From: Botryllus schlosseri
Taxonomy: Eukaryota
DNA length: 64,000 bases
Direction of reading: 5' to 3'
NCBI GenBank assembly: GCA_051294905.1
Contig: CM119372.1
Coordinates: 38,938,001-39,002,000, forward strand
This document shows positions 1 to 64,000 of the stretch, in pieces. The position numbers were made by a program, and so were the translations under genes. The number at the start of each line of letters is the position of its first letter. Positions within the stretch are counted from its first letter, which is position 1. The notes below the pieces were generated by a model. It did not search any database, was not told the DNA's origin, and worked only from the letters and a program-made list of their open reading frames with translations.

Positions 1-653
1 TTGCATATTTACAAAATAAAACTAACTATACAATCGATTGCAACAATTGCACTATGCTCATTGCACATCTTACGGTTGAAATTCAATATCAGAACGGGGG
101 AAGCACCGGCCACAGCGAGCTCTGATCTGTTCTGTGGCCGGCCACAGAATGACATGTGAATCTCACAGCTTTTAAGGGAACTTATAGAGATTTTCTGACC
201 GATATCTGGTATACCTTGTTTTTTCCAATTCTATGCAGTTGCATACGATTAGCTGTGACGAGTGTCAGCCGAATATTTTGATATATTTCTATAAAAAAAG
301 ATACAAATCAACACTTACGATCAGTTACCAGTTTTGATAATGTCTTCATCGCTTCTACCTTTCTATACCATTATTTCCTGTTTTATTTAGCCGATATCCC
401 CCTTTCTAATGCATTCTTTACATAATTTTGTGTGTTTTAATTGATATATAGAGACTAGGCTATTCCAGATCGTTTCATCTTCATCCGCTATTCTTCTGGT
501 ATTTCGGGTGAAAATGCATATAAACTGAGCTAAATTCTCGTTCTCACCAAGTTCTATTTACTGTACGCCCATAAAGGAACATAATTGATCATAGATTTGA
601 CCACGATTGGGTCACGTACCATACCAGTATCAATACTTACTTGATAAATTGCA

Positions 654-865
654 GCCGGCCATGAAATTTGGCTATGGCCGGCCATGAAATATAGTCATGG
701 CCGGCCATGAGAATGAGTTTGACATGGCCGGCCATGGAAATTTCATGGCCGGCCATACTGAAATTTCATGGCCGGCCATGAAAATCACCATGGCCGGCTA
801 CAGAATAGCACTTTTCATGGCCGGCCACGTAATATCTGTGGCCGGCCATGAAATTATCCGTGGCT
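654..865. repeat. Array of about 9 palindromic CATGGCCGGCCATG units with short variable spacers
   Basis: Seen directly; related units at 106-147; array is cut on the right by a LINE 3' fragment. Confidence 0.9.
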
Positions 866-1352
866 AAACCTGTCCATTCCCATTACACGAGATCCTCGTC
901 TAAAGGAAACATCTACTTACCCCCACCCAATAGCAACCTAACTAAGAGATCTATCGACTACTCGGGACCTATCATCTGGAATGCATTACCACCACATATC
1001 CGTGAATTGCCTTATAATAGATTCAAAAAAGCCCTACTTGATCACCTCTTGTCGTTACACTAACACTGTTGCCCTACCTTGCCCAGACATTGCTTCATTG
1101 ATCATTTGCCACCATTGTTTAATTTTTTTTTCTATTTTCCTTTAACTAAACATTTCTTTACAGCCAGTCTGTTCAGAGTCAAGTGTACCTGTTTGATGCT
1201 GGTGTGATCAGACTAGATGACCTTCACGGTCTTATCGATCATTCCTATATACCGAATACTGTGCACGCATATTTCCTGTACCACCATCACTGCCGTTTGC
1301 TATGTATTTTGGTTCGATGAAAATAAAGACTCTCTCTCTCTCTCTCTGTCTC
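866..1352 (+). mobile_element. 5'-truncated non-LTR retrotransposon (CR1/L2-group) 3' end
   Basis: ORF end HSHYTRSS...YSGPIIWNALPPHIR...FKKALLDHLL* typical of ORF2 C-termini; 3' UTR hairpin, AATAAA, (TC)n tail. Confidence 0.8.
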
Positions 1353-2640
1353 AGCGGGGATCATTACAGATTCTTCTCGCTAATTGACAACACGTGTCTC
1401 GCAAATCCGCTGCGCGGAACACTGATTACACAAATTAGAGTTAGAATGATCTTGTAAAAATGACGGGGTTTCGCGTTTCAAATAGGGATGTTCGACCCCC
1501 GAAACCCCCGTGGCTACGTGACTGGCACACGCGCGTATCGAAATCGAAGACGTCTCTAACGCGGTCGCATCGATTCGCCTGATTACAATTAATGGTCACA
1601 AATCACTTGGGCGTTTGAGCATTTTGTACGAGGTGGCCGCCACCTCGTAAATAGGGTCACGAGGTGGCTGCGCCACCTCGTAACCTCGCAAGTCGGCGCC
1701 TATGGGTATAGGCTATACAGTGACTGCTTCATCGATTTCGACACGATGTTCGCTGCGAGATGAAATGCCTAGTTCGAAACAGTATGTGGAAAATAACCCG
1801 AGGTAAAGTGATCGCAATATATTAACCGACAATTTGCGATCTAAAAGTATTCGCAATAAATTTTACTTGAATTATAATAAACCACTGCATAATGGAAACA
1901 TGTTGCAAACACTGTCGGCATTTTCTTCCAAATTTGACATTGTCGAATGTTAATTTGCAATCGAGAATTCAGGGATCTATAGAACTGTTGTTCTACTATA
2001 TCATAATATGTCCCTACTGCACCAACTACTGCGACGCCATTTTTCTTCAGCGCCCCCATACTACCCCTGAGCACAGCGCCCCCTTATCGCCCCTGAGCGT
2101 TTCCGCCCCCTTCAAAATCCAAATTGCCCCTTGGGGGCGCTACTGGTGACAAGGTCACGAAACACTATAAGTTAGGCGATGTCTGTATCTCTCTGACAGC
2201 GATCGGATTGCTATTGCGATTCCGATTCCGTACTCCTCGACTCTTCGTTATGCGATAGCGTCTCGTCGCCTCCTCGTTCTGCGATTGTCATGTTTGATAG
2301 TCTCTTTGTATTATTGATGGATGGTCTTTCCCGCCGTATATTTTAGGCGGATCTTTACATTGTCTCCGTCGTCTGTTGGCTGCTCGTTCGATCGTGATTG
2401 AAAGTTGGGAAGTCACTATATATAACGCAGGGCGAATGTCTTGGTATTATTCAACAACTCGAGTCATTTTCTTAAAATACGGAAATGACTCGACTCGAGT
2501 CAATCCGTGTATTATTGACTCGACTTGAACTCGAATCATTGCGAATGACTCGAACCAAGTCATATTACTCGAGACTCACACGACCGACATTTCATTGCAA
2601 TTTCGACGAATAAACCACACTATTAGGATTTCGTCTATTG

Positions 2641-5515
2641 CAGGGATGGGCAGCCTGCGGCCGTAGAAGGAAATTTATGCGTCCGTGGACACGTTTCAAT
2701 TAATCTATGTTGGCGGCCGTCAACATGCAATTTGAATTTGCGAATTGACTACCGATTTCTTGAGAGATTTTATTTAATCTTGAACTTTTTTCGCGATGCG
2801 TGCGATTCACGGTGACTTCATTTTTCGATTCCGATATAATAGCGCCTTTTGCAATCAGAGCCCCACAGTAGCCTACAGATTCGAACAGCAGAGAAAAAAT
2901 GATGCGCCCTACTTGATATACCCACTCGGACTCGCGGGCTACTCCCTATACCGACATCCTGATGGGAGGTCAAGAAATAACAGCATGCAACAAAGTGACT
3001 ATAACAATTGGGCCACCCGAAGATGCACCATAATTCATAACTGGCCCTAAATTTTCGACAACACCCCCTCTATCAACTTTACTGGTGAATCTGAACCAGA
3101 CATGGGGTAATCGCGATTAGTAATCGTAATCGATTACGACGATTACAGCATTTTCAAGTAATCGTAATCGCAATCGATTACATTCGAAAAAATCCCGAAG
3201 TAATCGTAATCGTAATCGACTACTTCCCATATTTAATCGATTTCTTTGTGAAAGAACGATTACTTTTTATTTGTACAAGGACTGTGACATAAACTGAACA
3301 CATGTGAACAAGGAAGATGTATTATACCAATTATTGAGAGCACAAACGTCTGATTTTTAAATGCCACTGCTCATTATTACGTCAGAGGTGACCTATTAGC
3401 TTTGCTCGTCTTTGCGTAGGAAGTATCCACACATAGCAAATAGATATTCGATATACATTAGTGTGATTGTGAGAAACCCACCGTGCTGTATATCGGTTTA
3501 TCAATACATTTCAGGTGCCATTACCTCGCATCAGGATAATTAATCATAATCACCTCTCTGCCTAAGTTAAAATAGCAACTTTTGTATTGATGTTTGGTTA
3601 TGCTTAGTTAAACTATAGAATGTAATAGTTCTAATTCTAGAGTTAAATGCAGTTTCACCGTTGCTGCTTGGCGAGCAGTAGACCTATATGGTACGAACAT
3701 ACAGCAGACAAAGGTTTAAAATTTTGTACTCGTCAAATAAAACATTACGGTTTCCACAACGAAGCATTAAAATCAACAGCTGCTGATATGTATCATAACT
3801 GGGCCGTTGTTTTGCCGTTTCTCGTAATGGCAGCTTGCATTACATTATCTGCATCAAGTTGAAGGCAGAATTTTATGTTCTCTTTCTGTTATTCTCATAT
3901 TATTCTACTCAAAACGGGCGCCAATCGCTATTTCACAATTCTTTACTGAACATTTGGACTTGCCGCCATAGCCATCGGCTTATATACCATGTTAGCGTGG
4001 GTTGTAGCTAGAATCAGGATCAAAACAGCAAAAGCGTCCCCCAACCAAACTTTGGTCTTGGGCCCCCAGGGTATAGTCAATTTGAAGTTGACGATTTTAT
4101 TTCGTCAATAGTATTGGTAATTGCATTATATTGCATTTTTAATCCTATCTCAGCGCCCTAAGGTCAGATTTACCTGAAGAGCTGGGGGGGGGGGGGCGTA
4201 ATTCATAATTATAACATCTGGTATCTTGCAATAATTAATTTATTGTATGTTGTTAATTCGTGACCTCCGGTCTGTTATATAGCCAAAAGTAGTGGCCAAA
4301 CAACAGACTAACAGAAAAACTTGCGTGAGACGCACACACAAATTGCCATGTCTAACTAATGCTCCGTGGGTGCCCGGGTGGCATTTGCATCGTGGGCTCA
4401 GATTGGAAGGAATGGACTGTTAGTCACGCCCACCCAGCACGGCTACTAACAATGGACACATACGCTAAGTTTTGGCCAATGTCTTTTTAGTAGACACTTC
4501 GTGAAGTCTCATGTTGGCCGAAACTGCATAAGTCTTTTGATGTGTCGAGGAGCGGTATTGACTGGCACCTAAATGCCTATTACAATGAATTATGCAATAT
4601 GCATGCTTTATTTCTTGAGGGGGAGACGTATATGCATTTCGAAATCAAGCTATCTAGAGACATTTAAATCGCAAAGCTCAAAGAGAAATTCGAAGTTAAT
4701 GAAATCTCTCGAAAATACTCTATAATTTATGTTGGTTTACAAAATACTTTTGACTCCCCTCCAACCACGCTCCCCACCCTATTAGGGAATTGTGGGTGCG
4801 GCAGTCATGGACATGGCAAGAATGCAAATCATTGGGTGCGATAAACCGTCCTCTATAAAATGGGCTATGGGTACATTATGACGTAACAAGGAAATGTCCC
4901 ATCGTTTTTAAAGACAGTTGTTATATCATTGGGCCTTTCCAGCGCAATCCATGTATTGTCTTCCAATATAACTACTACGATGCAAAATAAATGTAATCGT
5001 GAGTAATCGTGATTACTTTTCAAATGTAATCGTAATCGTAATCGACTACTTCCCGATTTTGCTGTAATCGTAATCGTAATCGTAATCGCGTGATTCAGAA
5101 GTAATCGTAATCGCAATCGATTACATTCATGAAGTAATCACCCCATGTCTGATCTGAACTCATGGGCTGAGAAAGAATTAAAAGTTTCATAGTAATATGT
5201 AAAAGTACTAATATTAATGATGAAATTCATTGGTGAACCCGAAAAAATGTTCGCGCTTTGCGCGACTATGAACAATCCGATGACATGACCAATTGACCAT
5301 GCAGTAACCATGCACTCGCGATTTTGGTGCGTAGGCCTATATCAAGCCTATATGAATAAATAGATTGGTCCGGACATCATCAGAAATTGCCACAGACACT
5401 TTATGGGTATTTGGCGTCCAGCTAGCTCATTACGACTTATGCCCCCGGAATGCGGCCGTAGGCTACATAAGTAGGCGAATGCTGCCGTGAATAACAAAAA
5501 CGTTGGCCAGCCCTG
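2641..5515. mobile_element. Non-autonomous hAT (Charlie-like ends), nested in 2428-5813
   Basis: CAGGGATGGGCA...TGGCCAGCCCTG; degenerate TSD gtctattg/gtccatgt; homologous to 6302-8414 and 11936-12835. Confidence 0.75.
3097..5151. mobile_element. Non-autonomous hAT with (GTAATC)n subterminal arrays, nested in 2641-5515
   Basis: TIR CAGACATGGGG; perfect 8-bp TSD atctgaac (3089-3096 / 5152-5159). Confidence 0.9.
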
Positions 5516-6301
5516 GTCCATGTACGGTACTACGTCAAACGCGATAAAAACTGATAAAGGTGAGAAAAATTGGTATAATATAAATGCCAGCCACTCGATA
5601 TCACCAAACAGGGTTATAAAAAGTCTGTTTAAAATGCTTTAATTGGACACTGAGCAGTCAACACAATGACTTGGACTCGGACTCGAGTCATAATACCATG
5701 ACTCGGACTCAACCCTCTGGTCGCTGACATGGACTTGACTGGAACGGTGGTGAATTGAAAATGACTCGAGTCAAAACTATAAAAGTAAGATTGACTGGTG
5801 ACTTACAACCCTGCGGTGTGTTCAACTTGTGTAAACTGACTTACTTGTACAATTCGCGGCGTATATCTTCCACGGCAGTGAAAAACTTGTTGACCGACGT
5901 ACCACAGAGTCTGTCTCCTACACACGTATATCAAAATCACACGGACGGCTTTCTTGTTTCTGTCTCCACCACTTGTTAATTTATTGAGCGAATCGCTTCA
6001 AACTGCAATGTCGAATTGAATGAATATATTTCACGGTGCATTACATACATATATAAAAATACGTATTATTTCATACCATCCACATATTATATCACACCAT
6101 ATATCCTGTTGGGTTGTCATTTCCTGTATCATGTTTCAAGATAGAGTATGTGTTAATCATAAATTTCCAACATGTATACCGTTATATTGGCTTATAAAGA
6201 CACCCAGCTGAACTATCGGTCGTGAAGCGACTGCAGGCCTTCGGAGGACCCATATTCTCGTCCAGTTGCGAAACAAAAATCTACCGCATTACTATATAGA
6301 A

Positions 6302-8414
6302 CAGGGGTGGCGAGCCTGCGGCCGTCGACGCGAAATTCAGTTAGATAAGCTGGCGGCCATGGACATGTAAATTGAATTTACGAGCGACTCCTTAATTTTT
6401 TAGAGATTCTAATCAATCATGAAATTTTCTTCGCGCTGCGCGCGATACAGTGCCGCATCGTTTTTGGATTTTAATAAAGTATAGCGCCATTTGTCATCTG
6501 TGCCCCACAGTAGCCTTCAAATATGTATAGGCTACATTTGGGAAATGCTGCGCCATATATATAAATATCCAAATGCAATCCTGTGCCCCTTCCGAAGGAT
6601 ATTGGTTTGGGCGATTGAAATATATTTCCACTATACGACAATCCTGATGGCAGGTCAAGAAATAACAGCATGCAACGACGAAGTGACTATAACAAAATTA
6701 ACCCATCATTCATAACTTGCACTCAGGGCCGTAACTGCCGCACCGCAAACCCCCCAATTGGGGGGGGGGCGAGCTCGAAGGGGGCCCAAAATTATTTCGT
6801 GAATTAGCATAAATTATAGAGTATTTTTTGAAAATTTAGGCAACTTTATCAAAAATTTTTCGCGCTGCGCGCGATTTAAAGTTACCGAGTATCTTGAATA
6901 TTGGGTACTCTTCCCACAAGAAAAAATACGCAAGATTTATAGAAATGGGCATATCAGCATCGGCCATTACCTCGCCACAACGCACCAAGACGTGTAAAGT
7001 TTTAAGCCATGTTATATGCGACTGCAAGAAGTGTGCCAGAACGATTGGCAGCGAGAAAACCTTGGCCGAAAAGGACTGCCCTTATGCTGACCGAAAACTT
7101 CGTTATATATACAAAATACATGTGGGTTTAATAGTCCATAGGTGCCTAAATGACTGGCGCCTAAATGTTCCTGTCTGGACAATCTGAACCTCACAAGACA
7201 AGTACCACCCCGCATGGAAAAATTATATGCCAGTGAAGAAATACCAATTTGAAATCGTGGGATCTTTTAGTTTAGTACGTTTCGGCGATTGTATATTTTT
7301 GATATAGCAGACAGGAGCTGGTCACGAAATAACATCATGTTACGAAGTCATACCAACGGGTCCACCTGCCCGAAGATGTTTAATTATTATTTACGGGCTC
7401 TACATTTTCCAAGACAACACCTGACTCAGCTCTACCGGTAAATCTGATTACGTGAGCAACTGAGTGTAGAGGACAAGAAATTGAAAGCAATATATATGCA
7501 ATTCCCGATCTTATTGACCGATTTCATCTTGAATTATCGAAAATTTTCGCGCCTCGCGCGATACATCTATACTTTCGTGGCAAAGTGAGCAACGTGGTGG
7601 CGGCCTGGAGGGTCGGTTTATCACCCTATGGAAGCCAAAGACTCCAGTTTTTTGGGGCCTGACGAAGTGCTGTTTCGTTCCTGCCAACGGGTATACAATA
7701 CATCCGGAGATGTTTATTTATTATTGAGGGGTCCTACCCTTTCAAACACACCTGACTCTGCTCTACCGGTAAATCTGATTACGTGAGCAGAGAAAGGATA
7801 AAAATTGATAGCAATATATATGCAATCCCTGATCATATTGCCCGATTCAGTCATGAATTATAGGAATTTTTCGCGCTTTGCGCGTTTAGGCGATAAAAAC
7901 TGACTCACTAAACGGACACCCCCAATAGATGATAAGCAGCGATAAACAACGTACAGCCTGAGAAGGGTCTGGGGGGCGAAGCCCCCCAGAAGTTGGGTTT
8001 ATCACCCTATGGGGGGCCCAGGACCAACGTTTTGGGGGGGCCTGACGAAGTGCTGTTACGGCCTTGCTTGCACTTTTCGAAAACACCCACTCCATCAACT
8101 CTACCGGTGAATCTGATAACATGGACTGAGAAAGGATCAATATTCGAGGCCAATATGCGGAATGACGAAATTCCTTCGTGAATCTGAAATTTTTTTCGCG
8201 CCTCACGAGACCATAGCAAAACGCAATACCCGTTCGAACCATGACCACTCGCGATATTGGTCCCCACAGAAAGCCGATATGAAAATATAGATTAGTCTGC
8301 AGTTCACCGGAAAGGAACATGTACCGTTTAACATGGGCATTTAGCGTCCAATTAGTTCACCAGGACTATGTCATGGAATGCGGCCGTAAGTAGCAAAAAG
8401 GTTGGCAACCCCTA
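6302..8414. mobile_element. Non-autonomous hAT, same family as 2641-5515
   Basis: CAGGGGTGGC...GGCAACCCCT ends; colinear homology; degenerate TSD atatagaa/ctacagaa. Confidence 0.75.
6724..8066. mobile_element. Non-autonomous hAT nested in 6302-8414, with an internal ~330-bp duplication of its right part
   Basis: TIR CAGGGCCGTAAC; perfect TSD cttgcact; second copy at 25404-27660. Confidence 0.9.
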
Positions 8415-8680
8415 CTACAGAACAATGGCGAACAAAACCATTGATACAGTATTTTTACACAAACAGAAAGAATATTATTATTTACCGAAAACCAGTCTTC
8501 TGTATGAATCGCGTGTTTGTCTCGACCACCCGCGAATCCCTGAACCGCACTTAACGACCACTGCTCTAGCGAAACCGGATGAATACCTGCAGTCCCGGAG
8601 AGATTGTAGATTTTCAATGAAAAAAAGTATGTCTAATTCTTTGAAAAAGCCGATCCCTTTCGATTCTCGTGATTTTTGAA

Positions 8681-8686
8681 TTTATT
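8681..8686 (-). promoter_or_regulatory. Candidate polyadenylation signal (AATAAA) for CRYL1
   Basis: Minus-strand AATAAA about 200 nt past the stop codon. Confidence 0.45.
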
Positions 8687-8775
8687 CGCACTGCACAAGT
8701 CATTACGACTACAAGAAACAAACAGCAACAGATGCATAAGATGATTTGATAAAATTACATTTCGATTCTACACAA

Positions 8776-8841
8776 TAGGGTTGTTCAAAAATGACCCGGC
8801 GGCCAATTTTTTAGAACAGAAGTTATTTTCGAACAACCCTA
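8776..8841. mobile_element. 66-bp micro-MITE in the predicted CRYL1 3' UTR
   Basis: TIR TAGGGTTGTTC(A/G)AAAAT; TSD ctacacaa/ctacacat (7/8). Confidence 0.8.
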
Positions 8842-8889
8842 CTACACATGAATGAATCAAGAGTGGTGAGGCGCATCACACCGACTCAA

Positions 8890-9003
8890 TTAGTCAGTCT
8901 TGACTTTGGCCTTGACTTTGGCTAATTCTAGCAGGCAATTATCTCTCCACTTCCTCCTGGCTTCCAAGCCTTCCCTCGTGTCAGGCACCATCTTGCACAT
9001 TTG
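8890..9003 (-). CDS. CRYL1: CRYL1 exon 8 ([37 protein letters not shown])
   Basis: ttttag| acceptor after a 62-nt intron; ARRxWRD motif of the CRYL1 C-terminus; TAA at 8892-8890. Confidence 0.93.
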
Positions 9004-12000
9004 CTAAAACAAGAACAAGCACTCTTGAACAGGCTGCTTAACCGGGTAAGATTGTGATAAGAAACCTTGTTGATTTCCGCCACTGAGTTGTCGTCGAAGT
9101 CCGGAACTGCCCCGAACGTGGACGAAACCCTTTGGATGCCTTCGGCGTATTTTTCCATGTACTGTGTTGTTCCTGAAAAAAAAAACATTGATATTTAGAT
9201 ACCGGTAGATTTCGCTCTACGATTGTGACATCACGCTGTAGTTATGACGTTATTGAATGTGACAGTAGGGGTGTTCAAAAATTATTTTTTTCTCAAATTG
9301 TACCGGCTACTTGATAAAATGGTTACCTAATTCAAGCCCACACACCAAATTTGGTGCAATTCCAACCAGTAACTGCATTGCTATAGGAGAAGAAAGTTTC
9401 TATTCATTATGTAAAAATTAATTATAAAAAAATCCTAAATTTTCTGTTCACCTCATCAAAGTGTTGGGTTGTTTATAGAAAGGATGTTCGCCAAATTTGA
9501 CTCAATTCCAACCAGTGGAAGCGGAGTTATTGCCGTCGAAAAATTTCGAATTGAATAACGTAGTATTTACGGTGGCCAATTCTTCAACTATTTAATATAG
9601 TTGTGCCCGCCGTAAATACTATTTTATTCGAATCCAAATTTTTCGACGGCAATAACTCCGCTTCCGCTGGTTGGAATTGGGTCAAATTTGGTGTGCAGGC
9701 CTAAATTAGGTAACCTAGCAATTTTATCAAGTAGCCAGTATAATTGGAGAAATGAAGTCATTTTTGAACACCCCTAGTGAGCAAGTCGCAAGGTTCCGAG
9801 TCACAAGTAAATCTTACATTTATATAATTTTAACTCGAGTCAAGTCGAGTCCAATTCATATTTCTGATTAATCGATTTCAAATCGGGTTTCTCTCACTTT
9901 TTTAAAAATATTGGGTGATATTGAATGGCTCACATAGGCACATTCATATGATAATTTTTGACATTCATAACCTGTTTATTCCATCAGATAAGAGTTTCTG
10001 GGTCAATTTTCCAAGTGCAGGTCCTGATAGACTAGACGTGATCAAGTCATGTAAAATGTTTCGATTACAAGTCGAGTCAATACACAAAGTGCTCAAGTCG
10101 AGCAGAGTCAGTGAAAATTGCAACTCCAGCAAGACTCGAGTCATTACAAACTTGACTTTGAGCTTTTATTCATGTTCCATATATTGGGTTATGGCTGCAC
10201 TGTCAGCCCTGTAGTCACCAACATTAGCACTATATGCTAAACACCATAGCAGTACTGATTTGAATTGAGTATTGTAGAAGCAGTAGCACTTTTTCATTTT
10301 TATTATATATTCTACTATTATTTTTATAATATACTAAATTATCATTTTTGTGAGTAGATCGAGGATTTTGAAGGTGCTGAAGGTGCTCAAGTAACTGGGA
10401 GTGGTAGTCCCCAGATGTGGGTGGAAAAAAGTAGCCTACTTTTGTTGTCGGGTACTGCATCTGCGTGACGAACGCAAGTTTGGCGTAAGGCGTACGATAG
10501 GGGTGGCTAACCTTTCCGGCCCACGGGTCATACAAGATTTACGGACCATTGCGCGGGCCATTAGAATGTTGATGACCTTTATTTAGTCCTCCGATAGGAG
10601 CCAACCGGATTAGGTGACAGTGAAAACAAGTCTTATATTACTACGCATTAAAACCGATAGAAACCATGTCATGAAAACTCGGTGTGCAGTGATGTCACAG
10701 AAAACTTCGGAAGAACGAATATTGCTTGGACTGCTGAACAATCAGTTGTAGTGCTCTATGTTTCGTTGTTCTTGCGTTTGAAATATACATGGCGAAACAT
10801 CTCTTGAGGTATCTCTAATATTGCTTTCAAAACTACATAAATCGCAGTGTAATTTAGGAACTTGAAGGTATTTCGTATGCCCTTTATCAAGAGTTAAAGG
10901 CACAATAATAAGCATACGGAAATGGATTCAAACGCAAACCAAATTGGCAAAATATGACGTAACAATATAATGATAAAAAGGAATGCTAGCTGGTGAAAGT
11001 CAGTTGTACCGGTACTCCGGTAGTCATAATAACGGGACAAGAGAATACCAAATCATATAATACAAGGAAGACCTTACACAGACAATTAGCGATATCTATT
11101 AATGGAACATTCAAAGAATGTATAGAAACTCATTTTCCTACTTATTGTACAGTTAATTCTTGATAGGTGGAACACGGAAAAGTCTTCTGGGTAATAAATT
11201 ATAGGCCTACTGCAATGAATGTAGTTCTGAAAGCACTATTCAAGTTCAGTTCCGCCAGTCACATATTTGAGGTATCTCTGCATTTTATATGACAGCTATT
11301 AAGGTGACTAACATTTCAAAAGTGGTATTTTGTGAATCACGCATCAAGGCCGAAGCCCAAGTCTCAAATCTGAGTTTGACGAACCCGGACCAGCACGGGG
11401 CTTATGCACTTTCGGACCAAAAAGCTGTTTTCTCTGTAAGGCTGTGATGAGTTTGGTCCGAAAGTGCATGAGCCCCGCTGGTCCGTCAATTACATATTCC
11501 GAAAGCATATCGGAAGTGGAAGAAAAAATTACATATTTTGACATTTTTGACTTGCTCAATCTAAAACTATGTCCGTGGAACTCTAAATGAAGATCCATGA
11601 TCGTTTCTTAAGGTTTTATCAATAAAAAATTACCTAATTTGTCAAGGTGTCTGCCGATTAAGTTACCTAAAATCCCTGTGCCTGCGGACTCACCCAGGCC
11701 ATTCCACGGACTCATATGAGTCCGCGGACTGGCACTGGCATAAGTAAATGCTTCTCATCATTTAACGTCGGTAATGGACTAGGTTCCTTTTGGAGAAAAC
11801 AAGATGGAGTTGACATGTTTTTGGCTTGCGCGATATTTGTCTAGAATGATTCTCGAGGAAACCGCCGCGAGAGCTCCCTCTACTGAAATGGTCTTTTATG
11901 CGAGATGCTTATGAATAGCGCAGTGTACATCATTGCAGGGGTGTGGCTATGGTGTATCGGGGGGATCGTGGTCCGGTAACCTTGAAACGTGATTAGCATT

Positions 12001-15000
12001 CATGCAGCCGTTGAGCAGTAATTATGCGGCCCTTATACACATAATTAAATTAGCGTGTGTTGGCGACCATCAATATGCGATTTCAATTACTTTTTAGAAT
12101 CTTGTTGAAAGTTTTATTCACGCATGGCAAGATTCAGGGTGACTCGGGACTTTTTTAAAATATCATAGCGTAATCTAATCTGAGCCCCGCAGATAAAAAT
12201 GATGCAGCCCACAAAGAAATACCAAGTCGGAATTGTGTGCGTCTCACGAATGAAGAAGCTTCTAGTACGTTAGGGTGATTCCAATATATATTTCGGCTAT
12301 GTCTACAATCCTGATGGGACGTCAAAAAATAACAACATGCAGCAAAGTATATGCATCGTCATTGATTTTGTGCTAAAAAATTTCGAAGACGCCCCCCACA
12401 TCAGCTCTACCGGTTAATCTGATCACGTGGGCTAAGAATTGATAAATATTTGACAGTAACATATGAAACAACCAATATTGTCGAATAAATCATTTTTCAA
12501 GGTGGAGAATTTTTTTGCGCTCCGCGCGGCTAGAAAGGGTATCCAGATATCTTCTCCTAGCATTTATATTCAAGATTTTGGTACATAGATAGTAAGCCTG
12601 CGTAGTGTTCTGCTGATACATTTTAAAACTTTTATATACGCAAGTTATGTTTCAAGAAATCAGTGATGGTACAGAACACCACATGGACTCTTCGCGGTGC
12701 GAAGTTCCCAGTAGCCAATTTAACATGAATAGATGACGTTCAGATGGGCCTTGACGACTCTCCACCGGGATGCGGCCTTATGCTATCTATGGAGTCAAAG
12801 TACGGCTGTGAATAGCAAAAGGGCTGAACACCCTAGATTAGGCTTACTATACAGAATGAGTGTGTTATGTGGTCAGGGGCGTACTAGTTTCGAGTAAACG
12901 TTATAAGGGTGCACCATGACGCAAAGGTTAAAGAGCACTGCTCTAGGGTGATATTGACCGCCTTGGACTCATATTATAGGCTACTTATTTTTCTCACTCT
13001 AAATATGTTTGTTCCAACAGTTAAAAGACAGTTTCTGGGCCCATTTTTCAATTATCGGTTCTGATATACAAGACTTGAGCAAGTCTTATAGATAGACATA
13101 TGAATTGGGCGAGTCATGCGCAATGACTAGAGTACAAGTCGAGTCAATACACACATAGACTCAATGAAAAATTGCGACTCGAGTCTGACTCAAGGCATTA
13201 CAACCTTGGATTCAAGTACTCGGATCGCAGTGCCCAGCCGCAATGGTGGCTAGGATGTTGACACAACATTGCAGTACGGTTACAATGCGGCATATGAGCA
13301 TGTTCGACATATAGCCTACTATCTTGTAGGGTGCTTTATTTAGGCTTTAAAGGTAAAGAATTCGAAGTTTTTCGACTGATTGATTTATTTGGAAAAATCT
13401 GAGGTTTTGATGAAAACATGTTGGATAACAAAAGCATTTTTTGCCTCATGAAGCCTGGCACGCATGGGCCGAATGAAATCGCCCCCGAGTAATACATCTG
13501 AAATGCCTATATCATCATAGTCCGTAACCAGAGCATGGGCTGACTAGTTATGGTGCCACATCAAAACTACATCGTCATCAAGATTCTCAAGTCTCAACTA
13601 CCAAGTGGTATTATGACTATTGTATTCACTACCAAATCACTCAGTATAGTTGACAATACCCGCCAATGCATCCTTATAATCCACAGTTAAAATTATTCAA
13701 AATTACCCTGCGGGTCGCAGGATGCGAACTGCTGATCTATTACGTTAAGATTGCTTAACTTAGCAAACAATACAGGACGTCAATGTTACGATTCAGCATA
13801 AACTAAGTTCATATTGAGTGCAGAAGCTGCACGGGTGTCTTGTATACACACACATAGCGACAAGCCCTTTGAAAATTCATACCTATTCCCAAACGCAATA
13901 CAGGATGTGATTAAAGCTGGTGTTCGTAATTGATCTTGCAGTCCGTAAACCGATCGAATACAGAATAGAAAAAAGACATAGGGCCTACAGTCATACACCT
14001 ACTATAACAGGGGCGGGTCACATTCGGCACGTGACGTGATTTTGAGCGGTCCGCAGACAGTTTTCGGTCTTACATGTGGCCAGTGGCCGCTGTCTGAGGC
14101 AATCGCCACTACTTGCTTACTACGTCAAATTATAGTGACTGTAGCTGTAGGTTGTTCTCTAATTATTTGTTTTCAGTCACTTCACAAGCATGTTACTGGT
14201 ATCGTGGTATGTTCCGTCACAAAGGCCCCCTTCATTTTTCCTACATGGTGTTTCCAACATTTTCGGCCATGAACATTAACAAGACAAAGTTGAGTTGCAT
14301 TAAACTGCTGTTTACGTGCAGTCTTTACCGAGGATTTCCAAGTTTCAGTTCAAAGGACTTGTTGACAACTTTGATCGACCACAGATGTCTCATTGACTTC
14401 AACAACAGCTATTAAAGTACATTATGCTAATTAATTCAACAGATACTGATTTGGGTATCTACACTTCAAACTTGAAGTAAACAATAAATACGATTATTTC
14501 TTGTATAGGTGGATAAATACGCGATTATCGCATCCTTTGAAAAATCCGGCCCGCTAAGCACTTTATCATGCCCATTCCGTTCTAGAATGTCCAACTGACA
14601 ATCTGCACTTGGCGCACCATAAAATTGATGTTGTCCATGGATTTCAAATTCTGTTACCTAGCTACTACAAGATGAGTCAGGCTGAGGTTTATAGTGAATC
14701 GCTCTGTAGTGTTTTGATAGTAGCAATCCAAAGAGTTGAGCAAAAGCAGTCACTCATGGCTTGTTTGAAAGATGTTATCTCTGTCTCAGTGAATAGTATG
14801 TAGGCAACCTATTCCCAATAGGTATACGTTGAGGACTACATAAGGAAGTAACCGAAACATGTAGATTTTTACAAGGTTTTCTCATCTTCTCAATCATATA
14901 CACGAGCGTTGGCCTGCTCTCGTCTCCCTTGGTGGTGTAGTTGGTTAGGCGTTAACGTTCTGTATCCAACGATATATAACTTGCTGGTTTCGCATGCCAT

Positions 15001-18000
15001 TGAGGTCGTATTTTACAGTTTTGAAAAGTGAAGCAAAATTTTTCGGGATAGCTTGCCGGTGCCATTCAGTTAAGAGTCATCAAGTTATATAATCGATTTC
15101 AAGGCTTGATTAACATGATTGTAGTTCTGGGAACTATACTCCGGCAACTTACCTTCGGCGTTAAGGTGGCATGTTTCGAAGGGTCCGATAAACGCATAGC
15201 GCATTCCTATTCCGTCCGTCATTGCCTTGTCAACATCTTCCACTGACAAGTAGCCGTCCTGAAATAAAAAGGAATTCAAAAGTCTCAAGAAGGCCGTGAC
15301 AAATATTGACTCAACCGCAGCATGTTAGGACTTACCCAGCAGATCAAAAAGTGATGGTGTAAACTAAAACGCAGACGTGCGACAAAAGTGACGAAGAGGC
15401 TTTACTACAAATTGTTGTCGGGTAGAAAACTAAGGCCTATAAAGTGGGCTGCAAGCTGTAAAATGTCAAATGATAAGTCCAACGACAGTGAAAAATCTAC
15501 GATACAAACGAAATGCAGGTTGCAAAAAAGTTTAACCTTGTAAAAATTTTTAACATTTTATGACCCAATTCTACAATTTTGACCTAATTTTGACTTATTT
15601 GACATGTCAAAAAAAATCGCCCTATTGATCAGCATTACCAAAACAGAGATATGGTCAGTAAAAAGTAGGGGAGAGGAGGCACAGATGAGACATGCATTTT
15701 TTTCATAGAACAATTTATTTTCTAATCGGCAGATTCATTCAACTATGCTGACCCCATAGCGTAGTCTATAGCCCGACCATATGACCAGGCAAACAGATGA
15801 GATTGGGCAGAAAAATGCCTAAAAGGTATTTTTGTGGTTTTCATTGAAGCTAATTCAATAATGGAGGTGTGAGGGGTAAGATGAGACAGAGACATGGGGG
15901 CAAGTTGAGACGTGGATATCGGACATATTTTCCATTGAAAGCCTTGAAGTATTCAAAATTGAAACTTTTCACAGCACAGATTACAGAGTAGGTCCTAGTT
16001 ATCTAGTAATTGACCAGATGCGGCAGTGGCAGTACAAGACAAACAAGCTGTTATTGTTGCAGGATCTCAAGGATAATTTGCTCTTGATGGCATTAAAAAT
16101 TATATATGTTGTATAAATTCGTGAAAGTGAATTTTCGCATGATTAATGGATTTTATTCACAATATTACTAGTTGATTCAGCATTCGAGATGATTTGGTGC
16201 TGTAACAAACAAGAATTGCATGGTGTCACAACTTCAACACAGTGTGTCTCATGTTACCCTCACTCAGTGAGACATTTGACCAAGGATTTTTGATGCCCAA
16301 GAAATCCGGGAGTATTTTGTTCATTATTAGTCAAAATAGAATCATAAAGCTTTCTATAGGAACCAAAATTTATGTTCAGAAGGCATTGTCTTCGAGTGGC
16401 GTTGAAACATGCGGAAAGTGTCTCATCTTACCCCTACTTCTACTGAGTTTGGCACTTACAATACTACTCAAGATTTCAGGCAAAATGCATACTTTTAAGA
16501 CTTTGGTTTTAATGAGGTGGAAGCAGTCTTGAAACATGTATTCATCAAGTGGACGAATGAAATTGTAACAACAAATTATCACGGTACCAGGAAATCAATA
16601 TATTTCGAAAATTGCACTAGTTTGTAATTCATTAGTTACTTTCAAGATGAATCTTGCAGTCACTTTCGGTCGATACGATACATCTCACATAAATTTACTT
16701 TATGAAACTAATTACGAGAGTACCTTTAAGATTTTGATTTTAAATTTCCACTCGAATAAATTTTGACGTGTCAAATTCAATTTTCTCATTTTCTCATCAC
16801 AAACAATTAGCAATTATTCAGAGGTAGGTGCGCAAGAAATTTCAGTCGGCGGCCAACGACACCACAAACAAGTGAAATTATTTTAAACATATTCGGTTAC
16901 GGTGACACGCGGGGTGTTTTGACCAGTACCATTCATTATCAAAATTTCATCCGTAAAGTTGATGCAAGCATTTCGTTCTTAATAGATTTCAATTTCTATA
17001 GCACACGAAGAGTAAAAAGTCCGTGGTTTGGCTTAGGAAATTGCGAATTGTAAGTACCGGTAGTGTAAAAACAATCAATTGAGCAAGCAGTAAAAGTGTA
17101 GGCGACGGCTATTCTAGTACTCTGTAAAACGAGGAGTGCATTGTTGCTGGGCGACTCTGCTATTAACTTACAGTTTGAGATGCAACATTTCTAGAATTCT
17201 GTTCTGTGCGCCACGAAAAACATACCGAGTCTTTGAATTTCAAAAGTCACATACCAACACTAGTCTCCAGCATTCGTTGATGATCGAGTACTGAATTCTG
17301 TTCAACGCGAATCCGTCGATCTCCTTCTTCAGAGTGATGGGCGTTTGTCCGATCTCGGCCATTAGGTTCCGCGTGCGTTCAATCACACCGGCCGACGTTT
17401 CGGGGTGAGGAACAATTTCCGTGAGTGGGCAAAGCGAAGGCGGATTGCACTGTTGGAATTAAAGTCTCGGCGTTATTGAGAAATGCGCGACACTTTGAAG
17501 AATGAAGTTCAGTCTAGTGTATATGACAATGTACAAATGTGGTTATCAATGGGGCTACTACCAAGAATTAAAACTGGTGCCTTCACTGTCCAAGGTGGTG
17601 GTACACTAACTCGCCCAAATATAGTAGCATTTGGGTGCAACGTGCCACTACCCTACTCGCCACTCATGGTACTCGAAGTGGTATAGGGTGCCACAGACTA
17701 TGCTCACTTTGAGAGGGTGCCGCAAGGTTGGAAAGGTTGAGAACCACTGATAACACTTAGCGACAAAGACAGTGGTAGAAAATCAGTGCTAGCAAAAATG
17801 GCATCCCACTATTCTACTCGAAATGTTACAATTATTACTCAATTTGTAATCGAGTACTGGAATTATTGCTCCCAGCCCTAATTCTGATACACCTAGCTCT
17901 CAAAAATGAGTGGTAATAGTTTTGTTTACCGGATGGGCAATGATGCATTGCGAAACTCTCTTCAGTCCGGTGAAGAGCTTTGACGGCATAATGCACGAGG

Positions 18001-20904
18001 TAGAGCTGCACAGAACGGTCTGGTCATTGTTGCAGTAATCTGATATATCACGAAATACTTTTTTCTTCAATTCCACATCTTCGAAAACACATTCCTAAAT
18101 ACGATTGCAGAAAAGCATTACTAAAGCAAAAAATATAGCAATTCAGGTCATGACTGCTTGGACTTGAAAATTCTGAAATATGCCACATTTACAAACATGA
18201 CACATTGCAGCAGGGGCCAGCAACTCGTGACCCACAAGTAGCCCATTACAACATCTACTGGACAAAAACCGGTTATGAAAACGGTGTATTGAGTGACGCA
18301 GCAGTATCGTAGAGCCTTCGTTTTCCGATATTGATATTTTTGGCCTACCAAGTTGAAAAGTTGGACCTCTTGTAAAAGTGGCCAATTTTTAGTTGGTGAT
18401 CCGTGCATGACATGGCAGATATCTCACATTTCAGAGAAGTTGAAATTTGAGCGACTTAGATTCCAATATGATGTCCATAAGGGTATTCGCCGAAAAGCAA
18501 TAAAATAATCATAGTCAATAAAGATCTGTTAAAGTTGCACAAAGCTATCAACTATCAAAGCAACAACACTATTCTTGTAGCATTTGAATAATCAAATATC
18601 AAAAACACCTCTTACACGAATGGGGGCCATTGATGAACACAAAATCAATAGGGTCGCGAAGACTCGACTCGACTCCCGATTATCTGATAACTCGACTTGA
18701 ACTCGAGTCATTGCGAATGACTCGAATCAAGTCATATGACTCGAGATTCAGACAGCCAAGACCGACATTTCATTGTAATTTCGAAGAATGGATAAGTCAA
18801 TACACAATCGGGATTTCGTCTATTGGTAACTGGTACTTGAAAATGCGACTAGAAACTGCTAAAAGTGAGGAGAATTAGTATATTATAAATGCGAACTATT
18901 CGATATCACCAAATAGAGTTATAAAAAGTGGTTTAACAAGACTTTAACTGGAAACTGACCAGTCAACAAAATGACTTCGACTCGAGTCATAATACCATGA
19001 CTCGGACTCGGCCCTCTACTCGCTGACTTGGACTCTGACTTGACTCGGTGGTGAATTGAAAATGACTAGAATTGACTCGAGTCAAAACTATAAAAGTGAG
19101 ATTGACTAGTGACCGGAGCCTTGTGACTTGGTTACAACCTTGTTTGGGAAAATTTCGAATTTTCTCGATTTTACTTATTTCACCCCTGTTACAACGTGGC
19201 TTTCTCAATGCAGTCGACCGATATCAATCAAATCAGCATCATAATTTTTTTGGGTTAATTAGCAATTCCTTTACCCCAAACTCTATCATCACCTCGATTA
19301 AGATGAAAATGTGTCAAAAAGCATCACTCTACCCTTAGCCATGCCTGGAACAAGATGTTTTAACCAAATTTACCACCGTAAATACTATTGTTTGGTAATA
19401 TGGTTGAAATTTCAAGTTTAATTTGGTCTGCTGCTACTGGTGTGAATTGGAATGGAGCCAACTTAGGTGCGTAACGAGATTTCAGGTAAGGTAATGTCGT
19501 ACAATGACTATCGTCTCGTCGTTACTGACTATAGCTTTATTACAGTAAAGGTATAAGCAATGTGGCTTCAAGCAACATAGAACACAACCGACAGCAGAAC
19601 AGAAAGTGTGAATGAATGACACGATAACGATAAGGAGACAACATACTGTGCAAAGGAACTAATCCAATGAAAGTAAATATTGCCTAATTGCGGATCACCA
19701 CAACAAACAATATGATCGGTGTCCGTGTAAGTGAAATTTTGAAATACTATATTTCAGAATATCTTTTGTGAGTATAATACTTACAACCGAAAATACAATA
19801 CAAACCTGCACATGGACAGCGTCTGTGACCACTTCTGGAAGGTCACTAGTGATTGATATCAACGCAGACTGCTCTTTGGCACTCAGAGAACCGCGCAATA
19901 ACCCATCTTTTTCCGTATCATACAGTTGCTCTCTCAAGTGAGAAGAGACGTTGATTATATTTTACAGCTATGCATATATGGTTCAGCCGACATGTACACT
20001 TACTCTATTATTTTATATGCTCTTTCCAATGCGTTCTTGTCAATATCATACATGACCACCTTGTAACCGCCGGCAGCGAAAAGCATGGCCCAGCTTCGAC
20101 CGATCAGGCCACTGAAACAATATCGAGTATTGCATTTGCAATGTATATGACGTATAGTATTGTTCATTTTATTGGTTGATAGACAAGTGCCAGTAGTCAC
20201 ATCTTCTTATTTATTTTGTTATGGAGATCATTGTTGTTTCCAAGCTGAGTCAGTTAGTTATTTCATACACATAGTAAGTGATCACATAGAATTATGGTTA
20301 TGAGTAATTTTTCATTTCAGGATACCAGGCAGGTATATTAACAGCAGTTGTCATTATGAACAAAGAGCTCTCAACCAAAGGCATCCTCACATAATCCTCC
20401 AGAAGAAGCCACCCAAAAGTGAAAAGTTTCAGTTTGAACGAGATCAACAACAGTACAAAATTATATCAGTAAACAGCAATAACGAGCAGCGATGATTCTC
20501 CATTGCTCAATAGCGAGTCCTAGAGCTTCTGGTGATACCGTTTTCGAAAGTTAGCACAATGTCGTCATGGAAAAACTTGGGGATAAATGATATGGAACCG
20601 CCTAGGTCAAGGTGGGTGTCTGATTCCATAGACTACTCCAAGTCGCTTCGACACCTTCCTATCTTTCCATTGCATCGCATTTTGTGGTGTATTGAACTGA
20701 TGAAATTGCTAATGAACCAATGATGATGATGATGATGTCATTGATGTGTAGCTGAAAGCAGGCAGCTGTTTAAATAATTAAATCGAGTATATATCCTGGA
20801 GAAAAGGTTGATACCGGTATCTCTAAAATTGCTTCTTAATTAATCTAAATAGTAAGGCAATATTCAAGTATCAAATACCTTCCCACGATTCCAATTTTCT
20901 TCAT
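8890..20904 (-). CDS. CRYL1: Lambda-crystallin homolog / L-gulonate 3-dehydrogenase, 8 coding exons: 20879-20904, 20004-20111, 19806-19932, 17930-18094, 17255-17449, 15153-15258, 9066-9172, 8890-9003 (948 nt, 315 aa)
   Basis: Spliced translation [31 protein letters not shown]...[14 protein letters not shown]...[12 protein letters not shown]...AHPCNPP...[12 protein letters not shown]...[21 protein letters not shown]...[17 protein letters not shown]. Has the Rossmann GxGxxG motif and the HPxNPP catalytic motif of the 3-hydroxyacyl-CoA dehydrogenase/CRYL1 family. All introns are GT-AG and the phases join without stops. Confidence 0.96.
9066..9172 (-). CDS. CRYL1: CRYL1 exon 7 ([35 protein letters not shown])
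   Basis: Poly-T tract then tcag| acceptor, AAG|gtttct donor, 107 nt. Confidence 0.93.
9266..9776. mobile_element. Foldback MITE (TAGGGGTGTTCAAAAAT termini) in CRYL1 intron 6
   Basis: Terminal and internal inverted repeats; shares AATTTGACTCAATTCCAACCAGT with 50558-51163. Confidence 0.85.
11936..12835. mobile_element. Diverged copy of the 2641/6302 hAT family
   Basis: Colinear internal homology (ACAATCCTGATGGGA.GTCAA.AAATAACA.CATGCA), degraded ends. Confidence 0.6.
14007..14583 (+). mobile_element. Charlie/Buster-type hAT deletion derivative with transposase C-terminal remnant
   Basis: CAGGGGCGGG end; frameshifted [12 protein letters not shown]...[13 protein letters not shown]; homologous to 28915-29070. 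Confidence 0.65.
15153..15258 (-). CDS. CRYL1: CRYL1 exon 6 ([36 protein letters not shown])
   Basis: tttcag| acceptor, |gtaagt donor, 106 nt. Confidence 0.95.
15668..16440. mobile_element. TA-flanked non-autonomous element (Tc1/mariner-pogo-like) in CRYL1 intron 5
   Basis: Repeated AGATGAGACA motifs on the left, inverted TGTCTCATCTTACCCC on the right; TA on both sides. Confidence 0.55.
17255..17449 (-). CDS. CRYL1: CRYL1 exon 5 ([16 protein letters not shown]...[25 protein letters not shown])
   Basis: caacag| acceptor, |gtatgt donor, 195 nt; translated by hand. Confidence 0.95.
17930..18094 (-). CDS. CRYL1: CRYL1 exon 4 ([14 protein letters not shown]...[26 protein letters not shown])
   Basis: tttag| acceptor, |gtaaac donor, 165 nt; absent from the ORF track, translated by hand. 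Confidence 0.95.
18649..19142. mobile_element. GACTCGAGTC-family MITE in CRYL1 intron 3
   Basis: Matches both halves of 2428-5813 joined together. Confidence 0.75.
19806..19932 (-). CDS. CRYL1: CRYL1 exon 3 ([42 protein letters not shown])
   Basis: Only phase-compatible acceptor is cacttgag|; donor CAG|gtttg; 127 nt. Confidence 0.88.
20004..20111 (-). CDS. CRYL1: CRYL1 exon 2 ([35 protein letters not shown])
   Basis: tttcag| acceptor, |gtaagt donor, 108 nt. Confidence 0.95.
20599..20738 (+). mobile_element. SINE 3' portion with (ATG)n tail in CRYL1 intron 1
   Basis: Homologous to the 3' half of the SINE at 63416-63718; close inverted copy at 21858-21991. Confidence 0.7.
20879..20904 (-). 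CDS. CRYL1: CRYL1 exon 1 (MKKIGIVG-S)
   Basis: ATG at 20904; donor AG|GTATT at 20878; phase 2 matches exon 2. Confidence 0.9.
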
Positions 20905-20982
20905 TGTTCCAGATGAAACTAATCGACTCCACGAACTCAGCCGCAGACAGCATGCGGCAATCGAGCAAACAAAAATGCAAAC

Positions 20983-21568
20983 TATAGAATGTAAACGTGG
21001 AATGGCAGCGACCGATTTTGCAGCTTCGTTCCGCTTCGCTGAAGCTTTACTCAGACTTATTTTACGACAGCTACTGTAGAATTTCTGGCAATCCAAAAGT
21101 TGTCTTCCAGAGCTCAGAATTTACTGAATCCGGTCTTGATGGAAAGCTACTGTCGCACTGATTTCGAAAATATCAATCAAAATATGGTGAAGCACCGTAC
21201 TGAGATGAAAAACCACCCTCAACATCTAAAATCTGCATTGTTCAGAACAATCGGATACCGCAAAACAATGACCATAACAATGACCCATTGCGGCTCTTCG
21301 ATTGTTCGGACAATGCCGATAATTCAGACTTGGAGGGCGAATTCTAATCGGTTCAGTGCCTGATCATATTTTTATTTACATTTTCGGAATCAGTGCGATA
21401 GTAGCTTTCGATCAAGACCAGGTTCAGTAAATTCTGAGCTCTGGAAGACAACTTTTGGATTGCCAGAAATCCTACAGTAGCTGCCGTAAAATAAGTCTGA
21501 GTAAAGCTTCAGCGAAGCGGAACGAAGCTGCAAAATCGGTCGCTGCCATTCCATGTTTACATTCTATA
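20983..21568. mobile_element. 586-bp foldback element with TATAGA...TCTATA termini
   Basis: Near-perfect long inverted arms; 8-bp TSD atgcaaac (20975-20982 / 21569-21576). Confidence 0.92.
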
Positions 21569-21857
21569 ATGCAAACAACGCAAAAATTCGTCATGCGTGG
21601 ATGCATTGCTAACCATTGAAGAAATTTGACGTTAAATGGGAATTATATTGAAGCTCGTTTGATATTCTTGCATTTTACTGCCTAATTATATCCTGAACTA
21701 TTGGACAAGCAAATATAGGGATACTTCATTACAATTTACCTCGAGGTATCCCAAAGATGTCATCATCATCATTTTGATATAGTTTTTATCAAATCAATAC
21801 ACCATGAGATTCAATTCAATTTATTGCTAACAATAGTAAAAATTTCATCATTTCACT

Positions 21858-22330
21858 ATCATCATCATTGGTTTATTAGCAATTTTATCAGTTCAATACA
21901 CCACAAAAAATGCGATACAATGAAAAGACAGGAAGGTGTCGAAGCGACAAGGAGCAGTCTATGGAATCTGACACCCACCTTGGCCTAGGCGATGCAAAGA
22001 GGAGGCATGCACACTGAATGAAAGTAAAGAAGATACTATAGAAAAAGAAAGCGACAATAAATAGGGCGGCATGTCATGGGAAGCGAGATCGATAGGTCAG
22101 TCGTGGTCCGGTTCACTACACCACAAGACTGTGATACAATGAAAAATTGTAAGGTGTATAAACGACTTGGAGTAGTCTTCGAAATCAGACACCCACCTGG
22201 CCTAGATGATGTAAAAATTGGGACATGTGCACTGAATGAAAAGTGAAAGAAGATAATATAAAAGGACATGCAGCGAGGCGACAAAAAAGGTGTCATGTAT
22301 CAGAAAACGAAATCGATATGCCATGTCGTT
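21858..22330 (-). mobile_element. Two tandem SINE copies upstream of CRYL1
   Basis: Each has GACACCCACCT(T)GGCCTAG and TGCACTGAATGAAA-like blocks; reverse complement of 20599-20738. Confidence 0.7.
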
Positions 22331-22945
22331 GCCCAGTGAACTAGAGGGCTAACTAGTATAGATTAAGTATAAATTGCTTGTATTTCGACTTGAATGTGGA
22401 CTTTCTCGATGACTGTCATCGGATACTCGGCGAGATACTATTCCACCAATCAGGTCCGGCATATTTGATACAGCGATGATATTTCTTTTTTACCATATAG
22501 TAATTGGTCGACGTGGACGAGCGTTGTTTCATACTTATGCACTTCTGATACCGAGGTAAAAGAAGTCGATTGTAAGTTTTTCCTGCCAATGGCGACAGTG
22601 GAACTGAAACTTTGCAATTTCTAGTTTCTTCATATCTTTCATGTTTAGGACACCGAATCTCTTGAGCAGTGATTTGTTGGACCTACGTCCTGCATGGTCC
22701 CTTTGGGACCCTGACTATGATAGGGAGGACCTGATGTTGTAGGCTAGTTTTTGCAGTGGATTCAGTGCGTTAACATTGGCAGCCCTAAACAGATGATGCC
22801 ATATTGTAACTTTGATAGGAATAATGATTTATAGATAGTATCAGAAGAACCCAGAATAGCATGTAGTCTCAGTAGAACAGACCACAGTTCGAATCTGGTA
22901 AAACCCCAAGATTGCGATATAGTGAAAAGTTAAGAGAGTGCCGCA

Positions 22946-23560
22946 CAGTGACGTATAGGCGCATATGCTGCCGCCACTTGCTTTCGTTGAAAATGCCGCC
23001 CCCAGTAGACTGCAATAGATTTTGAAATAGTTTCATGTTCCAGCAATCTTTTCAATAAAAATAAATACAAATACTATACCACGTACATCTCAGATGTTCT
23101 ATATTGCTTGACAAAGAAGCCAGCTCGCAGTGTCAGCGTTAAAAGGCCAAAAATAACAGACAAACAATGGAAAACAAATGTATTCGGAAAATGAAAGAGC
23201 AATATAGCAGCCTAAAAATTGAACTTATTTCGGGTTTTCGCTGGAGGAAAGTCAGCAATAATATCTTTGAAATCAAGTTTTTGAACGTAGTATAGTCTTT
23301 TTCTGTATGCAGAATCGACAGAGCTGATAGCCGATCATCATTCATGGTAGAACGTAAATACGACTTCATCCTTTTGAGCTTGAGAAACTCCTCTCACAGC
23401 TCGCAATTGAAACACAAATGGTAAGATAAAGATTCAGACATAAGTACCTATGCTGAATACCGTGTCGAATCAAGTAGGTGTGATTTAGCTATTGTAAAAC
23501 ATTAAATGCTGTTGCATTACGATCAAACGTTGCTTCACTGTTTCGCACCGGCCTCTTATA
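22946..23560 (-). pseudogene. hAT transposase C-terminal (dimerization domain) remnant with one terminal repeat
   Basis: LYLTICVSIASCERS/ then frameshift /KLKRMKSYLRSTMNDDRLSALSILHTE; CAGTGACGTA end at 22946. Confidence 0.85.
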
Positions 23561-25403
23561 TCGGTCTTGAAATCATTTTGTCACGCGCAACTAGTCGAAA
23601 AAAATCACCGACTCCAGTTTTTAGTAATAGATCGTAACAAATTAGGTCGTGATTAGCCATATCATCGCATTGTGTGCACTGTGCTGAGTGTGCAGCCTTA
23701 TTTTCCGCCCCTTTCAGCCAGAACCGCCAAGTGTCTTCGCATCGCATTGTGTCTTATCGCATTGTAGGCTACATTGTGTGTGAAAATATAACTTAACGAT
23801 TATTATTTACGCCGCTGATGCCGCAACGACTTGGAGTAGTCTGGAGAGTAGTCTAGACTTGGAAAGTTAGGAAAGGATAATATAAAAGGAAGCGACGAAA
23901 AATGAAAGCAGCATGTGTCGGTCGGTAGGCGATGTCGATAAAGTCAGATTGGGGTCCGGTAGTCTTGAAGGCGGACTAGGAGTCTGTGTAGCCTAGTTGT
24001 TGCTTTGTATATCTTGCGCTGCTGACCATAGATGAACAGGATTATCACATTTAAAACTTTCATTTGACTCTATTTGAATTGGAATTTTTGAACAGATGAA
24101 ATAGAATAAGGAAAGGGGGTTTGGAATATAATTTGTAATTGTAATTGATAGTGCACAGCCGTCCCTTTTAACAATGAACCAATGCTGTCCGGATGTTGAA
24201 TATAGTTCCGTAGTAAATTAGTCACGTAACCATGGTAGGCTACTCGGATTCATATATGTAAAACTACAAAACTGCCTCATTCTAGGCATGAAAAATCAAT
24301 GGCTTTTGTAGACGGTAAGAAAATGCCAATTGTATTGGTGTGCGGCCCGTAGAGTGATCGAGTTTATAATTTAAGTATGTGTTGTGTATTCGATTTGGCC
24401 TAAGTTCCTGTGGGCCAGGAGTAAGCTACTGGCCAAAATACACGAAAATATGCGTATGTGATCATGATATGAATATTTCTGACAAAATTTATTCAATGAC
24501 TTGAAAATATGTTCCATCGATACTCGATCGCATCGCTACTCTCGATCGGACATTATTCGATTACCGCACTTTATTTAGATGTATATCTCCAACATCATCA
24601 CCTTAATGACCCTGATCAGTCCTGTAATGTACTTAAACCCCTATGTACACCATATACCACCGTTTCCCTAGGTAGTGTGGGAGTATATGGTAATTGACAA
24701 CCTCCAAACCTACATGAACCTACCAACCGCAAGCTGATCTCATTCGATCTGGCTTATTTCATTCGATCAAAAGCAACTGCTGCCAAGCTGTAGCAACTTA
24801 TACCGCTGATAAAGCTGTAATACAGCTGTGATGCACCTGATTGCGGGAGAGTATGATAAATTGTGTATTTCACACCATATTAGGTTAGGATACGAATATG
24901 ACTTCCTATTGCAACTATCACGAGTCTATACAAACGTATGTTTAGCTGACTCGAGACGAGATTCATGTAAACCTACTTTCAACGTTGAATAAACTGCATG
25001 TGTATGGGCAATATATATCGTACGAAGAACTACCGCGACAGCAAACCAGGACAGTCTCTCAGTTAAGTACCAGACGGCTTACAGCCTAAAATTGGACACT
25101 TGGACAGCTACTTTCTGAGTTATACTTCACAGAGACAAATTCCTTAAATCGTTGCAGTAGGCCTATTTATATCTATCCATAGCTAGTCTAAATGGTTGTA
25201 CAAAGCAACCAACTGATCTGAGGTATCGCGAACACAAAAAATCAGCATTTATATTCTACAGGGGCCATGGCATATGTTGTTTTCCATCGTATATAGTTTA
25301 CTTGTTTTGCTGTTCATGTCATGGATCAGACTGTAAAGACAACGCTGGTTAACTGGTAGTTTTATGTTCTACATGTATATTTATCCTCATCGGCTAATAG
25401 GAC

Positions 25404-27660
25404 CAGCACCGTAACTGCCGCACCCCAAACCCCCCAATTGAGGGGGGCCCGAGCTCGAAGGGGGCCCAAAATTATTTCCTGAATCAGCATAAATCATAGA
25501 GTATTTTTTGAAATTTTATGCAATTTTTTCAAAATTTTTTCGCGCCGCGCGCGAATTAAAGTAGCCATTGATCTGTAGTATTGGGTATTGGACCATTACC
25601 GCGCCCCGACCCACCAAGACATACAATCAAGTTTTTTAGCCATATAACATGCGACTCCAAGAGGTGTGCCAGAACGATCGGCAGCGAGAAAAGCTTGGCC
25701 AAAAAGGTCTATGCCCTATGCAGACCGAAGACTTCGTTATATATACAAAATACTAGGGATGGTGTGAACGTGAGGTTCACGTTCGCGTTCTGTGTGTGAA
25801 CCTTCGAAATTTAGGGGTTCACGTTCACAAACGAACCTTGGTAGGTTCTTCACTGCGAACCTTTTTCATATATCAAAATTTTCACTTCATTATAACATCT
25901 TTGGTTGAAATTTATTGCATGTCAACTGCGAGCCACTCTATGCGTGGCGCTGGCAGCATAAAAACAAATCAACACTGAACGATCATGCACCTTGAAAATC
26001 TCAAAAATTCTACATGCTTGGTTACAAATGTTTGCTCGAAATATCCAGCTTTACGTTTGTGAATATTTAGTGACTCTGTGATGTGAGCTTGACCCGCAAT
26101 CACACAAGATCAAGAGGGAAATACGCTATACGTAGATACTCAACTTAGCCAGGGATATCCCTGACTTAGCGAATGATGCTTATTCAGCCAACGAATGATG
26201 CTTATTCAGCCAATCAATGAAACTGATATCGTTGTCTGGTAATAAAAATCTAGCTGCCGTACGGGGTCAATCTTGATTTCATGTGTTTATTGCATCATAA
26301 AAAACAAATCGTCGCGATTGGGGTGTTGGCTACTGCTATATAACTTTTTAATGAGGCAATATCGGTAGCAGGTATGGAAACCCGTTTTACGCTCTGCGCA
26401 ATATCAACGTAGCAATGCTCAGACGCCGAATGCATTGTCTGGTCTGGCCTAGATCGTTAAGTCGTAAGCTTATATTCCCTTGCAAGTCCTCGTTGGCAAA
26501 GCGACGGAAGATATTGATTTTATGGGATTATTATATGATTTGATTGCCGCAGTTGACACACTTGACGTTTGTCGACGTTCACATTGTTATAGGCTATCAC
26601 ATCACTGAAATGTAAGTTTGGAATTAGCAATATGACGTCACGTGACGTCATGAGGTTCACGTTCGTGTTCACACAGAACCTTTCAAAAAGGTTCGCGTTC
26701 ACGCGAACCTGAACCTTTCTGGGGTTCACACCATCCCTACAAAATACATATAGGTTTAATTGTCCATAGGCGCCTAAATGACTGGCGCCGAATGTTCCTG
26801 TCTTTGCAATCTGAACCCCACAAGACAAATACCATCCCGTTGGGAAAAATTTTATGCCAGTGAAGAAATACCAATTTGAAATCGTGTGCGTCTCTTAGTT
26901 TAGAAGCCTACATTTGGACGATTCTATATTTCTTGATATAGCAGACTTGAAGTCACAAAATAACATCATGTGACGAAGTCATATCAACGTGTCCGCCAGC
27001 CCGAAGATGTTTAATGATTATTTACGGGCCCTCCCGGTAAATCTAATTACGTGAGTAGAGAGGACAATAAATTGATAGCATAATATATATGCAATCGCCG
27101 ATCTGATTGATCGATTTCATCATAAATTATCGAAAATTTTCGCGCATCGCGCTGGCTCACAGTATAGTACAGATAATTTCGTGACAAACGCGAACAACGT
27201 GATGGGGGGGGGATCGTTTCATCACCCTATGGGAGCCCAAGACCCACGTTTTTAGGGGCCTGACCAGGTGCTGTTTCGTTCCTGCCAACGGGTATACCCC
27301 CGAAGATGTTTAATTAATATTGAGTGGTCCTACCTTTTCAAACACACCTCACTCAGCTCTACCGGCAAATCTGATTACGTGAGCAGAGAGAAGATAAAAA
27401 TTGATAACAATTTATGCAATTCCCGATCATACTGACCGATGTAATCATGAATTCTAGAAATTTTCCGCGATTGGCGCGCTTAGGCGTCAAAAGCTTATTC
27501 ACTAAACAAACTCCGAATGAAAATGATGATTAGCGGTAAAAGTCAATCGCCGGAGGGGGGTCTGGGGGGCGAAGCCCCCCAGAAGTTGGGTCTATAACCC
27601 TATGGGGGGCCCAAGACCAAAGTTTTGGGGGGGGCCTGACGAAGTGCTGTTACGGCCCTG
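25404..27660. mobile_element. Second copy of the 6724-8066 hAT family, 74 bp past the B3GNT-like stop codon
   Basis: Perfect TSD aataggac; colinear with 6724-8066 apart from the nested insert. Confidence 0.92.
25754..26739. mobile_element. hAT-type MITE (TIR TAGGGATGGTGTGAAC) nested in 25404-27660
   Basis: Perfect TSD caaaatac; empty site seen in the 6724 copy (~7112); opposite-orientation copy at 54122-55092. Confidence 0.95.
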
Positions 27661-27734
27661 AATAGGACATAGCATCCAATGTTTGGAGCAACTGATCCTC
27701 TTCTTCTCGTACATTCACAAGCACAAATTCGAGC

Positions 27735-28840
27735 TTATTTCAAGTTCGATTTATTTCCGACATTGCTGTTAAAATTATTAATAGCATTCCACATTGCAAT
27801 CATTCTTTCCGGCAGGGCACGATGATACGTTTTGATATTTACAAGATTTTCAGGACTTGGATCGTCCATGCCCCAACTTTCGAAACCTGCAACATTTTTC
27901 GGTTCGATGCCAATGTTCTTAGCTAGGATACCAAGAAAAGCATCATCGATAGGAATCATACGAGTGCGCATCGACTCCATAAAAAATCTCACCGCCACAC
28001 TCCCGCTTAAAATATGGCCACCGCCCGAAACGTAAGGCGGATACGTGTTTTCGGGATACATAGATTTACTAACGTAGTACTTTGATTTGGGGTCGGTAAT
28101 TCTCGGACTACCCTTCAACAGCGACCCCGCCCACAAAGACTTTCTATCGCTTTGCGGAAGAGACAAAAGATATTGCACGATATTTTCGACATTCACCAGA
28201 ATATCGTCGTCGCCCTGAAATAAAAAGGGAACGTCCCCGCAATGCGCAGCAAACCACTGCAGAAATAAACACTCTTTTAAAGTAAGCGTTCGAAAGCTGT
28301 CCGTAAAATCCCACAACAAAATATCTGAATGCTGACGACTTTCCGATATCACTCTCTTTAGATCTTCGTCTGAGTTACACGCGCCGAGTAAAAACAATAA
28401 TTTAGTTCGTACGTGCAGGTTTCGATAAATCCAAGACCCATTTCCCCACGTAGTTCTAACTGCGTCTCTTCTCTCTGATGAACGGCAGACTGATTTGACA
28501 GTCATTAGTAGAAAAATATCTGTTTCGAAATCAAATTCATCTTTTCCAATCGAAGTGGCATTTCTTTGGGGCGCCCTGCTACACGTTTCATTCGAAGAGA
28601 TGACCAGTTTATAATCTCGTTTCTGTGACGCGTCATCGATTGGCGTGAAGGCTGTTAGCGGAATGGGCAGTTGTAAATATTTTTCCATACTTTCGAGCCC
28701 AGGTAAACTGGTATGGTTGTCGTCTATTGGCTGGTGAGTTGTCTGCAGAAGAAACGCGGCTGGAGTTACATAACTGCCCTTTGCTTCGTAAAAATTTGGT
28801 TCGGTTGATTTTCTCAGCAATTCTTGTTGATTTGTTCGAC
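27735..28840 (-). CDS. GT31 beta-1,3-N-acetylglucosaminyl/galactosyltransferase (B3GNT-like), large terminal catalytic exon
   Basis: Within the 375-aa ORF: LLMTVKS, RRDAVRTTWG, LFLLG, DILLWDFTDSFRTLTLK, QGDDDILVN (DxD), YPPYVSGGGHILS, IPIDDAFLGI. Phase-1 acceptor ttaacacag| at 28841. No transmembrane segment in the ORF, so an upstream exon is needed. Confidence 0.93.
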
Positions 28841-29077
28841 CTGTGTTAAATAAATAATACATTATTCACCTATTTATCCACATATACAAGGAATAAATCG
28901 TATAAAATGAATGAAAACTTCAAGTTCATTAAGTATTGACACCAAACACGGAATTCAATGAATTTATTAACGAAATGTACTTCCATATCTGTTGAATTTG
29001 ATGAGACATATGTGGTCGATCAAATCTGTCAACAAGTTCTTGGAACTCTGGTTCCTTGTCGGACGTAGAAACCCTTA

Positions 29078-31682
29078 AGGCCTCTGCACACTGACCTCGC
29101 GACGCAACATCGCGAGTTGCGCGTTGCGAGTCGCGAGTCGTAAGTCGCGAAGCAATGCACACTGGTCCCGGCAGTGCCCACAAGCGGCAACTACAGCTCT
29201 TGCGCGTTCTGTCCGAAGTCTCGCAATGGATACACATTGCACAGCTCCCGATAGATCGCAAATGAATATTTCGATGGGTGTACATTGGTTTGTCAATGAA
29301 TAAGATGACGTCTAATATGCACACACTTTTCCATTAACTAGGGTTGCCATACGTCCGGAATTTCCCGGACATGTCCGGAATTTCACTGTTCAAACTAGCG
29401 TCCGGGAGGAATTCCTAAAATATGCCAAATGTCCGGAATTTTGACGACTTGGCGTAGACTCATAATTTTTTTCGCAAATCAGCCTAAAAACAATATTTTT
29501 GGGAATATTTATGCTGATGCATGATATTTTTCTTTGCGCTGCGCGCGATTTATCATCACATTTATTGGATTTATTATGATGACTACCACCCACGCAAAAA
29601 CTGAAATAAAATATAGATAAAGACAACCTTCATTACTGGAATAAGCCTAATTGTAATTGCAATTATAGGAGAACGATAGATTCCAAGAGATCTTCAAGGC
29701 AATTTAAATGCTTTGTTCAAAGATAGTGGTTCCAAACGGGGGGGGGGGGTCGTTTGCTTTTATTCTGAGGTTTGCGTATATGTTGAACGTAATCACCTTC
29801 TAAAATAGACCGTGAGTAAGTCTGGGCAAAGGTGCTGACTTCTATAGTAATCGGCTCGTCAAATTTTGATCTGGGCAACGGAACATTTTCAAATTGGAGA
29901 CGGAGTCGCGACCATAAAAGGTTGGTATCCACTGGATGTGGGGTGTTTATAAATCTCAGTGGTGCGCACCGGCATAAGGCTGATAAACAATCTTATTGGT
30001 AGGACATGAACATGACTTAACGAAGAGCTCTCTCATTCGAAATTTCATGCTGGTGACGTCATATTTTGTGATACGACTGTTGATATACAATGTTCTTTCC
30101 AATTCTCTACTAGTGTCAGCCGAAAATATTCGGGTTCATTTCAATATGAATATACTATTTAATGACTTAACGATGTGCAATTACGCTCCCTGTATTTTCG
30201 AACTCATCATCCTCCACCAGCAAACTGTGATCATGTGGGCGGAGAGTAGTAGGCCTATCTATATAGTAATATATGGAACAACCAATATTATTGACTGAAT
30301 TCATTCAAATAATTTATTGACCAGATGCATATAGAAACCAGATTACTATAACAACCCCCGGAAGTTGCATAGATTACACTATAGTGTGGGCTCAAAATGA
30401 TTGTTTATTTGGGCGGGAAGGGGCTGAAAGCATGTGCTTTCGGTCCCGGTTACACAACACACAGCGACATAGGCTACTTCTGAACCGGATCGTGACCACC
30501 TCTAGTCTATGAGCAAAGCTTTGCTAGTGTGACGTCATAACTCATTCTTAAATCCACTAGTGGGCGCTAAAGAGTGTCCGGAATTTGGGTTGCAGAAATA
30601 TGGTAACCCTACCATTAACGAACCAATATCATATTTCAATGCTGAAAACGCATGATCTGGGTGACCCAGTTAAAGGCGCTATTTCCGGTTGCCGATCCAA
30701 ATTTCTGGAGTTCTAGCTGTAGCCTATTATGCTACAGACACCAAGCCTTTCCGTATTCCACTGCCTCAGTGACTGCATCAACTGTCAAGCACTCATACAT
30801 TAATTTCTCGATAAGATAGAGAACAACATTCAAATGCATTATAATTTTATTGTAAATGAATTAAGTCTTAACAATATTCAAATATAACTCTGGGATTCTT
30901 TCCTTTTCAATCTTCGATTCGCCCTCAGGTATCAAGCATGGAAACTGATCCGTAGGCCTGGTTGATTCATTCTCCATAATGATGCATAGTCCATTTCTGA
31001 CTTATAATATTAGCCACTACAATTCGTACCGAAGTCTGATAAAGAGGAGAATAGACGAAATCTAACATCAAGAGTTACACTGCTGCTATCTAGTCAACAA
31101 AAAGATTTTCAGACTTCGTGTACTGAGATGTACCGGTATCTGAAATATACATCAATGAACCCATGACATACCACGATTATATGTACCTGCTTAACCCAGT
31201 TTCCAACCAATGTACACTGTACAGGTTAAAATGAATCAGACAAGGTATATATCTAATAAATCCACCTGTAGATATACAATGACTGAGAGTTTCGCGGTAT
31301 CGGTACTGCCGGAGCTGGTTGGCCTTTGGTAATTACCAAGTACCGGTACTGCTTACAGTAGAATGCGCTCTTGCAGTTAAGCTTCAAGTTTTAAAATGAC
31401 CTCAAATCAGTCTAAATTCAATGAGGAAACAATTATAGATGCCAAAACACGCAATACCCGGACAAACTATTGCGGTGACATAGAGCTAACGATCAGTAAC
31501 TGCTGACCAGTCGCTCGCAACTCGCGACAAAGTTGAAAATTTTCAACTTTGTCGCGGAGTTGCGCAACCCTGTCGCAGACGGCATGTTGCGAGTTGCCGG
31601 CGACTCCGGTCTGCATGGTCCAGTCGCAGACAGGCGCGATTCTCTCGTTTTATCGGGTCGCGAGCTCAGTGTGAAGAGGCCT
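29078..31682. mobile_element. PIF/Harbinger-type non-autonomous element
   Basis: TIR AGGCCTCT(G/T)CACACTGA; 3-bp TSD TTA; CpG-rich TCGCGA subterminal repeats. Confidence 0.85.
29339..30611. mobile_element. hAT (Blackjack-like ends) nested in the Harbinger element
   Basis: TIR TAGGGTT(G/A)CCATA; perfect TSD ccattaac; inverted relative at 37102-38092. Confidence 0.92.
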
Positions 31683-31789
31683 TTACGTGCACGTGCGCAT
31701 TTTCCCAAGATTTGTTCGGTCACTATACGTATACATTGCCGCATCGTCAATGTAATTATCGCCATGGTGATAGAAAAGGTAGCCTAAAC

Positions 31790-32366
31790 TATAGATAACT
31801 AACCTACGGATAGATAGCCAACAGCCGTCGTCACGCTTGCTTGCTCGGAGGAAAATACTGCTCAGCAATCTGAACTCAACGTAATTGCCAATCCCATAGC
31901 TGACGACCCGAGCGCTCAAATTGAATAAAGTTGATCTTACTTGAACGCTACTGTCGCACTGATTCCGAAAATATACATTCAAATCCGATCGGGGCAATGG
32001 AACCGCCTCGAAATACACCTCAAAGTCTGAAAATTGACATTGTTCTGAACAATCGAGGACACGCAAGGGTTATTGTTATGGTCATTGTGGTGCGTCCATA
32101 CGATTGTCTGGAACAATGCCGATTTTCAGACTTTGAACGCTATTTCGGGCTGGTTCTTTTGCCTTGACGAAAGTTTAATGTATATTTTCGGAATCAGGGC
32201 GACAGTAGCTTTCTAATAAGATCAACTTTGTTAAATTTGAGCGCTCGGGTCGTCAGCTATGGGATTGGCAATTACGTTGAGTTCAGATTGCAGAGCAGTA
32301 TTTTCCTCCGAGCAAGCAAGCGTGACGACGGCTGTTGGCTATCTATCCGTAGGTTAGTTATCTATA
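31790..32366. mobile_element. 577-bp foldback element with TATAGA...TCTATA termini
   Basis: Near-perfect arms; 7-bp TSD cctaaac; core shared with 20983-21568. Confidence 0.92.
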
Positions 32367-32510
32367 CCTAAACTACGATCACCACTAAGAAAAATACAGA
32401 GGCGTGCATGAATGTGCGCTTTTCAACGGCCTATGACTGTACGCGCGAGGATAGCCAAACCGGGATAATAACGTCAACCATAGAGAAAATTGTTAGCTGA
32501 TATCATTAGG

Positions 32511-32967
32511 TAGGCTTACCATACGTCCTCTTTTAAGAGGATTTGTCCTCTTTTTTGACGTTTTTGAAAGTGTCCTCGGAGGACGCCCTTTTGTCCTCTT
32601 TTTTGAGATTTTGTCCTCTTTTTTGAAAATTTAGGTCAGATATAGAGGAAATTGCGAGTGATATGCCGCAAATTAGCGCAGAAGTGAAGCTCCGGCGGTT
32701 ATTTCGGAGGAAAAGCGGTGATTTCAGCTCTGAGCGAAATGAAGACCTTTTTTTTTTTTTTTTAGTCATCCACCAAGCAATGTGGAGTGAAAAACGTGTT
32801 TTTGAGCTCTGAGCGGAAGTGATGACCTTTTTTTTTTTTTTTTTTTAGTCAACCGACCGCAAAGTGGGAAAAATTCACCGGTTTTTGAGAATTCTACTCC
32901 GGTTTTGCATCTTGCAAATTTCTGAAAAAGTGTCCTCTTTTTGCATTTTCAAAATATGGTAAGCCTA
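32511..32967. mobile_element. hAT MITE with GTCCTC repeats
   Basis: TIR TAGGCTTACCATA; perfect TSD tcattagg; relatives at 46204-46605, 44670-44853 and 45770-46093. Confidence 0.92.
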
Positions 32968-33344
32968 TCATTAGGTTAACTTTACCACTAGGCCTACTCA
33001 ATGAGGCTATCTGATTTAGCGGCGACAACATGATGTTTTGCAACAAGCCGGCATTTTAACAACAGCAATTTCACTTCGAAGCCATTTTTCGCCGATAATG
33101 ACGAAGACGATGTGGATTGGAGAACGGCATTGTCATACAGCCGCCGCCATATCTGCTTCTCTCTAATCATTCAACACCCTATACAATCCAAGGCGTTTGA
33201 TATGCCCGGTACCACAAACAACAACAACAACATGTCAATTCATTAGGGTTGAGTACATCGTCAATGCTGATATTGCAAGTCTTCTAGATTCGACGAACTT
33301 ACGCGCAAGCTTCACTCACACACGTTGCGTCTATAATAACATAC

Positions 33345-35268
33345 TATTACCGAGAATGCTATTACCGGGATGGACATTACCGAGAATGCTATTACCGAGA
33401 ACGGACATAACCGAGAATGGCCAATGCCAAGAATCTAGCTTTGGGACGGACGTTCTCGAGAAATTTATACCTGAGAATCGATACCTAATGTGGCCACTAG
33501 GGTTGTCCATAATTTGGAAAATCTCACAAATCCTGCGTATCCATGTCTCATTGTATAGATTATTGATAAAAAAAACGTCGATGAGCCTGCGATAAGTTCA
33601 CAGGAAAGTCGTCAAGATTTGTCTAAATGCGTTTGAAAGTGGCTGCTGTAGAGTGGGCGTGCCAGCGACCATAGAACGGAGAGAAGACTAGCAATCATGA
33701 AATCACGGCGCTTGATTGGGTAAGCGGCTATGCCTGAATGACTACGACAGTGGCGGCTTGCTGATCAGCTGTTCGAGGAGTTTGCTAACGGCGGTGAATC
33801 TGTAAGCGCATTGTAGGTTGGTCCGCATATGATGATTTGAGATTGATTCGGGATATGTTTAGTAACATATTACATAACGAACAAAAGACAGCTGCTTCAC
33901 AAAAACGTTTGAAACATGACTGGCTTATTGTGAAGGTAACCGTTGTAGTCTGTGTACCTTGCTTTAATCGAGGGAAAACACACAAAGAAACATTGCAATG
34001 GCACTTATGCAAGTAGCGTACGAATTTCTAGTTTCAGAAGGGATGTACCATCATTTATTACAAATAGAAATCTTGACAGTGATAATAATACTTTGTCTGA
34101 TCTCATTAGGCTCTGGTCGTGGCATATAATTTAAGTTTTGAATGCTCTAAGGATGGACTGAATCGTCCGTTTATGCGTGACACCTGTCCGATTCTTACAG
34201 CATAATGAATCTACCCGTAGTTGCTGTCGAAGTCCTCAATCATACCACAGAAAGAGATCTAAAGGTATGCACAGACTGGTAGGGTCAGCAAAACTACAGT
34301 TTGCTTGTAGAGCTTAGTCTGTCCCAAATGAATCATAGATCATCACTTGCTGCATCACGACTGATGTTTGAATCAAACCAGACATTGATATATAAATGGA
34401 TTTAATCGATGCGATAGTTACACTTCTTCGTAGTTCCAATGTAAGCTACCTGGTCGGTCCACATATCATCTTATAAGCATACAGGATTGTCACCCGCAGC
34501 ATCCATCTCACATGCTGTGCTGCACCAGTTTGGCGATGGCTAATACTTTACCTGCACCCAGAAAAGCAGGAGGACTCGGCGTAATCACAAGCATATCAGA
34601 CTAGATGTTTCTCGGATTTATACTTAGTTCTACAAGTTCACAATCATTCACTGTTACACCTCTGCCATGTCTGCAATAGGCTATTGCTGCTGTAAACCTA
34701 TCGTAACCGACTTTTTAACCAAAACAATAAATCACCAGGTGTCACATATTATTGTTAAATCACCAACCTACAATGCCCCTACAGAATCATCGCCGTTAGC
34801 AAACTTCTGTAATGAGTAGAAGCACGTAATCAGAAAGTTGCTGCGGTCGTGATCATTCAAGCATAACTGATTAACCAATCATGAGCCGTGATCTCGTGAT
34901 TACTAGTCTTCTCTCCGTTCTATGGTCGCTGGCACGCCCACTCTACAGCAGCTACTTTCAAACGCATTTAGACAAATCTTAACGACTTTCCTGGGAGCTT
35001 ATTGCAGGCTCGTTGACGTTTTTTATCAATAATCTATAGAATGAGAAATGGATACGCAGCATTTGTGAGATTTTCCAAGTTATGGACAACCCTAGTGGCC
35101 ACGCCGTGATGCACACAAACACACGACCTGTTCATATGCATAACATGCCTGCATTGCATATATTGCATTCTCGGCAATGTCCATTCTCGGTGTTGTCCAT
35201 TCTCCGTAATGTCCATTGTCGGTATTGTCCTTCTCCGTAATAGCATTCTCGGTATTGACCGGACACCC
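33345..35268. mobile_element. Element with inverted arrays of 15-16-bp ATTACCGAGAATG-type units (foldback/MULE-like), left end eroded
   Basis: Units at 33346-33435 and inverted at 35165-35258, ending GACCGGACACC. Confidence 0.65.
33498..35094. mobile_element. hAT-like element with ~330-bp imperfect TIRs and ~0.9 kb unique interior
   Basis: TAGGGTTGTCCATAA ends; perfect TSD gtggccac. Confidence 0.92.
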
Positions 35269-35924
35269 TACAATTTGACTTAAGCCAGTAGTGTAGGGTG
35301 TAAGTATCACCGGCATTTGCTGCAGAAAAGGAGAGACTAAGGCCCTACCTATACCTTTACTACCCTGACGACGTGAGATGGTATGGTAGAGCTGCTTTGG
35401 ACTGAGTCAATATCCATTTTACTATATTACTTCCCTCTGCTTACGTTATTTTTTCACAATTATATCTATATATCTATTCGTTTTACGTTATGTTTATAAT
35501 CATTTTTAAATATCTACTACCTACCTACAATCTACATCTATACTACAACTACTTCGATAATTACGATTTATCCTCTATCCGCAACTTTTCCAGAATTTAT
35601 GTTGCATTATATCTTCTCGAAATACCAATCTTCGAATTTTTGTCGGTAGGGTCAAGCCCGCCTATGACAGCTTACGGAGGAAGATCCATTGGCTAAAACA
35701 CCACGAGTCTTGTTTTTTAGTTAATTTCAACAACATAACTTTGGTGGATCCATCGCGCTTTCTCTATACTGCGTAGTTTTTTGTCGCTATGCTGCCTTTA
35801 GCAGCTTATCATGTAAGACGGAAAACTGGTCGCGGGCCTCACAAAATCCCGTCGCGGGCCGTATGTTGCCCGCCCCTGCACTAGATGGTTACAAATTGAG
35901 AATATAGGTAGCACGAGCTATAAG

Positions 35925-38237
35925 CAGGCCGTGTTATTTTTGGCATATGCCAACACTGCCTTAATGGCTTATTTTTGGCATTTTTAAATTTTTATTTTTG
36001 GCAGTTTTGGCATCATCCTCCAAATAGATAGTTTCAGACTCAAATTAGTCATAAAACGCTTTATTTGGGCCAGTTTATTAAAAGAAACCACAAAATGTGC
36101 AGCATCCACTTATAATCAGTGCCAACAAACAGTATTAAAAAGAAAAAAAACCTAGCGATTTCATAGGTTTATAATATCAACCGAAACCACAAAATGTGTA
36201 GTATCCACTCGGAATCGGTGCCAATAAGCAAAAAGAAAGAAAAGCCGCCTAACAAACACGCTCAACACCTGATTTTTATGGCTGTTGAATAGACCTAAAT
36301 TGTTTGGACTGTGACAGTGCTTCCAAACTCGGGTCAGCTATAAGTTTGTCCTGAATTCATTTTTCGCCTGACGAATCTGGGAAATATCGGCTTCAACAGT
36401 AGCCGTTGAGGGAAAGAATGTTGCCAGTCCTTAACAAAAGGTTTTCAGATCTTCAAAATTTTGGAGGACCGAACTGGCTTTCAAGCATCATAAAAATAGA
36501 CCACTTCGCTAGTGCCATCGATCTCATCGCGGAAATAATTTTCTTCCCGATAATTTTCAAGGAGTTTCCTGTGTTGTCTCTCAACCATCACATCTCCTCC
36601 AGTCTACCGAAATATTTTCGGAGGACTTTTCTCACTTCAGATGGCTTTAATATTACCAACTTACATGGAAGAGTTTTCGGAAGGTTAGCTTGTTTAAGAA
36701 CATTGACGCAACAAGACTGTCTGGCAAAACCAGACTGCAGCTCAAAAATAGCCAGACTGTTTGTTGCGTCACAATGCTCAACTCAATCACAATGCAAAAA
36801 TCGTGGTTGATTTTTACGGTTTCAGATCCATGAGCACAATGCAATTTATATTTTAGTAATCAGTACAGCGGCAACTTCCCATGGATACCCGTTTTATCAC
36901 ATTTAGCGCTCGGCAAGCCGGTCAAAAATGGTCGTAAAATTGCCTTTGGACAAAAGGAAAGTATGACGTAAACCAAAAGCAGTCAGCCGTTCAATCTCGC
37001 GGAGCCCACACCATTTAGGACACCATGCTTCCATTTCCAACCCTAATGGGTGCGCTGGACCCAGATTAAGAAACCTGCCCTTCACACACGCTCTTCTAGC
37101 CTAGGGTTACCATATCTCTATGGCACAAATTCCGGACGCTCTTTAGCGCCCACTGGCGGATTTGAAAATGAGGTATGAGCACATTGTCGCTCAATATGAC
37201 GTCAAACCAGCAAAGCTTTGTCTATCGACTGGAGGTGGTCACGATCCGTTTCAGGAGTATGTGGTTGTGTGTTGTAAGTTGTACCCAGGGCCGAATCTTA
37301 CTATATGCATCTAGTCGTTAAATGATTTGAATGATTATGTCAATAATATTGGTTCGTCTGTATATTACTTTATAATTTTGATCCTCTCATCGCCCACGGC
37401 GCCCACATGATAAGCATTAGCGGTAGAGCTGGTGGAGGATGATGACTTCGAAAATGCAAGGAGCGTAATTGCACATCGTTAAGTCATGTTCATTGTTCAT
37501 GTCACACCGATAAGATTATTTATCAGCCTAACGCCGGTACGCTATGCACCACTGAGCTATATAAACACCGCACATCGGGTGGTTTCCAACCTTTTATGAT
37601 TACGACTCCATTTCCAATTTCAAAATGTCCCGTGGCCCAGCTCAGAATTTGATGAGCTGATTACTAATTAAAAGTCGGCCCATTATAGCCCAGACTTACT
37701 CGCGTTTTATTTTGGAAGCTGATTACGTTCGTTCAACATCTTCGCGAACCCCAGAATAAAGACAAACTACCCCCAGATTTAGAAGCACTATATTCGGTTA
37801 AAGCATCCAAACGGCCTAAACCGACTCTATGAATATCCGGTTATCTGGTAATTGTGATTACAATTACACTTATTTTTGTAAATAAATGTTATTTTCGTTT
37901 ATTTTTGATCGCAGATTTTGCGAGGGTGGTTCATGTAGCCTAAATCTGCTCAAAAAAATATTGTTCATGTTGATTTACGAAAGAATTATGAGCTTACTTC
38001 AAGCCTTCAGAATTACGGACATTTAAGCATATTTTAGAAATTCCTCCCGTACGCAGTTTTAACAGTGAAATTCCGGACGTATGGCAACCCTATTCTAGCC
38101 TGTAACGCGGTCTTGTTAACACAACACCATGAACGAAATACACTATTGACAGGCCGTGTTATTTTCGGCATTTTCAAATTTTTATTTTTGGCAGTTTTGG
38201 CATCAGGCTCCTGAATTGGCAAAAATAACACGGCCTG
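35925..38237 (-). mobile_element. hAT deletion derivative with a decayed transposase (~36275-36800)
   Basis: TIR CAGGCCGTGTTATTTTT; perfect TSD gctataag; minus-strand remnant GLATFFPSTATVEADISQIRQAKNEFRTNL...SLEALSQSKQF. Confidence 0.9.
37102..38092. mobile_element. Blackjack-like hAT nested in 35925-38237
   Basis: Perfect TSD ttctagcc; same family as 29339-30611. Confidence 0.92.
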
Positions 38238-39049
38238 GCTATAAGGCTGTAGGCAATATCAGCCTTTTCAACATTCCCACAACCCGCGCTACAGAGCAGT
38301 GATGTTTTTAAAAGAGAGTAGCCTATAGAATACAGATTACAGCCTTATCAAGACCTATAATTGCACCGTGAAAATTTCTAAAGCAGGTACAGTCCGTCGG
38401 TCGTATATAGCAATAACATGAGTTTACCAGCAGTTGCGCGTATTTCAGCGGCGAATATCATTTTGTACTTATTTGGGAGTTTACCTGCGGTAACAAGCGT
38501 GAATACTGACAAAGCGCACATGTTTCAACGCTGCATAGTCGCATACCTATGTCAGCAATTCCACCCAAACAAGTTCTAGATTGGAGATTGGTTTTACGTA
38601 CTGTTACTGCCACCTATCGTCCAACACCGAGAGGGGTCAGTAGAAAAAAAGGAAAGCCTGCTTGTTTCGACAAAAGCTCATACTTAGAGGTGATACGACT
38701 GTTGACAAAAAAGTTATTTTAAATATCTCTACTAATTGCTGCCGATTACCTCTGATGAGTGCAGCCAAAATTATTCAGGTTCCTTTCTATATGAATATAC
38801 TGTTCAATAGGCTTATTTGCAGGACTTCGATCACGTGACACGATACGCATAGCAACTAGAAATTGGTTAGCACGCTACTTTCTCGCGCAACTGCTTCATT
38901 GCTAAATATCGCATAGTCTACTGTTGATTTCTGGTTGTAAACGTTTCGGAAATTTGTTGTAGAAGTCATGAGAGATTTACCTATGCTAGATGTCAATCCT
39001 TTACAAAGCATTTAGAATGATATCGTCAGAAGTACGCAGAAATATAGCA

Positions 39050-41413
39050 CAGTGCTTTTCAACTTTTTTCAGCTCCATTCGCACTTTTTTTTGTTAAATG
39101 AAGTTCATTCGCACAAACTAATAGAAAATTGTTGTACAAGAATAAGATAAAGATACTGCATTATGTTTAGATGTGCAACAAATTGGCTACTAGCTTAAGC
39201 TTTCAAGTGTCTCATTGAAAAGGCAACATTTTTCGCTCGTTTTGCTTTCAACTATTTCACTAAAACCCTTCTCGGCCAAACAAAGTTGTTGGGTTTTGTA
39301 CAAAAACGTCTACTAGTGCTTGGATAGCCAGGTCTTAAAATCTGTTCCGCACGCCTATCCAAAATACAGCGTATTGTTCGCGAGTGAAAAATGCTTGTTG
39401 GCAGAAATCGTTTTTGAGAGCTGACACAAAGGTCCCGGAGGCCCAAAGTTGTCGGAAAGAGGAAAAACCCACAAGTTTGTGTTGAAGTTTTGCATTATGT
39501 CTGGAAGCATAAGTTGCAAAACGATCAAAGAGAGTGGGCACATTACAGCGCATTACCGTATGATACGTTGCTCCAACTTCTGTCGTGTTAGTTTATGAGA
39601 CGAGCAAGTAAACTCTCGATGCTGTGTGTTCTACTCTTTAGCTCAATCTAACTTGAAAATTCATTGCAGTTTAATAACGATAAAGCAGCTTTCAGACTAC
39701 CACTGAAATCTTAGTTTTTGTGGCATCTCGCGACCCGAGCCTCACCCATGAAAAGGAATTCATTTTTAATATTACAGTTGTATGGTACGATTTTACGGGC
39801 ATGTATGACATACAGAACGCGCATACCACAATTCTACCCAACACAGCTCGACAAAACATGTCTGACGCACGCGATTTCAAATCAGGGCGATATAAATTCC
39901 TCTGCGTGTCGCAGTTGTACTACAGTATACTCAGATTGCAATTTCGGGACTATTCCGTGCCGACAACGGAGCATATCTATCTAAAAGTTTAGCCATCCAG
40001 CATCGGTCATTTTTAGACCAAGGTTTTGTCGCCGCTTATGTTTATGGCACCGCATTTCATCAGCGGTTCGTTGGCCAAAACTTTACGTCTTCATGTGCTC
40101 CGACGCAGAAGGGGTTAGCCTCGAAATGAATGAGTCTCATAGACCTGAACTTGCTCGTTGCACACCCCTACAAAGTTCATCCCTCGCTATTGCAAATTTA
40201 TATTATCCAAGTACTAAGAAGAACATATCTCATGACCACAGTGATGTTGTTTGTTGTTTTGATTCATTCAATATGCTACAATAATATTACCACTGTGTAC
40301 ATGGGTCAAATTGTTATTTTCTGATCACACTGTTAACTATGGTAACCGTCCTTCACTAGTGTTGCTGTCTTTTATTTACTTTTGTTTATTTCGTTACTCT
40401 TTTCGGTGCTACTCGACTGAGAGAAGAAATTGATCCATATTATAATTAATACTGCCAATATGCTTGGGTGACTCCGGCCTAGAAGACTTCGGTCATATCG
40501 GGTCTCCCAGTCTATACCGTGTAAATTATAGTTGAGAAAACTTAAAAAATGTATACTATTGGACGTGAATGTTTGTGGACATTGCCTTTACTATATTTCA
40601 TGGTTGACGAATAAAAGAACTCTCTTTCTCTCTCTCTCTCTCAACGGTCTTCGACCATGTTTTCCAGAAAAAATCAGTCGGAAAAATCTTGAATCATGAA
40701 TTCTCATGATAAAGCCATATTTTCTGCGTGTTTCGCTACAGTAACCTTGGATATGGAAAAACTATCGGAGGAGTTTTTGCAATAAATTTAACGAATATTA
40801 CATAGATATTAACAGATAGCTCAGGCACCGTGTCTACCCAAAATTATACCCTTTGCGGTACCTACTTTATAATCCTTGAAGGGATCGAAATTTGCGTTAC
40901 AGTAACTTTCAAATGTGAGTCTGTAATGACGGAATTTACTACTATTCTCGTGCCTCGCGCTAATCGAACAGTTATTATTTCGGAAATATGATGATTGTTT
41001 AGTGAAAGAAAGCAGAAAGTCAATTTGACGTCATTTTTTCAGCCTGTTGCAGGCTCAGACGAGCTGATATATTGTATGTCTGCCACTACACCTGCTTCCA
41101 AACTAGGCTTTTGGTTACGTCATAGCTATAGTGCTAATATATTGATTCACTACGGCTTTTGAGAGCTACGATTAGGGGTACGTCGTAGAAAATTTTTACA
41201 ATTGCGTCGCAACTACAAAAGTTACACTGACCTTAAATTTCCTATTAGGCTCATTTGAATTATTCTACGTCAGAAAAATTAAAAATTAATCACGATTTTC
41301 ATTCGCCCTTGATTCGGATTTTCATTCGCACCATTCGCACCACCTTCGTCATTCGCACTGCAATTTTTTTCATTCGCACAAGTGCGAACCGTCACAGAGG
41401 TTGAAAAGCACTG
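39050..41413. mobile_element. Non-autonomous hAT (TIR CAGTGCTTTTCAAC, ATTCGCAC subterminal repeats), copy 1
   Basis: Colinear with 53096-56027; no matching TSD. Confidence 0.9.
40184..40642 (+). mobile_element. LINE 3' UTR fragment inserted in 39050-41413
   Basis: Absent from copy 2 (catccc|aacggtc); AATAAA plus (TC)n tail; hairpin motif like the one in 866-1352. Confidence 0.8.
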
Positions 41414-41695
41414 GCCTATTGTAAGGAGACGAGTTACTTTATTATTGTAACATTCGCAAATCCAAAAAATACAAATATAAACACAAAAATTTTCGCAACT
41501 GCTTCAGTGCCATTTTCTTTCATTTTGCGGCAGAAGAGGTGCTAAAATAGAAGGTGTCATAAAAAATTGCTCAATCGCCTATCATGAGATCTTACTCATG
41601 GGAAATGAGGATTGATACAGACATATGCGAAGACGAGCAATGCAATTATGCAAACCGTGTTTGATTCTGAAATCTTCAAATCCCTGCATTATTAC

Positions 41696-41864
41696 CTTTC
41701 GCAATTCCAAATGAGTGGTGAACCAGTTGTTTAGTTATGGTTGAAATTTTGAAATGAGCGTCGTTGTAGTTTATGACGGTGCACAAGAAAGTGGTGGCTA
41801 CAGCAATTGCGAATAACAGCTTCCATCCAGCGGGAAGAAGATTCCAGATCGGTGAGGTCATCAT
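41696..41864 (-). CDS. Candidate first coding exon of the B3GNT-like gene (MMTSPIWNLLPAGWKLLFAIAVATTFLCTVINYND...SFGIAK-G), possible type II signal anchor
   Basis: Acceptor tatctcag| just upstream of the ATG, a hydrophobic stretch, and donor AAAG|gtaat in phase 1 matching the 28840 acceptor (would give 424 aa). Alternative: decayed repeat/transposase sequence, since a diverged copy exists near 56.2 kb. Confidence 0.45.
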
Positions 41865-44800
41865 CGATCTGAGATATAAAATCGTAAGATGTAATTTTAG
41901 ATAAATTGTACACATTGGTATATAAGATTGCGGTCGAGTATTCTCGGATACAATGACATCGTTTCTACGTGGTAGCAAGTCAATAAATCAAATTTGTAGC
42001 TTTCATATTCATATTTCTTGATGTAGCTTTTTCAAGTAGGCTAAATGATATCAGTGCACTGTTCTTCATGACTTGTAGACTACATGAATAAACTGCCGAA
42101 TTTGTCACCTCTATGTCCAGGCTACCGGCTTTGTCACGTTCGGATTGAGATATATGAGCGGGATCGTGAGAGCAATGTTGAAAATGCAGACCACAATATG
42201 CATAATAGCGTAGTGTAGAGGTACTTGCGATGTCGTAACAACAATTAATGTGTAGCAAGATAGCGTGGTGGTATAATCCACAGCTGCAACACCAATGGGT
42301 TGCGGGTAAGAGACCGACTCCAGAATTGTTATACCTAAGTGTTGGAGAATTATCTGGGCTCCTCCTCGCCACATCATCCGTGTATACTGTAAGCGGTGTC
42401 TTAAAACAGCCTAGCAGTGGACCGTGCTACAAGTCAGCAGCTACGGAATCAAATTAACGAATATCGGCTTGGTGTCAATGAACAATTGAACATCGTAGTC
42501 GACAAATAACATGAATACCATAAACTACAACTAAGGTTAGTCTTGGTATATTTTTCGACAACACCTATTTCATTGCACTTTGTGGCAATGCTGTGGATTG
42601 TTCGTAACTTTGCGGATGTATCATTTTCACAAAAGTGCATATCTTTGTACTACATGTTTTTTATGCTGCGATGCGGCCACTTGGGGTTTCCTCCTCGCCA
42701 CGTGATCGGCGTACAGAGGTCTCTTATAAAAAGCCAAGAAGTGAGCCTTGCTACAAGTCGGTAAATACGGAATAAAAAGTAAAGAGTATTGACCTTGTGT
42801 AAAATGACTAATGTAGTCGAAACACCATGAATATCAATAAACAAACAAACTGATCGAGGTTTCAGGGCTTCCGCCGGGGAAAACCGTATCGAAACTATAC
42901 AATTTTCGTTAATAATTTATCTCATAGTGACAACAAACGCATGATTGCAGCACGGCTTTTGACTCAAATTTAGGCGGTGTCAAACCGTAATCCATAGAAG
43001 AACAGGCGGAGTGCTATACGTCTACGGTTCAGGAATGAAAATAATAATACCGGCCTAGTGTAAAATGGCCAAAGACCGCCGATGTCGACACACATCGAAT
43101 ACTAAATCAACAACAGCAGGCCGTCGGATTTAGAAAACGGCTCATCTGGTTTTCATTTGATTACCAATAAAGGGGATATGGACAGAATAATCCTGATCTG
43201 CAATTTGGCAAGCGAATCAGCTGATCACAGTGTTTCGATATCGTGTTACAGCGCGTGAATTTCACGAATTAACCACGCGCGAATTCAAAACAATTTGCGC
43301 AGAAGTGTGTTATGAGGCCGTGAAAGCTTTTTCATTGGAATAATCCCTAATACGACATAGATCGGTAGCCCGATGATCTGGACTCTGTGAAACGTAATAA
43401 ATGATCTGTGCGTACCATCAGACTTTGACGACCTTCCGAGTGCAAAGTGGTGATTTTAGATTAAATGAGCGCGCCAAATCCCGATTCCCTTTTGTCACAT
43501 AACATATCCAAGAGATCTTCAGTCGAACTGCATGCCAAGTGGATAACGGTATGTGACACCAGCCAGTAATATTTAGTTACGAGTTCTGCTGGAAGAAGAA
43601 TTCGTTAGTAATGACCACTTATATGCACTAAAATTGGGCCTGTAGGTGTATCCAGCTATATATAAAATACATAGGCCCCCCACGGTCGTCCTGCAAAGTT
43701 GCTATCATAATTGGATGGCTATCGGACAACTACATTCGCGACGTGCAAATTTTGCAATGTGCATTCATCACCTTGGCGTGTTATACATCAAGTAAGATGT
43801 TACGTCCATAACAACTTTAAGTTAATGGTGACCTTGTTTGTAATCGGTCATTACATTGACTAATCATATAAATTGCTTGTTGCATTAGCGCAATCTCATG
43901 CGCATGCATTGTTAATCTGGTGAGATGGGCGGCTTAAATGTTGATCGGGCTATCAACTAGCGAAACGTCTGTTGCATCAGGTGTCGCCAACTCTTGTTGC
44001 TCTACGAACCGGTTTTAAAAATCACATATTTTTCGCGGACCTGTCTTCATGAAGACAAATGTTGAACAAACGGCATTGACAATTTATTGTACTGCAGCTC
44101 TCTCACTGTGACTATATAAGATCGTTATTTTATGTGAGGTGCGAGCTGCGAAGTCGACAACGCGCGTGGGGATACGACGCAGCAGGAGATCTTGTCATTA
44201 CGCATTCAAATAAGTACGCGGTCGACCTCAGCATCATCTCACAAATCAAAATGAAATATCCAAGTCGGAAAGGCATTATAGTTACTGAATTGAACTAAAT
44301 CAGTGTTTCCAGACTTTTTCGCTGACGTTTTCTGGACAGCGGACAGAGTACGTTATCTTTTATCAGTTTTTCCTCCGGTGGCCCGCACCGCATTTACCAT
44401 TGTGTCGAAACGAATCGTAATACTACCGCGATTATTTCATACGCCAAAGTCGGAAGGAAATTACGACAGGTTTTTCACACTGGACTTTGACGACCATCAA
44501 CCATTTTTATCAACCATGGAATATGGTTGGCAACGCCGTGTTTCACAGAAATACCACTTTGATGAACATTTCTCACTTACTTAACAGATCATTTTTCTAC
44601 TCGCTATATCTAGCGTATCTGGAATTTCATCAAAATAAGAGGTGTCAAATGTAAGCCAGTGTTACAAGATCGACCCGGCAAGGTGGAGGAAGAAACGGTA
44701 TTTTAGGCTCCGAGCGTGAAAGTTGACCCTTTTTTTTTATTCAACCGATCACAAAGTGGGAAAAATTCACCGATTTTTCAGAATTCTCCGGTTTTGGAAG

Positions 44801-46203
44801 TCTCAATTTTCTGAAAAAGTGTCCTCTTTTTAGATTTCCAAAATATGGTAACCCAAAACAGTATGCTGCCGATCTTTGTCCGCATTGGTATCCCGCGAAC
44901 CCTACCACACAGCGCAATGATTTTACTTTGTTCAACGTTTTTAATCCATCTCAACGCAACGCAACGTTACCAAGGCCTATACCAGATAGGCTAACCTACT
45001 GCTCATCAAACACTCGCAACTGTGCGTCAAATACAGTAATAGGTCTGTTGAAGGCAGGAGACCGCGAGCCGTAAAAATCTGAGGTCATCCCAGGCAATAT
45101 GAGGTGACACAAGACGCTGATGTCAATTCATTTAAACATTCCGTCGATTTCTTTGCTTGCATCAGATTCAGGGTGACTAATCAATTGGAAATTGGCATCT
45201 GGGGAATGTAATTTGACCTTGATTTGCAATGATTGCAAGCGTAATTATGACTTTTGAGTTAGGCTCAGGTCGATTCGGCGTTCAGATAAGTGCTATAGTT
45301 GCTACTTACTAGGCTTAATAGGCCGGAGATTTCTTGCATGATCCGTATGCGTGAGGCTTTCGAGCTGCGACACTCATTACGATTATATGATATCGATCTC
45401 CCTGCCTGCTACAATCCATTTCAGAGGTCGCATTGTAGGCATACTGAAGTGGAAGGATTCGATTCTTTAATTAGTTTGACGGTCCACATAATCTATTTCT
45501 ATATCCCGATAATTCACATACGTCTCATGGTTTGCAGGAGTGTTAATATGTCAGTAACAAGTTAACTCTGCCAACTGGCGGTGCTGATTTGGATAAATCA
45601 AGTATTTAGATTAGCGTGCCGGGTGCGGTTAACGCGACTGCATTTTGACTGCAACAATGACGGAACATTTCGGATCCATTTTGACCTGTTGTACACATAT
45701 GATGTCACAAGATCCCCAACAGACCGATAACTGACCGTTATTTAGGCTAGATTTTTAGGAGTACTACGGCTGTGTTACTATATGTCCTCTTTTAGGAGGA
45801 CTTGTCCTCTTTATTCAAGAATTTAAAGTGTCCTCGGAGGACGTCTTATTGTCCACTTTCTTAGAATTTGTTCTCATTTTCAAGAAAAAGTGTTAAAATG
45901 CGATCAAGAACTGTACTCCGACGCTGCGAACTCCAGAGTTGAGAAGACAATCAACGTAAAATACGGCACGTCGGTATTTTGGGAGCAGAGATGGAAAATA
46001 TCGCCAGTTTTCTTTTCCGCTACTAGAGCAGTGGAGCTCTGAGAAATTTTGGAAAGCGTCCTTTTTTTTCGGATATCAAAATATGGTGAACCTGTGCTGG
46101 GATATGGGCATGTCCCATTCTTTAACCTAATACCTATGCCTGCATGACTGCATGTTTTTAAACGGCATGGATACGATGAGGGTAGCATGCCGTGACAGTT
46201 AGG

Positions 46204-46605
46204 TAGGGTTTCCATGTTTTGGAAATCTAAAAAGAGGACACTTTTTCAGAAATTTGAGACTTGCAAAACTAGAGAATAATTGTCAAACATCGGTGACTTT
46301 TTCCCACTTAATGATCAATTGACTAAAAAAAGGTCAACTTTCACGCTCAGAGCCCAAAATACCGTTTCTTCACCCACATTGCCGGGTGGTTGACAAAAAA
46401 AAGGTCAACTTTTCGCCCAGCCGGAGCGTCACTTCTGTGCTAATTTACAGCATATCACTCGCATTTTGCTCTAAATATGCCCTAAATTTTCAAAAAAGAG
46501 GACAAAATCTCAAAAAAGAAGACAAAAGGGCGTCCTCCGAGGACACTTTTAAAAAAGTCAAAAAAGAGGAGAAATCCTCTTAAAAGAGGACGTATGGTAA
46601 CCCTA
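46204..46605. mobile_element. hAT MITE, inverted relative of 32511-32967
   Basis: Perfect TSD cagttagg. Confidence 0.92.
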
Positions 46606-47796
46606 CAGTTAGGTAATATCGGGTTTCAATATTATAGCTTTCCTTGGCCCCATTTTACTTTCTACGTCCATCCCGAAGTATCATGAAACTTTGAAAGATT
46701 TTGATTGTTATTGACTAACATAGAATCCGTAAATTAATGCACTGAACCTCAACTCACATCGATGTCTGCTTAGCTCACCGGAGTAGGCCTACCTTGAAGT
46801 CAAGAAGATATGGATCCAGCTCGCTTGCCTGGTCTTAAAAGCAACGCGATGCTAATAAGATGGTGCGTGATGATCAAACGAATTTGACGATATCATATAC
46901 CTACTTATAAATCCGTTTATCAGCACATCGTGCTTAGCATGAAGAGTACACCCATGATAACTCTGTAGCCTGGTACTCAAACCCAATGGACTAAGCTGCA
47001 TGAATCGACCTGCAATTCCGATTGGAATGAATCAAATAACTGGCGCTGCCAACTTATGTTTCATTCAAAAGATAATTTAATTATATATGTCATTGTGAAG
47101 GGATACTAACCAATAATAATACCGTTTCTAAGTATACTACCCTACATACGATTCACCAGGTCATATTCTTGCTCACACGCTCGTGTCGCCAATGTTGCAG
47201 CTATCAATTCCATCAAGTTCTGCATAATTGACACTTGTCGCCCGTTGAGATGCACGAATACGGTCACTGAACGACACTCGTGGGATATATTAAACCCTCT
47301 CAGACCTCTTGTGAACCTCTCAAACCCGAAACTGAGGCATTTCTCGATCAATTGAAACAACGAGGCCGCCTACAGTTTGATTAAGTACGGGCTCGCCGAA
47401 TTTTTGTAATATTTAAGAGGAAAAGTATACACTATGCAGATTACGGAAGCCGAAGAAATGAAACTTACTCGGCTACAATATTGTAGTAAGCATATAGATG
47501 AACGTTAAGTCAATGATATGCGTCAAGGTCATGACATTATGCTTTATTATACTTGAATGATATCGTAGTGGTACTTCCCGCTGCAGCAACACCAGGCGGT
47601 TGCATATGCGAGTGCGACTGAGGAATACTCGGCGATCCCTCATAAGGGTTGTTGTAGGTAGGGACGGGGAAATTACTTCACCAATGTAATCGATTTAGAT
47701 TACGATTACCGCTGTATCACGCGATTACGATTACAATTACAGCACAATCATGAAGTATAGTCGATTATGATTACAAGTATCTGGAAAAGTAATGAC

Positions 47797-48198
47797 TAGT
47801 GCAAGTTTTTGCAACTTTTGCAACTTTTTTTTACAGCTACCGGCAGCTTCCTAAATACTCGTAAGATATGTAGAATGCTGTTTTAAGCTGTTTGAAGGAA
47901 TCTTATATTGCAACTTTTTGCAACTTTTGTCCATTTTTTCCATGGAACTTTTTGCAACTTTCTCGATTTTCCATGAAAGTATTTTCGATTTTGGTGAAAT
48001 ACACGGCCAAATTCGACTGAAACACCGTAAATCAGCACCGAAGTAACGCTTTTACGGGTATTTCGAGAGCTGAGCCGGAAACTTGACCTTTTTTTCGTCA
48101 ACCGAGCAAAATGTGGTCAAAGTGTGGTCAACTTTTCAACTTATTTCAAAAATAAATGCAACTTTCCACGGATTTAACTGCAACAAAAACTTGCCCTA
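47797..48198. mobile_element. hAT MITE with GCAACTTTT repeats inserted in a GATTAC-repeat element fragment starting ~47658
   Basis: TAG(T/G)GCAAGTTTTTG ends; TSD gtaatgac/gtaatcac (7/8). Confidence 0.8.
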
Positions 48199-50557
48199 GT
48201 AATCACGATTACTCACGATTACCTTTATTTTGCTTGTTAGTACTGGAGCCTCTGAACACTTGTTGGAACTTTGGAAGACAATATACCGATTGGGCTGAGA
48301 AGGCCTAACGGGAGAACAATCTTCTCTTTTAACGCGACATCATTAGTTCGCTGAGTCACAATATGTCAATTGCATAACTTTGTAGCTCTCGATTTCTCGC
48401 CATCCTGCGATGGCCATTCTAGCTACAATTCAGGCTAACCTGCTGTAGGATGGCTCTTATAGCCAAAGATTCAATTGTTGAATAAAGAATTGCAAAATAA
48501 CGATTGGTGCTCGTTTCAAGTTGGGCCGTATCAGAAAAAGCTAAAGTGAATATAAAATTCTGCCATAATGAAGGACGCTTCTCGCAGTGGAACTTACGGC
48601 GTACGGATTGCCCACAATCACTTCATTCATATTGCGATCTGCCGTACCAGTATCGGCAAATAACAGTTTTGTTATTTGTTATCAGCAATCATTGATTTAT
48701 AAATTATAATGCTTCTATGTAGAAATCGTCATGTTATATTTGACGAGTATAAAATTTCCAATCTTTGTCCGGTGGACATACTGTTTGCAAAGCAGCAACG
48801 TTCCAACTGCGTTAACTAAACATCATTAATTACGTTACTATTTGAAACTATAGGCAGAGTGGTGATTGTCCTCCTCCTCCTGGGTTCTGGGTAGTGGTGG
48901 TGTCGAACCGTATCGATAACCTGGCATGCCGGATGGCGGTCGGTATTTCATCTGGAGACCTCTAAATCGAATAGATATTTACTACGTGTGGATAATTCCT
49001 TATACAGTGACAAGGAAATCTCATACTTGTGATGTCATTTTGAGCAGTGGAGTTGAAAATTCGACGTTACCGCTATCAATAACCGGATATAATAATAACA
49101 ACTCACCAGGGTTGGGCAGGTACTCGGTTTTCAGTAGAGCGTTTGGTTGAATAAATTCTAGTCAAAGTTGTCATCGTTTACGATTTATTCGATTACTTCA
49201 AGCAACATAAAAACATACTTGACATTAGCTCCATTGTGGCTGCGTAAATCCAAGAATCAAATAGTATTTTGACGAATACTGTACTTGGTTACATGACTAA
49301 GCCCACTGTCTCCTCACTGTCCAGTACTGGGTTTTGCCCATGTAGCCCCATGATCAGAGCATTGGTCTTTAACAGGTGATCCATTATTCGATAGCCTACA
49401 CTTCATTGCTTGTTGTCGCTATACGTTTACGTGCTCAATATCCTAGATGCGTGTAACGTGCTTTAATGCTGAATCTCCGCGAAGTGAGTAGAAGCCATTA
49501 TGTTGATATTGTAATTGAGGGTTCGTCTGTGGTCTGCAGTCAATTGGGAATTTGTTTTCGCATCCCCAAAAGCTTTTCCTCCAATACGACTATGCTTTGA
49601 TGTGAGTTGTCGTTGATTGCGTCTGGTCGGTTTTATTGGTATTTTATTAAATCCACTAGAATCTATACAATCTATCTATCCAGAGAAGAACCGAGATGGA
49701 AGTAGCCATAGTCTTCTGTTAGCAAGTATAGATTACCGACAGGACGACGGAACGGCAACAGATGTCTTGCGCGAAGGCTAGGGCTACGCTGTAGGTGGCT
49801 TCAAATTGAGTATATGGTAAAATTATGTGGCGTACAGTGTACACTCTGAGGAAGAAGCGGTGTGTATTTACACCCAAAGGGGCGACAAGGGTGGTACATC
49901 AAAACAGAACTTAACTCAGAACTATCGCGGTCATAAATCCCACGTGCCTATACGTCTCTTGCTACGTTCCTGCAATGATATATATACAATGATTGGAAAC
50001 TCCAGTGAGCTCCGCGTTTGAGCGCGTCGCGAGTCATGCTTCACCAGCGGTATGAAATCGATGTAAACAAACGGTTCGCCAGCAATCTTTCTTCAGGAAC
50101 TAGCGTTAACGTAGTTAAAAAAGTTTTTTTATCGAGGCCTCTGTTGCAGGTGAAATGTGTGCATACTGTACAGGTTTTGGCCACTACCAGTAGCATGGCT
50201 TAATATTCAGACGAAACTGATGTACCAGTGTGCCTACGTGATGAACATTGTGATCGGAGGTGGTCTCGCAGCATCAAATAACGGTGGATACTTCATAGTA
50301 CGAGGTAGAGTTGGGATCACGTCACTATCTTCAAGTCATTGCAAATTTTTAATCAAGTCACGAAGTCATTTGTAAATTTTTCAAGTCAATTCAGGCAGGT
50401 TCTAAAACTGACTCTGAAGTCAGGCCTTCTGAAGTTGTGAAAGTAGGCAAAACCTACTTGAGGATATCGCAAAAAGCATCACGTTTTTGAAGTAATAATA
50501 GTCATTATTCCTTTGTTACGGAGATTCATCTTGTGATTCGAATGCTCCTATATACAA

Positions 50558-51163
50558 TAGGGTTGTTCAAAAAAAAACTTTTTTTTTTCAAATCTCACTC
50601 GCCTAATGACTAAATCGTCAGGTTGTCCAAGAAAACGATGCACACCAAATTTGACTCAATTCCAACCAGTAAAGGCCGTGAAATCTTGAATTGAAATTTT
50701 TAATTTATTATTAAAAATTTAAAAAAAAATCTCAAATTTTTCTGTCAACCCTATGAAATTGTTGAGCTGTCTTCAAAGACGATGCAAAACAAATTTGAGT
50801 CAATTCCGACTTGTAGAAGCGGAGTTATTCGAGTTTTTCGTTGATATTTATTGGATTATCCTTGATCCGGGGATTATCAACGAAAAACTCATATAGTTCC
50901 GCTTCTACTAGTCGGAATTGACTCAAATTTGTTTTCCATCGTCTTTGAAGACAGCTCAACAATTTAATGGGGTTGACAGAAAAATTTGAGATTTTTTTTT
51001 TTTAATTTTTATTAATAAATTAAAAATTTCAATTCAAGATTGCACGGCCTTTACTGGTTGGAATTGAGTCAAATTTGGTGTGCATCGTTTTCTTGGACAA
51101 CCTGACGATATAGTCATTAGGCGAGTGAGATTTGGAAAAAAAAGTTTTTTTTGAACAACCCTA
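50558..51163. mobile_element. 606-bp near-perfect foldback MITE
   Basis: Arms of about 285 bp with a short loop; TIR TAGGGTTGTTCAAAAA; perfect TSD atatacaa. Confidence 0.95.
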
Positions 51164-53095
51164 ATATACAATTGAATAAATCGAAATATTTTTGTTTGAT
51201 ACTTATCAGGAGTAATCGTCAGCAGCATGTAGATACAGTATACAATTGACTAACAGATGTATACAAAGTATAGTCTAACTCATTTCTTCATACTACTCGA
51301 GTACTCTTCATACCATTGATTTTTTGCTTCAACAAGTAGATTTCAATATCCAATTGACTAGCAAACGTCTGCAAAATCTGGTCTTAACCTACTTTTGCAA
51401 ACTACTTCATGAGTACAATTTACCATGATATGATGGGTTATCTTATAAGTGTATGTGTGCGCAAGAGCGACCCACAATAGGTAGAAAGTTCCTGCCACTG
51501 TCCTTTTCAGGTTTGATAGACTTGTGCACAACCAATGATATATAAATGATTATTCACAGCATATACTTTGTATAGTCATTTAATTGTAATGTTGTCCATG
51601 TCCAGTTTGTCAACTCTTACAATCATAGTTGACTTGTAAGATGGTGACTACGAAGAATGGGACGGAATAGAGACTGTCCAACAATCCCCTTCACTCAACA
51701 AATTTCCGAACTTACACATCACCACCTATTCCCTCAACGGTCGAGGTGATCATGGAAGAAGTTGATCGAATCCGAGCGTCATAACAATGTGTCATCGGAT
51801 GGGTATTACAGAAGCAGGATTTTGAACAGCTTAAATACCTCACCTCTTCATGGACTCCTAAATGCGCTGATACTAGTCGTGACTAAATTTCAATGAGGAT
51901 ACCAACACCATAATATCATTGAGAATTTTATACAGGGTATATGGAATGGGACTGAACAATGTTGTTTCGGACCTGGTTACAACACACCACCAGATAACCG
52001 CACCGACCTAACAGTATAGCAGGGCTGTCAAACACAAAACCGGCGGACCGGATGAGGTCTAACAGACGACTTCATCCGGCCCATGCAGAAATCTGTTGCA
52101 GACCCAAGCAATCACCAGAGCTCACATTAGAGATGGCCCAATTCAAAACCACTCCACTCCTGTGTACAGTCGACAGGCGAAGTTTGGCTAGTGTGACGTC
52201 ATATTCACTGACAATGTGTTTATACTTCATTGTAAAATCCGCTAGTGGGCGCTAAAGAGTTTCCGGAATTTGATCCACAAAAAGATGGTAACCCTAGTAA
52301 AGATTACAGCCAGCAACAAGATCTTATCAGCAGCGTGAAACTTTCTACATCCATATACCACTATAACAGTACATTTCGGTGCTCTGATAGATGTTTGCCA
52401 GCAATTGGGCGTATTGCAGCAGAGAATGTGACATTTTACTTATTTGGGTGGGTCCACACGTTTGAATGCTGCATACATGTGTCAACTGTTACCCCATATA
52501 ATTCACCTGCGAATAGATGTGACAGTACGGTTGGAAAACCAGATAAAGCTAGGAAACTGCATTGTAGCGAACAATCGGAGCGCGCCATTGTCAGTTTTAT
52601 AGTCATTGTATGGCGATTGATCGGAGCAATGCTCATTTTCGGCAATTTAGGTGCAATTTTGTTGTAGTATTAGCAGGGGCCTGACATGATTATAATATAT
52701 ATTTTAGGAATCATTGCGACAGTAGCTTTTATTCAAAACCAATGTTAATAAATTTTTCGGTAATATCGCAAGCTAAGCTATGTAATTACTATATTTCTTT
52801 CCACACCTACAAGAAATTGTGAGCCCTGTCTGGTTGCGAAGCCGCGTAAAGCGAAGCGACATGCTTTGCATCTACCTGTAGGTTCGATAAATCAAGCCAA
52901 CAATGACCAACATTGGGCGAGACTTGATAATTAGGTATCATTATTGCCACCTAGGGTCCAACACAGAACCGGGTCAATATATAGATAGGGAGATACAAGA
53001 GAGAGCCTGTCTGTTTCAATTCATACCAACAGAGGCTTGGACGTTACTTAAGTTAATTTATTATCCTAAAATTCACAACTCAGAATACTATAGCT

Positions 53096-56027
53096 CAGTG
53101 CTTTTCAACCTTTTTGAGCTCCGTTCGCCCTTTTTTTGTAAAATAAATTTCGTTCGCACAAACTAACCGAAAATTGTTATACAAAAAGAACAACATTTTG
53201 TTCAGATGTGCAACAAATTGGCTAAGCTTAAGCTATGAAGTGTCTCAATAAAAATGCAACTATTTTCGCTAGTTTTGATTTCAGCTATTTCACTGAAACC
53301 CTTCTCGGCCAAACAAGTTGTTGGATTTTGTACAAGAACATCTACTAGTGCTTGGATGGCCAGGTCTTAAAATCTGTTCTGCACTTCTAACCAAAATACA
53401 GCGTATTTTTCGCGAGTGAAAAATGCTTGCTGGCAGAAATCGTTTTTGAGAGCTGACACAAAGATCTCGGTGGCTCCAGTTTGTCGAGAGGGTGAAAACC
53501 CACATGTTTGTGTTGAGGGCTTTTGCCTTGTGTCTTGGGAAATAAGATCTAAAAATGGTCAAGGAGAGTAGCTGCATTAGAGCTCGCTACCTTTTGATAC
53601 GTTGCTCCTACTTGTGTTCTGTTTTTTTTTTCGATTTCCTATTTTCTATCTCGCGAGTAAATGAGAAAAACAAATAAAGTCACGATACTGTGAGTTCTGC
53701 TCTTTAGCCCAATCAAACTCGAGGAATTACAACAGTTTATTAACGGTAAGGCAGCTTTTTAGACTACCACCAACATCTGAGTTTTAGCGTCATCTCGCGA
53801 CCCGAGCCTTACCCTTGAAAAGGAATTTATTTTTAATAATACAGTATCATGCTGCGATTTCACGGACATGTATGACATACAGAACGCGCACACCACAATC
53901 CTACCCAAAACAGCTCTACAAAACATGTCTGACGCACGAGATTTCAAATTAGGGTGAATTAAATTCCTCTGCAAGTCGCAGTTATTACTGTGACTACTGT
54001 CTACTCAGATTGCCAGAACGGGACTATTCCGTGCCTACAACGGATCATATCCATATCGAAAGGTTTGGCCATCCAGCATCGGTCATTTTTGTCCGAGGTT
54101 TTGTCGCCGCTAATGTTTTTGTAGGGATGGTGTGAACCTCTGAAAGGTTCAGGTTCGTGTGAACGCGAACCTTTTTGAAAGGTTCTGTGTGAACACGAAC
54201 GTGAACCTCGTGACGTCATATTGCTAATTCCAACCCTTTCTTTCAATGAAGTGATAGCCTATGCCCTATATTAATGTGCACGATACCTATAGCGAAGATT
54301 CGGCCCACATAATGCCACAATGCTGAAGTACATATCGGCATTTTAAACGTCCCTAAATGTATCAACCGCAGTAATCAAAGGATATAATAATTGCATAAAA
54401 TCAGTACATTCCGTCGCTTTGCGAACAATTTCGACGAGGACTTACCAAGGAATATAAGCTTACGCCTTAACCGTCTTAGCCACACCGGACAATGTGTTCG
54501 GAATCTTGACTATTGCTACATTGATATTGAGCAGAGTTTACAACGGGTTTCTATACTCGCTACCGATACCACAAACAACAAGTTATGCAACAGTAGCAAG
54601 CACCTTAATCGCACGGATTTGGTTTTAATGATACAGTAAATATATGAAGTCAAGATTGACCCAGTGCGACCGTTCGATTTTTAACATCAGAAACCGATAT
54701 CAATGTCATTGATTGGTTGAATAAGCATCATTCGTGGACTACGTATATCGATTGCGGGTCAAGCTCACAGCAATGAGTCACTAATTTTTCACAAACGGAG
54801 AGCTGGATATTCCGAGAAAATTTTTGCAACAAAGAAAGTAAAACTTTTAAGGTTGTCGAGGTGCATGGTGCATGCTCGTTTAGTATTGATTTTTTATGCT
54901 GCCAGCACCATGCGTGGAGTGGCCCGAAGTTGGAATGCAATAAATTCGAGCCAAAGATGGAGTGAAAATTACAATTTACCAAAAGGTTCACAGTGCAGAA
55001 CCTACCAGGGTTCTGTTGTGAACGCGAACCTCTAAATTTCCGAGGTTCACACACAGAACGCGAACGTGAACCTCAAGTTCACACCATCCCTATGTTTTTG
55101 GCACCGCATTTTATCGGCGGTTTGTTGGCCAAAACTTAAAGTCTTCGTGTGCACCGACGCAGAGGTGGTTGTGTTGGCCTCGAAATGAATGAGTCTCATA
55201 GGCCTGAAGTCGCTCGTTGCTCACCCCTACACTATAGTTCATCCCAACGGTCTTCGACCATGTTTCCGTGAAAAACCAGTCGGACAAATCTTATCATTAA
55301 TTCTCATGATAAAGCCATATTTCTGTGTGTTTCGCTTATTGGCTACAGTACCCAACACAGTGACCTTGGATATGTGAAAACTGTGGCAGGATTTTTTGCA
55401 ATAAATTCAACAAATATTACATACATCTTAACGGATAGCTCTGGCACCGTGACGACCCAAAATTATACCCATTGCGGTCCATACATTATTAGCCCTTGTA
55501 TGACGCAATTTACGTTACTGCAACTTGCAAATGTGAGTTTGTAATGATGGTATATACTATGTTATCCTCGTGCTTCGCGCTAATCGAACAGATTATTACG
55601 AAAATATGATGTTTGTTTAGCGAAAGAAAGCAGAAAGTCAATTTGACGTCATTTTTTCAGCCCGTCTCAGGCTCAGACTGGCTGATATACTGATGTCTGC
55701 CACTACACCAGCTTCCAAACCAGGATTTCGGTTACGTAATAATTAAAGTTCGAGAATATTAATTCACTACGGCTTGTGACAGCTACGATTAGTGGTGCGT
55801 CGTAAGTTAAGCAAGTTTTTACAATTGCGTCTCAACCACAAAAGTTACACTGCCCTTGAATTTCGTATTAGGTTTATTTGAATTATTCCACATCAGAAAA
55901 ATTATCAATCATGCACGATTTTCATTCGCACTCATCCGGATTTTTCATTCGCACCACCTCCGTCATTCGCACTGCAATTTTTTTCATTCGCACCAGTGCG
56001 AACCGTCACACAGGTTGAAAAGCACTG
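53096..56027. mobile_element. Non-autonomous hAT, copy 2 of the 39050 family
   Basis: Perfect TSD ctatagct; contains nested 54122-55092. Confidence 0.95.
54122..55092. mobile_element. TAGGGATGGTGTGAAC-family MITE nested in 53096-56027
   Basis: Perfect TSD tgtttttg; empty site in copy 1 (~40040). Confidence 0.95.
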
Positions 56028-56199
56028 CTATAGCTCAACACCAAAATTTTAGCAAATTCTTCATTGTCATTTCCTTCATTGTGCCAGGTGCGTGAATAGA
56101 GGCTCTGAAAACAAATTGCTGGATCATCTATAATGAGATCTCACTAGTGGGAAAATGACGATCCATGCAAACATACGTGGATAAAAGTACGGTTATGGT

Positions 56200-56377
56200 A
56201 GTAAAAATTCAGGATTTTAGCTATTGTTGCAAATTTGCAATTCATGTCGTTATATAGTCTACGACGGTGCAGAAGAGAGTGGCTACAGCGATTGCGAATA
56301 ACACCTTCCACACACCAGGGAGAGCATTCCAGAACGGCGTGGTTATCAACCGGAGATAAAAATTACATGATGTAGAT
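56200..56377 (-). pseudogene. Decayed duplicate of the candidate TM exon (ITTPFWNALPGVWKVLFAIAVATLFCTVVDY)
   Basis: Aligns by eye to 41730-41890; ATG->ATA, acceptor ctcag->ctccg, 2-nt insertion causing a frameshift and stop. Confidence 0.5.
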
Positions 56378-57189
56378 CAGTGGTACGCAATTATTTTTCC
56401 CGGCGGGTTTCGAGCTTTCGACCAGAGGTCGGCAACTTCTGGTAGCGTGCCAAATCCGTTTCATTTAAGCGGAGTGACGGGTATGCGAGTCGACGGATTA
56501 TCACGCGCTCACTTAACAACCATCAACTAAAACACGCTTGCAGTGACGATATGTCGCATTCGTACATCGGATCTAATTTTGAGGACGTGAGCTTATTTAT
56601 ATGGTATATGATATACGTGGAATCAAGTTTACGAGGAAGTTTGACACGCGGGATGAATTTTCATGGCACGCCAAATCATTTGACGCGCGCGACATATTAT
56701 AACCATGTCTGTTGCAAAAAGTGCAACAGAAGATCCCGAAATGGGAATTCTTGACACCATCAACAGCCGAATGCCGCCTATAATCACTTCTAAATCAGTG
56801 ATTCTTAACCCTTTTTCCTACAGCGCCTCTCTTTCAAAAGTTGCCTAGGTCTGGCGCCCACCCCCATATTTTAAGGACTGCCGTCATAAAAAATTGGTAA
56901 GAGGTCCAAGTTGCGGTCGGTCTTTTCAGTTCCTCTTCGCGCGAAATAGTCTCATCTAATTTAATCGAATATTACGAATACATTAAACAATAGCTATGAT
57001 GCGGTCGTGACCGAAATTTATCCCTGCCGCTACCCATACTTCAGGAACCACCGGTGCAATGATGCCGTTGCCTGTTTCAGATAAGCATAGTTGGTGGGTT
57101 TTCTCGCTTGGAACGATAAATATGTCAAAAATCTGAAAGTTTGGCTCGCGAATCGGCAATATTTTGAAATTTGGCACGCGGCATACGAA

Positions 57190-59200
57190 TAGGGTTGCAT
57201 TTAAAACAAAGGCATATTAAAAAAATTGTTTTTTTTTTCAAGTTGTTAGATTATGCCAGTGGTTCTCAACAGGTGTGCCGCGGCACACTAGTGTGCCAAT
57301 TGGACTGCTCAGGTGTGCCGCGAGCAAATGTGGTAAACTATGTCGAAGTATAAGAAAAATCCAAATTTTGAGTGTGTCATTGTTGGTTTTTTTTATTGAA
57401 TTTACCCGATCAAGACACGCGATGCACAATGTGATGCAGTAACAGATATAAGGATGTCAAGGCGACCGTATCTCAATCTGACATCCCCATTAGGTCATGG
57501 ATTGGGTCTTTATTTGGGCTTCATATTTTAAAGACGCTTTGAGCACAGCAACGTATAGGGCGGAGAATCTAATACATCTGCGATTCTTCGTAACTCGCTA
57601 CTGCACTGCCATGAATCAAACTGGGGCCTCCACCGTCAATGGGGGTGATACGCTAGTTTGCCCACGCATAGTAGCATTTAGAACGGTGATAACTAAACTC
57701 GGGCAATTGTACCGTGATATTGAGGTGTGGATGAAGGTGTTCACCTTATACTTGTCACCCCCATCAGAACCGGATGCAGAACAGGGACATGACGCAGATT
57801 GATGACCTTTTTCTGTTTCTATTTGTGGTCGTATTCTTGCCATGTCTTTGTAATCGATGATCATTTTACACCATACCGATATTACTTATTTTGATTCCTG
57901 AGATGCCAACCTATAGCACGGCCCCCCAATTTTTGTAAGACACTGCTTTTGCGGATCGGAGGACGAGTAGCAGCCTACATAAACCTCCAACACCTAGGAA
58001 GGCATTCTCACAATCGAGAAATGAACTCATTTGGAAGTGATGTTCACGTTTACAAATTAGAATTACCAACATAGCCATTCACATTGCGATTGTTAGGTAG
58101 CGTGCCAGCACTGGAGGTAAAATGTAGGCTCAGGGCACAAAGTTATGTTGCAGGCGGCAAATTAGAGAATTGAGAATAAAGTTGATAAAATTATATCAGT
58201 TACAAATTTCTCATCGCGGAGGTTTATTATTCCGGTTTGTTGGAACTGCAATACAACTGCGGGTGGCTGCCAGCAACACTATTGAGGTATACTATCCCCA
58301 CAGGTGCCATTACACGATCTGCGTGGAATTGCGTTTGGCATAATATACTTCTACGCCTCTGTATCGGTTAGTGGCGATCGCGACTGGACTCTTCAATGCG
58401 ACGGTTAATTACATCGACAATGCGTTAGTGGGCAGACTTTATTGTCAAGCCAATCTCATGAAATTAAGCTCAACCTGAAGTTTAAACGAGATCCCAGCAG
58501 GCCAGTTATGTGGTAAGCGGATAATTCAAAACCTCGCACGGAAGCGGAGAAAGTTATTCTTCCGGCCTGCAATAAAATTGTAAAGAAATGTTTGGGAAGA
58601 ATGGTAAACGATTCTCGTGTCTAATGATACCATTCGCATACGTATTCGGGAGATGTCCGCTGAGATAAAAGAAAACTCAAGCAGAGAGAAGCCTACTTTA
58701 GTAGTACTTCATCAGTGCCCACTGCCCGCCTCTGTAAGACTATGGTTGCTGCTATACGCATTCTGGTAGTTTGCCTGTGCCGTAAGCCAAAAGAATTCAG
58801 AACCACTGTGCTAGTGTGCCGCGAAGTATTTTTCGTTTTCAAAGTGTGCCGCGAGGTCAAAAAGGTTGAGAACCACTGGATTATGCCATAATTCTGTAAA
58901 TACTTCCCAAAAACATGTTGTGTTCGCCTGCGGACAATTACAACCCGATATAGCCGACGTATATCTATATGGGAAGAATGGAACCTCAAAACAGTCAGTT
59001 CAACAGCTATAGTACAGATATTTCGTCAAAGAAGTAATATTTACCCTATATTTTTAAGTGTCAATGTCAATCCACTATGACGTCACAATTAAATATTCGT
59101 GACTTCATGGCTCATAAAAACAATAAAAACATGTTTTAAACAAGGGTCTTATTTTAAACATGTTTGTTTTAAATTGATTTTTGTTTTAAATGCAACCCTA
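57190..59200. mobile_element. hAT-like MITE (TIR TAGGGTTGCATTTAAAACAAA) hosting 57257-58878
   Basis: 21-bp TIR; degenerate TSD catacgaa/tataccaa. Confidence 0.8.
57257..58878 (+). mobile_element. Buster/Charlie-type hAT derivative with transposase remnant (~58490-58690)
   Basis: TIR CAGTGGTTCTCAAC; perfect TSD gattatgc; frameshifted remnant QQASYVVS...TEAEKVILPACNKIVK...SNDTIRIRIREMSAEIKE. Confidence 0.92.
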
Positions 59201-59607
59201 TATACCAACGGGTGTCTGATTCCAAAGACTACTTCAAGTCGTTCCCACACCTTCCTATCTTTTCATTGTATCGTATTTTTATGGTGTATTGAACAGATAA
59301 AAATTTCTAATAAACCGAACTGGAACTGGAACCTCTTGTTGAAACTATATTCTGCGCAATGCAGTTTTAATTCGAAATTCGAAGCAGTGAAATACATTGT
59401 TAACAAATGCTGCTGAGCGAATGTGCTACTATTAGGCTGCTTTCCGAGCTATGCATGGCTGCGCAAAATAGGCCCGCAAGCCTCGCTAGCAGGTCTCCGC
59501 ATCCTATCGGGTGAATGTATTTCGCTGCATGAGTTTTTATCATATTACCGTCTCTAATTACATTCCCTCAACAGTCAACACAGAGACCTCGTGGGTGCTC
59601 ATCATAA

Positions 59608-59780
59608 ACGAATAGACCAGTTCACGGCTAACTTCAGTAAACAAAATTCAGTGCTCCAAATCTTGTTGAAATGTCAGCCATCGGCCGCACAATGCACGAA
59701 TAGCCCGGTTCACGGCTATAAACTTCAGTAAACAAAATTTAGTGCTCCAAATCTTGTTGAAATGTCAGCCATCGGGCGCA
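59608..59780. repeat. Tandem duplication, two units of ~88 bp
   Basis: ACGAATAG...TTCACGGCTA...AAATCTTGTTGAAATGTCAGCCATCGG.CGCAC repeated twice. Confidence 0.9.
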
Positions 59781-61148
59781 CCTTTCATTGCTTGACATAT
59801 CATCGTTTGTGAGTGAGGATGATCGCTAATCACGTGCACTGATTGCACTATTTCACGAATTAGGATTGAGAAACGAATGACTACGGCTGGGCAAAATCGA
59901 GTACTTGATTGATTCGATTCTGTATCACGTATTACGCTTAGAGTATAGCCGAGTATTCGAGCATCACTCATTCTGACGTCACAACGGAATGTCATTTGTC
60001 AAAGTTCAAATATGTACCTTTTATGCCAGGACAAATAACATAATGCTTGTTATCCGTCACATTAAAGATACGTTAGTATTTTTTCGACCATACCGATTTC
60101 ACTGCTCTTCTTGACAATGTTGTGGGATGATCATGACTTCGGAAATGTGTTATTTCCAGTAACGTTCGTAGCTTTGTACAATGTCTCGTGTGCTGCGACA
60201 TGGGCAATCAAGGTTTCAAGGCTTCAACAGTGGAAAATGGCAGCAGAACTATAATTCTCGTTGGTAAATTAACTTTCAGTTGCAAGAAGCGTATCATTTC
60301 AGTACTCAAAAAAATCGTGTTTTACTACTCGACTCGAATCATTCAAATTAATACTCGATTCAGATTTGAGAACTCGGATCCTTGGGCCCAGTTCTACGAA
60401 TGTCCTAACAGTTTAACGCGCAGACTTGGCAACAAACGAGATTTGAACTTTAATATGGAAAAAGTGACTATAATTGCTACGGCATACTTGGATTACTCAC
60501 ACTATGTACGTAGGTTAGCCTACGTATAATCACTTAACATAAATAGACTTGACTTCAAAGTAAATACGTTTCCAGTTCAGTTCATGCAGCTCATTAATGT
60601 TTTATGGTCTTAATGCCGTCGAACCTTTCACGGGTCGCATTTGGACCGCGACCGTACAATGTCCAGGTCTAATGTAGATAAATTGCAAGCATTGGTATAA
60701 CAGAGGGCAAACTTGTTTGTGAGGGAAGCCCGAAATATTTTTGGGTGGTTGCGTGGACTCCCGTATCGTGACCTAGGCCGACAAAAATTGATGGAACGGA
60801 ATAACCAGTTTTTTTTCAAAATTTAACGACAGCCAAAATATCTGAAGAGCCTAGCCACGAAATGGGGGAAGCTATTTGTAACGGGCGAATAACTGCAGTC
60901 ACGTGCCGGGGTTTTCCCTGTTCATGTTTTCATTGTCGGGCTCAAGAAATGTGCAGTGCCCAAAGGATTGTCTTTTAATTTGTTTATATTATTTTCGTTT
61001 AGAGCGAGTTAAATATTATTAACCGTTTCCAAAAAACATCATAAACCATCTAATGGCTGTTATAAAGATACGGGACGTGTTCGCATCAAGACCGCTGAGC
61101 AGGTTTACTTTGATGTAGCAGTACACAATCGACTCGAATGATCTAAAG

Positions 61149-61413
61149 CAGTGGTTCCCAACCTGGGGGGGGGGGGCGCCCCCTGGGGGGATGGGGGCCT
61201 GAAAGCCTTCAATTCATGCGTGTTTCTCTATATATAGACCGAATTTCAGATTTTTAAATTCTCTCATCAACAGTCATAACCTTTCATGCCATCAAACAAT
61301 CTGTTGAGGTTGCTAGCATCCCGGTTCGATTTTGTGATATGACGATATGGGGCGCGCGAAATTTTTCACTATCATAAAGGGGGGCGTGTCTAAAAAAAGG
61401 TTAGGAACCACTG
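61149..61413. mobile_element. Charlie-like hAT MITE
   Basis: CAGTGGTTCC ends; perfect TSD atctaaag. Confidence 0.92.
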
Positions 61414-61526
61414 ATCTAAAGTAACTGTTCCACTATTCACCAAATAAAATAAGTCAGCCAAATCACAGCCTCATCTCATTGTCATCTACTATATTTGATG
61501 CCTGCGAAAAGTAATATCATGTATAA

Positions 61527-62787
61527 CAGTGGTCGGGAACCTTTTTCGTCCGAAGAGCCATTTTGGCCAAATTTTTTCTATTTCAACTCCCAAAGAGCCA
61601 TACATGTCAATCAACTGTTACGTCACAATTGAAAATTTGTGACGTCATGCTAGCACTTAAACAATCTCACTGCAGGGGATTCATTGTGTTCCGCCTCGTT
61701 TCCTCTGTAAAAACTCGTACTAATCATGCTGGTATAACCTTATTCGAGCATGCGAACCTTGAGTTACGAGAGCGTGGCTTCGTACTGATGCTCCTTTTAA
61801 ATGCGAGAACCCATGATTACATGCGTAAGTGGAGCCAAACATGGTCATTACAGGAGCAGTACATGCCCAACACAAGGTGCGTCACATCAGTGACGTGGGG
61901 TCAGGGGAGCCAAGTGAGGCAGTTCGTCACCTGTCGCCAGGATGAGTGAACGAAAATAGTGAAATCTTCAATTACTAACGATATTTTCTATGGATGTTCA
62001 TGAATGACAGCATTTTGAACATTTTCCTCCCTAAATTAGTAAATTTGCAAATTTCTTATTTGAAAATTAAGCCTGAAACGATAGGCTATGCAGACGGGCC
62101 AATCTTCACTATTGATACCGTAATTCATCGCAAATAGCTTAGAATTTATAATAGCCTAACTGATTAATTGAATATAAGATGGTCGCATTGATTCTCAATA
62201 TCTAAATACTGCTCGACTTCTCAATTCTCAAAGTATAAGGCGGAAACATATAACGTTGCGCCACACGCCGACATTTTATCTACTACAAAGCGGCTTACCA
62301 ATCCAAAACGTGGATAGCTACGGCGTTGTTTGTAATTCGAGTTTGTAATTGTGAATGTCACTTCCAAGGCAGTTCATTTCGCGCCGTAGATCATGAAGAC
62401 AGTGCGCATTTATTTGATAACTGCATCGTCATATGGGCATCGTCATGTCTGCTATTCTCTTTCGTCAATCAACGTATCGTGCAATTCAAAATTTCGAGTC
62501 GGGTACATCAAATTCGCGAGTGATATTGGTCGCCGGGCGACAGTAACTTCAATTTAGGGATTTTGAAAAGGGGGTCCGAGCCCCTAACCCTGGAGACGGC
62601 ATTGTCTTTACCTCTCGAAAGACATGTTTATAAGGTCACGAGAATAATTATTATGGTCGTGATGGAAATTTACTAAGGTGCAGCAACATTGATCAATTCA
62701 GTTAAAAATTAAATATTTGGAAAAGAGCCATATCTTATACCCAAAAGAGCCATATATGGCTCGCGAGCCATAGGTTCCCGATCGCTG
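61527..62787. mobile_element. hAT non-autonomous element with GAGCCA subterminal repeats
   Basis: CAGTGGTCGGGAACC / GGTTCCCGATCGCTG ends; TSD atgtataa/atgcataa (7/8). Confidence 0.88.
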
Positions 62788-63289
62788 ATGCATAACAAGC
62801 TACGTCATTATCGGTATGAGAGCAATTGATACTTCTGGTACTTATAATGTGACCTGTGGTGGACCACTGGAAATACGAATAGACGCAAGTCCAAAGTAAA
62901 GATAGATCTTATGAATAAGGGCGATATAGTTTTAAAGTTTAAAGTGGCAGTTTCTATATTGACTTTTAATAGACCCCTCAAAACTAATCCATGGATCAAA
63001 GGGGTAATGGACCACAGTTTAAGAGCCTGTGCTATATCAAATGACAATCGAGCGCTCTTTGGTACAGTGAATTCGTTTATACATGGCATCAAGTCGATAA
63101 ATATTGATATCGTGGCATTCATGCAATTCATGCAATATTTTTTGCTGTTTCTTTTATAATTATAGATCGTGTCAGTCATTATTCTGTGTATTTCGTGGAC
63201 GCAGAATACATACAAAAACTACGGAATTTGCCCATCAATGTACAAGCTATCAATGTTGTCAAGTTGTATATTTTGATAGTAACCTGAGG

Positions 63290-63395
63290 GATGTCATCCA
63301 CAATTAACTGATTAGTAAAATCAGAGGCATCATCGAAGTCATTTATATATATCAAAAACAAGAAAGTATCCAGTACGAATTTATGGTTTTTGACG
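63290..63395 (-). pseudogene. Highly decayed non-LTR reverse transcriptase fragment
   Basis: VLDTFLFLIYINDFDDASDFTNQLIVDD resembles the LGPLLFLIYINDL...LFADD motif. Confidence 0.45.
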
Positions 63396-63415
63396 TATTC
63401 AAGTAGGAACAAGTA

Positions 63416-63718
63416 GGGAGAGGTAGCGTAGTGGTGACGATAAGCGCCCACGAATCCGGCGGTGCCGGTTCGATTCCCGTCGGAGGTTCATCTGGGCTCC
63501 TCTTCCCCCGCCGTCGCCGTTCTTACGGCGACAAAAAAGCTGTTACGTCGGGCACTCTAGGCCGAGGTGGATGTCAGTCTAAAAGGATCGCAACTGCGTG
63601 TCGTTCGATATCCTCCTATCTGTTCATTATATCGCATTGTATCTTATCGCATTGTACATTGTGTGTGACTTGTTCAGATGAAAAATATAACCCAACGATT
63701 ATTGATTATTATTGATTA
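63416..63718 (+). mobile_element. tRNA-derived SINE, apparently full length
   Basis: Pol III A box TAGCGTAGTGG (63424-63434) and B box GGTTCGATTCC (63467-63477); body homologous to copies at 20599, 21858, 23730 and 59207; (ATT/ATTG)n tail. Confidence 0.8.
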
Positions 63719-64000
63719 CAATTAGTTTATGCATGTCTCCTCTAATTTCATAGTGGTGTAATATGCCTCTATCGCCAGTGCCAAACGCCTTTTACCGATC
63801 GAAATAAATACCAATGATTATTAGTTTGTTTAACAAGCTCTGATATGTGTTTTCAGCACTATCGATGGCAGCATGCAGGATCGAGTGTTTTTCTTTATTG
63901 GAAATCTTACAGAATATTGGTAGGTATTGGTATATTGGTAGTTATTCCGTACACGTCGCTTATTATTACGCCATAGCGGTGCATAAGGTGGTTGTTTGTG

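What the first reader, a model, noticed from the sequence alone, without database searches (positions are those of the whole stretch)
20983..32366. TATAGA-ended foldback family: conserved core, divergent but self-symmetric arms
Seen: two palindromic elements of similar length (20983-21568, 586 bp; 31790-32366, 577 bp). Both start TATAGA, end TCTATA and sit after ...AAAC, with TSDs of 8 and 7 bp. They share inner motifs (GCTACTGTCGCACTGATT.CGAAAATAT, CATTGTTC.GAACAATCG) and an asymmetric centre (ACAATGACCATAACAAT.ACCC), present in opposite orientations. Their outer ~100 bp cannot be aligned by eye, yet within each element the two outer arms are almost perfect mirrors. Typical MITEs show the reverse pattern (conserved ends, variable middle). 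Inference: arms are homogenised within a lineage and the functional cis-site may be internal. The 7-8-bp TSD would fit the P-element superfamily, but this is unproven.
Basis: partly seen in the sequence, partly recalled or inferred. Interest (0 to 1): 0.7.

Follow-up and report, generated by a model that had tools for sequence, protein, structure and literature searches.

The report
Palindromic P-type MITEs, self-copying arms
These are two copies of an abundant, gene-less, hairpin-shaped jumping element in a sea-squirt genome, probably moved by a P-element-type enzyme, whose outer arms stay mirror images while drifting apart between subfamilies and whose inner motifs stay conserved.

Summary
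Confirmed. E1 (20983-21568, 8-bp TSD) and E2 (31790-32366, 7-bp TSD) are gene-less palindromes of one family in an ascidian. Between them, offsets 7-100 align no better than shuffles, while inner motifs reach 78-89%. Within each, arm mismatches are 4 of 250 outside and 20 of 150 further in. Public contigs laid on one E2 arm suggest thousands of copies and show peaks at the ~25-bp tip and inner motifs. E2's minority bases sit in both arms at 8 of 8 listed outer sites and 0 of 9 inner ones. Flanks of other copies point to a 7-bp GT-nnn-AC target, as for Galileo (P superfamily). Best reading: non-autonomous P-type foldback MITEs with tip, variable spacer and internal inverted motifs, the arms copied onto each other by template switching. 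No autonomous partner was shown, and Dfam/Repbase were unavailable. One correction: tips are conserved within the E2 group, so the 'reverse of a MITE' pattern holds only between subfamilies. The scan has no look-alike sequence, but noted a similar pattern in this genome's giant palindromes and in a bacterial repeat, and P transposons in this genome.

The parts
20983..21568 (.). E1, complete palindromic element, 586 bp
20975..20982 (+). E1 left TSD ATGCAAAC (8 bp)
21569..21576 (+). E1 right TSD ATGCAAAC
20989..21082 (+). E1 outer arm (offsets 7-100; mirrored at 21469-21562); no detectable similarity to E2
21146..21171 (+). E1 inner motif A, left arm (starts 164 bp from the tip); candidate subterminal inverted repeat / transposase site (inferred)
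21380..21405 (-). E1 inner motif A, right arm
21237..21253 (+). E1 inner palindromic motif ATTGTTC-N-GAACAAT-CG, left
21254..21298 (.). E1 asymmetric 45-bp centre with repeated ACAATGACC
21299..21314 (-). E1 inner palindromic motif, right (degenerate)
31790..32366 (.). E2, complete palindromic element, 577 bp, centre in opposite orientation to E1
31783..31789 (+). E2 left TSD CCTAAAC (7 bp)
32367..32373 (+). E2 right TSD CCTAAAC
31790..31816 (+). E2 tip, 21-27 bp shared by copies that differ further in (true TIR, inferred)
   Evidence: tables 2 and 5
31947..31972 (+). E2 inner motif A, left arm (starts 158 bp from the tip); deepest bin of the arm
32184..32209 (-). E2 inner motif A, right arm
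32039..32055 (+). E2 inner palindromic motif, left
32056..32100 (.). E2 asymmetric 45-bp centre
32101..32117 (-). E2 inner palindromic motif, right (degenerate)
52549..52895 (+). Relic 3: centre plus one arm of a further, older subfamily; E2-like tip, motif A about 170 bp from it; other arm missing; right end approximate
   Evidence: nhmmer E 9e-22; alignments; tip vs E2 0 of 2000 shuffles as good
36789..36920 (+). Relic 4: decayed motif-A region of one arm
   Evidence: nhmmer E 2e-8; alignments

Best explanation
E1 and E2 are copies of two old subfamilies of one abundant non-autonomous cut-and-paste element, a fully palindromic (foldback) MITE, most likely moved by a P-superfamily (Galileo-like) transposase. 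Each arm reads: short tip (cut site, about 25 bp, subfamily-group specific), a spacer of roughly constant length whose sequence is free to drift, then conserved internal inverted motifs that act like the internal binding sites and subterminal inverted repeats of P elements. The outer arms stay mirror-perfect because one arm is repeatedly copied from the other: when the gap left by excision (or a stalled fork) is refilled, the new strand folds back on its own first arm after passing the centre and finishes the second arm from it. Everything outward of the switch point is equalised, so symmetry rises toward the tip, and a change in the spacer is fixed in both arms at once. SHOWN: structure, TSDs, non-uniform divergence, symmetry gradient, high abundance, several subfamilies sharing the inner motifs, paired minority bases in the outer arms. 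INFERRED: 7-bp GT-nnn-AC target (from one-sided flanks), P-type partner (about 0.65), template switching as the copying route (about 0.55), protein binding at the inner motifs (about 0.5).
For: Exact TSDs. No coding capacity: longest Met-started frame 75 aa, none shared. Abundance: arm depth 52,000-138,000 against 13.7 in the unique flank of run X1, roughly 2,000-5,000 elements; X5 gives 1,700-4,600 (the tool says summed contig depth is no copy number, so order of magnitude only). Depth relative to the outer arm in 3 of 3 contig runs: tip 1.9-2.2, motif A 2.2-2.7, inner spacer 0.25-0.42, inner motif 1.3-1.9. Loose ends just outside motif A have an E1-like consensus in all 4 runs (44+22, 36+23, 16+6 contigs; 25 reads) and another outer arm joins at 31872 in 2 runs. 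Arm mismatches 4/250 at offsets 1-125 vs 20/150 at 126-200, p=3e-6. E2's minority bases are in both arms at 8 of 8 listed outer sites, 0 of 9 listed inner sites (0 of 5 if only sites with 84% or more of the other base are kept, p=8e-4). Target: consensus of 32 X1 flanks ends GTTTAAT; two RNA-read flanks end GTGCAAC and GTAGAGC; one contig leaves the end into GTCAGAC; 5 of 7 listed tip-reaching pieces with flank run on 2 or more letters into ..AC (p about 1e-5 and 2e-4 from window dinucleotides). Galileo: P superfamily, foldback-like, 7-bp GTANTAC, sometimes 8 bp (PMC4168063; PMC2775673), two TIRs of one copy 98-100% alike (PMC3573991). P elements have internal binding sites and subterminal inverted repeats about 100 bp (fly) or 400 bp (zebrafish) from the TIR (PMC7776569). 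Template switching homogenises inverted-repeat arms (PMC8604942). Earlier unchecked notes report P transposons in this genome.
Against: No autonomous element with these ends was seen: none of 93 frames of 80 aa or more in the window hit a transposase family and no genome was held. Ends are TA..TA; P-type ends are recalled as CA..TG (not verified). Neither window TSD is a clean GT-nnn-AC (each has only the AC half), and E1's 8-mer fits the recalled hAT pattern nTnnnnAn. The flank evidence is one-sided, the 32-contig consensus has agreement 0.4, and only 24 of 721 loose ends, 15 of 53 joints, 40 of 144 variant rows and 24 of 10,374 pieces were shown. In Galileo the terminal 40 bp are the most conserved part across subfamilies; E1 and E2 tips share only 6 bp (offsets 7-35, p=0.30). 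Fly P ends are asymmetric in spacing, these are symmetric. The conserved asymmetric centre has no counterpart in the P layout. The outer variant sites are commoner (older) than the inner ones, so part of the 8/8 vs 0/9 contrast may reflect age. Joints clustering at offsets 21-27 may partly reflect E2's own odd bases at 28, 29 and 35. Only two complete copies were in hand.
Confidence: 0.55

Rival explanations
1. End swapping: the inner module is one old unit that has acquired different, non-homologous ends (from different P-type or other families), each new end then being copied to the other arm. E1 and E2 would be moved by different transposases.
For: Offsets 7-100 show no homology at all; TSD lengths differ, 8 vs 7; other outer arms join at distinct points, 31872 and 31943-31947; relic 3 has an E2-like tip but only weak similarity behind it (p=0.02); chimeric Galileo copies are known (PMC3573991).
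Against: Tip-to-motif-A distance is nearly constant (158, 164, about 170), both ends start TATAGA, and similarity fades gradually (63% at 101-160) rather than at a sharp junction, as expected of drift.
Confidence: 0.2
2. The partner is not P-type but another enzyme that makes 7-8-bp TSDs (hAT or hAT7, Zisupton/Kyakuja) or has TA..TA ends (IS3EU/GingerRoot); the rest of the model is unchanged.
For: Ten elements with (C/T)AG ends and 8-bp TSDs lie in the window (hAT label recalled); hAT7 and Kyakuja make 7-bp, Zisupton 8-bp TSDs (PMC12730594); IS3EU always ends TA..TA (PMC10045372); earlier notes report Zisupton in this genome.
Against: IS3EU TSDs are usually 6 bp, and no 6-bp reading fits E1 or E2; Kyakuja has CA..TG ends and no TIRs; hAT7 was described from rust fungi; the one-sided flanks fit a 7-bp spacing, not the recalled 8-bp hAT pattern; none of the ten hAT-like elements in the window starts TAT.
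Confidence: 0.17
3. Symmetry is selected, not a by-product: the element travels as a folded single strand (snap-back, Angel-type model), needing perfect pairing in the outer stem and specific sequence only in the inner motifs and loop.
For: Both fold into one long hairpin (-252 and -275 kcal/mol as DNA); the Angel model proposes fold-back amplification (as described in PMC5172404); earlier notes describe many giant palindromic elements in this genome.
Against: Exact 7-8-bp TSDs and a palindromic target bias are what a staggered-cut transposase leaves; a hairpin intermediate would need inner pairing most, yet inner arms are the least alike; arm mismatches show no bias to G-T pairs on one strand (read from the list).
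Confidence: 0.1
4. The inner module is kept for a host-related job: a cluster of Sox/HMG-type sites (germ-line enhancer or DNA-bending platform) or a pre-miRNA-like hairpin.
For: AACAAT occurs 5 times in 115 bp (E1) and 4 in 110 bp (E2) against 1.3 per kb in the window (the Sox/HMG label is recalled); the central 116-121 nt fold with z -7.2 and -5.0.
Against: Folding follows trivially from the palindrome, and relic 3 folds no better than shuffles (z -1.3); no Rfam match; in the one RNA run laid, 129 reads fell on both strands, 96% ran on into other sequence and the centre was the thinnest part; conservation across thousands of dispersed copies points to selection on mobility.
Confidence: 0.08

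Closest known systems
Galileo / Newton / Kepler of Drosophila (P superfamily; PMC4168063, PMC3573991, PMC2775673, passages read)
   Same: Foldback-like long inverted arms, gene-less two-arm copies, several subfamilies, near-identical arms within a copy, 7-bp (sometimes 8-bp) TSD with GT..AC consensus, conversion proposed between arms.
   Different: Galileo subfamilies share nearly identical terminal 40 bp; E1 and E2 share 6. Here conservation between subfamilies peaks 160-270 bp inside, with a conserved asymmetric centre; no tandem repeats in the arms; no transposase-bearing copy seen.
Drosophila P element and zebrafish THAP9 elements (PMC7776569, passages read)
   Same: Short TIR plus internal inverted motifs set back by a spacer (about 100 bp and 400 bp there, about 160 bp here); 8-bp TSD as in E1.
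   Different: P ends differ in spacing left and right and the spacers are not mirror images; here both ends are the same arm. 7-bp TSD in E2.
Angel MITE of fish (seen only as described in the review PMC5172404; the original paper is recalled)
   Same: Imperfect palindrome; fold-back DNA synthesis proposed; recalled as keeping symmetry despite large divergence between copies.
   Different: Different termini and TSD; the model has the hairpin itself as the travelling form, which is not needed here.
IS3EU/GingerRoot (PMC10045372, passages read)
   Same: TA..TA termini.
   Different: 6-bp TSDs; no partner or homology shown.

Membership tests
Non-autonomous TIR element (MITE / foldback) | Terminal inverted repeats with exact TSD | tested here: met
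Non-autonomous TIR element (MITE / foldback) | No coding capacity | tested here: met
Non-autonomous TIR element (MITE / foldback) | High copy number, dispersed | tested here: met
   Depth thousands of times the unique flank; mixed flanks; rough estimate only
P superfamily (Galileo-like) | 7- or 8-bp TSD | tested here: met
   2 of 2 complete copies; Galileo 7, sometimes 8
P superfamily (Galileo-like) | Palindromic GT..AC target preference at 7-bp spacing | tested here: inconclusive
   Supported by one-sided flanks; the two paired TSDs carry only the AC half
P superfamily (Galileo-like) | Ends shared with an element encoding a THAP/P transposase | not testable with these tools
   No genome held; none in the window; earlier notes on P elements in this genome give no termini
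P superfamily (Galileo-like) | CA..TG termini (recalled, not verified) | tested here: not met
   Ends are TA..TA in both copies; source table not held. Filed as 'works like', not as a member
P superfamily (Galileo-like) | Internal inverted motifs set back from the TIR | tested here: met
   Motif A in 4 of 4 arms at 158-164 bp; layout; binding untested
hAT | 8-bp TSD and (C/T)A(A/G)NG ends (pattern recalled) | tested here: not met
   E2 TSD is 7 bp; ends read TATAG; flanks fit 7-bp spacing
IS3EU/GingerRoot | TA..TA termini | tested here: met
IS3EU/GingerRoot | 6-bp TSD | tested here: not met
   8 and 7 bp
Zisupton / Kyakuja (KDZ) | 8-bp TSD with TIRs (Zisupton) or 7-bp TSD, CA..TG, no TIRs (Kyakuja) | tested here: inconclusive
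   E1 fits the Zisupton length; E2 fits neither fully; Zisupton termini not found in the papers listed
A family already in Dfam/Repbase | Sequence match to a library consensus | not testable with these tools
   Libraries not available

The most novel reading that the evidence does not exclude
The inner module is a shared 'chassis' (a binding and DNA-bending hub, perhaps for an HMG protein or for the separately encoded tail domain that earlier notes describe in this genome's two-gene P transposons), while the ends are replaceable addresses. Because one arm overwrites the other from a switch point out to the tip, a new or captured end is installed on both sides in one step, letting one MITE lineage keep up with, or jump between, diverging transposase families with different TSD lengths.
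Probability: 0.15. Interest if true: 0.7.

Novelty: new variant of a known kind. Interest (0 to 1): 0.4.

Why it matters
How long-armed transposons keep their arms alike, and how gene-less elements follow a changing transposase, have mostly been argued from a few Drosophila copies. A family with thousands of copies, several subfamilies and a steep tip-to-centre gradient of symmetry would let conversion tracts be measured directly and would mark the internal sites that a chordate P-type transposase needs. If the partner proves ordinary and the ends homologous, it remains a neat but modest example of known processes.

Tried and rejected
No whole genome was held, so no genome-wide BLAST, consensus building or paired TSD table was possible. 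Viral contigs: 0 hits with three patterns. Metagenome contigs: 0 hits for motif A; 2 loci for the centre pattern, neither similar to E1/E2 by BLASTN. Prokaryote genomes: 16 loci with an 18-bp motif (about 17 expected by chance by my estimate); 9 lie in one repeated element of one cyanobacterial bin, which has no match to E2: rejected as chance. Rfam: 0 matches. Pfam on 92 frames plus the long ORF: no transposase; one sub-threshold DUF485 hit. A looser tip pattern gave 8 window matches against 10 expected: no further tips. No shared reading frame in the core. No RNA holder was listed as such. No empty-site allele appeared among the rows shown; this shows nothing either way. A pair count on the four-row alignment was not obtained and would have said little with two elements. 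In-window controls: the foldback at 50558-51163 is 80-100% symmetric along its whole arm, so long-arm symmetry is not unique to this family, but it lacks the inward decline. An 8-bp imperfect TSD for E2 (shifting the right end by one base) was considered and dropped because it breaks end symmetry. Ten paper searches listed no description of this family or of a TATAGA-ended ascidian MITE; none was a search for the motif itself, and supplements were not read.
Full report
E1 (20983-21568) and E2 (31790-32366) begin TATAGA, end TCTATA and are flanked by exact repeats of 8 and 7 bp. They are the two longest short-spacer inverted repeats in the window. BLASTN joins them only over E1 104-483, at 71%, in opposite orientation. 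The host is an ascidian: the one long frame in the window, a galactosyltransferase-family gene at 27735-28865, has its best named hits in Clavelina, Styela and Ciona at 46-50%. No genome was held.

Divergence between E1 and E2 is not uniform. Identities by offset from the tip: 7-100, 50 of 94 (shuffles give 49% +/- 4); 101-160, 38 of 60; 161-195, 31 of 35; 196-245, 27 of 50; 246-285, 31 of 40; chi-square p=7e-4. The core is a set of motifs separated by a spacer that is as unalignable as the outer arm. Motif A starts 164 bp from the tip in both E1 arms and 158 bp in both E2 arms. A 15-bp palindrome ATTGTTC-N-GAACAAT flanks a 45-bp asymmetric centre on each side.

Symmetry inside each element runs the other way. 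In 25-bp bins the two arms are 92-100% alike out to offset 150, 84-92% at 151-175 and 64-84% further in. Pooled, mismatches are 4 of 250 at offsets 1-125 and 20 of 150 at 126-200, p=3e-6. A profile of the inner region found two more relics in the window, 52549-52756 (E 9e-22) and 36789-36920 (E 2e-8). The first continues to about 52895 and ends in an E2-like tip (0 of 2000 shuffles as good) with little similarity in between (p=0.02); its other arm is missing.

Public data extend this to the family. I laid 4 of 24 listed runs, three as contigs and one as RNA reads, on 31500-32100, that is one E2 arm with its flank and centre, at 80% likeness. In X1 the unique flank has depth 13.7 and the arm 13,500-138,000. 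Taken at face value that is about 2,000 elements with E2-like outer arms and 5,000 with motif A; X5 gives 1,700 and 4,600. The tool warns that this is no copy number, and X1 may be the source sample, so I take only the order of magnitude. The shape repeats in 3 of 3 contig runs: relative to the outer arm, tip 1.9-2.2, motif A 2.2-2.7, inner spacer 0.25-0.42, inner motif 1.3-1.9. Loose ends pile up just outside motif A with an E1-like consensus in all 4 runs, and another outer arm joins at 31872 in 2 runs. Nine of the 15 joints shown match the first 21-27 bp and resume further in. Only 24 of 721 loose ends, 15 of 53 joints and 40 of 144 variant rows were displayed.

The variant table gives a direct test of arm copying. 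Of 22 rows shown inside E2, I dropped 4 in the centre (no mirror) and 1 where E2 has the common base. At the 8 remaining sites within offsets 28-100, E2's less common base is present in both arms, 8 of 8. At the 9 sites within offsets 134-248 it is in both arms in 0 of 9; keeping only the 5 where 84% or more of depth has the other base, which cannot be fixed left/right differences, gives p=8e-4. The outer variants are commoner and so probably older, which may add to the contrast.

The flanks point to the enzyme. The consensus of 32 X1 contigs before the tip ends GTTTAAT (agreement 0.4). Two RNA-read flanks end GTGCAAC (7 reads) and GTAGAGC (8 reads). One contig, seen in 2 runs, leaves an element end into GTCAGAC. 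Five of 7 displayed tip-reaching pieces with flank run 2-4 letters into the AC of E2's own TSD (p about 1e-5; the letters of these extensions were not shown). One further flank ends in AC with GT at 6, not 7. Together these suggest a 7-bp GT-nnn-AC target. Galileo, a foldback-like member of the P superfamily, makes 7-bp TSDs of consensus GTANTAC and occasionally 8 bp (PMC4168063, abstract and passages; PMC2775673, passages), and the two TIRs of one copy are 98-100% alike (PMC3573991, passages). P elements carry internal binding sites and subterminal inverted repeats about 100 bp (fly) or 400 bp (zebrafish) from the TIR (PMC7776569, passages). That layout explains conserved motifs behind a free spacer. 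The contig just mentioned is two 18-bp tips joined by one base, close to what the 17-nt staggered P cut would leave after end joining; it is a single locus and only a hint. Six earlier, unchecked notes describe P-type transposons in this genome; I could not see their ends.

Mechanism. Shown: structure, TSDs, abundance, shared inner motifs, symmetry gradient. Inferred: a P-type transposase excises the element; during refilling of the gap the new strand passes the centre, folds onto its own first arm and completes the second from it. Such template switching is known to homogenise inverted arms (PMC8604942, abstract and passages). My inference is that it equalises everything outward of the switch, which gives the gradient and lets neutral spacer changes fix in both arms together, while selection on mobility keeps the tip, the spacing and the inner motifs.

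Against this: no partner was found; the ends are TA..TA, whereas I recall CA..TG for P elements and could not check it; neither paired TSD is a clean GT-nnn-AC; Galileo subfamilies share their terminal 40 bp while E1 and E2 share 6 (offsets 7-35, p=0.30); the conserved, AACAAT-rich centre is unexplained. IS3EU has TA..TA ends but 6-bp TSDs (PMC10045372, passages); hAT7, Kyakuja and Zisupton make 7-8-bp TSDs (PMC12730594, passages). The Angel fold-back model (review PMC5172404, passages) is a precedent for symmetry kept without sequence. PMC3706591 (passages) added nothing on Zisupton ends. I therefore say it works like a P/Galileo-type foldback MITE and do not file it as a member.

Novelty. 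No related sequence was found in viral, metagenome or prokaryote collections, in Rfam or in the scan's notes by sequence or place. Ten paper searches listed no description of the family, but Dfam and Repbase could not be checked and supplements were not read. Every ingredient has a precedent. The combination, inner motifs outlasting the tips between subfamilies and a measurable outward rise in symmetry across thousands of copies, is a new variant worth moderate interest: 0.4.

Noticed in passing
window 27735-28865 (-): Uninterrupted 376-codon frame of the Galactosyl_T family (B3GNT-like); best named hits are ascidian.
   Followed up: partly
window 20599-21991: E1 sits inside a larger element with inverted arms (20599-20730 / 21858-21991, 88-100% alike over 125 bp) that has relatives at 22111-22343 and 59210-59316.
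   Followed up: partly
window 3097-5151, 25754-26739, 32511-32967, 33498-35094, 35925-38237, 50558-51163, 53096-56027, 54122-55092, 57257-58878, 61149-61413: Ten elements with (C/T)AG ends and exact 8-bp TSDs, hAT-like by recalled criteria; 54122-55092 is nested in 53096-56027 and is a relative of 25754-26739.
   Followed up: no
window 50558-51163: A 606-bp foldback with internally repeated arms, 80-100% symmetric along the whole arm; a diverged relative lies at 9262-9779.
   Followed up: partly
table 5c, runs X1 and X5: A contig in which two 18-bp family tips are joined by one base inside another repeat: a possible P-type excision remnant or an extreme internal deletion; one locus.
   Followed up: partly
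window 31500-31688: A separate high-copy repeat lies about 100 bp left of E2 (depth 4,000-29,000 in X1).
   Followed up: no
window 52897-52920: A centre-like ACAATGACC motif lies just outside the tip of relic 3; chance or a second fragment.
   Followed up: no
window 654-864: Short array rich in the palindrome TGGCCGGCCA, period 21-23.
   Followed up: no
window 21505-21535, 32310-32335, 52833-52862: The outer arms of E1, E2 and relic 3 each carry GCGAAGC- or GCAAGC-like words 35-65 bp from the tip, a possible faint shared signal; seen by eye, not tested.
   Followed up: no
L003, L005, L007, L010, L013-L017: Nine loci of one cyanobacterial bin share the end of a repeated insertion-sequence-like element that happens to contain the 18-bp motif; unrelated to the finding.
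   Followed up: partly
L001 791-1026; L002 1-160: A 52-bp tandem repeat with a small palindrome (L001) and a long perfect hairpin at a contig start (L002); no BLASTN similarity to E1/E2.
   Followed up: no
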